In this document: positions 1-64,000 of the stretch, piece by piece
How the letters are laid out: the number at the start of each line of letters is the position of its first letter
Position numbering within the stretch: the stretch's first letter is position 1
Origin: Neoechinorhynchus agilis
Taxonomy: Eukaryota > Animalia > Acanthocephala
DNA length: 64,000 bases
Direction of reading: 5' to 3'
Assembly (NCBI GenBank): GCA_051530055.1
Contig: CM121342.1
Coordinates: 6,261,489-6,325,488 of the forward strand
Program-made: the position numbers and the translations under genes
Notes under the pieces: model-generated
Told to the model about the DNA's origin: nothing
Seen by the model: only the letters and a program-made list of their open reading frames with translations
Database searches by the model: none

Positions 1-457
1 ATTCTGTCTCTCAAAAAAAGGGGCAATAAAGTAGGTCTATTTGGGCAAACAAACGATTGAATTTCTTGGGAGGTCGTACTGCACATACATTTCGAAATGG
101 TTTTATTGTTCTCCATCGGGCTTATAGGCAAAGGTTCGCCTAACCATAATATTTCTCTACATAGAACGTACAAAAGTCAATGATGAAAACTTATGTTTCT
201 CAAGTATGTATACAATATTAATGATTTAGTCTTTTTTGAATTTGTCCAAGTCATTACGAAGAAAATTCTTAATTATTCTTGGAACTTTCCGAAATTAAAA
301 AAACCATTTATATGCGAAATCGAACTTAGATTTGCTCAAACTGAGAGGATTTGCGCCGAAATGGGATGTCAAAGTTGTTTATTATTCAAGACCAAAAGGT
401 ATCGATTAGATCGGTTATTGGTTTTGCTTTTCTCGAAACTCGACTTTTCGTGATGAT
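1..457. repeat. Segmental duplicate (copy 1, cut by window edge) of 12494-12950
   Basis: Sequence matches at offset 12493; the 86-aa ORFs 193-453 and 12686-12946 are identical. No recognisable domain. Confidence 0.95.
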
Positions 458-1540
458 GACTTTTATTATGTGAAATCTGAGACACTTTTCAACTAATCAA
501 TTTTGATTCTAAAAATTTGAATATACTTTATGAACTATTTAATGTTCTTTGAAATTTGCTATTTAGTGTACGATTTTATTACTGGGACAACGTCTTAAAT
601 ATTGAAAATATACTTTGTAAAATTTTGACACGAAAAATAAGATTTTCCGTAAAATGTTTTTCCAGGATAGACTTTTATCATGTGAAATTTGAGAAGCTTT
701 TCAACTAATCAATTTTGATTCTAAAATTTGAATATACTTTATGAACTATTTAATAAGCTTTGAAATTTGCTATTTAGTGTAAGATTTTATTACTGGGACA
801 ACGTCTTAAATATTATAAATATACTTTGTAAAATTTTGACACGAAAAATAAGATTTTCCGTAAAATGTTTTTCCAAGGTAGACTTTTATCATGTGAAATC
901 TGAGACACTTTTAAACTAATGAATTTTGATTCTAAAAATTTAATATACTTTATGAACTATTTAATAAGCTTTGAAATTTGCTATTTAGTGTAAGATTTTA
1001 GTACTGGGACAACGACTTAAATATTATAAATAGACTTTGTAAAATTTTGACACGAAAAATAAGATTTTCCGTAAAATGTTTTTCCAAGATAGACTTTTAT
1101 TATGTGAAATCTGAGACACTTTTCAACTAATCAATTTTGATTCTAAAAATTTGAATATACTTTATGAACTATTTAATGTTCTTTGAAATTTGCTATTTAG
1201 CGTACGATTTTATTACTGGGACGACGACTTAAATATTAAAAATATACTTTGTAAAATTTTGACACGAAAAATAAGATTTTCCGTAAAATATTTTTCCAAG
1301 ATAGACTTTTATCATGTGAAATTTGAGAAGCTTTTAAACTAATCAATTTTGATTCTAAAATTTGAATATACTTTATGAACTATTTAATAAGCTTTGAAAT
1401 TTGCTATTTAGTGTAAGATTTTATTACTGGGACAACGTCTTAAATATTATAAATATACTTTGTAAAATTTTGACACGAAAAATAAGATTTTCCGTAAAAT
1501 GTTTTTCCAAGATAGACTTTTATCATGTGAAATCTGAGAC
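458..1540. repeat. Satellite A, ~211-212 bp unit, ~5 copies
   Basis: gacttttat(c/t)atgtgaaat recurs at 458, 670, 881, 1092, 1304, 1515. Confidence 0.95.
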
Positions 1541-2852
1541 AATGCGAAGAGAGGAAATACCGAGCTTAGTGATTATTAGAATTCTTCACACGGAGTAAAT
1601 AACGTTTTTTTTCTCCACTAAAATCGTTTCGAATTTCTCGTAGAAAACTGAGTCTTTAGTTTTGGGAAAAAGCCGTTATTTACCGTCGGTTAAAGTTCAA
1701 AATAATAGACGTTTTGAGTTCGCTACTCGACATCCGATAAAGATGAAACGTTCTCGTCTTCCACATGAAATTTCGATATGCGAGAGAAATACCGAGCTTA
1801 GTGATTATTAGAATTCTTCACACGGAGTAAATAACGTTTTTTTCTCCCTAAAATCGTTTCGAATTTCTCGTAGAAAACTGAGTCTTTAGTTTTGGGAAAA
1901 AGCGTTATACCGTCGGTTAAAGTTCAAAATAATAGACGTTTTGAGTTCGCTACTCGACATCCGATAAAGATGAAACGTTCTCGTCTTCCACATGAAATTT
2001 CGATATGCGAAGAGAGGAAATACCGAGCTTAGTGATTATTAGAATTCTTCACACGGAGTAAATAACGTTTTTTTTCTCCACTAAAATCGTTTCGAATTTC
2101 TCGTAGAAAACTGAGTCTTTAGTTTTGGGAAAAAGCCGTTATTTGTCGGTTAAAGTTCAAAATAATAGACGTTTTGAGTTCGCTACTCGACATCCGATAA
2201 AGATGAAACGTTCTCGTCTTACATGAAATTTCGATATGCAAGAGAGGAAATACCGAGCTTAGTGATTATTAGAATTCTTCACACGGAGTAAATAACGTTT
2301 TTTTTCTCCACTAAAATCGTTTCGAATTTCTCGTAGAAAACTGAGTCTTTAGTTTGGGAAAAAGCCGTTATTTACCGTCGGTTAAAGAGTTCAAAATAAT
2401 AGACGTTTTGAGTTCGCTACTCGACATCCGATAAAGATGAAACGTTCTCGTCTTCCACATGAAATTTCGATATGCGAAGAGAGGAAATACCGAGCTTAGT
2501 GATTATTAGAATTCTTCACACGGAGTAAATAACGTTTTTTTTCTCCACTAAAATCGTTTCGAATTTCTCGTAGAAAACTGAGTCTTTAGTTTTGGGAAAA
2601 AGCCGTTATTTACCGTCGGTTAAAGAGTTCAAATAATAGACGTTTTGATTCGCTACTCGACATCCGATAAAGATGAAACGTTCTCGTCTTCCACATGAAA
2701 TTTCGATATGCGAAGAGAGGAAATACCGAGCTTAGTGATTATTAGAATTCTTCACACGGAGTAAATAACGTTTTTTTCTCCACTAAAATCGTTTCGAATT
2801 TCTCGTAGAAAACTGAGTCTTTAGTTTTGGGAAAAAGCCGTTATTTACCGTC
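1541..2852. repeat. Satellite B, ~227-237 bp unit, ~5.5 copies
   Basis: atgcgaagagaggaaataccgag (or indel variant) at 1542, 1778, 2005, 2236, 2472, 2708. Confidence 0.95.
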
Positions 2853-5800
2853 TAGAAAACTTATAAGAAACTTTGATAAAGACGGACAAAATTATACATT
2901 CGAAAAATAATTCGGATTCAATAAATTCCTTTAATTCTCCGCCATAAAAAAAGAACATTAACAATTCAGTGTTTTAAACGTGTGATGAAAGTTTCAGGAT
3001 CTTAAATAATAGAAAACTTATAAGAAACTTTGATAAAGACGGACAAAATTATACATTCGAAAAATAATTCGGATTCAATAAATTCCTTTAATTCTCCGCC
3101 ATAAAAAAAGAACATTAACAATTCAGTGTTTTAAACGTGTGATGAAAGTTTCAGGATCTTAAATAATAGAAAACTTATAAGAAACTTTGATAAAGACGGA
3201 CAAAATTATACATTCGAAAAATAATTCGGATTCAATAAATTCCTTTAATTCTCCGCCATAAAAAAAGAACATTAACAATTCAGTGTTTTAAACGTGTGAT
3301 GAAAGTTTCAGGATCTTAAATAATAGAAAACTTATAAGAAACTTTGATAAAGACGGACAAAATTATACATTCGAAAAATAATTCGGATTCAATAAATTCC
3401 TTTAATTCTCGCCATAAAAAAAGAACATTAACAATTCAGTGTTTTAAACGTGTGATGAAAGTTTCAGGATCTTAAATAATAGAAAACTTATAAGAAACTT
3501 TGATAAAGACGGACAAAATTATACATTCGAAAAATAATTCGGATTCAATAAATTCCTTTAATTCTCCGCCATAAAAAAAGAACATTAACAATTCAGTGTT
3601 TTAAACGTGATGAAAGTTTCACGATTTTAAATAATAGAAAACTTATAAGAAACTTTGATAAAGACGGACAAAATTATCCATTCGAAAAATAATTCGGATT
3701 CAATAAATTCCTTTAATTCTTCGCCATAAAAAAGAACATTAACAATTCAGTGTTTTAAACGTGTGATGAAAGTTTCACGATCTTAAATAATAGAAAACTT
3801 ATAAGAAACTTTGATAAAGACGGACAAAATTATACATTCGAAAAATAATTCGGATTCAATAAATTCCTTTAATTCTCCGCCATAAAAAGAACATTAACAA
3901 TTCAGTGTTTTAAACGTGTGATGAAAGTTTCAGGATCTTAAATAATAGAAAACTTATAAGAAACTTTGATAAAGACGGACAAAATTATACATTCGAAAAA
4001 TAATTCGGATTCAATAAATTCCTTTAATTCTCCGCCATAAAAAGAACATTAACAATTCAGTGTTTTAAACGTGTGATGAAAGTTTCAGGATCTTAAATAA
4101 TAGAAAACTTATAAGAAACTTTGATAAAGACGGACAAAATTATACATTCGAAAAATAATCGGATTCAATAAATTCCTTTAATTCTCTGCCATAAAAAAAG
4201 AACATTAACATTCAGTGTTTTAAACGTGTGATGAAAGTTTCAGATCTTAAATAATAGAAAACTTATAAGAAACTTTGATAAAGACGGACAAAATTATACA
4301 TTCGAAAAATAATCGGATTCAATAAATTCCTTTGATTCTTTGCCATAAAAAAGAACATTAACAATTCAGTGTTTTAAACGTGTGATGAAAGTTTCACGAT
4401 CTTAAATAATAGAAAACTTATAAGAAACTTTGATAAAGACGGACAAAATTATACATTCGAAAAATAATTCGGATTCAATAAATTCCTTTGATTCTCCGCC
4501 ATAAAAAAGAACATTAACAATTCAGGGTTTTAAACGTGTGATGAAAGTTTCAGGATCTTAAATAATAGAAAACTTATAAGAAACTTTGATAAAGACGGAC
4601 AAAATTATGCATTCGAAAAATAATTCGGATTCAATAAATTCCTTTAATTCTCCGCCATAAAAAAAGAACATTAACAATTCAGTGTTTTAAACGTGTGATG
4701 AAAGTTTCAGGATCTTAAATAATAGAAAACTTATAAGAAACTTTGATAAAGACGGACAAAATTATCCATTCGAAAAATAATTCGGATTCAATAAATTCCT
4801 TTGATTCTCTGCCATAAAAAAGAACATTAACAATTCAGTGTTTTAAACGTGTGATGAAAGTTTCAGGATCTTAAATAATAGAAAACTTATAGGAAACTTT
4901 GATAAAGACGGACAAAATTATACATTCGAAAAATAATTCGGATTCAATAAATTCCTTTAATTCTCCGCCATAAAAAAAGAACATTAACAATTCAGTGTTT
5001 TAAACGTGTGATGAAAGTTTCAGGATCTTAAATAATAGAAAACTTATAGGAAACTTTGATAAAGACGGACAAAATTATACATTCGAAAAATAATTCGGAT
5101 TCAATAAATTCTTAATTCTCCCCATAAAAAAGAACATTAACAATTCAGTGTTTTAAACGTGTAAAGTTTCAGGATCTTAAATAATAGAAAACTTATAAGA
5201 AACTTTGATAAAGACGGACAAAATTATGCATTCGAAAAATAATTCGGATTCAATAAATTCCTTTAATTCTCCGCCATAAAAAAAGAACATTAACAATTCA
5301 GTGTTTTAAACGTGTGATGAAAGTTTCAGGATCTTAAATAATAGAAAACTTATAAGAAACTTTGATAAAGACGGACAAAATTATCATTCGAAAAATAATG
5401 GATTATAAAGACGGACAAAATTATACATTCGAAAAATAATCGGATTCAATAAATTCCTTTAATTCTCCGCCATAAAAAAGAACATTAACAATTCAGTGTT
5501 TTAAACGTGTGATGAAAGTTTCAGGATCTTAAATAATAGAAAACTTATAAGAAACTTTGATAAAGACGGACAAAATTATACATTCGAAAAATAATTCGGA
5601 TTCAATAAATTCCTTTGATTCTCTGCCATAAAAAAGAACATTAACAATTCAGTGTTTTAAACGTGTGATGAAAGTTTCAGGATCTTAAATAATAGAAAAC
5701 TTATAAGAAACCTCGATAAAGACGGACAAAATTATGCATTCGAAAAATAATTGGATTCAATAAATTCCTTTAATTCTCCGCCATAAAAAAAGAACATTAA

Positions 5801-8417
5801 CAATTCAGTGTTTTAAACGTGTGATGAAAGTTTCAGGATCTTAAATAATAGAAAACTTATAAGAAACTTTGATAAAGACGGACAAAATTATGCATTCGAA
5901 AAATAATCGGATTCAATAAATTCCTTTAATTCTCCGCCATAAAAAAAGAACATTAACAATTCAGTGTTTTAAACGTGTGATGAAAGTTTCAGGATCTTAA
6001 ATAATAGAAAACTTATAAGAAACTTTGATAAAGACGGACAAAATTATACATTCGAAAAATAATCGGATTCAATAAATTCCTTTGATTCTCCGCCATAAAA
6101 AAGAACATTAACAATTCAGTGTTTTAAACGTGTGATGAAAGTTTCAGGATCTTAAATAATAGAAAACTTATAAGAAACTTTGATAAAGACGGACAAAATT
6201 ATACATTCGAAAAATAATTCGGATTCAATAAATTCCTTTAATTCTCCGCCATAAAAAAAGAACATTAACAATTCAGTGTTTTAAACGTGTGATGAAAGTT
6301 TCAGGATCTTAAATAATAGAAAACTTATAAGAAACTTTGATAAAGACGGACAAAATTATACATTCGAAAAATAATCGGATTCAATAAATTCCTTTAATTC
6401 TCCGCCATAAAAAAAGAACATTAACAATTCAGTGTTTTAAACGTGTGATGAAAGTTTCAGGATCTTAAATAATAGAAAACTTATAAGAAACTTTGATAAA
6501 GACGGACAAAATTATCCATTCGAAAAATAATCGGATTCAATAAATTCCTTTAATTCTCTGCCATAAAAAAAGAACATTAACAATTCAGGGTTTTAAACGT
6601 GTGATGAAAGTTTCAGGATCTTAAATAATAGAAAACTTATAAGAAACTTTGATAAAGACGGACAAAATTATACATTCGAAAAATAATCGGATTCAATAAA
6701 TTCCTTTGATTCTTTGCCATAAAAAAGAACATTAACAATTCAGTGTTTTAAACGTGTGATGAAAGTTTCACGATTTTAAATAATAGAAAACTTATAAGAA
6801 ACTTTGATAAAGACGGACAAAATTATACATTCGAAAAATAATCGGATTCAATAAATTCCTTTAATTCTCCGCCATAAAAAAGAACATTAACAATTCAGTG
6901 TTTTAAACGTGTGAAGTTTCAGGATCTTATAATAGAAAACTTATAAGAAACTTTGATAAAGACGGACAAAATTATCATTCGAAAAATAATCGGATTCAAT
7001 AAATTCCTTATTCTCGCATAAAAAAGAACATTAACAATTCAGGGTTTTAAACGTGTGATGAAAGTTTCACGATTTTAAATAATAGAAAACTTATAAGAAA
7101 CTTTGATAAAGACGGACAAAATTATGCATTCGAAAAATAATCGGATTCAATAAATTCCTTTAATTTCCGCCATAAAAAAAGAACATTAACAATTCAGTGT
7201 TTTAAACGTGTGATGAAAGTTTCAGGATCTTAAATAATAGAAAACTTATAGGAAACTTTGATAAAGACGGACAAAATTATACATTCGAAAAATAATCGGA
7301 TTCAATAAATTCCTTTAATTCTCCGCCATAAAAAAGAACATTAACAATTCAGTGTTTTAAACGTGTGATGAAAGTTTCAGGATCTTAAATAATAGAAAAC
7401 TTATAAGAAACTTTGATAAAGACGGACAAAATTATCCATTCGAAAAATAATTCGATTCAATAAATTCCTTTGATTCTTTGATAAAAAAACATTAACAATT
7501 CAGTGTTTTAAACGTGTGATGAAAGTTTCAGGATCTAAAATAATAGAAAACTTATAGGAAACCTCGATAAAGACGGACAAAATTATACATTCGAAAAATA
7601 ATTCGGATTCAATAAATTCCTTTAATTCTCCACCATAAAAAAAGAACATTAACAATTCAGTGTTTTAAACGTGTGATGAAAGTTTCAGGATCTTAAATAA
7701 TAGAAAACTTATAGGAAACTTTGATAAAGACGGACAAAATTATGCATTCGAAAAATAATTCGGATTCAATAAATTCCTTTAATTCTCCACCATAAAAAAG
7801 AACATTAACAATTCAGTGTTTTAAACGTGTGATGAAAGTTTCAGGATCTTAATAATAGAAACTTATAGAAACTTTGTAAAGACGGACAATTATCGGATTT
7901 AATAAATCTTTATTCTTTGCCATAAAAAAGAACATTAACAATTCAGTGTTTTAAACGTGTGATGAAAGTTTCACGATTTTAAATAAGAGAAAACTTATAA
8001 GAAACTTTGATAAAGACGGACAAAATTATGCATTCGAAAAATAATCGGATTTTAATAAATTCCTTTGATTCTTTGCCATAAAAAGTTGCTGTAAGACGGA
8101 CAAAATTATCATTAAAAATATCGGATTAATAAATTCCTTTATTCTCCATAAAAAAGAACATTAACAATTCAGGGTTTTAAACGTGTGATGAAAGTTTCAC
8201 GATTTTAAATAAGAGAAAACTCATAAGAAGCTTTGATATAGACGGACAAAATTATGCATTAGAAAAATACTCGGATTGAATAAATTCCTTTAATTCTCCG
8301 CCATAAAAAAAGAACATTAACAATTCAGGGTTTTAAACGTGTGATGAAAGTTTCACGATTTTAAATAAGAGAAAACTTATAAGAAACTTTGATAAAGACG
8401 GACAAAATTATGCATTT
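2853..8417. repeat. Satellite C, 157 bp unit, ~35 copies
   Basis: tagaaaacttataagaaactttgataaagacggac at 2853, 3010, 3167 and onward to ~8417. Confidence 0.97.
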
Positions 8418-9360
8418 TAAAATGACCAAGGATTTCATAATTGATCTCTCGGACACTCTCATGAGTTTTTGCTGAGAAATCACGTTTCTCCCTATCACTA
8501 GGAATTTAAAAGGAAGGCCGTTTATTTGAAACCTTTTTAATAGGAAAAAATAAAGCTTTATTGTGTTTCTTGAAAAATTGGGCAAGATATTATTGGCTAC
8601 GCGCCGCCACTGGCGAGTTGGGATGTGATTGATTCTACGATTACAATTAAATTTAAATAATTTTAGAAATCAAACTTCTAGAATAGATCGGCTCAGACCG
8701 TGGAAAAGACCATGCTCTACAAATCTAAAGAACGATATCGCAAAACAAAGCGAATGTTGACGCTCGATCAGCTTCTCAATTATTATTAATAACGAAAATA
8801 CCAACTTGTAAGTGCTAAAATGGCCATATAAAAATTTTAAGAATTCTGAAATTCGAATGTGTTCATTACGGATTCTTCCTTTTACAAACATTTCGTCTTA
8901 TTTTTTTCTTTATATTGCACATAAGCGAATCACAATTTAGAACGTCAATTAATGAAATGTTAAGCAGTCGCTTTAGGGAAATATATTTTTGAAATCGAAA
9001 TATTTGTAACTAGCATAAAATATTATCGTTTAGAAATTAGTATTCTGATCTCTTTGCGACGACTTTAACTAAGTATGAACGTCATGCAATGGAAAATGGA
9101 CGCCGGATAATAAAACTTATAATAAAAATTTTAATATCTGGTCATTTATGATTAATTAGTGGATCATCGCTTTATGGAAAAAATCAATAATGGACATTTA
9201 TCACCGCGTGGCTCTTAATTTCCAAAAATAAAATTTAATCTTGCCAAGATCGAGAGAAAATACTTGTTTTTGTGGCGCAAAGAAATTTATTAATTCCGAT
9301 AATTCGAAGGCACAGCACGAATAGTTCAATCTTTAAAAAGTGTTGAAAAGATAATTCATT

Positions 9361-9550
9361 GTTATTTGTCGATAGGAGAAAATAAATGAAATTAAGAATT
9401 TATTGGATATTTCAATCCGCGATTGTTTGCAAAAAATCCGGAATGATCCAAATTTGTATCTGGATGAGCTGATTCATTCCGAGATAGTGGATCGAAATAT
9501 CAAATCAAGAAATTCTTAATTTCATTTATTTTCTTCTATCGACAAATAAT
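9361..9550. mobile_element. MITE-like fold-back element, ~55 bp imperfect inverted arms
   Basis: gttatttgtcgataggagaaaataaatgaaattaagaattt is mirrored by aaattcttaatttcatttattttcttctatcgacaaataat. No clear TSD. Confidence 0.7.
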
Positions 9551-10199
9551 CTTTAAAGTTCAGAAAATAAAGATTAACTTATTAATTCCCTTTCCCTATA
9601 TTTAATTACATATTATAAGCAACCTTAAGAAATTCGACGCGACGGACGAAATATTGCGAAAGGGATTTAATAATTTAATCTCTATATCGGCAAACAAAAA
9701 TATATCAATTTACAACTTCTTTACATCGGACCTTTGCTGCTTTTTATCTGCTTAATTTTGTTGCAAAACAATGTTCGGCGATCTTTATGAAATTTGCTAA
9801 AAAATCACATCAAAATATTCGATTTCACACTACTTTTGAGTTTTTACTGTTACGAATCAATAAGACAAATATCCTCTAAGGAGCTTCAAAAGTATTTGAG
9901 GCCAAGGAAATCTCTTGTTTCGAATTGCTTGTAAAAGAGGACAAAAAGCAATTAAATCTCAACAAAAATCGGTAGTTATGTATATTCGTAAAAACCCCAA
10001 AGTCAGGTAGTCGCAATTATATTACTATCAAAGCCTTGCTCAAATATTTGTTAGCACTCACATTGCTAATTGACGTGAGTTTGTTGCGATAAAATCGTAA
10101 ATAAAAAAGGAAACCGAATTTTAAGTGATGTGGCTTGTTTCGGACAATATTTGGAACATTTTCAACGCAAACTCGGCATCCCTATGCTAAGTAATTCGC

Positions 10200-10870
10200 A
10201 AAAAGACGGAAAAAGGTCGAATTGGCGTTGAGACACTCGGATCGTTTGGTACCGAGGCGTAGGACCTGGTCAAGTAATTGTTCAAGAGACTCCGACGACG
10301 ATCCAAGATCAGGAGCATTCGTTTCAGAAAACATAGCCAACGAGAAGGGAAAATTCTGCATCCGTCCTTTCGACCATTTAAACACCAGGACGGCAGCTGA
10401 ATGATCCGCAGCGAGAGGCAGTGGATGTCGAAAAACAAAAGAGGAGAACAAATATCTATAAGGATATGAGAAATCGACCTTTCCGGTTCATTTCTGTCAT
10501 GATACGCTGTTAATTCGACCCATTTTGTCAAACACTCCTCCCTAGAAGATATAAAACGATTCATCTTTATCTCTGGCATACCGGAATCCCCAGTCGCCGA
10601 TTATTCAATTTCGTCGTATCATTCAACTCCTTTGTCCCGACTCCCCATCAACTGTTATGCGCATTCCCTCCAAAAATTCTTTTAACCCACCTCAGATTCA
10701 CAACTTCCTTTTCGAATCTATCTACACTAAAAAGTTATTTTAATAAATCATCAAACCCCTACGACTCGATTAAAACATCTATACCATCATCGAATGTTAC
10801 CATAATCCCTACAACCTCAAATTTCCAGCATAAACTTCCGCTTTTAACGAACACTCTCTCAAGAAACAAG
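10200..10870 (+). pseudogene. Possible decayed LINE ORF1-like remnant
   Basis: GC-richer, broken reading frames; the peptide SLEDIKRFIFISGIPES resembles the IxISGIPE motif of LINE ORF1 proteins. One short motif only. Confidence 0.25.
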
Positions 10871-12493
10871 TAAAAAATCATCATTCAATCCCCCCCTACG
10901 AACCAATTCTCAACTAAAAACTCGTTCCTCACACTGCTAATCACCCATCCCAGCAAAAATGATTTCGATTCGCTCTCACACTTCTCCCTTTGGGATAATC
11001 AATCGTTTGAGATCGATAACTTGTATTGATTCCTCCCTTAATTTATCACCCACGACGAACAATGTAACCACAATCTATCCGAAATCCCCTTTCCAATCGT
11101 TCCCTTTCATCTAAATTCAAAAGCCGGAAATCAATTATAGCTAAGATGTATTTCGAAAGAGGAAACTTCGCCTCATGAGTCGTGATTTACGACTTTTACC
11201 CCTGCGCTGGATTGCGTTTTTATTGATTTTTAAAACGTCGGTGGTCCGTAATTTTATTGGACTCAGAGATATGTAAGATCTCAAGTGCAAGACGCTTGCT
11301 CCTTCTCGACAAAATTTGTCTTATCAAAATCTATGCGATGTTTCATAGTATCTTGGTGGTTAGATATGGCGGAGGAAATGGCCAACTAGAGCCATTCAAC
11401 AAAGATGAATTGATGAGGCTAGGTTTGATTGTTCGAAATATATATTAGCAGTAAAATAAATTTCCCGAAGGATTATCCCGGTATGATTTCTTTTTATATC
11501 GCTTATCGTTCACAATTTCTCAGCCTGACATTCCTCGAAAAAAATTTGCAGTCGACCGTTGCGATAATTATAAAGGTAAAATCGATAAAATGCTAGGGAA
11601 ATATTTTTCGTCGTTCAAGTAGAAATGAAGTTATGGATAATTTGCTTTGCAAAATTGATTGTACTAAATCAATTCTTATAAATCGATCAAAAATAAATTG
11701 GTGCGATCGTGAATAAATAATGAATTTTGGCTTCTGGGTGATGATAGCAATTGCTTTTTAAAAAGAGCTTCAAGAAGGTTAAGGTACTCAACTAGCTCGA
11801 TATAAACTGTGAGAACAAATGAAGAGTTATCATCTTATCCTTGCGTGAATTCGATATAATAAAATATTCATTTTTTTGCGGAAAATCTTTAAAATGATCA
11901 AGCGCAAAATACCGAATTTTAGAACGTATTTCTAAATCTTTGTTGCTTCATAACCGCTTTTGGGTCCCCATTGACCCTGTAAAAACACCATGAAAAAACA
12001 TTTTCTGAAGCACAATCAGATAGTTTTTCATGGATACTCTAATTTTCGTAATATGCGTTTATCTTTATCAAAACTATGAAGCCACTTCTCCGATAGGAGC
12101 TCTTCCTATCTGTTTATGGCTTCATAGTGTTTTTCTTTCCATAATAAAACCCCGACAAGTGCAACGATCTCTCCTTAGTCCCATAAGGGACCAATCTCTC
12201 ATCTTTAGCGTCTTATATAGGAAATCTCTATGCTCCGAATCTCATTGTGTTTTGCACGTAGATTCAATCACGAACTACAAAACTATTTTGGTTTTCCTCC
12301 CGTGACTCTGCGAAAAAAAAGAACCATTTGGGATAATGCGGGAAATAACTCTCGCTTGTGCAATTGGCAGTAGTATCCATCACATTTGGAAGCCAGGTTC
12401 GTGCGGAGATTTCCATTAATGGCACAATGTTTTAAGTGCGATAACAGGCTGCCAAGTCGCCAAGGAAAGTCGACATCTAACCGAATGCCAACC

Positions 12494-12950
12494 ATTCTGT
12501 CTCTCAAAAAAAGGGGCAATAAAGTAGGTCTATTTGGGCAAACAAACGATTGAATTTCTTGGGAGGTCGTACTGCACATACATTTCGAAATGGTTTTATT
12601 GTTCTCCATCGGGCTTATAGGCAAAGGTTCGCCTAACCATAATATTTCTCTACATAGAACGTACAAAAGTCAATGATGAAAACTTATGTTTCTCAAGTAT
12701 GTATACAATATTAATGATTTAGTCTTTTTTGAATTTGTCCAAGTCATTACGAAGAAAATTCTTAATTATTCTTGGAACTTTCCGAAATTAAAAAAACCAT
12801 TTATATGCGAAATCGAACTTAGATTTGCTCAAACTGAGAGGATTTGCGCCGAAATGGGATGTCAAAGTTGTTTATTATTCAAGACCAAAAGGTATCGATT
12901 AGATCGGTTATTGGTTTTGCTTTTCTCGAAACTCGACTTTTCGTGATGAT
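12494..12950. repeat. Segmental duplicate (copy 2) of 1-457
   Basis: Matches window start at offset 12493. Confidence 0.95.
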
Positions 12951-13236
12951 GACTTTTATTATGTGAAATCTGAGACACTTTTCAACTAATCAATTTTGAT
13001 TCTAAAAATTTGAATATACTTTATGAACTATTTAATGTTCTTTGAAATTTGCTATTTAGTGTACGATTTTATTACTGAAGACAACGTCTTAAATATTGAA
13101 AATATACTTTGTAAAATTTTGACACGAAAAATAAGATTTTCCGTAAAATGTTTTTCCAGGATAGACTTTTATCATGTGAAATTTGAGAAGCTTTTCAACT
13201 AATCAATTTTGATTCTAAAATTTGAATATACTTTAT
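12951..13236. repeat. Satellite A, ~1.3 copies
   Basis: Same unit as 458-1540. Confidence 0.9.
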
Positions 13237-14414
13237 ACAATGCGAAGAGAGGAAATACCGAGCTTAGTGATTATTAGAATTCTTCACACGGAGTAAATAA
13301 CGTTTTTTTTCTCCACTAAAATCGTTTCGAATTTCTCGTAGAAAACTGAGTCTTTAGTTTTGGGAAAAAGCCGTTATTTACCGTCGGTTAAAGAGTTCAA
13401 AATAATAGACGTTTTGAGTTCGCTACTCGACATCCGATAAAGATGAAACGTTCTCGTCTTCCACATGAAATTTCGATATGCGAAGAGAGGAAATACCGAG
13501 CTTAGTGATTATTAGAATTCTTCACACGGAGTAAATAACGTTTTTTTCTCCACTAAAATCGTTTCGAATTTCTCGTAGAAAACTGAGTCTTTAGTTTTGG
13601 GAAAAAGCCGTTATTTACCGTCGGTTAAAGAGTTCAAAATAATAGACGTTTTGAGTTCGCTACTCGACATCCGATAAAGATGAAACGTTCTCGTCTTCCA
13701 CATGAAATTTCGATATGCGAAGAGAGGAAATACCGAGCTTAGTGATTATTAGAATTCTTCACACGGAGTAAATAACGTTTTTTTCTCCACTAAAATCGTT
13801 TCGAATTTCTCGTAGAAAACTGAGTCTTTAGTTTTGGGAAAAAGCCGTTATTTACCGTCGGTTAAAGAGTTCAAAATAATAGACGTTTTGAGTTCGCTAC
13901 TCGACATCCGATAAAGATGAAACGTTCTCGTCTTCCACATGAAATTTCGATATGCGAAGAGAGGAAATACCGAGCTTAGTGATTATTAGAATTCTTCACA
14001 CGGAGTAAATAACGTTTTTTTCTCCACTAAAATCGTTTCGAATTTCTCGTAGAAAACTGAGTCTTTAGTTTTGGGAAAAAGCCGTTATTTACCGTCGGTT
14101 AAAGAGTTCAAAATAATAGACGTTTTGAGTTCGCTACTCGACATCCGATAAAGATGAAACGTTCTCGTCTTCCACATGAAATTTCGATATGCGAAGAGAG
14201 GAAATACCGAGCTTAGTGATTATTAGAATTCTTCACACGGAGTAAATAACGTTTTTTTTCTCCACTAAAATCGTTCGAATTTCTCGTAGAAAACTGAGTC
14301 TTTAGTTTTGGAAAAAAGCCGTTATTTACCGTCGGTTAAAGAGTTCAAAATAATAGACGTTTTGAGTTCGCTACTCGACATCCGATAAAGATGAAACGTT
14401 CTCGTCTTCCACAT
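13237..14414. repeat. Satellite B, 237-238 bp unit, ~5 copies
   Basis: Unit starts at 13240, 13478, 13715, 13952, 14189. Confidence 0.95.
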
Positions 14415-14878
14415 GGATGTAACTGACGCCTCGCACTCATTTAGACTCATTGCATACTCCCGGGAAGCACACACAAAAAAGATTGCCCATCCCACCAATG
14501 TTTTTTAGTATTAAACGATGAAAGCACTCGATTTACCGTGGTTAACAGCGCACTGTTCGTCCTTGTCCCTGACCTTTTTTCCCAAACAAGGAAACTTTAT
14601 TCATCCCTCATTTTTCCTATGTGTTTCTAAGTTCACAGAAGTTCACATTTTCCGGTGTCTAATGTAAAACAAAAGACTGGAGTGTTTCCGCCCCAGTACT
14701 TTTTTTTCTTCTCAGCACTCAATAAGACAAGGTTCATATTTACGTTCGTCAAAAATGGGGGCAAACGCTGGCAAGCACAAGTCTATTTCGCATAGTGCCT
14801 TTGGGCGTTCTTTTCACCTGATCGATTCTGCTGATCAGCAACCTCTTACAGATACAAAGGAAGACGAAAATCAGAACG

Positions 14879-15825
14879 ATGGTTTACAGGCATATTAGCA
14901 CCAGTCAGACTAGTGCCACATATCTCTCAATGAACAATTCCGACACGCCAAGGAGGAATTGCTACAGCATTCCAGTAAAGATCGAATCTACACCTAGCGA
15001 AAAACGGTCAGTACCGATCGAAATATTGAGAGTCAATACCGAATGCGACAACAGCAAACTTGATAGTCGACCGGAATTCCGTTCAAGAACTTCTCTTAAC
15101 GAAAGTGGAGATGCTGGATTATGGTCGACCAATCATACGTCCTTGTTCCAGGTTAGACAAGAAACAGATCAGCAACGCACTCGCCCGGAAAATTAAAATA
15201 TTTTTTTATCGCTTTGTTGGTTTTTTTTGATTCCAAGAGCGGAATTATTTCATATTTGACAAAAAAATTTCGAGTCTTAATGAAACTTAACTCTTATATG
15301 ATTTTAATTTTACCGGCACTTGGCATTGCTTATCGATCACAATCAAGTGATCGGAACGCAAACAATCGGTATAATACGGTCTCCAGTCATCGATCTCCTA
15401 GCTACAGTCATCTTCCATCCATCGATGCTCCACTTTTCTCGAGACTTGACCCGTCAAAATGCGTCGAAAGCTCTAAGACTTTTCTGAAGAACTCTCACCT
15501 CACATCGGAATCACGAATAGGCAATCGAACATCAAGAGCTCCTCCTCAAGGATCTCTTTCACTTCATGTCAAAAGCACGGATATGTCGAAGGAAATGTGC
15601 TTGCGATCTACAAGCATTATCTCATCGGTTCTAGACCGTCAGTCGAGACAAACCAGCTACATGACACTTGCAAAAGAGATAAAATCTCAGCACGATGAAT
15701 ATTTTGGACCTTATTGGCACTGTATCGTCGGTCGACACTTTGCTGCTTTTGTTACTCACGATGCCGCAACTTTCATCTATTTGAACTGTGGACCAATCAG
15801 CATTTTGCTATTTAAAAGCACTTAA
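14879..15825 (+). CDS. Dynein light chain (LC8/DYNLL family) with long Ser/Arg-rich N-terminal extension; probably two exons, intron within ~15150-15345
   Basis: C-terminal KSTDMSKEM...IKSQHDEYFGPYWHCIVGRHFAAFVTHDAATFIYLNCGPISILLFKST matches LC8 (WHCIVGRNFGSYVTHE...FIYF...ILLFKS). Joining the upstream ORF 14879 is an inference. Confidence 0.85.
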
Positions 15826-16365
15826 GAATGCACCATGATGTTTTCACTTTATTATTGAATGTTAGAAAAGTAAAATGGCTCGTTTAGAATTTGTCCGATT
15901 AAAAGACTTGTCTTTAAATTTAATTAGTCTTTAAGAAAATGTTTGCTACTTTTTTTAAGGGATAACGATTTTTAGTTTATTATTTTAATGAAACAACGTA
16001 AAATCAGGCCCAAAAAGCACAACTGAGAGATATGTCTTTGTGAAATTAAGCTGAGATCATTCAACCTACTTTTCTTCTTTATTTTCCGGATAAACTATAA
16101 AATCGAACTATGCAGGTTTTTTCTCGTTAAATTTATTCTCCCTCACACACACACAATAATTTAAGAGCGATAATCAAACTTAAAAATGTTTAACGCCTTC
16201 AATTTTGAGACATCCGAGCTATTAAACGCGTTTTTATTCACTAAAAGCTAACAAAAATTTAAAACGTTTGTCTAAAATCAACGATAAGCTCTTTAGGGGA
16301 ACCGTTTGGAAAGTCCAACCTTTAATGCGAGTTATTGTAAAGAAATTGTTTATTTACAAAGGTAT

Positions 16366-16464
16366 TTTTTTGGCGATGAGAACAATAGAGACTGATTTAT
16401 TGATTCTCAATATTTAGTATGTTTCGTCGGATTTCTTCAAGTTGTTTCTCATCGCCATAAAAAA
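16366..16464. mobile_element. Short fold-back element related to satellite C
   Basis: ttttttggcgatgagaacaa ... ttgtttctcatcgccataaaaaa; shares gccataaaaa and atttattga motifs with satellite C. Confidence 0.55.
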
Positions 16465-16671
16465 TGCATAATGCGCGTTATTAACCTGCAACTAATTTAT
16501 TTCTTGAAGTTAAACTGGCTCACAGAACCGTTCTAATGAAAACTTTGATATCCAATTCAATGGTTTATTAGAGGGCATTTCATTTTTATATCGAGAAATC
16601 ATGCAAAGTGCAATTAAGTCATTTTAGTCAGACAACTTTTTTTTCAAGAAATTAACTGCACGTTTCGGCTG

Positions 16672-17424
16672 AGGTAGCAATTTTTTGGGGAAAAACTTTT
16701 TTCTTGTGGAGGTTCGACATTTCGAGAAGTGGATATTTTTTATCAAAAAACTTGGAGATGTAAATTTATTCTTGTAAGAATGACCCACAATTTTTTTTAT
16801 TTTTGGGGGAAAAACTTTTCGACATTTCGAGAAGTAGGTTTTTTTCCAAAAAAACCTTGGAGATGTAAATTTATTCTTGTAACAATTTCGCCACAATTTT
16901 TTTCACTCTTAAGGTAGCAATTTTTTAGGAAAAAATAAAACATTTTTCTTGTGGCGGTACGACATTTCTAGGAGTGGGTATTTTTACCGAAAAAACCTTG
17001 GAGATGTATATTTATTCTTGTAACAATTTCGCCACAATTTTTTTCACTCTTAAGGTAGCAATTTTTTAGGAAAATAAAACATTTTTCTTGTGGCGGTACG
17101 ACATTTCGAGAAGTGGGTATTTTATACCAAAAAAAACCTTGGAGATGTATATTTATCCTTGTAACAATTTCGCCACAATTTTTTTATTTTTGGGGGAAAA
17201 ACCTTTTTGTTGTGGAGGTTCGACATTTCGAGAAGTAGGTTTTTTTTCAAAAAAACGTTAGAGATGTAAATTTATTCTTGTAACAATTTCGCCACAATTT
17301 TTTTCACTCTTAAGGTAGCAATTTTTTAGGAAAAAATAAAACATTTTTCTTGTGGCGGTACGACATTTCTAGGAGTGGGTATTTTTTACCGAAAAAACCT
17401 TGGAGATGTATATTTATTCTTGTT
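16672..17424. repeat. Satellite D, ~105-142 bp units, ~6 copies
   Basis: ttggagatgta(a/t)atttattcttgtaa (or variant) at ~16752, 16857, 16998, 17140, 17258, 17400. Confidence 0.9.
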
Positions 17425-17508
17425 ATATCCTTTTCCTAAGAACTAGCGTATATTTTCGATCGAAACCTCGCAAAAATCACGCCTTACAGATATCGAAACT
17501 ACTTGGAA

Positions 17509-17739
17509 ATGAAGTTGGCAATAATTCTAGTTCTGGTCGTTGCAACAATGAGTTCCAAGATTCCGGATTTTTGCTATTCTCCACCAACCGAAGGCTTAAT
17601 ACAGTGCATGGCAGCATTTCCTAGATGGACTTATAACTCTAAACTGGGAAAATGCGTTTCATACCTTTATGGCGGCTGCAAAGGAACGAAAAATCTATTC
17701 ATGACGGAACAGGAATGCAAAGAGGTATGCGATCCATGA
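17509..17739 (+). CDS. Secreted single-domain Kunitz/BPTI protease inhibitor, 76 aa
   Basis: Signal peptide MKLAIILVLVVATMSS; six Cys; YGGCKGTKNLFMTEQEC motif; AATAAA at 17750. Confidence 0.95.
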   Translation: MKLAIILVLVVATMSSKIPDFCYSPPTEGLIQCMAAFPRWTYNSKLGKCVSYLYGGCKGTKNLFMTEQECKEVCDP

Positions 17740-18192
17740 ACTTGAAATGAATAAATCAGTAGTTTGCTCTTTGCTAATGTACTTTTTCCGACATTTTCAA
17801 AATACAATCGATTCGATTAACTTGAGCGTGATCATTTTGGCTCTAAGTTTTAAATTATCGGCTACACGAGCTAATTTCGTATTTCGAATCTTTTAATTCG
17901 AAAAATTTCAATTGTTGCCTTTTTCATCGAACAAAATCGAGCACGATTCCTTCAAACTTTTAGCCATCAAATGGTTCGCATAGGATTCTAATAATGTGCG
18001 ACATTTCATTGGCTTTAAAACCCGATCCTTTTATCATTCGATTGCTTCATTTAACCATCACTATTTTGCCTTCTAATTCAAAAATAATTATGATTGATCA
18101 TTTTGCGCAAATTACCGATTGCGAATACGACCCCGCTTCCCAAACTTCAATGGAATATTATTAAACATTTCTAATCGAGTCCAATTTTATAG

Positions 18193-19239
18193 TCAAAAAT
18201 CAACAAACAATTCGGGCCTGTAACTTTCCTTCTCAATATGTATTGGAGTTTCTTTTAAGACCGGTCCGCGAGCTATTCTCGTTGGGACAATATTAGAAGG
18301 TATTTTATGAGAAAAAACGTCCATAAAAGAAATATCTTTAAACCATTTTGAGCTCTTAATTTCTTTGGACCCATTACATCCGAGTCTCCTTATAGGTTCT
18401 TTTCTCAGCAATCCGATATTAAACTCTCTCAGCTCTGGAGAATATCGTTTAGGAATCTTTAAGTTTGCTTTATTGATACTTTTCGCGATCGCATTTGTGT
18501 TCCGTCCACTAAATGGAACATTTCCTGTCATCATTTCATAAATGAGAACTCCTATTGCCCACCAATCGACCATTTTGCCATAGCCGATGCTTTGAAAGAT
18601 TTCTGGTGCCATATAGAACATTGTTCCACAAAAAGTAAAGCAATTCAAACCCGTCCTTCTCCCCAGACCAAAATCACAAAGCTTAATGTACCCATCTTTG
18701 GTTAGAAGAGTATTTTCCGGCTTGATGTCGCGATGAACTATTCCCATTGCATGTAGATACTCAAGAGCTAATACGAATTGAGCTATAACAAATTTAACTG
18801 ATGCTTCTGAAAACCTTTTTCTTTGCATTTCGGACATGAGGTTTCCGTATTTTAAATATTCAAGCCCAATATAAATATAGGAATTATCCATAAAAGCGAA
18901 ATCGAATCTGACGATATTTGGATGATTACACGATGCAGTGATTCGTAATTCACTAAGAACCTTTTCCAAGTTGCCAATTTCAACCAATTTTCGCTTATTT
19001 AATATTTTAAGGGCAATTTTCTTGTGTCCTTCTCCTTTAAAAGTTGCTAGAACGATTCGTCCAAACGCACCTTCTCCAACAGTCTTCTCAAGCCTGAATT
19101 GATGGATTTTTAAACGTGGATCACACTGTGTCCTGCACCAGCGCCATTCAAATTCCTCTTGTAATCTAATATCATCAATCGCATGGCGATCAGAGTCTAT
19201 TTCAATTATTGGTACTTTATTGTTTGAGAAATTCTGCAT
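18193..19239 (-). CDS. Intronless AGC kinase, divergent PKA catalytic-subunit-like
   Basis: GEGAFG, ALK, HRDIKPEN, DFG, TFCGT..YMAPE, VDWWAIG; ends in FVDF like the PKA FxxF tail. Confidence 0.93.
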   Translation of the reverse strand: MQNFSNNKVPIIEIDSDRHAIDDIRLQEEFEWRWCRTQCDPRLKIHQFRLEKTVGEGAFGRIVLATFKGEGHKKIALKILNKRKLVEIGNLEKVLSELRITASCNHPNIVRFDFAFMDNSYIYIGLEYLKYGNLMSEMQRKRFSEASVKFVIAQFVLALEYLHAMGIVHRDIKPENTLLTKDGYIKLCDFGLGRRTGLNCFTFCGTMFYMAPEIFQSIGYGKMVDWWAIGVLIYEMMTGNVPFSGRNTNAIAKSINKANLKIPKRYSPELREFNIGLLRKEPIRRLGCNGSKEIKSSKWFKDISFMDVFSHKIPSNIVPTRIARGPVLKETPIHIEKESYRPELFVDF

Positions 19240-19670
19240 CGTTCATGGCAAAATATTTCAAATGTTTGATACATGGATGCCTGGCAGCCAATCCGCGTTT
19301 TCTCTATATTTTGCATTTATTTTGGACGGTCTTGTAGCGAGGAAAAAGAAATAAATGCTTTCAAAAAAAATCTTGTTAATGGGAAGATTTCAGTGTTTTG
19401 ATTTACAGCAATCTCCTTTGTGAAATTTAACAAAAAACAATAATTTGAAAATACGTAGAAAGCTTACTTTTTATTGTATTCTTTTTAATGAACGAGAATA
19501 CAAGTTAGAATGGAATAAATAAAATTCTATTCAACTAAAATGACGTAATTATAAAAATTAAATAAAGTTGCGGTTTAAAAAAAAACAATATATCAAAATT
19601 CGTGCACCGGTGGCAAACATTGACATTCACAACAGAAAAAGATTTTAACCAAACAACGATAATCATATTA

Positions 19671-21764
19671 TTAATCGCCGCTCTCCCGAGGTTTATCTGC
19701 CTCATCGGCAACAACATTCGAATCGATCACCTCCTCAATTGATTCACTCGTTTCCTCGGTTTCTCGTCGAGAGACATTCAAAGTCTCCGGTTGATCTATC
19801 ATTTCGCTGTCCAGGTTATTTTGCTGCATCTCAACTGAATGTTCATTGAAAGGTTCATTATTTACATTCAAGTTGTCCGGCAGCATAGGAGCAAAACCTG
19901 CGCAATTTTCATCGTTACCATTTAATTGGTCAGCGCAGGTCCCGCTCATGTTTAAGTTGGCAACTGATTGGATGCGCGATTGATTCAAACGACTTTCGCC
20001 GTCGATGCTGCTTGATTGGTTAGTGCCGGTTTCACCAATACGTAAAATCACGACGGATGAAATACTTAATTGATTGTGGGTAGATTCCATTGAATTTGAG
20101 TCGATTGAACCATTTAGAAATCGGTAATCAGGACCACCATTTATATATAATATTTCCTGCGACGTAGAAATTAAATCAGTACGATTTTCGCCGTCGATGC
20201 TTGATTGGTTAGCGCCGGTTCCACCAATACGTAAAATCACGACGGATGAAATACTTAATTGATTGTGGGTAGATTCCATTGAATTTGAGTCGAGGGAACC
20301 GTTTAGAAATCGGTAATCAGGACCACCATTTATATATAATATTTCCCGTCGCATAGAAGTAAAATCAGTACGATTTTCGTTGTCGATGCTGCTTGATTGG
20401 TTAGTGCCGGATCCACCAATACGAAAATTGGCGACTGATGAAACACTCCGTCGATTGCTGGATTCCGTATTTAAATATATTTGTTCGTTCGCTAGCGAAT
20501 GTATGCTCGAAGATTCCGTAAAAATCGGGCGCTGGACACTAATAACCGAATCGTCCTGGAGATTATTATTAGCATCCAGAATATCTTGAAGAAGAGAAGT
20601 TAATCCAATTTGACCTTCTTCGTTGCCACTTGACAAGTTTTCGCCGGTTCCAACTGCACCAAAGTCTTCAATTGATGAATCCCTCGATCGAATTGAAGGA
20701 TTTGCGTTCACAGTAACGCTATCGCTCGAAGATTCCGTAGAATTCGGGCGCTGGGCACTAATAATAGAATCGTATTGAGGACCGTTATTTACAACCAGAA
20801 TATCCTGCAGAAGGAATGTCAAACTCGTTTGACTTTCTTCATTTCCATTTGACTTGTTTTCGCCGGTTTCACCGGCGCTAAATTCTTTAACTGATGAATC
20901 CTTGGATCGAATTGGAGAATTCATGTTCACAGCAATGCTATCGCTCGAAGATTCCATACAATTCGGGCGCTGGGCACTAATAATAGAATCGTTCTGGGGA
21001 CCGTTATTTACACCCAGAATATCCTGAAGAAGAGAATTTAATCCAATTTGACTTTCTTCATTTCCATTTGACTTGTTTTCGCCGGTTTCACCGGCGATAA
21101 ATTCTTTAACTGATGAATCCTTGGATCGAATTGGAGGATTTGTGTTCACAGTAATGCAATAGTTTGTAGCTTCCTTAAAATTCGTGTCCTCGGCACTAAT
21201 AATGGAATCGTACTGGAGATTATTATTTGCACCCAGAATATCCTGAAGAAGAGAAGTTAATCCAGTTCGACTTCCTTCATTTCTACTTGACGGGGTTTCG
21301 CCGGTTTGAACTGCACCAAAGTCTTCAACTGATGAAACGTTTAAATGATGGGATAATCCCATGCTCGGCAAAATTTGATCAGTTGCCGCTGAATGAGGAG
21401 TTTTGTAAGAATCAGCAAGAGATTCGTAAGGTGTGCCATTATTGTAACTCATTATTTCTTGGAGCAATATAGTAAGATTTGTGGAAAAATCGCCAGTTGA
21501 TTGGTTATTTTTGATGGCATTGAATTCAGCGACAGGTGTAATCGTCGACGGACTCGGAGATTTATGTTCTTTAGTTCTTAAACAATCGTTTGTAGATTTA
21601 GATTCCATGGCAGATGAAACATCGTGATCGACAGTTACTTCAATATTAGGACTATTTTGCACATCGAGAATGTCTTGTAGAAGCGAGGTAAGATTATCAG
21701 ACTTTCTGGATTCATCTGAGTTGTCTCTGACATCCTCAGAATCGTTGGAATTATTGCGTTGCAT
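19671..21764 (-). CDS. Ser/Asn/Asp-rich, likely disordered repeat protein (~697 aa from ATG 21764) with recurring LTSLLQDILxVNN helix
   Basis: Long ORF with internal near-tandem repeats; pyrimidine-rich acceptor (ttttctag) 5 nt before the ATG. Confidence 0.75.
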   Translation of the reverse strand: MQRNNSNDSEDVRDNSDESRKSDNLTSLLQDILDVQNSPNIEVTVDHDVSSAMESKSTNDCLRTKEHKSPSPSTITPVAEFNAIKNNQSTGDFSTNLTILLQEIMSYNNGTPYESLADSYKTPHSAATDQILPSMGLSHHLNVSSVEDFGAVQTGETPSSRNEGSRTGLTSLLQDILGANNNLQYDSIISAEDTNFKEATNYCITVNTNPPIRSKDSSVKEFIAGETGENKSNGNEESQIGLNSLLQDILGVNNGPQNDSIISAQRPNCMESSSDSIAVNMNSPIRSKDSSVKEFSAGETGENKSNGNEESQTSLTFLLQDILVVNNGPQYDSIISAQRPNSTESSSDSVTVNANPSIRSRDSSIEDFGAVGTGENLSSGNEEGQIGLTSLLQDILDANNNLQDDSVISVQRPIFTESSSIHSLANEQIYLNTESSNRRSVSSVANFRIGGSGTNQSSSIDNENRTDFTSMRREILYINGGPDYRFLNGSLDSNSMESTHNQLSISSVVILRIGGTGANQSSIDGENRTDLISTSQEILYINGGPDYRFLNGSIDSNSMESTHNQLSISSVVILRIGETGTNQSSSIDGESRLNQSRIQSVANLNMSGTCADQLNGNDENCAGFAPMLPDNLNVNNEPFNEHSVEMQQNNLDSEMIDQPETLNVSRRETEETSESIEEVIDSNVVADEADKPRESGD

Positions 21765-23802
21765 ATTTCTAGAAAAAAAAAGCAAAGTTTAATTTATAAT
21801 TGAATGGAAGAGAAATTTAAGCCTAAATTTCGTATTAAATAGATTGCTTTACATATAACCGAGTGTATCGATCTGCGACCGTCACAAAAATACGAGGATG
21901 TTAACCGAACTTGTCAACCACGTCTTCTAAAAATAGAAGTGGAAGCGATGTGATTTATCTACAGTTGCGCAACACGGATGCAATCGAATATTATCGGCAA
22001 TTAAAAGGATTTAATCGTAGGTCGATAAGGTCTGAATTGATCACGTGGCTAATTTGTTCCGAGAAAATGAAAAAATCGATTTGGTAAGCGTTACAAAAAA
22101 TGTAATGTCTGAATTAGAATCCGGAACTGGTAAGCAAATTTTATCTTGTTTTAACGATTGCGATGTTCGCTGGAAACCACAAATTTTTATCCTCTAAGGA
22201 AAGTTGTCGCCTCCTTCATTCTACGGTCCAATTCTTTGTATAGTCTAAGGGCGGAGTAATCGAATGGCACGAAATCGTGGCCATATCTTAATTTAAAGAA
22301 TATTGTACAGGACGCATTACTAGGGAATGCTGTCAGCATTGTTTACCTTGACCTGCGGAATTTAAATCTTTTATTTAAACCATAAAGATTTTTATTACCG
22401 TTGTTCATTTGAACTGCAATTTTTGATGGTCACTGAAATCGCTGATCCATTTATACTTGTCGTTTTGGAAAACGTGAACGTTTACCTTTCTAATCTTTTA
22501 AGAAAATAAACCATAAAAGGCAAAGATTTGTAATGGACTAACATTTTTTAAGGGTTTGAAGATTGAATTGTTCATTTTCTATAATGAGGGTTCATTGAGA
22601 AAAAGATACATGGATTTATTATTTTTCGATACTTGAACAACCTTTATAAAGGCAAAAGATTGTGCCAAAGTATCGGATTCAATAAATAAATTAGTTCAAT
22701 TTTTTAAAGCCATGCAAAAAAAATATTTTTAGCTTTTAATGAATCATTTGAGAGAATTTAACACTCTTTATAATTGATTGATCGATGATTTGATCGGTAA
22801 TCTTGTTCGTAGATCGAACCCGAAAAATTCGCATCTTTAAAGGAAAACGATAAATTAGATGAGTAGAAATTTTCTAGTTGCGGACTCTATAAAATCTAAT
22901 AATGCATAACAATTTTTACTTTTTTTACAATTGTTTTATTAAATTTCACGCATTATTTCGTATTAACTATATATTTTCGATTTATATAAACGAACGTGTT
23001 TTTCTCTCGATAATTTAATTCTTTTCTTGATGCCAATTTTTCCGTCACCCGAGCTTTTATTTTGCTAACGACTTTTCACGTAATTTTGTTGAACTTAAAA
23101 AAACAAACCTTGTCTTATGTAATATTAAAAAAATTATGAAAATTTTTATGTTTTGACAAACTTGTTGCAAGGCGCAGCGATAATATTTAAAACGTTAATT
23201 TTTGTTTCATTAGTATTTTCGGATTTTGGAGTATAAACATAGGATTTCATTTCTAAAAAATCAATATAAAAATATTTAAAGTCAAGCTGGACGGTAACAT
23301 TTATTCTAAATTGAAGTGAGGCCTTTTTTCACGGCTGATTTTTTTAATAGACATCGGCCATTTATGTGGCTAAAGGAAGCGCATTATCCCTCCGGATTGT
23401 GCACTAAAAAATTCTTTATTTTATTAATTTTATAATCGACCAAAAGTGTCTTTAATTACATGATGGAAAGTTAATATAAAATCGTCACTAATTATTAGAT
23501 TTTGAACACATGAACCTCGTTCAAATCATTTCTCTTTTCCGCGCCATATTTCCAATTCTCCAACTTCGTCAGTATTTTTTATTCTCTATTCGTTATAAAT
23601 TTTGTGATATTTATTAAAAGATTTAATTATGATGGTGAACTGAAGGAAAAAATTATGAATATATTAATCAGAATTTTCGACCAATGCGTTGGTCTTCTTC
23701 AGTGATTGTTTTGCAAGTTTTTCCTAAATGAATATCCACACAATTTATTAAAAGATTTTCTATTCAAAAATGTCGATATGTGAGGAACTGGGGAATGTGA
23801 TT

Positions 23803-23886
23803 GGAATTATTGTTTAGAAGTCTACACCCGCGATTACGTCTTTAATAATCATTTACCCTGGGTGTAGACTTCTAAATAATAATTCC
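23803..23886. mobile_element. Short palindromic element, ~26 bp arms
   Basis: ggaattattgtttagaagtctacacc / ggtgtagacttctaaataataattcc. Confidence 0.65.
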
Positions 23887-24257
23887 AATTTTCTATTCGT
23901 ATCGTAAAAAAGTTGCAGAATTTATTTTTTTTGCCAATATTCAATAACCAAATAAAATATTAATTTTCTCTTCTTTGATAGTTCACAGAGGAAGCAGTCG
24001 TTTGTGTTTCCATTTATGTTATACTACTGATCAGTTCGAACGCATTCTTAATAGTTGAGTCTCTACTAACTCATCCATATCGTGTGAGGTCCTTTAATCG
24101 CAAAGCATAAATTCGGACGATAAACACTTAAATTTCAAGCTAGCTCATTTTTCAACGTCTGAAATTTAGGCTAACTGTGTAAAAAGGTCATTTAATCACT
24201 TTAATATCGACTAATTGATTTCTTTAGAACGTTAATCCCTATTTTAGATTTATAAAA

Positions 24258-25214
24258 ATGAATAATGCAAATCGACAATATGAATTTCAATTTAACCAAC
24301 GTCCACAGATTCTATCTTTTCCAACAGGTTACAGGATGGCAACTCCAGTCGGTTACCAACACTACAATGCTAACCAAACTATGATTCCAGTTCGACCACA
24401 AATGGTATCACCAGGATTAAGGCCGATAAATTCTTGTATGATTGATATGACACCGTATTACTACATGCCGAATAATATTTCAGCTCAGCATTGGAATCCA
24501 TTAATGTCGAGAAGACCGTTGCCAGTTCAACAAAATGCTGACTATTGTCTCATCAATACGGCAGCCTTGGACCCGATTGAACAGTTTCAGAGGACACTAC
24601 CTCCAATTCCAGTGTCCAGAGTACAACAATTGGATCAAGGTTATTGTACAATCACTCCAATGGAAAGAATACGTCCTCATCTAGAATTGCATAATGTTCA
24701 ACAAATAAATCCAGTTTGGCTAAAGAGACAAATAACTCAGTCGGAATTATCCGGTGGCCAATTTGCTCCAAAGAGCTCATCTCCAGAGAAAAGGTCGAAA
24801 GTGTTCCACGAACCAAATTCCTCAAGGCTTCTAAAACAACAACTGCCAACAAAGAGAACGGTCAGTAGTCAGTTCGCCGAACTATCTCAATCACCAAATG
24901 ATTTTGAAGTTAAGAAAGCGAGGATTCATTCACAATCTCCAAGACAGTTAAAGCGTTCCGTCAAATCTGATCTGACAGCACAATCCGAGTTCATGGAAAA
25001 GAAAATAGACGATTCGAATCGCCGAATTGATGCTCAAAATGCCAAAAACTCAAAAAAAGGAGTTATCAGCAATAGACCGTGTGGCTTTGGTCTTACGGTT
25101 GATGAACTTAACGAAGAATTTGTGAATATGTCCAGCGAGAGCAGGATGCATTTTGAATGGGTCGACGATTTTTTAGGTGGAGGAGGCTGCTATTCCCCAC
25201 TAGATTATTATTGA
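24258..25214 (+). CDS. Unknown 318-aa protein; Pro/Gln/Asn/Met-rich N-terminus, Ser/Lys-rich C-terminus
   Basis: Long ATG ORF in AT-rich surroundings, acceptor-like ttttag 11 nt upstream; no domain recognised. Confidence 0.65.
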   Translation: MNNANRQYEFQFNQRPQILSFPTGYRMATPVGYQHYNANQTMIPVRPQMVSPGLRPINSCMIDMTPYYYMPNNISAQHWNPLMSRRPLPVQQNADYCLINTAALDPIEQFQRTLPPIPVSRVQQLDQGYCTITPMERIRPHLELHNVQQINPVWLKRQITQSELSGGQFAPKSSSPEKRSKVFHEPNSSRLLKQQLPTKRTVSSQFAELSQSPNDFEVKKARIHSQSPRQLKRSVKSDLTAQSEFMEKKIDDSNRRIDAQNAKNSKKGVISNRPCGFGLTVDELNEEFVNMSSESRMHFEWVDDFLGGGGCYSPLDYY

Positions 25215-25856
25215 TAAATATAATTTGTTTATCGTCAACAACTACTTTATTACGGTTTTCTAATAGCTTGGGCAAATCCTAATCAGGTTTTGTACATAAA
25301 TCATGACCATCGCTTATTCTTATACTAAATGTCTCCGGAGCCGATGAATTTGATCCGAATCATGTTTGGGGTGAACTAACAACACAAAAAGATAAAAACA
25401 TGTCTTTTCGAATTTGTAAAATAGTCCAATTTTACAAATATATTGTTTTAGAAGTTCTAAATATGTCGATTGTTCGCAATGCGAGTTCCAATTCCATCAA
25501 CGTGCACTTCTATTATTGAGAACGAAAAGTGAACCTCAAACGACGGATTTTTATTTTTCAATTATATGTTTTTAAATTGTAAACATTGCCAAAATATCCA
25601 CCCAACGAAAACTTAAAAATCATATATAGAAAATCGTTCCGGGTGATAAAGTTCGAATTGTGGTGATGGTAATCCTTGATGAAAAATATTTTTTGTTGAA
25701 TTAAAATATTTCACAAGGAAAACCCACCTTATCAATTAGTTTTAGTGAGTTTTGCGCAAGTGCAAATACAAATAAAATTAAATTTTATCATCTTAGACTT
25801 TTAAATATTCACGGCAGCACGCTTAATTTTTTATCCTTTTTTATAACCTTCATTTT

Positions 25857-27888
25857 GGGTGACGGAAAAATTGGCATAACTTAAAACAGCAAATATTCTT
25901 TTTTTAAAGAAAAGAATTAAATTATCAAGAGAAAAACACGTCCGTTTATATAAATCGAAAATATATAGTTAATACGAAATAATGCGTGAAATTTAATAAA
26001 AAAAATGCAAAAGTATTCCTTAGAGGATAAAAATTTGTGGTTTCCAGCGAACATCGCAATCGTTAAAACAAGATAAAATTTGCTTACCAGTTCCGGATTC
26101 TAATTCAGACATTACATTTTTTGTAACGCTTACCAAATCGATTTTTTCATTTTCTCGGAACAAATTAGCCACGTGATCAATTCAGACCTTATCGACCTAC
26201 GATTAAATCCTTTTAATTGCCGATAATATTCGATTGCATCCGTGTTGCGCAACTGTAGATAAATCACATCGCTTCCACTTCTATTTTTAGAAGACGTGGT
26301 TGACAAGTTCGGTTAACATCCTCGTATTTTTGTGACGGTCGCAGATCGATACACTCGGTTATATGTAAAGCAATCTATTTAATACGAAATTTAGGCTTAA
26401 ATTTCTCTTCCATTCAATTATAAATTAAACTTTGCTTTTTTTTCTAGAAATATGCAACGCAATAATTCCAACGATTCTGAGGATGTCAGAGACAACTCAG
26501 ATGAATCCAGAAAGTCTGATAATCTTACCTCGCTTCTACAAGACATTCTCGATGTGCAAAATAGTCCTAATATTGAAGTAACTGTCGATCACGATGTTTC
26601 ATCTGCCATGGAATCTAAATCTACAAACGATTGTTTAAGAACTAAAGAACATAAATCTCCGAGTCCGTCGACGATTACACCTGTCGCTGAATTCAATGCC
26701 ATCAAAAATAACCAATCAACTGGCGATTTTTCCACAAATCTTACTATATTGCTCCAAGAAATAATGAGTTACAATAATGGCACACCTTACGAATCTCTTG
26801 CTGATTCTTACAAAACTCCTCATTCAGCGGCAACTGATCAAATTTTGCCGAGCATGGAATTATCCCATCATTTAAACGTTTCATCAGTTGAAGACTTTGG
26901 TGCAGTTCAAACCGGCGAAACCCCGTCAAGTAGAAATGAAGGAAGTCAAACGAGTTTGACATTCCTTCTTCAGGATATTCTGATTGTAAATAACGGTCCC
27001 CAGAACGATTCGGTTATTCGTGCCCAGCGCCCGAATTCTACGGAATCTTCGAGCGATCGCATTACTGTGAACGCAAATCCTTCAATTCGATCGAGGGATT
27101 CATCAGTTAAAGAATTTAGCGCCTATGAAACCGGCGAAACCCCGTCAAATATCAACGAAGAAAGTCAAATTTGATTAACTTCTTCAGAATATTCTGGGTG
27201 TAAATAACGGTCCTCAGTACGAATCACTGTAGGGACTTTTATATTAAATTTCCATCATGTAATTAAAGACACTTTTGGTCGATTGTAAAATTAATAAAAT
27301 AAGAATTTTTTAGTGCACGAATTGATATCAGCATAAATTTAGCCGCTATATTTGTTAAAATTGTAAAAAATGGGAAAACGAAAAGTAACAAATGCGGACC
27401 CAATGATTTAAATTCATAATTATCGAAAGCTTAAATTCGAAAAATAATAGCCAGTTTTTTGTTGCAATTTTGTATTGAAACATAAAATAGTCAATCTTTT
27501 AGCGCCGACAATTAGAATTGAAGGCTAGGCATGCGATCTTAGAATCCGGAGGGATAATGCGCTTCCTTTAGCCACATAAATGGCCGATGTCTATTAAAGA
27601 AATCAGCCGTGAAAAAAGGCCTCACTTCAATTTAGAATAAATGTTACCGTCCAGCTTGACTTTAAATATTTTTATATTGATTTTTAAAAATGAAATCCTA
27701 TTATTATACTCCAAAATCCGAAAATACTAATGAAACAAAAATTAACGTTTTAAATATTATCGCTGCGCCTTGCAACAAGTTTGTCAAAACATAAAAATTT
27801 TCATAATTTTTTTAATATTACATAAGACAAGGTTTGTTTTTTTAAGTTCAACAAAATTACGTGAAAAGTCGTTAGCAAAATAAAAGCT
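25857..27888 (+). repeat. Inverted, rearranged duplicate of ~20750-23490
   Basis: 25857-26012 = rc 23050-22925; 26016-~27224 = rc 22201 into the coding region, with internal deletion; 27230-27320 = rc ~23490-23400; 27545-27888 = rc ~23395-23052. Confidence 0.9.
26452..27174 (+). pseudogene. Truncated paralogue (240 aa) of the 19671-21764 repeat protein
   Basis: First ~165 aa nearly identical; internal repeats deleted; early stop at caaatttga, with remnants of the next repeat out of frame. Confidence 0.75.
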
Positions 27889-28770
27889 TTCTAATTTTTC
27901 TCTTTACGACCTCATAAAAAATGTACCCATCAAAACGAACAATATTGTATTGGTCAATAAACTATACTCTGGAATCGTTCATAAATTCTGGATTAAGTTT
28001 AATTGACAATGCTGCTCAGATGTACAGACAAAGATTAAGACCGATGTTTGCGTTAAGGAGAAAAAACAAAGGAAAGTACCCCATCGATATAGCAAGGAAA
28101 AGATTCAACGGACATAAGAGAAAGATTTCGTTCGAATATCCTCAATCCGAATGCCACTGCTTCCTTGGATTTCGACCAAAAGCTTTGACAATGTGAGAAC
28201 TGAATTTCAATTTAATTTCTTTTTAAATCCAAATAAAGTGTTGTTGTGGCATTGCTTTTAATGAAGAAAAAGTAATCGTTATTTGAGCGATAAACAATTT
28301 TGGTTTCAAAATATGGAATGCGGATTATGTGCCGTGGACTGTAATTCAAGGATTTTCGTTAACAAGAAATTCTTTTATTGGAGGAAAACTGATCGAAAAG
28401 TGTTCAAAATTAGTCTTATATTTATAATTGATCGACACAGAAATTAATACATCGTTGTGATTCGGTCAAAAATACAGTATAATTTTCCGCTTTCGCGAAA
28501 CCGAAATGTTAAAAAATCTACCTTAACATTACGACAGCGATCATCAAAAAAAATTGAACGGTATTTTTTAAACTTGATTAAGATAAATACTTTTTGCACT
28601 AAAAATAGGACGAAGCAATTTAAATCGAGTTTCTATTTTTAAATTTAAATAAAAATAAAGAAGGATATTGAATATATTAACGTTACATCAAATTATTGAA
28701 GGAAATTGTTCTTTGGTGGTATTAAATTGTTTGTCAATTTGGAGGAACGAATTCTAAGAATATGCAATAA

Positions 28771-31182
28771 ATGTCGCGAAAAAAGGAACTTAAATCGGAA
28801 TCAAACATTATCCGAGAAAGAGATACGAACATTTTACCACAGAACGCTGGTTCACAAGAGGAGGTTTTGATTAATCCGTTCGAATGTGAGGTTATTGATG
28901 CAAATCGAATAACGACTTCTCCTTCGTTAATGGCAACAGAAACCGAACAAATTCAGTTGTTAGAAGACAATAAGTTTAACAGGTTCACTAAGCTTCTCAA
29001 GGACATTTTGTGTGTCAACAATGAAGAAATGATCGCAAAATTTAAAGCCATAGCAGAGAAAAGCAGCGAAAAATCCAATCTAAAGCGAACTAAAAATAAA
29101 AATGGAAAAAGAAAAAAGAGGAGGAAGGAAGAGATAAAAGATGAGGCTAAATTTCTAGTCACTGAGAAAAGCGATTGCGACGTTTTGGATGTTTCTAACA
29201 AGGAAAAGTCATCGCTGACAAAGATCGTAGATCGTCCACAAACGAAGGGTTTGCAAGAAGACAAAATAGTTATTAATTTTACAAGTCTTCTAAAAGAAAT
29301 TTTAAATGTTAACAATGAAGAAATTACTGCAGACATTCATGTCGAGAATAAGAGAAGTGATAAAACTCCATTACCAAAAACAAGTGCCTCTACTTTGGTG
29401 ATTCAAAACATTGAATGGCAAGAAACAAGTCTTAAAAATTTAGCTAATGAGTCATCTGATTCTGTTGATCAAAAGAAAATTGATCCTGAATATGTTAATG
29501 ATTTTAAGCGATTCGTAACGCTTAAAACGATTATAAGGGATATTTTGGATGTTCAAAATCCTGGAGCAGACGATAGGTCATCAGAGAAAATTTCCAAGCC
29601 AAAATGCAAGTTTTCTTTTCCAGCAACGACCGAAGGTGGCGTATTGGATAAGTGCTTAAAATCGTCCGGATATATTTCCGAAGAATCAAAGGGAACAGAA
29701 CCCGAGTATCTGATTGAGAGTGTTATCACTGAAAATCGGCGGAATATTTCTCAAAAATCCCAAAATACAACAACAACAACTCACAAGGGAAAACTAACGT
29801 TTACCACCCAATTCGATGTAAGAACTGCATTGGCTTATATTCCAGGAGAAATGCGAAGATCGAACCCAAGAAAAGAAGCGTCTTTTGTAAGCGAGTCTTT
29901 ACACTCATTTGACATGGATATCACTCAGCCTATAAGAATGTCTTTGGACGAACCTGACGATAGATCATCCGAGTCTTTGAAATCAACCATTAACATTGAT
30001 AAAAATCATGCTAAAAGTCATCAAACTCTCACTGGAATTTTACGAGAAGTTATCGATGTCAACAGCGCAGAACCGATCGAAGATGTTCTCGTTGCGGTTA
30101 GAAGCAAAGATTTATTTTCAACCGATAACAATTCCAATATGCATTTGAAAGACGATACTGAAACCAAGAAAACAATACAAACAAAAATGGAAACTAAATC
30201 ATCAGAAATGAGTAACAGGAAAAAATCTGACGGAGATGAACAAAGTGATACTCTCAGTGAAATCTTAAGGGAAGTATTAAGAATACAGAACGATGAGTCG
30301 ATTTTCTGGACGGAAACCGAAGCAGACAGCACCGATGAACGTTTGTCGCAAAAGCAGTTACCGAACAAGAAGATAAAATCAATGTCGAAAGCGACGAATG
30401 TTACTCGGAGTCAGGATAAACCTTTAAAAAAGCGAACATTCGCTAATTTCTCAACTGAAATGGCAGAAATCTGCAAAGAAATACCCGTACAGCAAAACAT
30501 TATCGAAACGAAATCCGTTGTTGATCAAAAGGTTCATCACGACTATAAACCAAATGTTAACTTAAAGGAGACCGATCATCTTAAAGACCTTTTAATCGAT
30601 ATTCTGAAAGTAAATAATGAAGATGCTATTGATAGTTGTAAAAATGAAAAGTGTAAGAGTCCACAAGGGCCACACAGTTCAAAAGTTCCCGTAAAATCAA
30701 TTAATGTAACAGTATTATCCAATGAGCCACAAACAAAATCAATGACACAATTATCAACGGAAATAGCGATAGAGCAGACGGATAAATCAGCAGTAACGAT
30801 GTTAAAGGAGTCATTTAATGAAGATAAGGACAATATTGAACTTGAAGATGTTTCTTCATTTTGTGAAGGATCAACTGACGACCATCATGCCGTTAAAATC
30901 ACAAACCACCGAATATCCGCAATTCCGATTTCACTGCAAATTCCAGCACCAGAAAAGCATATTAAATTAAAGGATAAACAATTATCAAATTTAATCAAAG
31001 AAGTTATTAACGTTAACAATTCAACCGCTTTAAGCTTTACAACTCACAAGAAACAATTGAGTGATAATTCTTTTAACCATGAGAAAAGTATAACGAAAAA
31101 TGAACATAAAGTGACCCCAATTTCTGAAGAAATTGTTAGAACGTCCAAGTCCCAGCAAGGAGAAACAAAGAACGATCAGTAA
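28771..31182 (+). CDS. 803-aa Lys/Glu/Ser/Thr-rich, likely disordered protein with seven xLxxLLx[DE]ILxVNN-type helices
   Basis: Long ORF with FTKLLKDILCVNNEE, FTSLLKEILNVNNEE, LKTIIRDILDVQN, LTGILREVIDVNS, LSEILREVLRIQN, LKDLLIDILKVNN, LSNLIKEVINVNN. Confidence 0.85.
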   Translation: MSRKKELKSESNIIRERDTNILPQNAGSQEEVLINPFECEVIDANRITTSPSLMATETEQIQLLEDNKFNRFTKLLKDILCVNNEEMIAKFKAIAEKSSEKSNLKRTKNKNGKRKKRRKEEIKDEAKFLVTEKSDCDVLDVSNKEKSSLTKIVDRPQTKGLQEDKIVINFTSLLKEILNVNNEEITADIHVENKRSDKTPLPKTSASTLVIQNIEWQETSLKNLANESSDSVDQKKIDPEYVNDFKRFVTLKTIIRDILDVQNPGADDRSSEKISKPKCKFSFPATTEGGVLDKCLKSSGYISEESKGTEPEYLIESVITENRRNISQKSQNTTTTTHKGKLTFTTQFDVRTALAYIPGEMRRSNPRKEASFVSESLHSFDMDITQPIRMSLDEPDDRSSESLKSTINIDKNHAKSHQTLTGILREVIDVNSAEPIEDVLVAVRSKDLFSTDNNSNMHLKDDTETKKTIQTKMETKSSEMSNRKKSDGDEQSDTLSEILREVLRIQNDESIFWTETEADSTDERLSQKQLPNKKIKSMSKATNVTRSQDKPLKKRTFANFSTEMAEICKEIPVQQNIIETKSVVDQKVHHDYKPNVNLKETDHLKDLLIDILKVNNEDAIDSCKNEKCKSPQGPHSSKVPVKSINVTVLSNEPQTKSMTQLSTEIAIEQTDKSAVTMLKESFNEDKDNIELEDVSSFCEGSTDDHHAVKITNHRISAIPISLQIPAPEKHIKLKDKQLSNLIKEVINVNNSTALSFTTHKKQLSDNSFNHEKSITKNEHKVTPISEEIVRTSKSQQGETKNDQ

Positions 31183-31749
31183 GATTGAGATTCTATCAAA
31201 AGTTAGTGTTTTATAAACTTGACAGAATATTATTTTTATTTAAAATAAGTCCGATATGGACCATTCGTAGTCAATGAGTTAAAATACGGCTATTGCTTAA
31301 GTAGCGATTTTAGAGAGAAAATTAGAATAAGGCGATTGCGTTTGTTTAATTTACAAAAATATCGTTAAACGTTTCGTTGTTGTGATGAGGGCGCATTTGA
31401 ACATAAAAACCCGAGAAAAAGCGTTTTTTTATGAGTTATAAATGCAATATTTAAAAATGAACGAAAAACTTTAAATCCGTATTTAAATTTCTGCCACAAA
31501 AAAATGCTTTTATACCGATATTATTAGGGAATCAGATTTGCCAGTTGGACTCTCAGAAGTACAGAATCGAATTGGCAGTACCGTTCCCTTTTTCTTGCAT
31601 TCATCGAATGATTTTGATTACTTAAGATATTCTCACTTACAGGAATTTAACATGCCATCACTCAAACGTACAATGTCAAGGAAGTCCTTGTCTTGGACAT
31701 TTCCGGGTCGAAAAATTCCATCGAGTAAAAACGCAATTGTTCGATTCCA

Positions 31750-33740
31750 AATTCGAGCTGTTAAGTTCCCTCCATTGCTTGAGGACTTTTGATCCTTCTG
31801 ATTGTTTGACTAGAATGACTTTTTTCATCGGTATTTCATTGGAAGGTTTAACAAAATACGTCGTGAACTCATGGTTAACAACGCTCTCAGTGTCACTTTG
31901 AACTCCTGAATCAGTAGATCTGTCCAGAATATGATTGGACGCTTTGCAGTGATAATTAACATCACTTGTGAATTCTAATTGGGCTTTTAAACTTTCCTCG
32001 CGATTGCGAACGGAGCTAAATTCGGGGTGAAATGGTTGTGATTAAAAGATATCGCCGGCCACATACCCTCTGCGGAAATAAGAAAGTCCGCTAAGGGATA
32101 AATTGTAGAACCGAACAAACGGAGAGATCATCTTAGCATTTACGAGAAAAAAAAGTTGAGATACTCTTTCCCTTACAACAAGTCGCTACTAATAAGTTTC
32201 TGACATCAGCATTGTTGGCTCAGGAAATGCGTTGGCATATGTGAAGCTAAGGGAATAGAGTCGTATTTTTGGGTTGTCTTTTCACCAGTTTCGATCGATT
32301 AGTACACTCACTTTGATTGCATGGATCTGCGAGGGCGGCGTAAACGTCGCCGAAGACTAGAATCCATATCATCTTCATCGTCTTCACATCCACGAACTGT
32401 GGGAGATGGTGGCATGGAAGGGATTATTTCCACCGCAGGCATTGATGAGGAGTTGCACGATTGGGTGTATGCCAATTGCCATTTCTTTGTTTCCTCTCGA
32501 GACCTGTCCAGATATTGAAGACTTTCTTTATAGCTGGATTGAAGTTCTCCGATCTTCGGGATGAATTTTGTCTCAAAATTGAGGCTGATGAACGATACAC
32601 ACGAACCTGTTTCTGAAGAACACTGTAAGCCTTAATACCCTCGTTGAGTTTCTCTTTCAACAAAACATTTTCGCTCTCCAAACTCTTCATTCCTTGTTTT
32701 AACTCGGAAATGTGGGACAGGAGATCTTTGATTTCTTGCTTATATTGATTACATTCCTCAATCCGCTTAGCGATCTGCATATTTGCGGTTTCAAGTTTCG
32801 TGTTGGTTTTCGCTAAAATGATGGAAAACATTCTGTGAAATATAATGAAATTCATTTTTATATCCTAGTATTTTTTGATTTGGCTTGAAATGAAAGGAAC
32901 AAAATTGGAATGTATCTTAATTTCCAAAGTTTAGCTAAAAATTATTTTATAACAGCCGAACATTTTTAGGATCGATTAACAACCATCTTTAAAAACCGAA
33001 ATTAATGCGATAACAATGCAGTTCTCTCATGAGTAAAATCCTGATAGAATGAAAAGACTAATGAGTCTATCAAATGAACTGGTATGTTAAATCAAAAGAG
33101 TTGAGCTCAATTTTCCCGATAAGTGTCTAAGATTTGAAAATTTTAAACTCCGAATCACAACAATCCTAATCGAGAAATGAAAAAGTAGAGCATTAAAGAA
33201 TGATCGATCAACGCTCCTTAATTTGCATAATATCATTTAATTGCCATAACGAAACTCATTTTATCTTCACTTGAGACTTACACATCTTATGAACACAGCT
33301 CTTCATTAACTTCCGCTCTTTATCTTCTACTTGTTTCGTCTGTCCTCGTAAAAGTGATGCCTAGAAGTTTTTTTCTTATAAATATATCCACAAGTTAACA
33401 CTAACCTCATTTTTCAATTTCTCATTTTCCGCCTCCAATTTTTTGATTTTCGTTGCCCAATTCTTTATCTGAGCGATGCTTTCATCCACCCTAAAATTCC
33501 ATTACTGAGTGTTTAACTTAGGTTAAGACAAAAAAACCTTCCGCTGGTATTCGTAGAATAGCTTCCTGCGAGTCGCTCGGTTTCATCCAAAACATCGCAG
33601 TAATATTGCTCCTCGTTTAATTGACTTATAAGCCTTTCCTTGATTTTTATATCATATCGAAGTTGATTAATCTATTCACAAAAGTTTTTTGTGAGTTGTT
33701 TATTGCGTGATATAGAGTTCAAAATAACCTCTTCGTCCAT
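31750..33740 (-). CDS. Multi-exon coiled-coil protein with tiny GT-AG introns; in-frame TAG in exon 1; 3' exons uncertain
   Basis: In-frame joins via introns 33537-33491 (47 nt), 33405-33361 (45 nt) and 32606-32572 (35 nt) give heptad-like peptides (IKKLEAENEKLKNE; ELKQGMKSLESENVLLKEKL; IGELQSSYKESLQYLDRSREE). Confidence 0.6.
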
Positions 33741-34479
33741 GTTTTTTAGGTAGGAAAGACCGAAATCCAAATAAGGGAATTGCATCACATAGAGAATACT
33801 AGAGACGAACTTAAAAATTCATTCCTTTTTACGGACCATTTAGTACATATTCATATCAGGCCTCTTCTAATGAAGAAACACTCCGTTATTTTTTCAAACA
33901 ACCGAAAAATTTTCTTTGTGGTAACGAGACGGGCACCAGGTTCCTCGACTTCATTGTGCAATTAGAAATGTCAACTGTTACAAAGTAACAGAAAACTGGT
34001 ATTTAGTGTCATCATTTGTTCGGAAATTAAAAAGCAATTTTTAAACAATGATTCGGATGAGGTTTTCCTCTTTAGAAATATTTCTTAATTCAATAAAATA
34101 CATTCACTACAGCTACAAAATTGAGTTATCCTACCTTTTTTTTTAAATAAATTTTCATTCGAACTCCGAAGAAGTTAAGACGATCGCGAAAAAGTCTGCA
34201 AAAATATCGCGGTTAAGTGAAAAAGTCAATAAGATGAATGAGGCAATTGAGTTCTTTTTTTCAAATTTAAATCGAAAGTGAAGAAAGCTTTTATACAGTT
34301 CGCGGAGGTACTATGAAGAAAGCCTTTCTCTCAAGAAACACTTGAAGACAATCAATGAGTTTGCAGAACATTTATAGGCACGAAGGCTAACTGGCTCTTG
34401 ATAGAAAAACACCCTAGGGTTTAGAGACTTTAAAATTAAACGTTCCTTGTTAAAATCGACAAATTGGATTCTGAAAATA

Positions 34480-34615
34480 AAATTATGGAAAGCCTCTTTT
34501 CCCAACACCCTCATGTTTTATTCCAGATTTATTATCGAACGGAACGCAAGGCGTCGAAAATTTGAAGCGAGAAATAAATAAAACACCCATTTTCCGTTCG
34601 ATAATAAATCTGGAA
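34480..34615. mobile_element. Palindromic element of the satellite E family
   Basis: Perfect 22-bp inverted repeat ttccagatttattatcgaacgg (34521-34542 / 34594-34615); 34480-34542 is near rc of 56770-56830. Confidence 0.8.
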
Positions 34616-36600
34616 TTCTGAAAATATGTTATATTTCGATTTATATTTAGTCCAAAAAACGGTTTCTTCGCCGGACTTGTTAAAATTCTTATGACCGTAT
34701 TAAATTTTTATATGCTTAATTGCATCGAGGATTCGACATTCCCTTTCGGAATCGCTAATTCGCCGATAAAAATAGCTGGTTACATTTCCAACCTTGGTAA
34801 AAAGTCCGACAATAGAGAAAGTTTATAAAAAATGAAGGATGAATAGGAGAAAATATTGATTTGTTCCGGATTGAATTGCGGCGACGAAAAATGTTTTTTT
34901 TTGCAATTCAGTCGCATTATCCAAAAAATTTGCTTGCCTTCTTCAAAAGTTTCTCTCTCTAAAGCTTTCGTTTCCAAGTTAAATAGGGATCGTAGGTTAT
35001 AAATCTATGTGATTTTTAAAATACAAACATCCGATGGATGCAGATAATGGAATTTTTGGTCAATTTCTAGATTATAAACAAATTCGTCGCCTTTACAATT
35101 TTCTGATCTTTTTTTTCTTTATAAACATAGTCCAGGTTTTTGGTTTTGATACAAATTCTTTTATTTTATCAATAAGAAACTCGTATATTTTACGGATAAA
35201 AATCGTACTAAACACATAAAATGCACCAGATTAAGCGTCTAAGAGAATATGTGGAAGTGGGGGAAAATTCTATATCAAAGACGGATTTCTTGACGGTGAA
35301 CAATTCACAGTGAAATATTTCAAGTGCTTCTTTGATATAAAATTTTTCCCCATTGAAACTTTCAATTGAGATCAAATGTGAAGAACAAATTCTGTACTTA
35401 CTACTTCACTTGACCGGGATAATTCTTCGTTAAGAGAGTCAATGGACACTCTTAAATCATCATTAGTCTTTAAGAGTCTTAAACCGACAGTCGCTGCTAA
35501 TTCAAGATCTTTTTCCTTCTAAAAGTTTTAACGTCAAGTTAATGTTTTACTTGATAGTTGTGTACCTCTTTGAGCAAGTAGAAGGTTGCTTGTGGATCAT
35601 CGAAATTTGCCGTCATTTGTCTTAACCGAGATCCACATTGCACTAAAATCCACCATGATTTTTTGTGTCTTTGTTTAATGTTGATGTGTGTGGGTTGGAG
35701 CGACGAAGTGGAAAACAAAGCGAATACACTCATTGCATTGTTTAAAAAAAATAAGAGTGGCGAAAAGTGCACGAGGATATATCTTTGGTCAATATAAAAT
35801 CTACTTTTTTGAAAAGGAAATGTACTATTTCTTCAATTGAAGATAACGGAACCAACAATGCTGAATATAGGAGTGTTTTTAATGTTCTAAAGTACCCGCG
35901 AGTCTGATGATTGATTATGAAGCTACCTTTTCGAGTTGGATTATTAAAAGAATAACTTCGAGCATTTTCCTTAGGCATCTTAGCTTGAAAAAGTTGTACT
36001 ACGATTGAGTGTTGCATTTTAAAAGAACGACTCTCACTGACGTACGGATTACAAAGGTTGACAAATAGAGTTTCCGTCAATAAATACACTCAAAAGTCTA
36101 ATCCGAAATCGGTTATGGTCATTTGCCTGCGTCGAAAGTTAAACAGGAATACAATGCTCTCCATTGGTGTAATTTAATTAATCTCATTACAACGAAAACC
36201 TCTTAATGGCTTATTTCGAAGACCATAAAACGGTCGAACTAAATTCATTTTCTGTCTAATTCAAAATGGAGTTGTTCCGTCTTCTTAAGAAGCTGACATG
36301 TGCACCTTTGAGACTCTAAATTAACTAAACATTGACCCATCATTATCCTTTTATTCGCTGCAAGGGTCGAATGCGACGAGCGAAAGGTCAACATTGCCTA
36401 ATATATCGGTGCTCTATAAGAAAATATCGATTGAGCAGCTTTTGGGGACCGCATTTTCTGTGCACCACTCTTTTAATCAACCTTAAAATGTATAAAATGA
36501 AAAATGGTAGCAGAAAATCCAAGGCGATTTGTTGTTAAAACGATTCATGCCGCTACTTGGGAATAAATTGCCCAAAATAAATGATTTTTTAAAGTCTTCA

Positions 36601-36674
36601 CCCGCGATTAATGATTATTTCGATTAAAGACGTTCTGAGAACCTCGTCGGGAATAAATAATTATTAATCGCGGG
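36601..36674. mobile_element. Short palindromic element
   Basis: cccgcgattaatgattattt / aaataattattaatcgcggg. Confidence 0.6.
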
Positions 36675-37758
36675 ACAATAATTCCGACCTTTAATTTCTT
36701 TAGACTATGAATATCGCCAAGGTCACTACTAAATATTCAAGAGCTTTTCCTTTAAAACTGCATGTAAAAATCCACTATTTAACGTCGGTATGCATCGGAG
36801 AGCCGGTAAATAATTTTTTTATTACAATTTCAATTCTCATTGTTTATGGTACTGGTTATTAACCGGACGAGGTTCAAAACGTTTTTAATCGAAAAAAAAT
36901 TTACCGAGTGAAACACTCTGATACAAGGAAACATTGAGGGCAAATAAATGGTCTTTCTAATGACCAACATTTTGCAATGAAGGCTTTTTTCATATTTTTT
37001 GTCAGATTTTAAAAAAAGATCCCGAACTTCGGGTTTGGCGATTCCGAGCACTCGAGCTTAAAACCTGAGTGGGAAAAACTCATTTTTGGATGATTGAGGA
37101 GTCGAGGTTTCCTCCTCTGTGAAATATTTCCAATAAATCAAAATCAAATAGGTTATGACCGGCGGATTATGTTCACCAAAATTATATACTTTGACTAACC
37201 CGAAGGATTTTCTCTATCGATGACTAGTCACTTAGTTTCTTCGATTGTATTCGGGGGAATGAAATTTTGTCTTAACCTTCCCTGCGATATTGATTTATTG
37301 TAAATTTTTCGACTAAACGCGACCCTGTTCAGACATTGCTTGAACTCACATATTTAAAAACTTACAAGCAATTTTCTGAAGAGGATTGAATCAATATCGC
37401 GGGGAGATTACAATTAATACTAGTCCCTTATTTTTAAGCTATAAAATCAAAAAGGTTTACAATTAAAGCGAATTTAAGTTGGCGAAACAACCTCTTTCAG
37501 GACCAGTCAGAGCATTAGAAATTGAACGTTTCGTAGGATACAAGAGGAAAAGATTTTTTCAAAAGACGTTATTCCATTTTTTTCAATTGCGTAATTAATT
37601 GTGGTGGTCTAAGGACGGAAAATTCGATTTTTTACAAACACACAGCCGACAGCTAATTCCCTGGAGCCAAATTTCCACTTGATGAAGCATAAATAACTGA
37701 AGCAACACCTAAAAAGAATGAGATGATGTTCTAAGTGGAGAAGAGCTCGCAGATCTCT

Positions 37759-38175
37759 TCAAAACGCAAACTGTTTGCGGGCTGTCGAGAATTGATTGAA
37801 TTCCAACTGGACGGGAAAGGGAGACTTACCAAAATACCGAAGCGTATGGCGGATCTGTTCTGTGGATAGAACAGACTCGTCGTTGCTCAATTCGCAAACT
37901 TGTTTCTCGAAATCTTCTCTTAACCACTCGCTTTCGCTTTCCTCGAATTTAAAGCGTTCTTTTCTAAGTTTATACAAGTGAAGTTGAACAGGGTTGTCTA
38001 CAACAGTGCCGGTATCCGTATTTTCCGATTGAGACACCGATGAGGTAGGTCCTTTATAAATGAGAGAATTCTAACCAAAACATTACAATTAAATCAAACC
38101 TTCAAATGTCTCTTGATCAACAACAAACTTATTCTTCTTGCAAGAGTCTTCTATGCACCGATCATTTTGAAACAT
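37759..38175 (-). CDS. Unknown protein, first two exons; downstream end uncertain
   Basis: ATG 38175 (MFQNDRCIEDSCKKNKFVVDQETFE), a 48-nt GT-AG intron (38099-38052), then in-frame continuation into ORF 37759-38037. Confidence 0.5.
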
Positions 38176-39054
38176 GGCAGCATTGGCGTCTTAGGAGGCT
38201 GGAAATGATGGGAGACTATTGTGGCGGTCGAGGCTTTCAGATACGGGCGACAAATTGATTCACACAGCCCCCCGTGAAGAGTTTTTAACATTGTTTTTAA
38301 GGCTGCAACTAACACGATTGAAGCAAACGCTTCGGCACGTTCAATTACGCGAAAATTCTAGATTTAAAGAAGTTTAAATGGCAAATAATCAATGGTGACC
38401 CCAAAGGTTGTCGTGTATGGATGACCTTTGTTTTAAATAACCGTTGACCGTAACGATTAGTCGCAATGGAGAATTTTTATTGGCTGTTGTTTCGCACCTT
38501 CCAACTTCGAGACTTATATTTTCAAGACTTTTTATGGCGGTAAGGGCAAACGAATAAAGAATGCGGACTGATATTATCGAAAAAAAGATGAACGTATTGT
38601 CTCAATCAGATGAAAAGGTAGGCGAGATTATGCACTGGGACGGGAAGCTTTATTCGGTTGAATAGAACATCCCTGAATTAATGAGGTAAAGAGGATCTTG
38701 ATTGCCACAAACAAACCGAAACATTAATCTTTTTCCTAGAAAACGTGGATACTGATTTTAAGACACTCTGATCTCAATTCCGACAAAGTGGACGTCGCCT
38801 GTCGGCGTGGAAAATACACTGATTGTTGTGATTAGGTCAAGCAAACATCGCTGAGAAAACTTTTAACCGATAACCAAATTCCAGACCGGGCTCTTGAAAT
38901 AATTTGAATATTCCGTTCAGTTACACGGTGGAGCGATGTAATAGTTTTATTTAAGTGTACGAAGGAAAAAACCAAAAATTACCGATTTCGAATTTTTTTT
39001 ATTCGAACAAAATTAGCTTATTTTGTTTCTTTAAATTTTAAAAGAAATTTGATG

Positions 39055-41985
39055 TCAAATGAATAATTATATAGATAATTTTATTGGGAAAATGCAAAAA
39101 TCTTGTAATTTTTTAAAGAAATGAAGATTTTAACGGCACAATTCTTTGTGGAGAAATTCGAAACGCGACTAAAATCGACGTGGTTATATTCGATTTCAAA
39201 AAAAAAGATTTTAGAGAATCCTTGGACTTCGCATGTGAGAAGGAATTACCTCGACTGTTTTTCAACAAGAGGATTTTTGTATTCTTCATGTACAAAAGTT
39301 ACGTTGAAATTAATAATTACATGGATAATTTTATTGGGAAATGCTCAAATTTTCCACCTTGGCCGAATGAAAATTTAAGGACACAATTTTTTTGACTAGA
39401 TGTGAAATCTTTAGGATTTGAAGAAATTCGAAACGCGACTAAAATCGACGTGGTTACATTCGATTTCCAAAAAAAAGATTTTAGAGAATCCTTTGAATGT
39501 GTGAAAATTACCTCGACTATTTTTCAACGAGAGGATTTTCGGACGAATCTCAATGTTTGCGCTTATTTTGATATTGAAAATTATGTATAAAAGTTACATT
39601 GAAGTATTGGGAAATGCTCAAATTTTCCACCTTGGCCGAATGAAAATTTAAGGACACAATTTTTTTGACTAGATGAGAAATCGTTAGGATTTGAAGAAAT
39701 TCGAAACGCGACTAAAATCGACGTGGTTACATTCGATTTCCAAAAAAAAGATTTTAGAGAATCCTTTGAATGTGTGAAAATTACCTCGACTATTTTTCAA
39801 CGAGAGGAATTTCGGACGAATCTCAATGTTTGCGCTTATTTTGATATTGAAAATTATGTATAAAAGTTACATTGAAATATTGGGAAATGCTCAAATTTTC
39901 CACCTTGGCCGAACGAAAATTTAAGGACACAATTTTTTTGACTAGATGAGAAATCGTTAGGATTTGAAGAAATTCGAAACGCGACTAAAATCGACGTGGT
40001 TACATTCGATTTCCAAAAAAAAGATTTTAGAGAATCCTTTGAATGTGTGAAAATTACCTCGACTATTTTTCAACGAGAGGATTTTCGGACGAATCTCAAT
40101 GTTCAGTTATTGAAATTAATAATTACATTGAAATATTGGGAAATGCTCAAATTTTCCACCTTGGCCGAATGAAAATTTAAGGACACAATTTTTTTGACTA
40201 GATGAGAAATCGTTAGGATTTGAAGAAATTCGAAACGCGACTAAAATCGGCGTGGTTACATTCGATTTCCAAAAAAAAGATTTTAGAGAATCCTTGGAAT
40301 GTGTGAAAATCACCTCGACTGTTTTTCAACAAGAGGATTTTTGTATTCTTCATGTACAAAAGTTACGTTGAAATTAATAATTACATGGATAATTTTATTG
40401 GGAAATGCTCAAATTTTCCACCTTGGCCGAACGAAAAATAATTTAAGGACACAATTTTTTTGACTAGATGAGAAATCGTTAGGATTTGAAGAAATTCGAA
40501 ACGCGACTAAAATCGGCGTGGTTACATTCGATTTCCAAAAAAAAAGATTTTAGAGAATCCTTGGAATGTGTGAAAATCACCTCGACTATTTTCCAACGAG
40601 AGGAATTTCGGACGAATCTCAATGTTTGCGCTTATTTTGATATTGAAAATTATGTATAAAAGTTACATTGAAATATTGGGAAATGCTCAAATTTTCCACC
40701 TTGGCCGAACGAAAAATAATTTAAGGACACAATTTTTTTTAACTAGATGAGAAATCTTTAGGATTTGAAGAAATTCGAAACGCGACTAAAATCGACGTGG
40801 TTACATTCGATTTCCAAAAAAAAGATTTTAGAGAATCCTTGGAATGTGTGAAAATTACCTCGACTATTTTTCAACGAGAGGATTTTCGGACGAATCTCAA
40901 TGTTTGCGCTTATTTTGTTATTGAAAATTATGTATAAAAGTTACATTGAAGTATTGGGAAATGCTCAAATTTTCCACCTTGGCCGAACGAAAAATAATTT
41001 AAGGACACAATTTTTTTGACTAGATGAGAAATCGTTAGGATTTGAAGAAATTCGAAACGCGACTAAAATCGACGTGGTTACATTCGATTTCCAAAAAAAA
41101 GATTTTAGAGAATCCTTGGAATGTGTGAAAATTACCTCGACTATTTTTCAACGAGAGGATTTTCGGACGAATCTCAATGTTTGCGCTTATTTTGTTATTG
41201 AAAATTATGTATAAAAGTTACATTGAAGTATTGGGAAATGCTCAAATTTTCCACCTTGGCCGAATGAAAATTTAAGGACACAATTTTTTTAACTAGATGA
41301 GAAATCTTTAGGATTTGAAGAAATTCGAAACGCGACTAAAATCGACGTGGTTACATTCGATTTCCAAAAAAAAGATTTTAGAGAATCCTTGGAATGTGTG
41401 AAAATTACCTCGACTATTTTTCAACGAGAGGATTTTCGGACGAATCTCAATGTTTGCGCTTATTTTGTTATTGAAAATTATGTATAAAAGTTACATTGAA
41501 GTATTGGGAAATGCTCAAATTTTCCACCTTGACCGAATGAAAATTTAAGGACACAATTTTTTTGACTAGATTAGAAATCTTTAGGATTTGAAGAAATTCG
41601 AAACGCGACTAAAATCGGCGTGGTTACATTCGATTTCCAAAAAAAAGATTTTAGAGAATCCTTGGAATGTGTGAAAATTACCTCGACTATTTTTCAACGA
41701 GAGGATTTTCGGACGAATCTCAATGTTTGCGCTTATTTTGATATTGAAAATTATGTATAAAAGTTACATTGAAATATTGGGAAATGCTCAAATTTTCCAC
41801 CTTGACCGAATGAAAATTTAAGGACACAATTTTTTTGACTAGATTAGAAATCTTTAGGATTTGAAGAAATTCGAAACGCGACTAAAATCGGCGTGGTTAC
41901 ATTCGATTTCCAAAAAAAAGATTTTAGAGAATCCTTGGAATGTGTGAAAATCACCTCGACTATTTTTCAACGAGAGGATTTTGGT
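39055..41985. repeat. Satellite F, ~256-277 bp unit, ~11 copies
   Basis: gaaattcgaaacgcgactaaaatcg recurs ~39152, 39423, 39696, 39969, 40225, 40491, 40770, 41047, 41320, 41593, 41868. Confidence 0.95.
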
Positions 41986-44687
41986 TTTCGGACGACTGAG
42001 AGATATATTTATCTTAAGAGACTTAACTCACTGAAGTGGCTTTCACCTGTAGTGGCGACTGACGCAGCTCGTTATGGATACTATAGAATAGTGGTGGTGG
42101 TGGTGTAAACCAAAGGTGTGTACCGAGACCAAAGACCTATTGGAAAGCTCCAATACCTATAATTCCAATCCAATATTTGATGGCATCATCAGCATGAGAC
42201 GAAACCGATTAGTAGGGGTGTGTACAACATCTCAGAAGCGATGGTTTCGTCGGTGGTACCGACGCCTCTTGTGTTTTAACTGCAGCCTGCGAATGACGAG
42301 AGAAAATCAAAGAGCAGCAGAAAAGTGGAAGGGATGTGATGGCGTTGAGAAGACAGCTTCTCTAAAAACGAGGTACTGAGGATGGCAATATTCACAAGTG
42401 GGAGAGATATGAGATGTAAAACAAAGATTTGGTCGTGGAAATTGTGGAGATAATTCATAATCTTCGACCACAAACTGGGATTATACAATAAGGCAGGTGA
42501 AATGACAAGTGGGCTATTCATCTCGAGACTGACAACGAATTTCTCGAGTACTCTTTGGAGTTTGAAGAATATCCGCCTTAATGATGCTGACCAGCCGCTA
42601 TCAGTCCAAAGCTTGATGCTTCATTTAGTAGCTGGACGTTTTTGGCAAATAAATGTTTTTCTAGATGAGGCGACACTTGAGAAATTTTAGATCTGGACTT
42701 GGGAATAACCCGGGTTTTTGTCTACGAATTTGTTCTCGGGCGCCTTTTTGGATAACATTCAGGTTTTTGGTGTCCTTGTAATTTAATGTCATAGACAGAA
42801 ATCTCGGTCGTCTTAGCCTAGGACAAAACATCCTTTTCCCTGTTATATATCGATCATATGAAAAATAAGTGAAATTCTTTGGATTTTCTGGTTTAAATCT
42901 AATTCTACAATCTATTTTCTACGCTCCACTATAAAAAAGAAAACTTAAATTCGCATGAACGGCTATAACGTTTTCCTAAAGTCGATGAATCGGTCTCTTG
43001 TGAATTCATCATCTTAACGAAAAGCATCCATTATGACATTCTCTATTCAAGAATCTAAACGGAAGATGTATTTCTGCTTTTAAAGTACTGGGAGGCATTG
43101 AGGACTATTCCGGATAAACCACAAACTTCGCATCTTAGAGAGATTCCTGACTACTGTTTGTTATGTCTTTATTAGCTTTGTGCCATAATAGAGACAGTTT
43201 CTTTTTTTTGGTGTTAGAATTTTTCCAACTTCGTAAAATATGTAAAATTCAATTGATTATCAGATGATCTGAAGCTGGTATCCTACGTTTTCATTTTGAC
43301 TTCAAAACTTTACAAATGTGAATTAGTATTGAAACTGTGGGTAAATTCTAAGATATTCAAATTGTAAACGATTAAAAGCGTTAGCATTTTTAGAAGCAAA
43401 CGGCACTGTCGTTTTGCGCAATGAGGGCACTCTCACCCCGTTCTTTAAACTTAAACAGCAAGTCTAAAACAGGCATTGTTTAACTTGAATTAATTTTTTT
43501 GAATTATACAAAATATTGGTTTTTTAACTATTTTGTAAAGCAAAGACATCTTTATGTGTGCGATTGTCATCAAGGTTCCGGCAAAAGACTTGCATTCCTT
43601 TGAGCTTTTTATCCCAAGCGCAATGTCTACTGAGCAATCATGTAGATAACAATAATATTCGCAGAAGGTTGATATTCGATTATTTGCCATTGGTAGGGAA
43701 ATAAGCTCATTAAATCGAAAATCGAAGCTGTTATTTTAACAATCAAAAAAAAGAAATTTTAACATATTTGTTTTAAGGCATCTATATAAATAAAAATTCT
43801 TTTGTTCGATTCTTTAAAAAAGGTATGTAACCGCGATTTTGCTTAAACGAAAATAGTAGTGCTTTTGGTTTTATTCTAACCTTAAAAAAAACCAGCAGAC
43901 AAAACATTTGCAAATGATGAAAGTTATTGTTGAAACTAAATTCAATCTATTTCAAGTGCTGTATTGTAACGATTATGTCCAACAAAAATATTCTCACGGC
44001 AATATTATTGGAGGGTCATAAACATTCATTAATATTCCATAAAATTAATATTTTGAAAAAAAAATTTACTTAAAGGATGTATCAAAAAATCGTTGCCCAC
44101 ATTATATGAAAAAAATAAAAAAATCTTCATTTTCCACAATGTAATCTAATTGATTAATATACAATCGCTGGTGTTTTTTAGGGACCCCGAAATATCGGTA
44201 TCAAAAATAAATACATTTGTTTTCAACCGCTTAAATAAGCATTCGTCCATTATTGGCCGTATCAAAAATCAATAATGGAATTTTGACATTTGCTAGCAAA
44301 TTCATCTCATCGATTTGAGTGTGATAAATGCCACCAGAGGGAAATCCTAAGTTACTACTTATAATGCCATTTTGACTATACGATATTTAATAAATGGAGT
44401 TGGATGTTTGACAGAGCATGAAGGACATTCTCCCACAATGGTTTACCCGATGGCAACATCAGGCTGATCATCAATCTGGTCACGGATCATTTAAAATCCT
44501 CTTGTTAGTGATAGCCAATTAAATCCAAATGGTGTTTTATCAACTACTATCAAAGCTTTAATGGCCACTTAGGTATCTCTCCTTGTTGTGGCAGTGACAT
44601 CGTTTTGCTTTTAAAGTACTAAAAGTGATAGAAAAAAAAGATATCACGATGCAAGTCTTTTGGTCTTACGTAAAAAAAAGATAAAAT

Positions 44688-45240
44688 TGGTTATCTTTCT
44701 AATACCTGGAGGGAAGGATTTCTTAGTTCTGTCTACGACTTTTTAAAAAAAAGGTATGATGCTCGCTTATTTTTACTTTGAGTTTTTTTTTCTAGTGAAA
44801 CTCAATGAATTTCTAACTATTAGATAAAAATTAAACTTTCGAGAAAAATTGATTATCTTTCTAATACCTGGAGGGAAGGATTTCTTAGTTCTGTCTACGA
44901 CTTTTTAAAAAAAAAGGTATGATGCTCGCTTAATTTTTCCTTGAGTTTTTTTTCTAGTGAAACTCAATGAATTTCAAACACTTATTTCTAACTATTAGAT
45001 AAAAATTAAACTTTCGAGAAAAATTGATTATCTTTCTAATACCTGGAGGGAAGGATTTCTTAGTTCTGTCTACGACTTTTTAAAAAAAAGGTATGATGCT
45101 CGCTTAATTTTTCCTTGAGTTTTTTTTCTAGTGGGGTTTTTGTTTGTTGTTTTTAAAAAAAGGTATGATGCTCGCTTAATTTTTCCTTGAGTTTTTTTTC
45201 TAGTAAAACTCTATGAATTTCAAAAAATTAAACTTTCGAG
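44688..45240. repeat. Tandem repeat, ~161-175 bp unit, ~3 copies plus fragment
   Basis: ttatctttctaatacctggagggaaggatttcttag at ~44691, 44853, 45028. Confidence 0.9.
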
Positions 45241-45941
45241 AATAGAAAGTTCTGATTTCAACTTGAAAAATAACTACATTAAGTTTGACTCGGAAATCTA
45301 TTAAGAAGGGAATATACCAGTTTTAGCTAAATCCATAATCAAGATTTGTTATGATGAAGAAATTGGTTGAATATTCATATTAAAAATGAGATTAAACAAT
45401 GTAGTGATTATCCATTCACTTGTCATTTCATATTATTTAAACCTCTTCAGATTCTTTTGATTAAAATGGATGAAAAACATTAGATAAATCGATGTTTTCA
45501 AATTCAGAATTATCGTTTTTTGATTCACTAGATTGTTTTTCTGCGAGACAAATACATCGCAGTCAAGCCTTTTTCTATAAAGTTCTATGTAGATCTCTCA
45601 CTAAGAGTAAAAATTCTCGTTAACTTCTTCCAAAAATCTAGATTTTTTAGATATCAACATTTCCGCTATTCCATCGAGTTTTCCTTCGAGGGATTCAGTT
45701 CATTTTCTCCATATCGCGAGTTATTCCCTCCTCGAGATTTGTAAACATGCAAATTTTCGAGGCTTCAACTTCCTTATCAACCATTGTTTGTAAGTTTTGA
45801 AATATTCGAGTTCGTGTTTTGGCTTATTTAATATTCAAGTAGTGAAATGACAATGAATTAAGAGGCATTCATAACTATTTAAGATCTCTTTTTTTTGAAT
45901 AGAAAATTGGTTTGTAACACTGTTGAGCACCTGATGTTAAA

Positions 45942-46710
45942 TTAATAATCGCATTCTCTAAATACATTGACAACTTCAATGTTCTTTTAATTTATTTTCT
46001 GTAGTTTGGCGAGCCGGTAACTTTTCAGTAAAGGAAAAATGAATTATCAGCCGTGAAAAAAAGATAAATTAATTTAAATTAAGTTTAGGATGATAAATAA
46101 TAATCGCATTCTCTAAATACATTGACAACTTCAATGTTCTTTTAATTTATTTTCTGTAGTTTGGCGAGCCGGTAACTTTTCAGTAAAGGAAAAATGAATT
46201 ATCAGCCGTGAAAAAAAGATAAATTAATTTAAATTAAGTTTAGGATGATAAATAATAATCGCATTCTCTAAATACATTGACAACTTCAATGTTCTTTCAA
46301 TTTATTTTCTGTAGTTTGGCGAGCCGGTAACTTTTCAGTAAAGGAAAAATGAATTATCAGCCGTGAAAAAAAGATAAATTAATTTAAATTAAGTTTAGGA
46401 TGATAAATAATAATCGCATTCTCTAAATACATTGACAACTTCAATGTTCTTTTAATTTATTTTCTGTAGTTTGGCGAGCCGGTAACTTTTCAGTAAAGGA
46501 AAAATGAATTATCAGCCGTGAAAAAAAGATAAATTAATTTAAATTAAGTTTAGGATGATAAATAATAATTGCATTCTCTAAATACATTGACAACTTCAAT
46601 GTTCTTTCAATTTATTTTTTGAAGTCTTGCCAGCCGGTAACTTTTCAGTAAAGGAAAAATGAATTATCAGCCGTGAAAAAAAGATAAATTAATTTAAATT
46701 AAGTTTAAGA
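45942..46710. repeat. Satellite G, 155 bp unit, ~5 copies
   Basis: gcattctctaaatacattgac at 45951, 46106, 46261, 46416, 46571. Confidence 0.95.
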
Positions 46711-47009
46711 TGGTGGATAATTCTGGAAATAAATCGACGACTACATTCTTCTTTTATGAATTACCAAATAAATTAAAATTTTATAATGATTATCTGGATA
46801 TCAGTAAATAATATAGGCATTTTTTCGTGACTTTAAATAAACTAACAATAAACATTAATCGTTAATGTTAACCAAAACTTTGCCATCTAGAAAGCGACTA
46901 CAGACATCATCGATTATTTACCAACATTAATATCATAAGCGAGTGAACAAACAATTTTTCTCAAGTTGTAGACAACAAGGTCTCGAAATTTGCTTTGTAA
47001 CTGATGAAA

Positions 47010-47212
47010 CTACATTTGTGTTTTTTGTGGTGGTAACAAAATTGAAGGAATTTTTTGAATTCATTTGTTTTTGGAATGCACAAATTTGTCCGGTCTTTAT
47101 CAATGTTGTGAATTAATCTAATAGATGATAAAGGCCGAACAAAATTATGCATTCTAAAAACAATCGAATTCAATAAATTCCTTCAATTTTGTTGGCGCCA
47201 TAAAAAAGAACA
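47010..47212. mobile_element. Fold-back element whose ~90 bp arms are diverged satellite C monomers
   Basis: Left arm ends ...tttgtccggtctttatca (47102); right arm starts tgataaaggccgaacaaaattatgcattc (47126); 23-nt spacer. Confidence 0.8.
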
Positions 47213-47766
47213 TGAACAATTCAATTTCAAAACTAAAACTACATTTAATTTTGTTAAAACCAGCAAATAATCAATTACACAAAGAAACAAAGATAGTCGA
47301 ATATTTTAAATCGCAGGAAATACAACAAAAATGTCCAGTTAACGGAGATGACCAGAAGCCGTGATGGTTACCGACGGAGCAGTCATTTGAATTTTCATCA
47401 CAATTCCTTCACAATGGCAGGATTGATCCATTTGATCCAAAATCGCTAGATTATCTGTCGAGAATCCATGTACCGTGAATCGATAACGTACCTAAATGGA
47501 ATGATTACTAAGATCCATTTTAGCAAATAGTTTATCTTCTTGAACAAGTTCACTGATTGTTGAAAACCACAATATCTGAAACTAAGAGGATTAAATTGAC
47601 GATAGAAGATGTTATACATATAGTTTTAGCTTTTATTTTTAAAGCAATTTCGGATTAACATTTAAGGAAATAAATCTGATTGTACGTTGGCGAATCCTGT
47701 CCCCGGTTTGAGAAATATTTCACAAGGTTTTTCCTGCTCTGGATGTAGCTCAGATCCGCGAGTTTG

Positions 47767-48050
47767 CTAATACCCGAAGTGTGGGGGATCCGCACACACC
47801 TCCTTCGGTTTGTTGCCGACTAATTTGTTCGTCATGCTACGCAGCCGGATGTGAATGGCCTCAAGAATCAGTCTTCTTCTAAGATCCGGTTCGCTGGCTA
47901 TGAATCTCGCCTTTTCAAAATCCACCTTGTGCTGGATTGTTTGCTGGTGGTTCGAGATTGCTGAGGATTTGTCGAAAGTCCTGCAAGCCTGTTTATGCTG
48001 CGAGATCCGTTTTTTTAATCGCTTGCATGGTTTGTCCAATTGAGGACTCT
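47767..48050 (-). mobile_element. Penelope-like retroelement GIY-YIG endonuclease remnant (frameshifted)
   Basis: IGQT followed, after a frameshift, by CKRLKKRISQHKQA...SAISNHQQTIQHKVDFEKARFIASEPDLRRRLILEAIHI, typical of Penelope endonucleases. Confidence 0.85.
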
Positions 48051-49104
48051 ACGGAAAAATAATTCGATCAGTATTCAATTTATATTAGATTGCCGTTAGG
48101 ATTTTACAACCATTGAGGGCTTAAAAGGACGTTTATTTGCCTGTTTATTTTGCATAAAACTTAAAATCATCAAAAAGAGTCTACAAACATTCACATCACC
48201 TCTCTGGATCACTCTACTGCCGTCCTTGTGTAATGGTCGAAAGCAACCGATGCCGCATTGCCTGTTGTACGAGCATCCAGTTACCAGCAGTTAAAGCTGG
48301 ATCAAGTGCGCGACGGGATGGATTGCGAGTGAGAAGGCTATTGGACCCAAGGGATCCTATTGTTGAACTCATCTTTCTGACCACAGAACGTGGTTTTTAA
48401 ACTGCTTTTCCGCGATACTTTTATTCAAATTTTCTGCTTTTAAGCGGCGCAGAGTTCCAATTGCAATGGGACGAATCTCACCTTCCCTTTTCGCGAGGGC
48501 ACACAACGATACGCCGAAAAAATAGCTCAATTGCTTTTGGAATCAATTTTCCCCCTGCAATTGGTCCGCAAAATAGGTCAATGCATCTAAATTCTCATCG
48601 TTATCGCCAACATCCCTCAGACAAAAGACAGTTCGAGTGTAAATTGTAATTTGCAAATTAGTGCACAAATAAACAATTACAAAGCAAGAAATCAAGGACA
48701 CGCAAATGGGATAGATTGTAATTGTTCACCGCAAGTGACCGATTTCTGGCATATACAAGCATTTCCTCGAAAACCAATCCACTTGATAGAAGCGCACCAA
48801 TCGATCGAAAGCTGAGGTTAAACATTGTTTAGTTCTCTCTCTCAAATTCATTTTTGTGTTCCAGCACAAAAAATAATCAATTAACTTCAGATCATTTGTA
48901 AGCAGATTAGAAAATTACTAAATTTCATTTTTTGCAAAAATTTCATTTAAAATGCCGACTTGATATTTTTAACGATAACGTAATACTAACGTTTCGCACA
49001 CTTGAATCTAATCTCTTTGCGCTACTTAACTTTATTACATTTAAAAGCAGCAGAAATTAAAAAAAAATTTAAGAAACGAGATTTTTTTATTATAAGAAAT
49101 TTAA

Positions 49105-49195
49105 TCGTCCCCCGGACGCTGACCGCATTTCCTCGTTGGATTGCGAGGCTTATTCTTTGGATCAGGAAAATCCTCTCGCGTCGCTCCCTGTTTGT
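49105..49195 (-). mobile_element. 3' tail fragment of a CRE-type (RLE) non-LTR retrotransposon
   Basis: RERIFLIQRISLAIQRGNAVSVRGT matches the FQRISxAIQRGNAxSVxGT terminal motif of these elements. Confidence 0.7.
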
Positions 49196-49580
49196 GCTGC
49201 AAGTCGTCGTCATCAACTTACTACAAGACTTATTGAAGCTTTTTAAGAATAATCCATGGTTATTATTGATTTCAGTTTCAATTAGCGATGTTTGATTCAG
49301 AAATAGATTGTTGAAAATTTTCGACTTGTGGATGGATTTGACTGATCTCTTTACGTATATCTGGAAGAATTGTGACTTATAGGAAAGGAAAACCGATTGG
49401 TCCTTGTGGTTAACAAATTAATGTATTTTACTTGAATGATTTCAGTGAAGTGCTCTTAATTGAGTTCTTGGTTTATTTGCGTATCGTCTTATTTGTGTTT
49501 TATTTCTAAATCTGTTTTTGAAAACGTTTTTCTTGGATTCGACTGAAATGTTGAAGATTTTGTACGGGCGGGCACTGTGA

Positions 49581-49802
49581 TCACCACACATCTCCAAATC
49601 GAGTCATCCCGAAGGATTTTCTCTCTCGATGGTTTCTTAAATTAATTATCAAAAGAAAATCCATCGGAATGATTGATTTAGAGATGTGTTATGATTATAA
49701 TCCGCCCCGGATTGAAAATATTCCATGTGAGATATTTTCTATCCTAGGGATTATGGTCACCACACATCTCCAAATCGAGTCATCCCGAAGGATTTTCTCT
49801 CT
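49581..49802. repeat. Direct repeat pair (~50 bp) with partial inverted copy between
   Basis: tcaccacacatctccaaatcgagtcatcccgaaggattttctctctc at ~49582 and ~49757; cccgaaggattttctct also at ~37199. Confidence 0.7.
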
Positions 49803-49871
49803 CTTCATAAGATTATAAATCGGAGTTATAAAATTTTATGCCATCTAATATTTTTTTTATTCTAATCTTAG

Positions 49872-52800
49872 ATGAATGAACGGATGAGGGTGATAGATGG
49901 CTCTCAAATGGAGAGCGGTGGACAGATTTTAAGGATGAGTGCAGTTTTCAGCTGCCTTTTGCGAATTCCATTAAAAATATATAATATTCGTAAAAAACGA
50001 TCAAAACCTGGTCTAATGGCGCAGCATCTCGCTGGGCTCGAACTTATTGCTCAAATGTCTAACTGTGACCTTATAAACGCATCACTCGGTTCGATGATGA
50101 TTCAGATCGTCCCGAGAGATGGATCTAGTGAACGGGGTGGTGATTTTGCTAAAAACACTCACACCGCTGGATCGGTTGGACTTTTATGCGTGGCGGATGG
50201 AGATGTTGACGGCTTATCTTGAAAATCTATTCTAATCTTTTCTTATCGCAGATACTTATTTCGTATTTTTTGCCGGTATGTTAGATGTTTTGGTTTTCGT
50301 CCAATAGAAAACGTTTTGTTTGAAGACGTTTTCTATTGGACGGAGACCAAAACAACAAATTCGTAAAATATTTCACGATATTTAATGATCAATTTAAAAA
50401 TTTGTTGTTTTGGTTTTCGTCCAATAAAAGGCGTTTTGTTCGAAGACGTTTTCTATTGGACGGAGACCGAAACAACAAATTCGTAAATTATTTTATCATG
50501 GTATTTAATGATCAATTTAAAAATTTGTTGTTTTGGTTTTCGTCCAATAAAAGGCGTTTTGTTCGAAGACGTTTTCTATTGGACGGAACAAACAACAAGT
50601 AAAATTTTATCATGGTATTTAATGATCAATTTACAAATTTATTGTTTTGGTTTTCGTCCAATAGAAAGCGTTTTGTTTGAAGACGTTTTCTATTGGACGG
50701 AGACAAAAGCAACAAATTCGTAAAATATTTCACGATATTTAATGATCAATTTAAAAATTTGTTGTTTTGGTTTTGGTCCAATAAAAGGCGTTTTGTTTGA
50801 AGACGTTTTCTATTGGACGGAGACCGAAACAACAAATTCGTAAATTATTTTATCATGATGTTTAATGATCAATTTAAAAATTTATTGTTTTTGTCTTCGT
50901 CCAATAGAAAACGTTTTATGTGAAGAACTTTGCCTCTGAATAAAGCATTTTAAGTGATGATGAATCCGACGAAGCTCAAACCATTTTTAAACTTTATCGG
51001 ACGAATACTAAAATGGCATTTTTTTTCAAATTGGACATTCTTGGATATTAATTCGTCTCTCTCTCGTCTACATTTCATCATTCTAAATGATATTTGAATC
51101 CTTTCAAGTTCTAAAAATTCAATATATTAATTTCTATAAGGTTTAGACATCTTTATCATTCGTCTCTATTCGCACCGTTTACTTCAATCTGTTGTACCCT
51201 ATGCGTTATTGGGATGCCAAAGGCCTGTATCTCTTCACCTTGTTGGTGGCACAAACGCCGCCTATGCTCCACATATTGATTGGCTCCAAAACGTACTCTT
51301 CTATAACCTCAAAATGTTTTACAACGCTACAATTAATTTCAATATCTTGAACCGAGGCTGCTTTCCACAAGGAGGAGGACGCGTACAAGTGGATATTATG
51401 CCAATTATAGGAAGACCATTGCAGCCAATCAGCGTCGGGATTGTGGGGAATGAGATTAGAAATGTTGTTGTTCAATCGTGGGGATGCGGTCGAGTACCTC
51501 CTCAGCTTGTAAGAAGACTAGTAGATGCTTGCAAGAAGGAACTGGTTCAAGAAGGAGTGGTTAGAACTAATGAAATCGAGTCCAGTTGGACTAAAGACAC
51601 AAAACATATTCCGTCTTCTGGTTGTGGAGCAATTGTATACGCTGACAATACTCTAGGCCACAGATTTGGTGTTGATCTACTTTTATAGGAGAAGTCGTGA
51701 AAAGTTGTTTATTTTATGTGAAAATTTTCGATAATTTCATTCGGAATTTGTTTAGACATCCTTTTTTTCTCCTATCAAATAAAATTGTTGACATTTTTGA
51801 TCTACTTTTATAGGAGAAGTCATGAAAAGTTCTTTATTTTATGTGAAAATTTTCGATAATTTCATTCGGAATTTGTTTAGACATCCCTTTTTTTCTCCTA
51901 TCAAATAAAATTGTTAACATTTTTGATCTACTTTTATAGGAGAAGTCGTGAAAGGTTGTTTATTTTATGTGAAAATTTTCGATAATTTCATTCGAAATTT
52001 GTTTAGACATCCTTTTTTTCTCCTATCAAATAAAATTGTTAACATTTTTGATCTACTTTTATAGGAGAAGTGAAAAGTTATTTATTTTATGTGAAAATTT
52101 TCGATAATTTCATTCGAAATTTGTTTAGACATCTTTTTTTTCTCCTATCAAATAAAATTGTTGACATTTTTGATCTACTTTTGTAGAAGTGAAAAGTTGT
52201 TTATTTTATGTGAAAATTTTCGATAATTTCATTCGAAATTTGTTTAGACATCCTTTTTTTCTCCTATCAAATAAAATTGTTAACATTTTTGATCTACTTT
52301 TATAGGAGAAGTGAAAAGTTATTTATTTTATGTGAAAATTTTCGATAATTTCATTCGAAATTTGTTTAGACATCTTTTTTTCTCCTATCAAATAAAATTG
52401 TTGACATTTTTGATCTACTTTTATAGGAGAAGTCTGAAAAGTTGTTTATTTTATGTGAAAATTTTCGATAATTTCATTCGAAATTTGTTTAGACATCCCT
52501 TTTTTTCTCCTATCAAATAAAATTGTTGACATTTTTGATCTACTTTTATAGGAGAAGTTGAAAAGTTCTTTATTTTATGTGAAAATTTTCGATAATTTCA
52601 TTCGAAATTTGTTTAGACATCCCTTTTTTCTCCTATCAAATAAAATTGTTAACATTTTTGATCTACTTTTGTAGAAGTGAATAGTCGTTCATTTTATGTG
52701 AAAATTTTCGATAATTTCATTCGAAATTTGTTTAGACATCTTTTTTTCTCCTATCAAATAAAATTGTTGACATTTTTGATCTACTTTTATAGGAGAAGTG

Positions 52801-53229
52801 AAAAGTTATTTATTTTATGTGAAAATTTTCGATAATTTCATTCGAAATTTGTTTAGACATCCCTTTTTTTGTCCTACCAAATAAAATTGTTAACATTTAA
52901 ACTTTTAAATTTTTGTGACTTGTGCTACACACAGAGACGCATCGTTAGAACGAGCTGGCAATACAATGGCACGAGCATTTAAGGAATGTGCGATTACTGG
53001 AGTTGATAGGAACCTAGAGGATAATCTTATTGTTTTTATGGCTCTAGCGGATGGAATATCAGAAATGACTTGTTGTGCTAATCCGACCCTCCATACATTG
53101 ACTGCTATTTACGTTGCTGAGGAACTCACGGGTGCGAAATTCGATTTACGCCCAGTCAACACGGATTCACAGAATTCCGAATTGTGCAAAATCGTCTGTT
53201 GCGGAAGTGGATTTATGAACCGGATTTGA
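49872..53229 (+). CDS. RTCA: RNA 3'-terminal phosphate cyclase; three coding blocks ~49872-50186, ~51182-51685, ~52930-53229
   Basis: IDGSQMESGGQILR, PGLMAQHL, TAGSVGLL, GGTNAAYAPHID, RGCFPQGGG, DRNLEDNLIVFMALA and PTLHT (catalytic His). Confidence 0.92.
50285..50935. repeat. Satellite H, ~114-123 bp unit, ~5.5 copies, inside RTCA interruption 1
   Basis: cgtccaata (or variant) at 50298, 50418, 50541, 50655, 50775, 50898. Confidence 0.93.
51674..52900. repeat. Satellite I, ~118-126 bp unit, ~10 copies, inside RTCA interruption 2
   Basis: gatctactttt at 51674, 51799, 51925, 52050, 52172, 52291, 52413, 52538, 52660, 52778. Confidence 0.95.
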
Positions 53230-53889
53230 AGTATATTGCTGTCTGGCGTTTTTTTGAGATAAGAATTATCAAGTGGAGATTACCAATGAAACCGTGTTAG
53301 TCTTCTTTGGTTAATGGAAAAATTGTCTTGAGCGATTTTTTCTTAAAATGCGCCTCAAATTATCAACAATGTCCTAAATTTGCCACTTTCTACATTCACT
53401 TTGTTAACTATGAAGTGTTAGAGATTCTGTCGCAAAAATTATGAACTGTTACTGTTTGTCAGACTGTTTTTTTAATGAGTTTTGAACCAATCTTAAGGTG
53501 ATTTAAAATTTTATCCAGAACTTTAAAAGGTTAACGAGCTTTTTATAGTCGAGATAGCTCATCATTGAATTAAGTGTATTTAAATAATATTTTTTTTATT
53601 CTATTACACACTTAATTTAAAAAAAATTCTCTCTTTTTTTATTTCTGTGGAATTGAGATACGAATAAAATAAATGTGAGAAATAACCGGTCAATTATTTG
53701 GCGACGCGCATCTTCACTGATTTATGAGCAATTTGAAATTTTGTGTTCTCATCGAGGTGGGTTTTAGACATTTAAAATAAAAATCAGCATGATTTTATTA
53801 ATACTCACCGGGGATTTTTAATAGTAAGATTAAAAATATTGTCTTTTACGTGTTTACAGTAGTAAAAAATGAATAATTCTTTAAATTAG

Positions 53890-55389
53890 CTATTCAACAT
53901 CCTCAACGTCAAGAAACGATGAGCGGTCTATTTTTTCCCCGGCATCATCGTTACTTTGATATAAAGAAGATCTTCTTAGACTAGTTTCAAAATTTTCACT
54001 TATTTCACTAATTCTCGCCGAAATGCGTTTTGAATAAGAAAATCTTTGAGACTCATGAACTTCAGTGACGGGTTGAGGTGTTTCTATTGATTCCCTGATG
54101 GATTCCATCAATACTGACGATATTTTCGATTGTCTTTCCTCAAGCGATGTCGTCCATAATTCGTATTGACCTGCAAAAAACATAGGACTGCTCAAACACA
54201 TCATCCCTGGTAATGATTGTCCTACTAATAATTTTAAAGCGGATAATCCAGCGGTGCTGATCATCGAAAAGGTTAGTTTTTCACTAAGGCGAACTGCGGA
54301 TGTCATTGTATGACCTCCTGCGAGAACAGTAAACACTCCTTGACTCGTTGCAAGACTTAAATTCATTAAGATCTGTTTTGTAGATTCAGAGAACTTTTCT
54401 GTTTCGAAAACACCGACCGGTCCATTCCAAAAGACAGTTTTCGCTCTTTTAATCGCATTTTCCACGGTTGCAACAAACATTGGACCAACATCCATGGCTG
54501 CAAATCCATCACTGACTCCATTTCGTACGTCTTCCACGATTATATCTTCCCGTTCAATTCTCATATTAAGACATACGAGATCTCTAGGAAGATAAATAGG
54601 AATATTCTTCTCCTTTGCTTTTTTTAATATCGTGATAACTTCCTTCTCTCCTTCTGGGTCATATAATGTCTGCTCGATCTTTGTCTTTAGCAAAACATGA
54701 AGAAAAGGCATAGCTAAAGCACCACCGATCGCAAGTTCGTCAACGTAATCTAGTAAATCAGACATCAAATTTAATTTCTCAAACTTCACTCCTCCAATAA
54801 TTGCCAAAAATGGTCTTTTGGGAGCATTTCTGAGTGATCTAAAATCTCCCAATTCCTTTTCCATCAATAATCCCATCACGTTTAAAAGTGCACCAACTCC
54901 CACGACTGAACTATGCTCTTTGTGTACCACACTAAAAGCATCGTTAACAAATATATCACAAAGATTCGTTAATTTAGAACGAAAATCCGCAACTGTTTCA
55001 CCATCTTCAGTCTCTTCCTTAAAAAATCTTATATTATCCAGAACAACTATTTCTCCAGTTCTATAGGCAGTCAAAGTGTCCGTTATGCAATTCCAATCGA
55101 TACTATCAATGAATCTTACACGCTTATGGATCTTTTTTGAAAGCAATTCAGCGGCGTATAAAAGGCTTAATCTGTCGTCTTTACCTTCAGGATTACCCAT
55201 GTGACTCACGATAACTATATATTTTGGTTTGGTTGCCGATATGAGGTTAATTGTTGGCAAAATCTGATCTATCCTAGCTTCAAGCGTCGCACCCGACTGA
55301 TCATTCAAATCTACTCGAACCATAACTCGTGCTTCTTTAAGATCTAAGTTCCTTACACTAAATGCCTCGAACATTAAACCACTGCTCAT
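53890..55389 (-). CDS. PGK: Divergent intronless phosphoglycerate kinase with ~100-aa C-terminal extension
   Basis: RVDLN, SHMGNP, DNIRF, FVNDAF, MDVGP, VFWNGPVGVFE. Confidence 0.93.
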   Translation of the reverse strand: MSSGLMFEAFSVRNLDLKEARVMVRVDLNDQSGATLEARIDQILPTINLISATKPKYIVIVSHMGNPEGKDDRLSLLYAAELLSKKIHKRVRFIDSIDWNCITDTLTAYRTGEIVVLDNIRFFKEETEDGETVADFRSKLTNLCDIFVNDAFSVVHKEHSSVVGVGALLNVMGLLMEKELGDFRSLRNAPKRPFLAIIGGVKFEKLNLMSDLLDYVDELAIGGALAMPFLHVLLKTKIEQTLYDPEGEKEVITILKKAKEKNIPIYLPRDLVCLNMRIEREDIIVEDVRNGVSDGFAAMDVGPMFVATVENAIKRAKTVFWNGPVGVFETEKFSESTKQILMNLSLATSQGVFTVLAGGHTMTSAVRLSEKLTFSMISTAGLSALKLLVGQSLPGMMCLSSPMFFAGQYELWTTSLEERQSKISSVLMESIRESIETPQPVTEVHESQRFSYSKRISARISEISENFETSLRRSSLYQSNDDAGEKIDRSSFLDVEDVE

Positions 55390-55459
55390 GATCTTATGAA
55401 CAAGTCTGCGAAAATATTTTGAAAAATGTAAGAATTTTTCATTTGTATCTATGACGATA

Positions 55460-56950
55460 ACCCGTTATCCACAAAATTCTAAATGTTCAATCGCCTTCAA
55501 ATACGGATTTTTTCCTGAACATTTTAAGGTGCTTTCATTTCTCTTACAATTTTATACCTTAAAATCTGAGCGCTTTTTTCTTCGCTTCCACAGGGATCAC
55601 CTCTTTCGCCCATTTTATTCTGCCACTCAATTTATCGTGAGGAATTGTAAAGTGTATGCTGATTATTTATCAGCAGTGATTAAAGAAACTAATTATCTTA
55701 GAAGCAAGAGCGAAACTAGTGGCCTTGCTGAGGTTTTTTCAATCAATATCTTCCACAAATGGGTCTTTCTTTGAACCACAAGAAGACCAAATTTTTAATC
55801 AAATCTAAATCTACTCTTCCAGATTTATTTTCGAACGAAAAATGGGTGTTTTATTTCTTACTTCAAATTTTCGACGCCTTGCGTCTGCCCTCCTCTGATT
55901 CCTTTTCAGATAACCGAAGAAAAGCTTCCTGACGAAAACAAGACCAAATTTTTAATCAAATCTAAATCTACTCTTCCAGATTTATTATCGAACGAAAAAT
56001 GGGTGTTTTATTTCTTACTTCAAATTTTCGACGCCTTGCGTCTGCCCTCCTCTGATTCCTTTTCAGATAACCGAAGAAAAGCTTCCTGACGAAAACAAGA
56101 CCAAATTTTTAATCAAATCTAAATCTACTCTTCCAGATTTATTATCGAACGAAAAATGGGTGTTTTACTTACTTCAAATTTTCGACGCCTTGCGTCTGCC
56201 CTCCTCTGATTCCTTTTCAGATAACCGAAGAAAAGCTTCCTGACGAAAACAAGACCAAATTTTTAATCAAATCTAAATCTACTCTTCCAGATTTATTATC
56301 GAACGAAAAATGGGTGTTTTATTTCTTACTTCAAATTTTCGACGCCTTGCGTCTGCCCTCCTCTGATTCCTTTTCAGATAACCGAAGAAAAGCTTCCTGA
56401 CGAAAACAAGACCAAATTTTTAATCAAATCTAAATCTACTCTTCCAGATTTATTATCGAACGAAAAATGGGTGTTTTATTTCTTACTTCAAATTTTCGAC
56501 GCCTTGCGTCTGCCCTCCTCTGATTCCTTTTCAGATAACCGAAGAAAAGCTTCCTGACGAAAACAAGACCAAATTTTTAATCAAATCTAAATCTACTCTT
56601 CCAGATTTATTATCGAACGAAAAATGGGTGTTTTATTTCTTACTTCAAATTTTCGACGCCTTGCGTCTGCCCTCCTCTGATTCCTTTTCAGATAACCGAA
56701 GAAAAGCTTCCTGACGAAGACGCAAGCCGTCGAAAATTTGAAGTAAGAAATAAAAAAACACCCATTTTTCGTTCGATAATAAATCTGGAATAAAACATGA
56801 GGATGTTGGGAAAAGAGGCTTTCCATAATATTAAATCTACTCTAGGTAGGAGGCGGATTAGAGAGTATGTGAAAGATTTTTTCAATCTATATTTTTATCC
56901 GGTCTACAACAAGATGGATAATCCTAGGACACACGATTACCGGCAACCTA
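55460..56950 (+). mobile_element. Decayed non-LTR reverse transcriptase remnant, interrupted by satellite E
   Basis: Frameshifted RT motifs in the right order: PQGSPLSPILF (55588-55620), VYADY (YADD-like), MGLSLNHKKTK (from 55759). Confidence 0.8.
55785..56718. repeat. Satellite E, 157 bp unit, ~6 copies
   Basis: gaccaaatttttaatc at 55785, 55942, 56099, 56253, 56410, 56567. Confidence 0.95.
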
Positions 56951-57553
56951 TCTATTACTTCCAACGTAGATAAAATGAAGAAACTATTAAAGATTGCGAG
57001 ACCAAAGGAGACTCCCCATATCGAAAACAATATTCTGCTCCTAGGCACTCACCAGAGCAACGCCGAAAATTCCGCTGCATTTTTCTAGATTTCGTTTCTA
57101 AACTTCGGGGCTACCTCTGCTGACTGAGTCACGAAGTCATTAAAATGGACAAGGCTTAATGTTTGAGCGAAAATTAATTTCCGTAACTCTTTGCCCATGT
57201 CACAGTGCCCGCTCTCGATTAAATTTTTTATTGCTTCAAATTGTAAAGATGTTCATCATTTTAACTTTTTTTGATAGCGAATTAATTTTCGGCCTTCGCG
57301 TAGGCCTTCTTCAGTATATTATTAAAGTGTTTTATTCACAAATAAAAAAACAATTTTTTATTCGTTTTTGAGTTCGGATTACATCTTGATCTTCCCCTTT
57401 ATTTCAATATATCGAAAACCAATCTGTAGTATTATTACATTTTTTTATATTTGAAATTGTCTTCTTACGGATAATAGTCCGCAGTTTAATTGAAATTTAC
57501 TATGACGACTCGGAAAAGCCAGCTTTGAGGTCGCATTAAAACATCAATTTTAA

Positions 57554-57886
57554 GTGACTCTCCTCCCATGGTGCTCCGGGAAAATACTGGTTTGGGATTT
57601 TACCTGCCCCAACACGCTCGCAGCATCCCACTTACGAGATGCCACCTCAAAGGCGGGAGCAGTCGCCAGCTTCAGCGACGAAAAGAAGCGGCAGAAGTAC
57701 TCCTCGCTCGATGGGCATCAATATATTTTCATCCCGATTGCGGTGGAAACACTGGGATGTCTCCGAAAAGAAGCCGATTATTTCCTTTTCCCGACTGAGA
57801 AAGATGCCACCGGCGATAGGCGATCCAGCAGCTTCCTATTGCAGCGAATCAGCGCGGCCATCAAGGAAGCTGCCGAACAAACATAA
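57554..57886 (+). mobile_element. CRE-type non-LTR retrotransposon restriction-like endonuclease remnant
   Basis: PWCSGKILVWDFTCPNTLAASH...KKRQKYSSL...FIPIAVETLG...FLLQRISAAI. Confidence 0.88.
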
Positions 57887-57976
57887 CATCTCTAAAAAAT
57901 GTAATCGAATAACTTTAATAATCATCTCAGATTAAAGTGTTAAAGAATTTTTTCACTGCAGTAGAATTCATGCTTG

Positions 57977-58098
57977 TTTATGGCGGAAAATTTGAAGGAA
58001 TTTATAAAGTCCGATCTTGTATGACCGATTTTTGTATTCAAGAAACCTTGATCAAAGCACCCGAGTATGCCAAATTACTTCAAATTTTCTGCCATAAA
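57977..58098. mobile_element. Fold-back element with 27-bp arms related to satellite C
   Basis: tttatggcggaaaatttgaaggaattt / aaattacttcaaattttctgccataaa (25/27 complementary). Confidence 0.75.
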
Positions 58099-58731
58099 AA
58101 AAGTATGAACAACTCAATCTTCAAACAAAAGAATTTATATTTTAAGCATTGTCAAATATTTTAATTAAAAAAAATCACCAACAATTATTGAGTTTAAAAT
58201 CGAATGACTTTTCAGATTGCTTATAATGTTTAAAATTTTCATACTGCGATTCCGTTGCTCTCTTTTAAGATTAACTTATAACGTTAAATAAAAAGTTGCA
58301 TCATTGAAAATGAATTTCTGTACATTAGTCGGTATGAATTCTTTGATGTTATCAACTGCATTAAGAGATCAGTCAAATTGTTTCGGTTCAAAAGTTTGCC
58401 AATCAGCAGGCGACGGGTGGGGCACAGAGTTCAAACGCGGTTTTCTAAGTGCATTTAATCATGTTCTACTCATCTTAGAAATATGGCTAAAACTGCATTA
58501 AGATCGCTAAAAGGATAAGATTTGAATTAAGGCTCTACTCTTTTTTCTTTTTAAAGTTGCGGAAATAATTAAGAGTGCTCAAAAGCAGATGCCGGAAATG
58601 TTTTTTAAAGGTTCAATATTTTCCCACGCCTGTTTTTTTTCATTGGAAAAAATCAGCCCACCCAGTCTCACAATATAGCAGCGATTTTTTATTTTACAAA
58701 AAGCAACAAAAAAGCAACACACTCATAAATC

Positions 58732-59709
58732 TTAACAACGACTTCCAGTTTGCTTATGAAATTTAGTCCTTCGATTCTGGAAAAAGACCTTGACCGAATT
58801 GAATTTAAGGTTGAGTGCAATAGCCAATTGCTCGATTTGCAAAGTGGTTGGTCTTTTTCGACGCATAAAATAATTTTCCAATGCCTCTTTTTCAAATTTT
58901 GTGAAATTATGCCTTTTCCATCGCCGGTCCTTTCCGGATGTATTGGTATCTTGAACCGGTGTTTGAAATTGGGATTGAGAATTCATGATTTGTTGTTGTT
59001 GTTGACCGTCAATGGAGCCTCTAATTACAGGTATTTGTGCAGAGTATTGCTCTTGTGGTTGAACATTTGTGATATAATTCTGTTGAACCGGAAAACTAGC
59101 AGCGTAATTGTTAGGAACTTGCATATTGTTTGAATAATGTAAATCCATCTGAATATTGCCTTGGCCATATTGATTTTGCATTTGTTGATGCACTTGAGGT
59201 TGTGGAACATTATACTGATAATATTGGCCATTATCAGCGTAATATTGCCAATTTTCCTGAGGTTGCTGTTCGTAGTATACCATTATCTGTCCGTTTTGAT
59301 CCATAATTGGATTCGCAGGTTCCTGGTTAGTCGTCCATTGATTTAAACCTTCCACATTGTTTTCAAATCCGTGATTTTGATCCATAATTGGATTCGCAGG
59401 TTCCTGGTTAGTCGTCCATTGATTTAAACCTTCCACATTGTTTTCAAATCCGTGATTTTGATCCATAATTCGATTCGCAGGTTCCTGGTTAGTCGTCCAT
59501 TGATTTAAATCTTCCAAATTGTTTTCAAATCCGTGATTTTGATCCATAATTCGATTCGTAGGTTCCTGGTTAGTCGTCCATTGATTTATATCTTCCAAAT
59601 TGCCGTTAAATCCGCCGTTTCGATCCGTAGCTTCCTGGTTATTCATCCATTGATTAAAATCACCCGAAAGATCGTCAAATCCGCTGTTTTGTTGATTTTG
59701 ATGGTGCAT
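58732..59709 (-). CDS. Intronless divergent homeobox protein with Gln/Asn-rich N-terminus and 27-aa tandem repeats
   Basis: C-terminal homeodomain RRWKRHNFTKFEKEALENYF...QIEQLAIALNLKFNSVKVFFQNRRTKFHK; 81-bp repeats at 59298, 59379, 59460, 59541. Confidence 0.9.
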   Translation of the reverse strand: MHHQNQQNSGFDDLSGDFNQWMNNQEATDRNGGFNGNLEDINQWTTNQEPTNRIMDQNHGFENNLEDLNQWTTNQEPANRIMDQNHGFENNVEGLNQWTTNQEPANPIMDQNHGFENNVEGLNQWTTNQEPANPIMDQNGQIMVYYEQQPQENWQYYADNGQYYQYNVPQPQVHQQMQNQYGQGNIQMDLHYSNNMQVPNNYAASFPVQQNYITNVQPQEQYSAQIPVIRGSIDGQQQQQIMNSQSQFQTPVQDTNTSGKDRRWKRHNFTKFEKEALENYFMRRKRPTTLQIEQLAIALNLKFNSVKVFFQNRRTKFHKQTGSRC

Positions 59710-60444
59710 TTTTAACTCAAGAGTATAATTTAAAATTTTTGAGAGTTACAGGATAACAGTAGTGAATGTAGAGTTTAAAATTCTTGGGAGTTACAGAATA
59801 ACAGTAGTGAGTGTTGGTACACGATGAAGTGAATTCGATGTACGACGCCCTTGACTCGACTAACTGCGTTACTTCACGCTGTGGCGATTTCTGTAATCTG
59901 ATTGGCTGCATGTCGATATGCGTGTACTACAACGCCAGGTCTTTGATAACGCAACTATAGCCTGAAAAATTAAAACAATGTATAAATTTAAAAGTTGATT
60001 GAAAGAACTATTGACCTTTTCGTACAACTAAATTTTTTGTAGTTATTGTTAGAATCAAATGTACAAAAGATTAATCCAATGGAAAAATATTTTGTTTTGT
60101 CGAGTATTATCTAAAATTTTAAAAGATGTGTGTTTAGACATTTTTCTCAATGTTTTATTAATAAATTCTAGATCATAATAAAAGAATAAAAGTATAATAT
60201 TATCATTCTTAAACAAACTTAGTTAACGTTAGGTAAAAGTTGTAAGTAAAGATGATAGAAACAAAACTAATGCTCAATAATGCTTTATTCTCTAGCATTA
60301 TTTAAAATATGCTCATTCAAAAATAGAAGAACTGCTAACGATAATTTTTGCATTTGAGTCTAATTTGTAAACATTTTCAATATCAGTTAATTTATGTAAT
60401 GTTTTCATGGTGGTCATTATGTTAAACATGACGAACCACTACAG

Positions 60445-63400
60445 TAAGATATCAACTCTCGAGAACGTCCGATGTTTTTCATGCTGAATTTTAATTTTTT
60501 GAGGACTCTGTCGCTTTTTATTCGGTTTTAAACAATAAGATATCCACTCGCGAGAACGTCCGATGTTTTTTATGCTGAATTTTAATTTTCTTGAGGACTC
60601 CGTCGCTTTTTATTCGGTTTTAAACAATAAGATATCTACTCTCGAGAACGTCCGGTGTTTTTTATGTTGGATTTTGAGTTTTTTGAGGACTCCGTCGCTT
60701 TTTATTCGATTTTAAACAATAAGATATCAACTCGCGAGGACGTCTGGTGTTTTTTATGCTGGATTTTAATTTTTTTAGGACTCCGTCGCTTTTTATTCGG
60801 TTTTAAACAATAAGATATCAACTCGCGAGGACGTCCGGTGTTTTTTATGTTGGATTTTGAGTTTTTGAGGACTCCGTCGCTATTGATTCGGTTTTAAACA
60901 ATAAGATATCAACTCTCGAGAACGTCCGATGTTTTTTATGCTGGATTTTAATTTTTTGAGGACTCCGTCGCTTTTGATTCGGTTTTAAACAATAAGATAT
61001 CAACTCTCGAGAACGTCCGATGTTTTTTATGCTGGATTTTAATTTTTTGAGGACTCCGTCGCTTTTTATTCGGTTTTAAACAATAAGATATCAACTCGCG
61101 AGGACGTCCGGTGTTTTGTATGTTGGATTTTAATTTTTTTGAAGACTCCGTCGCTTTTTATTCGGTTTTAAACAATAAGATATCCACTCTCGAAAACGTC
61201 CGATGTTTTTCATGCTGAATTTTAATTTTCTTGAGGACTCCGTCGCTTTTTATTCGGTTTTAAACAATAAGATATTTACTCTGGAGAACGTCCGATGTTT
61301 TTCATGTTGAATTTTAATTTTTTTGAGGACTCCGTCGCTTTTTATTCGATTTTAAACAATAAGATATCAACTCGCGAGGACGTCTGGTGTTTTTTATGCT
61401 GGATTTTAATTTTTTTAGGACTCCGTCGCTTTCTATTCGGTTTTAAACAATAAGATATTCACTCGCGAGAACGTCCGATGTTTTTTATGTTGGATTTTAA
61501 TTTTTTGAGGACCCCGTCGCTTTTTATTCGGTTTTAAACAATAAGATATCCACTCGCGAGAACGTCCGGTGTTTTTTATGTTGGATTTCAATTTTTTGAA
61601 GACTCCGTCGCTTTTTATTCGATTTTAAACAATAAGATATCAACTCGCGAGGACGTCTGGTGTTTTTTATGCTGGATTTTAATTTTTTTAGGACTCCGTC
61701 GCTTTTTATTCGGTTTTAAACAATAAGATATTCACTCGCGAGAACGTCTGATGTTTTTTATGTTGGATTTTAATTTTTTGAGGACTCCGTCGCTTTTTAT
61801 TCGGTTTTAAACAATAAGATATCCACTCGCGAGAACGTCCGATGTTTTTTATGTTGGATTTTAATTTTTTGAAGACTCCGTCGCTTTTTATTCGATTTTA
61901 AACAATAAGATATCAACTCGCGAGGACGTCTGGTGTTTTTTATGCTGGATTTTAATTTTTTTAGGACTCCGTCGCTTTTTATTCGGTTTTAAACAATAAG
62001 ATATCCACTCGCGAGGACGTCCGATATTTTTTATGCTGGATTTTAATTTTTTTGAAGACCGTCGCTTTTTATTCGGTTTTAAACAATAAGATATCCACTC
62101 TCGAAACGTCCGATGTTTTATGCTGAATTTTAATTTTTTGAGGACTCCGTCGCTTTTTATTCGGTTTTAAACAATAAGATATCCACTCTCGAGAACGTCC
62201 GATGTTTTTTATGCTGGATTTTAATTTTTTGAAGACCGTCGCTTCTGATTCGGTTTTAAACAATAAGATATCCACTCTCGAAAACGTCCGATGGTTTTTA
62301 TGCTGGATTTTAATTTTTTGAGGACTCCGTCGCTTTTTATTCGGTTTTAAACAATAAGATATCCACTCGCGAGGACGTCCGATATTTTTTATGCTGGATT
62401 TTAATTTTTTAGGACCGTCGCTTTTTATTCGGTTTTAAACAATAAGATATCCACTCGCGAGACGTCTGATGTTTTTTATGTTGGATTTTAATTTTTTTAG
62501 GACTCCGTCGCTTTTTATTCGGTTTTAAACAATAAGATATTTACTCTCGAGAACGTCCGATGTTTTTTATGTTGGATTTAATTTTTTGAAGACTCCGTCG
62601 CTTTTTATTCGATTTTAAACAATAAGATATCAACTCGCGAGGACGTCTGGTGTTTTTTATGCTGGATTTTAATTTTTTTAGGACTCCGTCGCTTTTTATT
62701 CGGTTTTAAACAATAAGATATCCACTCTCGAGAACGTCCGATGTTTTTTATGCTGGATTTTAATTTTTTGAGGACTCCGTCGCTTTTTATTCGGTTTTAA
62801 ACAATAAGATATTTACTCTGGAGAACGTCCGATGTTTTTCATGTTGAATTTTAATTTTTTTGAGGACTCCGTCGCTTTTTATTCGGTTTTAAACAATAAG
62901 ATATCCACTCGCGAGAACGTCCGATGTTTTTTATGTTGGATTTTAATTTTTTTAGGACTCCGTCGCTTTTTATTCGGTTTTAAACAATAAGATATCCACT
63001 CGCGAGGACGTCCGATATTTTTTATGCTGGATTTTAATTTTTTGAAGACCGTCGCTTTTTATTCGGTTTTAAACAATAAGATATCCACTCTCGAAAACGT
63101 CCGATGTTTTTCATGCTGAATTTTAATTTTTTGAGGACTCCGTCGCTTTTTATTCGGTTTTAAACAATAAGATATCCACTCGCGAGGACGTCCGATATTT
63201 TTTATGCTGGATTTTAATTTTTTGAAGACCGTCGCTTCTGATTCGGTTTTAAACAATAAGATATCCACTCTCGAAAACGTCCGATGGTTTTTATGCTGGA
63301 TTTTAAGTTTTTGAGGACTCCGTCGCTTTTTATTCGGTTTTAAACAATAAGATATCCACTCGCGAGGACGTCCGATGTTTTTTATGCTGGATTTTAATTT

Positions 63401-64000
63401 TTTAGGATCCGTCGCTTTTTATTCGGTTTTAAACAATAAGATATCCACTCGCGAGGACGTCCGATGTTTTTATGCTGGATTTTAATTTTTTTAGGACTCC
63501 GTCGCTTTTTATTCGGTTTTAAACAATAAGATATTCACTCTCGAGAACGTCCGATGTTTTTTATGTTGGATTTTAATTTTTTGAGGACTCCGTCGCTTTT
63601 TATTCGGTTTTAAACAATAAGATATTTACTCTCGAGAACGTCCGATGTTTTTTATGCTGGATTTTAATTTTTTGAGGACTCGGTCGCTTTTTATACGGTT
63701 TTAAACAATAAGATATTTACTGTCGAGAACGTCCGATTTTTTTATGCTGGATTTTTGATTTTTTTAGGACTCCGTCGCTTTCTATTCGGTTTTAAACAAT
63801 AAGATATTCAGTCGCGAGAACGTCTGATGTTTTTTATGTTGGATTTTAATTTTTTGAGGACCCCGTCGCTTTTTATTCGGTTTTAAACAATAAGATATCC
63901 ACTCGCGAGAACGTCCGGTGTTTTTTATGTTGGATTTCAATTTTTTGAAGACTCCGTCGCTTCTGATTGGGGTTTAAACAATAACATATCCACTCGCGGG
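60445..64000. repeat. Satellite J, ~91-92 bp unit, ~39 copies, runs off the window
   Basis: aaacaataagatat..actc.cgag.acgtc recurs every ~91 bp. Confidence 0.97.

Follow-up and report, generated by a model that had tools for sequence, protein, structure and literature searches.

The locus described here lies in a 64-kb stretch of an acanthocephalan genome (the window). It carries the gene G697 on the minus strand and, beyond a spacer, an inverted copy of the 5' half of this gene and its upstream region, in which the segments occur in a rotated order.

Source gene and inverted copy

G697 encodes a 697-aa orphan protein in a single exon; the protein has a recurring LLQDILxVNN motif, and the coding sequence (CDS) holds two tandem repeats with units of 219 nt and 189 nt. 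It matched no Pfam family and had no relative among the 5.8 billion proteins searched. When the 240-aa, 318-aa, 697-aa and kinase proteins were looked up exactly and used as queries for homologues, all matches lay on one contig (GCA_051530055.1, CM121342.1), and neither Rfam families nor tRNAs were detected in the 64-kb window. The copy, on the plus strand, was mapped onto the minus-strand source by BLASTN, gapless repeat finding and global alignments, which yielded the following features.

19671-21764, minus strand: source gene G697 (ORF list, gene called in the public assembly, tandem-repeat calls)
20986-22201, minus strand: source segment g, the proximal upstream region and 5' half of the G697 CDS, i.e. 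the duplicated part (alignments)
22202-22922, minus strand: segment X, about 715-721 nt, present in the source only (alignments)
22923-23050, minus strand: source U2; its upstream end, 23050, is the left end of the copy
23051, no strand: opening point, one source base missing from both ends of the copy
23052-23491, minus strand: source U1, with clear homology over 23052-23481
23482-25856, plus strand: unique spacer between the inverted arms
25857-26012, plus strand: copy of U2 with 29 extra nt inside; left insertion junction J1 between 25856 and 25857
26016-26947, plus strand: near-identical tract of 932 nt, about 99.9% identity
26452-27174, plus strand: truncated paralog ORF, 240 aa (ORF list, assembly gene call, alignment)
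26949-27225, plus strand: diverged repeat portion of the copy (alignment to the 219-nt units)
27226-27236, plus strand: head-to-tail junction J2 between gene and U1, with an 11-nt filler, ACTGTAGGGAC
27237-27888, plus strand: copy of U1, placed downstream of the truncated gene; right insertion junction J3 between 27888 and 27889

The 219-nt repeat makes the 3' limit of segment g ambiguous between three equivalent registers (20986, 20767 and 20548), and the homology of U1 probably extends to about 23491, running through the microhomology ATTAGTG. The spacer contains an orphan 318-aa ORF (24258-25214, plus strand) and a 90-nt palindrome (23800-23889). Segment X has neither terminal inverted repeats nor a target-site duplication, and no second copy of it occurs in the 64-kb window.

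The copy (25857-27888) is made up of three pieces derived from 20986-23491 on the minus strand; it is inverted, head-to-head with the source, and starts 2,375 nt upstream of it. On the minus strand the source has the order U1-U2-X-gene; in the copy the order is U2-gene 5' half-U1, a rotation of A-B into B-A. Its first piece matches source 23050-23030 over 25857-25877 (100%) and, after 29 nt without a source counterpart (25878-25906), source 23028-22923 over 25907-26012 (95.3%). Source 22202-22922 (segment X) is missing, and the second piece continues with 26016-26947, which differs from source 22201-21269 by 1 substitution and a 1-T indel. The copy then leaves out two 219-nt repeat units and resumes with 26949-27098, which aligns to the source unit at 20829-20680 (93%). 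The next stretch, 27099-27225, is a unit severed at position 127 of 219; whichever source unit it is compared with, identity is about 85%, and its register is ambiguous. The diverged repeat portion (26949-27225) shows 4 synonymous and 6 non-synonymous differences from the source. The third piece matches source 23481-23399 over 27237-27318 (96.4%) and source 23398-23052 over 27543-27888 (98.6%, E = 5e-173), the two being separated by 224 nt without a source counterpart (27319-27542). The termini of the copy are GGGTGACGG... on the left and ...AAAAGCT on the right, bordered by the spacer end ...CTTCATTTT and the right-flank start TTCTAATTT... respectively. The rotated order proposed in an earlier, sequence-only reading of this DNA is thus borne out by BLASTN, repeat finding and global alignments alike. 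Its coordinates were right to within a few bases, but the gene segment is a mosaic and not collinear to about 20750, and several indels of the copy had gone unmentioned.

Junctions, polarity and later changes

The outer ends of the copy map to source 23050 and 23052, with 23051 the sole missing base between them, in agreement with the earlier observation that the ends abut within 1 bp. By our own estimate (3/2500), two independent breakpoints would fall no more than 1 bp apart in a 2.5-2.9 kb unit with a chance of about 1e-3. The opening point has no hairpin or palindrome, and the DNA fold of the surrounding +/-40 nt is unexceptional (z = 0.73). At J2 both source breakpoints carry the 7-nt microhomology ATTAGTG (9 of 11 nt in common); a 7-mer is common to 1.1% of random 15-nt window pairs (p about 0.011). 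Microhomology was also looked for at J1 and J3, where none is visible, and no local template was found for the 29-nt and 11-nt fillers. A further copy of U1 or U2 nearby would point to a simple tandem origin, as had been suggested beforehand; the 64-kb window contains none, nor any further gene fragment. The flanks of the two loci show no residual homology, their Smith-Waterman scores lying within the shuffle distribution, and because there is no extra flanking duplicate the locus passes the published false-positive filter (PMC7188851). At none of the three junctions is the source interrupted, and the last repeat unit of the copy is severed mid-unit; the polarity therefore runs from source to copy, and the same two observations rule out the copy as the ancestral unit.

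The rearrangement is genuine and not very recent. The duplicated unit of about 2.5-2.9 kb ran from U1 through U2 and X into the 5' half of G697; in the intermediate a head-to-tail fusion linked the gene breakpoint with the start of U1 (J2, with its 7-nt microhomology), and the closed unit was then opened by one break at source base 23051. The abutting ends indicate head-to-tail closure and a single opening break, and not that the intermediate was extrachromosomal.

After the duplication the copy lost X and gained insertions of 29 and 224 nt, the 219-nt repeat changed by two units, a nonsense mutation arose and gene conversion took place. The last of these re-homogenised the collinear 932-nt tract, the limits of which coincide exactly with the X indel and the two-unit repeat jump. 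Divergence is unequal between segments (1/932 vs 11/557; Fisher test, p = 1.5e-4), and since the tract is near-identical and lies exactly between two structural breaks, it is read as a gene-conversion tract between the inverted arms. The copy is a truncated paralog that lacks the distal upstream region and whose 3' end is decaying: it ends at a TGA that arose from a G-to-T change, 51 nt short of the breakpoint, and a 5-nt deletion follows this codon. In the assembly this paralog is called as a 244-aa protein whose 9-nt first exon, at 26005, is doubtful.

Routes to the rotated order

The most likely route, to which we assign a probability of roughly 0.4, is a chromosomal tandem duplication followed by an inversion and a recombinational flip. 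An ordinary chromosomal tandem duplication of the unit U1-U2-X-gene 5' half would make the head-to-tail junction J2; one simple inversion, with breaks between U1 and U2 and between the spacer and the right flank, would make J1 and J3; and homologous recombination between the inverted arms would flip the intervening segment, whereupon the intact gene would regain its full upstream region. Because both outer ends would come from a single break in the inversion, they abut automatically and no trimming is needed. The routes were tested by symbolic block simulation and by an exhaustive search over rearrangement operations. Simulating tandem duplication, inversion and flip reproduced the observed order exactly, and every clean, purely chromosomal path found by the search was of this kind, with no coincident breakpoints. 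The earlier verdict that a tandem origin explains the abutment less well is therefore wrong for a local inverted copy. Furthermore, the arms are long and similar enough to recombine, with a 932-nt tract that holds 1 substitution and is bounded by heterologies, and the conversion in this tract shows them interacting. The copy is also local (2.4 kb off), inverted and situated in a tandem-rich region, all of which favours a local route; tandem arrays, two of them in the gene itself, occupy 34% of the 64-kb window, which marks a region with a strong tendency to duplicate in tandem. Against this, the chromosomal route takes three successive events on one lineage, where a circle takes two; its intermediate parts the intact gene from U1 and may be deleterious; the window retains no trace of a tandem intermediate, and the units of its tandem arrays measure 81-487 bp and not 2.5 kb.

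A free extrachromosomal circle (eccDNA) is a serious but rather doubtful alternative. The unit U1-U2-X-gene 5' half would have been circularised at J2 by microhomology-mediated joining, opened at 23051 and end-joined between the spacer and the right flank. With two steps this scenario is the shortest, and the rotated order with 1-bp abutment is its textbook signature (PMC7188851, PMC7450558); the microhomology at the fusion, the blunt, homology-free insertion junctions, as in published cases, and the lack of extra duplicates in the flanks all fit. However, a diffusing circle has no reason to insert 2.4 kb from its source (an argument and not a measurement), the published cases are distant or interchromosomal, and the acceptor site lies 2,375 nt away, at odds with the published criterion of a distant, non-tandem site (PMC7450558). 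The sequence-only reading had proposed an eccDNA-mediated duplication, and the rotated order and abutting ends on which it drew hold; they do not demonstrate a free circle, as the chromosomal route gives the same order. A head-to-tail junction made in a free circle and one made on the chromosome look alike in this sequence, and the eccDNA reading is therefore only partly supported. Were a germline extrachromosomal circle of ~2.7 kb, or a looped template copied once around, to have been reinserted beside its source in an acanthocephalan, which we deem rather unlikely, circle-mediated gene duplication would be resolved to the base pair in a non-vertebrate, which is rare. The event would have made a truncated paralog and sequence-exchanging inverted arms that could flip the orphan gene between them.

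Ranking behind the circle, and unlikely, is a one-step template switch of the FoSTeS/MMBIR type. The nascent strand would leave the spacer, switch to the opposite strand at 23050 and copy U2, X and the gene 5' half; a second switch via ATTAGTG would take it to the start of U1, which would be copied up to the entry point 23051 before the return to the original template. Inverted, short-range (2-3 kb) switches with microhomology are typical of this mechanism, microhomology is present at J2, and a single event would account for the local position of the copy; replication-based template switching has also been invoked by Chicote et al. for the insertion step (PMC7450558). On the other hand, J1 and J3 lack visible microhomology, no insertion is templated from nearby sequence (neither the 29-nt nor the 11-nt filler matches a local source), and a halt exactly at the entry point is our own conjecture and no established property of the mechanism.

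The remaining explanations are all highly improbable. Two independent inverted duplications, of U2-X-gene 5' half and of U1, landing side by side are the only two-step linear paths in the block search, but their source ends would have to match within 1 bp (about 1e-3) and the inserts would have to adjoin; a variant in which a larger duplicate was trimmed by deletions predicts trimmed remnants, and none were found. Capture by a transposable element (Helitron, DIRS-like or an element with a circular form) is just as implausible: elements that pass through a circular intermediate do show abutted ends, but the duplicate has no terminal inverted repeats, target-site duplication or Helitron-type termini and no other copy in the 64 kb, X, the 224-nt insert and U1/U2 likewise lacking other copies, terminal inverted repeats and target-site duplications, and no transposase or reverse-transcriptase ORFs lie nearby. 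For an RNA-mediated retrocopy, the 5' end of U2 might conceivably mark where transcription begins; a retrocopy is ruled out by the lack of poly(A) and by the upstream DNA (U1) that comes after the gene fragment, and intron loss is not seen either. Finally, an assembly artefact (a false inverted duplication or chimeric join) is scarcely credible even though the structure rests on a single assembly: artefactual duplicates are collinear and nearly identical, but these loci, which contain no Ns, differ by three large indels (715-721, 224 and 29 nt), a two-unit (438-nt) repeat jump and 1.4-7% substitutions.

Comparison with known systems

At this locus a circularly permuted duplicate is laid out cleanly and at nucleotide resolution. 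The sequence preserves how a truncated paralog of a lineage-specific repeat protein came into being and partly decayed, together with ongoing gene conversion between inverted arms. The type of event is already known from cattle and human genomes, and hence no long-standing question is opened by it.

One general mechanism of structural variation combines a tandem duplication with a subsequent inversion and with NAHR between inverted low-copy repeats. The present locus differs in having no observed intermediate allele and in requiring three sequential events; it shares with this mechanism the head-to-tail microhomology junction, the kb-sized inverted arms of about 99.9% identity and the evidence for gene conversion.

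Durkin et al. in 2012 reportedly described translocations and duplications of the KIT region through circular intermediates in colour-sided cattle (Cs29, Cs6). These circular-intermediate events are treated in PMC12235870 and discussed in PMC7450558. The acanthocephalan locus resembles them in its rotated segment order, in outer ends that are adjacent in the source and in the short microhomology at the fusion. The cattle events, by contrast, are hundreds of kb in size and either interchromosomal or led back to their source by homology, whereas here a unit of 2.5-2.9 kb lies inverted and 2.4 kb off, so that a route confined to the chromosome is just as feasible.

Rotated order with abutting ends is the signature of circle-mediated duplication in the literature (PMC7188851, PMC7450558; cattle colour-sidedness, PMC12235870). 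The human eccDNA duplications (Takahashi & Innan 2020, PMC7188851) and circular segmental-duplication pairs (Chicote et al. 2020, PMC7450558) show the same change from A-B to B-A, with breakpoints that carry only microhomology or short indels and without flanking duplicates; unlike the locus described here, they are non-tandem and distant from their source by definition. The false-positive scheme of these human studies omits tandem duplication followed by inversion and flip (PMC7188851, PMC7450558). For local inverted copies this series of events yields an identical signature, and the locus thus provides a caveat for genome scans that take rotated order and abutting ends as proof of eccDNA.

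The rotated copy and its junctions

Mapping by BLASTN, a repeat finder and global alignment resolves 25857-27888 (+) into three pieces of the locus of the gene G697, inverted in orientation and rotated in order. The source, on the minus strand, runs from the upstream segments U1 (23052-23491) and U2 (22923-23050) through a segment X into the gene.

Gene and copied segments
19671-21764 (-), G697, a single-exon orphan gene with coding repeats of 219 nt and 189 nt
25857-26012 (+), U2 in the copy, equal to source 23050-22923
26016-27225 (+), proximal upstream region and gene 5' half in the copy, equal to source 22201 down to register 20986, 20767 or 20548 (equivalent)
26452-27174 (+), ORF of the copy, 240 aa, its terminal TGA due to a G-to-T change
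27237-27888 (+), U1 in the copy, equal to source 23481-23052 and probably on to ~23491

The sequence-only reading had described this rotated inverted copy correctly to within a few bases, in segment order and in ends, and had left four differences unmentioned. X (22202-22922, 715-721 nt) occurs in the source only; stretches of 29 nt (25878-25906) and 224 nt (27319-27542) occur in the copy only; two 219-nt units are missed out in the copy, where 26947 equals 21269 yet 26949 equals 20829; and its final repeat unit stops at 127 of 219 nt, with ~85% identity to any source unit. No further U1, U2 or gene fragments occur within the 64 kb, including the additional nearby U1 or U2 copy that had been named as the sign of a simple tandem origin, and the flanks of the two loci share no residual homology.

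The outer ends of the copy correspond to source bases 23050 and 23052, base 23051 alone being missing. The chance of such abutting ends is ~1e-3, and the abutment requires both outer ends to derive from one break in a unit closed head to tail. The left insertion junction (25856/25857) passes from …CTTCATTTT to GGGTGACGG… and the right one (27888/27889) from …AAAAGCT to TTCTAATTT…, with neither microhomology nor a target-site duplication found at either; no special secondary structure was found at the opening site. The internal junction of gene and U1 (27226-27236) reads …ACGAATC, then ACTGTAGGGAC, then TTTTATATT…. Directly past the gene breakpoint the source has TATTATTAGTGCCC, the same in all three registers, and directly ahead of U1 it has AATAATTAGTGACGA; the two have ATTAGTG in common and match at 9 of 11 nt. 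Since only 1.1% of random 15-nt window pairs from the region have a 7-mer in common, this head-to-tail junction probably arose through microhomology-mediated joining or else by template switching.

Polarity, divergence and fate of the copy

The source is uninterrupted at all three junctions (gene past the breakpoint, spacer past U1, U1 into U2), and the copy has unrelated flanks and one repeat unit cut mid-unit, which identifies the copy as the derived locus. The rearrangement is real and not recent; a false assembly duplication is ruled out by indels and by 1.4-7% substitutions between the copies. Divergence is very unequal along the copy: 26016-26947 has 1 substitution in 932 nt, and the remaining unique segments have 11 in 557 nt (Fisher p = 1.5e-4). 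The near-identical tract begins at the X indel on its left and stops at the two-unit repeat jump on its right, which is what gene conversion restricted to the collinear block would produce; the inverted arms hence still interact. The diverged repeat of the copy carries four synonymous and six non-synonymous differences, and a 5-nt deletion follows the TGA of its ORF, 51 nt ahead of the breakpoint. Judging from these sequences, the 3' end of the copy looks like a decaying pseudogene, its 5' end held identical by conversion. As annotated in the public assembly, the truncated copy encodes 244 aa and has an extra 9-nt first exon, ATGCAAAAG, at 26005-26013, which is probably spurious because its ATG is missing from the source (ATTGTAAAA…).

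Repeats and genes of the window

The window is a gap-free part of chromosome CM121342.1 (GCA_051530055.1) with 0 Ns, and its homeodomain, dynein light chain and HAP1_N proteins mark it as animal genome. Around 15 tandem arrays, whose units measure 81-487 nt and are mostly 88-99% identical, make up ~34% of the 64 kb, among them a 91-nt satellite of 39 copies that continues past the window end.

Examples of tandem arrays
2853-8416, tandem array
39332-41982, tandem array
60441-63998, tandem array

Two arrays ~10 kb apart, at 1542-2852 (period 467 nt) and 13240-14415 (237 nt), have the consensus unit start ATGCGAAGAGAGGAAATACCGAGC… in common and may belong to a dispersed satellite family or stem from a segmental duplication. 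Within the spacer that separates the inverted arms lies a 90-nt near-perfect palindrome (23800-23889; 30-nt arms, 97% complementary, 30-nt loop), which may be a small MITE-like element, as partial matches lie 13 kb off at 36580-36619.

G697 has no Pfam family and no relatives in a 5.8-billion-protein database. Its overall similarity to G803, an 803-aa ORF at 28771-31182 (+) that likewise has no Pfam family, is slight (BLASTP E = 0.004), and both contain many copies of a short motif, approximately [ST]xLL[QKR][DE]IL.V[NQ]N; together they appear to form a lineage-specific motif-repeat protein family of unassigned function. Adjoining G697 is an intronless AGC-type protein kinase (18193-19239, -; 348 aa), whose top database match has 40% identity over 56% of its length. 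The homeodomain-protein ORF at 58732-59709 (-) contains an 81-nt tandem repeat (59294-59602, 3.8 copies, 97% identical). In an intronless 499-aa ORF at 53890-55389 (-), a complete PGK domain (E = 7e-95) is joined to a ~100-aa C-terminal extension, and identity to any protein of a representative library is only 30-47%. Proteins of acanthocephalans and mollusc proteins with multiple PGK domains match it best, the closest relatives coming from Neoechinorhynchus agilis (47%) and Pomphorhynchus laevis (39%), both acanthocephalans; on this one protein the DNA would probably be that of a syndermatan. The ORF appears to encode a divergent paralog of PGK and not the housekeeping enzyme.

Routes to the rotated order and known counterparts

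In an exhaustive search no single linear operation sufficed, and in two linear steps the order arose only from two copies made independently whose ends happened to abut. All clean, purely chromosomal paths were one three-step route: a tandem duplication of U1, U2, X and the gene 5' half would be followed by a single inversion with breaks between U1 and U2 (possible in either unit) and between spacer and right flank, and then by a flip between the arms, by then inverted. A block simulation of these steps gave the observed order exactly, with zero trimming. The order can thus be reached chromosomally, and the objection of the sequence-only reading, that abutting ends are harder to explain by a tandem origin, fails for a local inverted copy. 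This route accounts for the nearness and inversion of the copy, its arms demonstrably recombine, and the window is highly prone to tandem duplication (34% in arrays); we favour it tentatively, at a probability of roughly 0.4, an estimate that like the others rests partly on our own priors about reinsertion sites and not on data of this species.

A free circle would rotate the order in two steps, the lowest count, and agrees with published cases in signature and scars (PMC7188851; PMC7450558), but the copy is inverted and 2.4 kb off its source where those cases are distant, and end-joining insertion gives no reason for landing beside the source, so that we consider it rather unlikely. Slightly less probable still is a replicative rearrangement completed in one step through three template switches, which is local and would use the microhomology at the internal junction, but for which a return to precisely the point of entry is our conjecture. 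The remaining explanations are improbable even taken together.

Rotated duplicates have been ascribed to circular intermediates at cattle KIT (Cs29/Cs6; PMC12235870) and in human segmental duplications (PMC7188851, PMC7450558), and the duplicate described here is of this already described type of rearrangement. It shares four sequence features with the published circle cases (rotation, abutment, fusion-junction microhomology and no flanking duplicates) but not their distant location, a non-tandem position being among the features listed by Chicote et al. (PMC7450558). The observation is confirmed, and its eccDNA interpretation is partly supported: it accords with those four features, but the distant location is lacking and the chromosomal route yields the order equally. 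The example is small, nucleotide-resolved and from a little-studied lineage, and its main worth is a caution on the specificity of the rotated-order signature.

Follow-up and report, generated by a model that had tools for sequence, protein, structure and literature searches.

The RtcA gene of Neoechinorhynchus agilis (Acanthocephala) raises the question of how a conserved reading frame can persist across two long inserts that offer no usable canonical splice sites. The gene lies on the forward strand of chromosome CM121342.1, at positions 49872-53229 of the 64-kb stretch of DNA that was analyzed (the window, whose coordinates are used throughout), and consists of three open, conserved coding pieces (E1 to E3) parted by two repeat-filled inserts of ~1 kb (I1 and I2; Table 1). 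A sequence-only reading of this DNA had described RtcA as split by two introns that lack GT-AG ends. This observation was confirmed, with all statements on the sequence checked on the window: both non-GT-AG interruptions are genuine, and the RtcA frame is intact apart from them. The inserts are probably unusual introns that have been mishandled by public annotation.

Table 1. Coordinates of the RtcA coding pieces, inserts and associated elements in the window.
Feature	Position	Strand	Description	Basis
E1, RtcA coding piece	49872-50186	+	105 codons, ending ...TAGSVGLL; in annotated P0001	translation; PDB RtcA matches, E 1e-12
I1	50187-51181	+	995 nt	sequence, join search, Pfam, alignment
I1 5' stem arm, GCGGATGGAGATG	50193-50205	+	pairs with 51161-51173
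Tandem array in I1	50286-50926	+	5.3 units of 120 nt, perfect 32-bp hairpin per unit	TRF
I1 3' stem arm, CGTCTCTATTCGC	51161-51173	+		pairing and energy tests
E2, RtcA coding piece	51182-51685	+	168 codons, LQSVVPY...RFGVDLLL; most of insert domain	translation; PDB matches
Tandem array in I2	51672-52898	+	10 units of ~125 nt	TRF
I2	51686-52929	+	1244 nt	join search, Pfam, alignment
I2 5' stem arm, AAGTCGTGAAAA	51692-51703	+		pairing test, array comparison
I2 3' stem arm, TTTTTGTGACTT	52910-52921	+	single copy
E3, RtcA coding piece	52930-53229	+	99 codons + TGA, starting HRDASLERAG	translation; alignment
P0001 intron	50186-52928	+	AT...AC	P0001 sequence = E1+E3 join; gene span; annotation method

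Three coding pieces and the joins between them

Joined end to end, E1, E2 and E3 form 1119 coding nt (372 codons) with no stop and no frameshift. Translation, Pfam and alignment bear out the claim that taking out exactly 995 and 1244 nt re-establishes the reading frame and the expected residue spacing, and this removal yields a gap-free RtcA alignment and the best Pfam scores. The joined model matches RTC (PF01137) with 206.6 bits over profile positions 2-220 of 221 and RTC_insert (PF05189) with 25.7 bits, the latter only when E2 is joined at the junction originally proposed; full-length RTC, the insert domain and the conserved motifs, including the conserved histidine of TLHTLTA in E3, identify the product as an RtcA. 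Of the 58 columns that do not vary among 7 other RtcA proteins, the model keeps 53. E2 alone keeps 15 of 18, which implies that it has been under past selection and must reach the mRNA, and it is slightly more diverged than expected (identity 0.30 vs 0.37 among other RtcA). The two junctions as claimed, TAGSVGLL/LQSVVPY and RFGVDLLL/HRDASLERAG (slashes mark junctions), have the spacing seen in other family members: PDB RtcA alignments show TAGSxxLV/LQxxxP at the first, and an alignment of 8 sequences is gap-free across both, with invariant L272 and R275 flanking the second.

Neither insert has GT or GC paired with AG at the join required by homology. At the first junction, where the absence of a rightly placed AG had been pointed out, no GT-AG, GC-AG or AT-AC pair yields the required join. 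The borders can slide, in I1 over a 4-nt direct repeat TTTA (50183-50186 and 51178-51181). Moved by -1, a placement that the sequence-only reading missed, I2 occupies 51685-52928 and becomes AT...AC with an unchanged protein; shifted by +1, the termini are GC...AC (I1) and AG...AC (I2), as had been stated. Reading I2 as AG-AC requires H274 to become Y, and I1 cannot be read that way. From an AT donor at 50186, the nearby AC acceptors at 51175 and 51182 both shift the frame, which counts against the intron reading. When the intron is read as AT-first, E1 ends at 50185. Another candidate for the second junction, NTLG/HRDAS (6-nt repeat CACAGA; AG-AC 51662-52932), had drawn its appeal from the LGKRG motif and was rejected, since it loses the RTC_insert match and the alignment backs the spacing given above.

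The public BRAKER model P0001 is RNA-seq-guided and constitutes the sole RNA-guided evidence at RtcA. It joins E1 to E3 across sites that read as sequence-type AT-AC, giving a protein of 204 aa. Its AT (50186) and AC (52928) are exactly the two outer predicted boundaries, which counts for the intron reading, and its skipping of E2 counts against it. AUGUSTUS takes AT-AC sites only where they are hinted. The ends of the E1-E3 join form no comparable stem (-12.7 kcal/mol). Also counting against the intron reading, a search of a collection of 5.8 billion proteins returned no E2-containing protein, and the interruptions do not coincide with introns of fish RTCA, in which the nearest of 10 GT-AG introns lie 12-16 nt before I1 and 7-8 nt after I2. 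No RtcA entry appears in the supplements of the N. agilis paper, and an Rfam search of the 64-kb window gave no match.

Pairing of the insert ends

Both 5' junctions read ACTTTTA/T (50180-50187; 51679-51686), as the sequence-only reading had claimed, and both of its fully paired stems were found on the window. In I1, gcggatggagatg pairs with cgtctctattcgc over 13 contiguous base pairs, and in I2, aagtcgtgaaaa pairs with tttttgtgactt over 12, each stem including 3 G-U pairs. In both stems the pairing opens with intron position +7 against -9, in one shared register, and ACTTTTAT is common to the two otherwise unrelated inserts. Pairing is full on the sense strand only, the best antisense runs being 5 and 7. 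Random genomic pairs at these spacings gave a stem of at least 13 in 0.12% and of at least 12 in 0.48% of trials; composition-preserving shuffles of the actual ends did so in 0.5-0.8% and 1.3-4.4%, falling to ~0.1% or less when the same stagger was required. Two stems with a common register are jointly far beyond chance. Read from the sequence, transition-type mismatches occur as G-U rather than A-C by 7 to 1, which, like the sense-only pairing, fits the earlier suggestion that the G-U pairs reflect selection at the RNA level. As DNA, the arms of I1 are identical at 10/13 positions, lie 6-8 nt from the insert ends and are flanked by TTTA/TA; those of I2 are identical at 9/12, with no target-site duplication and only a 1-nt repeat (A).

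Folding of the insert ends gave unequal support to the two stems. The stem 1 duplex is strong (-26.6 kcal/mol, p 0.002), whereas that of stem 2 is energetically unremarkable (-15.1 kcal/mol, p 0.17), which counts against the intron reading. The folds consist of an exon-exon helix, one internal loop containing both junctions and then the intron helix. They contain no bulge-helix-bulge, the tRNA endonuclease substrate with a 4-bp helix and two 3-nt bulges carrying the cut sites. Exon-exon helices appear in all three folds, those of RtcA and that of the AP-2 insert described below, and were rejected as a signal because 6-bp runs are common by chance. A window scan anchored on CTTTTAT with a downstream complement found no further case.

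Tandem arrays fill the window, and one with an inverted arm also lies between genes (55783-56790). The hairpin of the I1 array folds at -53.3 kcal/mol (z -10.4). The array unit of I2 begins inside E2, so that it includes the final 14 nt of this coding piece together with the 5' junction and the region of the 5' arm; since the unit contains exon sequence, the array grew in place. Its units show a mean pairwise divergence of 3.3%, with indel events at 1.4% per site, and that the array has since diverged yet the coding frame is intact counts for the intron reading. The donor is present in 10 array copies, 3 of which can pair over all 12 bp with the single-copy 3' arm, the 5' arm recurring in copies 2 and 3 (arms from 51817 and 51943). 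The stem alone thus cannot select the I2 site, and mis-splicing would be expected, which counts against the intron reading.

A third interruption and comparison with known systems

A third, independent paired-end interruption was found 15 kb away in the neighboring gene TF AP-2, where the join ...GRRR/MCPM... lifts the Pfam match from 63.7 bits to 97.7 bits. This insert has a perfect 14-bp terminal inverted repeat (TIR), a 4-nt direct repeat AGAA and the 4-nt flanks GTAG/GAAG. No GT-AG join across it is in frame, and the sole in-frame join of canonical type, a GC-AG, would remove the conserved RRR. That it shares the build of the RtcA inserts counts for the intron reading. The TIR with its 4-nt repeat, like the TTTA (TA) repeat at I1, looks like a transposon footprint; taken as leftovers of plain transposons, these features count against the intron reading, and they fit an insertional origin. 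At least 10 neighboring introns are ordinary GT-AG introns, with local canonical donors of the form GTWAGT; the exons of the HAP1_N gene were read directly as homology-defined exons. Normal introns of the genome measure 45-470 nt. The long intron of an MFS gene (~470 nt) is canonical (GTAAGT...TTCCAG) and carries a 15-nt inverted repeat inside it, not at its ends. A blastn search of insert parts against the 64-kb window, a small sample, gave only self matches, with no second copy of I1 or I2 and hence not the multiple copies of a TIR transposon or MITE.

Introns with paired ends have been described in other eukaryotes, a precedent that counts for the intron reading. In the dinoflagellate Amoebophrya, introners have inverted repeats of 8-20 nt by which the two intron ends are joined, with direct repeats of 3-5 nt across the exon/intron borders and no fixed terminal dinucleotides; they are MITE-like, lack a transposase and make up >60% of introns in repeated families (PMC7789003). 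The N. agilis inserts are alike in their inverted repeats (13 and 12 bp with G-U pairs in I1 and I2, 14 bp and perfect in AP-2), in the variability of their terminal dinucleotides and in a MITE-like look with no transposase; a border direct repeat is present at I1 and AP-2 and amounts to a single A at I2. They differ in being a minority amid canonical introns, with no second copy in 64 kb, and in that the RtcA inserts are ~1 kb long and filled with satellites. The nonconventional introns of Euglena follow the motif N3-CDG...CHG-N5-6/R (CAG/CTG core) and require paired ends for excision, with spacers of 3 and 5-6 nt, a purine-first acceptor exon and sliding borders (PMC12501133). Euglena is itself a protist. 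Sliding borders and a 3' spacer two nt longer than the 5' spacer (+k/-(k+2), here +7 pairing with -9 in both inserts) are shared with RtcA, whereas the spacers of I1 and I2 are 6 and 8 nt, the CAG/CTG core is absent and the acceptor exon is C-first (A-first if slid). Non-canonical forms, mostly AG-A(N), account for 95% of introns in the larvacean Fritillaria borealis, which is likewise a metazoan with non-GT-AG introns, there ascribed to transposons (PMC13326754; summarized in PMC7789003). Canonical introns dominate in N. agilis, unlike the AG-AC/AG-AT majority of that species. The parallels with Fritillaria and euglenids drawn in the sequence-only reading hold as analogies only, given the acanthocephalan host and the canonical introns nearby; the Euglena motif is missing, although its stagger is shared. 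No relevant publication emerged from a literature search on introns and splice sites in Acanthocephala.

With AT-AC introns of the U2 and U12 types, the slid I2 and the annotated P0001 intron share their termini, and both RtcA donors have the form AU-R-N-G, resembling the local GTWAGT donors with G1 changed to A; I1, however, cannot end in AC in frame with correct spacing. The U12-type 5' consensus ATATCCTT is not matched by the 5' ends of I1 and I2 (ATGCGTGG and ATAGGAGA), and the U12 branch box TCCTTAAC, expected 10-26 nt before the 3' end, is absent from the last 40 nt of both. In comparison with internal eliminated sequences (IES) of ciliate type, I1 is bounded by TA and I2 is not. TIR insertions in exons that carry a TA or short duplication, such as Tc1 in C. 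elegans and Ds in maize, are spliced out of the pre-mRNA by way of cryptic sites close to the ends of the element, which often lack the consensus. Pairing of the TIRs has been proposed to help in this process, which is known from recent mutant alleles and is for the most part imprecise; the RtcA inserts, in contrast, need precise removal and look old, with diverged arms and in-place array expansion. In the 'zipper stem' hairpins of yeast and teleosts, complementary end segments shorten the effective length of long introns. The RtcA inserts also carry such segments, although zipper-stem introns keep GT-AG.

Competing explanations and their meaning

We tentatively suggest that I1 and I2 may be insertion-derived introns taken out of RNA with the help of a terminal hairpin, and that RtcA may still be functional, a reading that we regard as the likeliest of those considered, at somewhat less than even odds. 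The inserts would go back to short MITE- or foldback-like insertions with inverted repeats at their ends, and the minisatellite amplification that pervades the genome would later have inflated both. They would leave the pre-mRNA rather than disable the gene: a terminal helix of 12-13 bp would bring together the ends of a ~1-kb insert in a genome of short introns, and cleavage and ligation would occur at non-consensus sites at a fixed distance outside the helix. The putative donors would be A-first (ACUUUU/AU-R-N-G), I2 would use a U2-like AT-AC pair, and I1 would end in a non-standard dinucleotide.

The main rival explanation is that RtcA and AP-2 are being lost from a reduced parasite genome, the TIR-bounded inserts residing, with no productive removal, in the coding sequence of an insertional pseudogene or null allele and the E1-E3 AT-AC join arising by cryptic splicing with a non-functional 204-aa product. 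We consider this somewhat unlikely, though to be taken seriously. Frame and spacing come back whenever an insertion is removed, which makes this portion of the evidence automatic; the footprints at I1 and AP-2, the abundance of arrays, intergenic ones with one inverted arm included, and the absence of E2 from the annotated model together with its slight excess divergence all favor gene loss, as does the heavy gene loss reported for the lineage, which counts against the intron reading. Pseudogenes would hardly be expected, however, to keep 372 codons free of stops and frameshifts through two separate inserts and the in-place growth and divergence of an array. Nor does this explanation account for arms whose DNA identity is only 75-77% although they pair completely as sense RNA, or for the identical register and shared ACTTTTAT of two unrelated inserts, and it sits poorly with the lack of another insert copy in 64 kb and of a target-site duplication at I2.

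Other mechanisms would also remove the inserts. The sequence-only reading had proposed structure-defined introns, that is, purely non-spliceosomal excision (Euglena-like, or by an endonuclease and RtcB-type ligation) in which the helix alone sets the cuts. The paired ends and shared register of that proposal stand, and the Euglena-like stagger, the three different terminal dinucleotide pairs of the three interruptions and the Amoebophrya precedent agree with it; it is nevertheless very unlikely in this strict form, since decoy donors pair equally well, the E1-E3 join has no stem, the Euglena motif and bulge-helix-bulge are missing, the offset sum in AP-2 is 4 rather than 14, and both donors fit A-U-R-N-G, as do A-first spliceosomal donors. 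Less probable again is conventional splicing at canonical or semi-canonical sites in the vicinity, which would produce a variant protein. Such joins exist in frame and stop-free for I1 (GC-AG 50188-51146, +12 aa; AT-AC 50197-51182, +3 aa) and for I2 (GT-AG 51669-52936, 8 residues shorter), and the last of these qualifies the earlier claim that the nearest GT-AG join of I2 keeps an in-frame TAG, although the TAG is indeed present at 51686, directly after E2. The TTTAG at 51146 is preceded by a pyrimidine-rich stretch, and the GT-AG join would make the whole I2 array intronic. All alternatives score lower in Pfam, however, at a cost of 10-15 bits in RTC (191-197 against 206.6 bits for the canonical I1 alternatives) or of the insert-domain match, which only the proposed I2 join retained among those tested; they add or remove residues within gap-free conserved blocks, and BRAKER, open to these site types when hinted, built none. 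Removal at the DNA level, by IES-like somatic excision of inverted-repeat/direct-repeat elements or through an insertion polymorphism with insert-free expressed alleles, appears least probable of all. It would suit the TIR and short-direct-repeat architecture and the intact exons, with a longer alternative excision accounting for the E1-E3 join, but the G-U-only pairing points to RNA, the I2 repeat is just 1 nt, and an E1-E2 join from an insert-free allele could not yield the AT donor hint at 50186. We know of no report of programmed DNA elimination in Acanthocephala, which also counts against it.

Paired-end introns without GT-AG are already known in euglenids, a parasitic dinoflagellate and larvacean tunicates. 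If the intron reading is true, finding them again, independently evolved, in a parasitic spiralian whose genome measures 46 Mb would bring in a new lineage that is accessible to experiments and would inform on how introns arise from transposon insertions and how structure can choose splice sites; if the inserts are disabling, the locus would instead be a clean snapshot of gene loss through repeat insertion. A broader proposition, that inverted-repeat/direct-repeat elements precisely removed without GT-AG, by structure-guided RNA or DNA excision, occur genome-wide in N. agilis and perhaps in Acanthocephala generally, is doubtful and in our estimate unlikely. If such a class does exist, standard pipelines cannot model its elements and would produce truncated gene models, and part of the massive gene loss reported in Acanthocephala would be an annotation artefact. 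Public annotation truncates both affected genes (RtcA 204 vs 372 aa; AP-2 125 aa), and BUSCO completeness is 47% for the genome vs 55% for the transcriptome; claims of acanthocephalan gene loss therefore merit a splice-site-agnostic re-check.

Two interruptions of the RtcA gene

The RNA 3'-terminal phosphate cyclase gene (RtcA) of Neoechinorhynchus agilis lies in three coding pieces, E1–E3, separated by inserts I1 and I2 (Table). An intact, conserved frame requires exact removal of 995 nt (I1) and 1244 nt (I2), and the resulting 1119 coding nt contain no lesion in 372 codons. An earlier, sequence-only reading held that RtcA is interrupted twice with the expected residue spacing, and both structures and alignment agree with its joins. 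The pattern TAGSxxLV|LQxxxP in archaeal and Escherichia coli RtcA structures has exactly the spacing of the proposed E1|E2 join, and the joined model aligns without gaps across both joins with seven RtcA proteins from insects, fish, spider, amoeba, and archaea, invariant L272 and R275 flanking E2|E3. E2 retains 15 of the 18 columns invariant in other RtcA proteins, which speaks for function. A database search with the spliced product gives as top match a 204-aa N. agilis hypothetical protein, 100% identical over the aligned part. The window also contains, as reported, ACTTTTA followed by T at the 5' junction of both inserts. The observation is confirmed; its interpretation, that these are structure-defined introns, is partly supported.

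Features of RtcA and neighboring genes (window coordinates unless stated; L006 and L007 are loci outside the window)
Feature	Position	Strand	Remarks
RtcA annotated gene	49872-53229 (chromosome-scale contig CM121342.1, GCA_051530055.1)	+	gene span of 204-aa protein
RtcA E1	49872-50186	+	C-terminal end of translation ...TAGSVGLL
I1	50187-51181	+	between E1 and E2
RtcA E2	51182-51685	+	LQSVVPY...RFGVDLLL, then TAG stop at 51686
I2	51686-52929	+	between E2 and E3
RtcA E3	52930-53229	+	N-terminal start of translation HRDASLERAG
GT-AG intron	15152-15237		86 nt
GT-AG intron	26013-26447		435 nt
GT-AG introns, HAP1_N gene			several, 46-50 nt
GT-AG introns, AP-2			two
GT-AG intron, MFS (SLC17-like) gene	L007 about 1930-2401	-	GTAAGT...TTCCAG, about 470 nt
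TF AP-2	L006 15-2522, window-scale about 67188-69695	-	just outside window; annotated protein only 125 aa

Most genes near RtcA lack introns (a kinase, PGK, and a homeobox gene). The introns present are of the ordinary GT-AG class, their donors resembling GTWAGT and their acceptors being T-rich ...YAG, so that non-canonical interruptions are a minority here. PGK (53890-55389; 499 aa, intronless) has a C-terminus about 80 residues longer than is typical. In the MFS intron a 15-nt inverted repeat (87%) lies well away from both ends, a control showing that ordinary introns also contain internal repeats. A 106-nt inverted repeat (95%; arms 22923-23028 and 25907-26012) brackets 2.9 kb and encloses a gene with a 318-aa ORF (24258-25214) without a Pfam match; the next gene's first exon, 8 nt long, falls within the right arm, whose end coincides exactly with the GT of intron 26013-26447. 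Just upstream of RtcA (49540-49810) are two direct copies of a 50-nt segment (GGTCACCACACATCTCCAAATCGAGTCATCCCGAAGG...), separated by a third that is partly inverted. The RtcA start codon is preceded by acceptor-like TTCTAATCTTAG, which suggests a possible 5'UTR intron or trans-splice site.

Terminal stems, internal arrays, and a third insert

The stems at the insert ends are as originally described: 13 contiguous pairs in I1 and 12 in I2, each with three G-U, in a common register starting at +7 and ending at -9. Random genomic pairs yielded stems of at least 13 in 0.12% of trials and at least 12 in 0.48%. Shuffles preserving the purine-rich/pyrimidine-rich composition of the real ends gave an I1-type stem in 0.5-0.8% and an I2-type stem in 1.3-4.4%, falling to ~0.1% or less when the same stagger was also required. 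Taken jointly, the two stems are far beyond chance. Duplex energies are -26.6 kcal/mol for I1 (p 0.002) and -15.1 kcal/mol for I2 (p 0.17), the latter weak when judged alone. Register pairing is confined to the sense strand, the longest antisense runs being 5 and 7, and a hand count of transition-type mismatches in the extended arms gave seven G-U to one A-C (one-sided p ~0.035, with some ascertainment bias), which also speaks for function.

The tandem array of I2 begins at 51672, within E2, and the exon end is therefore repeated ten times; eight repeats preserve the 5' junction, and in the other two its TA has become TG. In three copies all 12 bp can pair with the single 3' arm, so the stem cannot be the sole selector of the donor. 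The array formed in place, and its units have since come to differ by 3.3% in substitutions and by 1.4% in indel events per site. This divergence alongside lesion-free coding sequence is moderate evidence for RtcA function, and only moderate because arrays mutate faster. On both sides of I1 stands the direct repeat TTTA (TA); it creates five equivalent border positions and looks like a target-site duplication. Neither insert has a second copy in the 64-kb window. Minisatellite arrays (periods 90-470 nt) occur throughout the window, long ORFs included, so satellites within I1 and I2 reflect a general genomic habit. Arrays at 19989-21336 (period 189/219 nt; 697-aa protein) and 59294-59689 (81/69 nt; homeobox protein) form in-frame coding repeats in long ORFs of annotated genes. 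The I1 satellite (50286-50926) consists of five tandem units that individually form a perfect 32-bp hairpin (-53 kcal/mol, z -10); they could be a small-RNA source or foldback element.

A comparable interruption occurs in TF AP-2. The annotated protein covers Pfam profile positions 75-196, and the coding sequence for positions 45-73 (AKSKEGGKKLREELISAGVYVQTGRRR) lies about 830 nt upstream. With the two joined at ...GRRR|MCPM..., the match becomes contiguous (45-196) and rises from 63.7 to 97.7 bits. The interruption has zero in-frame GT-AG joins, and the sole in-frame canonical-type join, GC-AG (L006 1210-2047), costs the conserved RRR. Both borders share the direct repeat AGAA, and the ends form a perfect 14-bp inverted repeat (AACTATAATTCTCT, L006 1219-1232; AGAGAATTATAGTT, L006 2030-2043). 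The end of the upstream exon is repeated together with the left arm in five tandem 265-nt units, an arrangement shared with I2. The AP-2 arms are terminal, leaving 4 unpaired nt in total, the repeat length, whereas I1 and I2 leave 14 each. This insert has the look of a younger element of the same type. Upstream of PGK, an intergenic array (55783-56790) of six 157-nt units has a left arm in every unit and a single right arm at the far end (inverted repeat of roughly 73 nt, 97% complementary), a build like that of I2 and the AP-2 insert.

Annotation, competing readings, and known systems

The best explanation, which we adopt tentatively, is that I1 and I2 are insert-derived introns removed from RNA with help of the terminal helix. 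They would have arisen as inverted-repeat-bounded elements and expanded later; in the pre-mRNA from which they are taken out, the helix would juxtapose the ends of inserts far longer than the usual introns of this genome, and cleavage would occur at non-consensus sites outside it. The donors (ACUUUU|AUGCGU and ACUUUU|AUAGGA) fit A-U-R-N-G, a G1-to-A version of local donors. In I2 a terminal C accompanies the A-first donor, the arrangement of U2-type AT-AC introns; I1 lacks a partner of this kind.

Overlooked in the sequence-only reading, sliding I2 one base the other way (51685-52928) yields AT...AC with the protein unchanged. The public annotation of the 46-Mb genome, made with BRAKER 2.1.5 from mRNA-seq, contains an RtcA model (P0001) that fuses E1 straight to E3 (...GSVGLL|HRDAS...) through a single AT(50186)...AC(52928) intron, skipping E2. 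AUGUSTUS within BRAKER uses AT-AC, a documented option, only where RNA-seq intron hints mark the sites, and reads opening an AT-AC gap at exactly the two outer boundaries therefore, on this indirect evidence, probably exist. Junctions with other dinucleotides, any E1|E2 version included, would be removed before gene prediction, which would explain the loss of E2.

The strongest rival, which we consider less likely, is an insertional pseudogene or null allele. Removing any insertion restores frame automatically, the TA/TTTA and TIR footprints are consistent with insertion, gene loss is ongoing in the lineage, and the only RNA-guided model skips E2; yet 372 codons have stayed intact through two insertions and the evolution of an array in place, I1 and I2 share a register and an 8-mer, and pairing is limited to the sense strand. 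Purely structure-defined, non-spliceosomal excision has a Euglena-like stagger to recommend it and is nevertheless improbable, given the decoy donors in the I2 array, a stemless E1-E3 join, the different AP-2 geometry, and the absence of Euglena and BHB motifs. Ordinary splicing at nearby canonical or semi-canonical sites, producing a variant RtcA, is quite improbable. No canonical site gives a usable join, although in-frame, stop-free pairs that the sequence-only reading missed do lie nearby: GC-AG 50188-51146 (+12 aa) and AT-AC 50197-51182 (+3 aa) for I1, and GT-AG 51669-52936 (-8 aa) for I2. These sacrifice conserved structure, the Pfam RTC score dropping from 206.6 bits to 191.3 or 196.5 bits with the I1 alternatives and the RTC_insert match disappearing with that for I2; AC acceptors 51175 and 51182 near AT donor 50186 both shift the frame. 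Least probable is DNA-level excision or insertion polymorphism.

None of the nearest described systems is a full fit. They include hairpin-assisted splicing of long introns and the use of cryptic sites to splice out Tc1 or Ds insertions. Also among the closest are Amoebophrya introners, whose inverted repeats span 8-20 nt and direct repeats 3-5 nt, with dinucleotides that are not fixed (PMC7789003), and the non-canonical introns of Fritillaria, which, unlike those around RtcA here, are not a minority. Euglena nonconventional introns (PMC12501133) share the stagger, but their motif is absent from the N. agilis inserts. The host is an acanthocephalan, neither larvacean nor euglenid. RTCA of the fish Salarias fasciatus has ten GT-AG introns in 367 codons, of which the closest, at TAG^SV and LGKR^G, miss I1 by 12-16 nt and I2 by 7-8 nt; at that density, such near-coincidence should arise roughly 10% of the time. 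That the positions differ favors gain by insertion.

If the inserts stay in RNA, the locus represents gene decay through repeat insertion. If they are removed, they would be a variant of known paired-end introns, the first of their sort reported in this lineage, with direct consequences for annotating acanthocephalan genomes.
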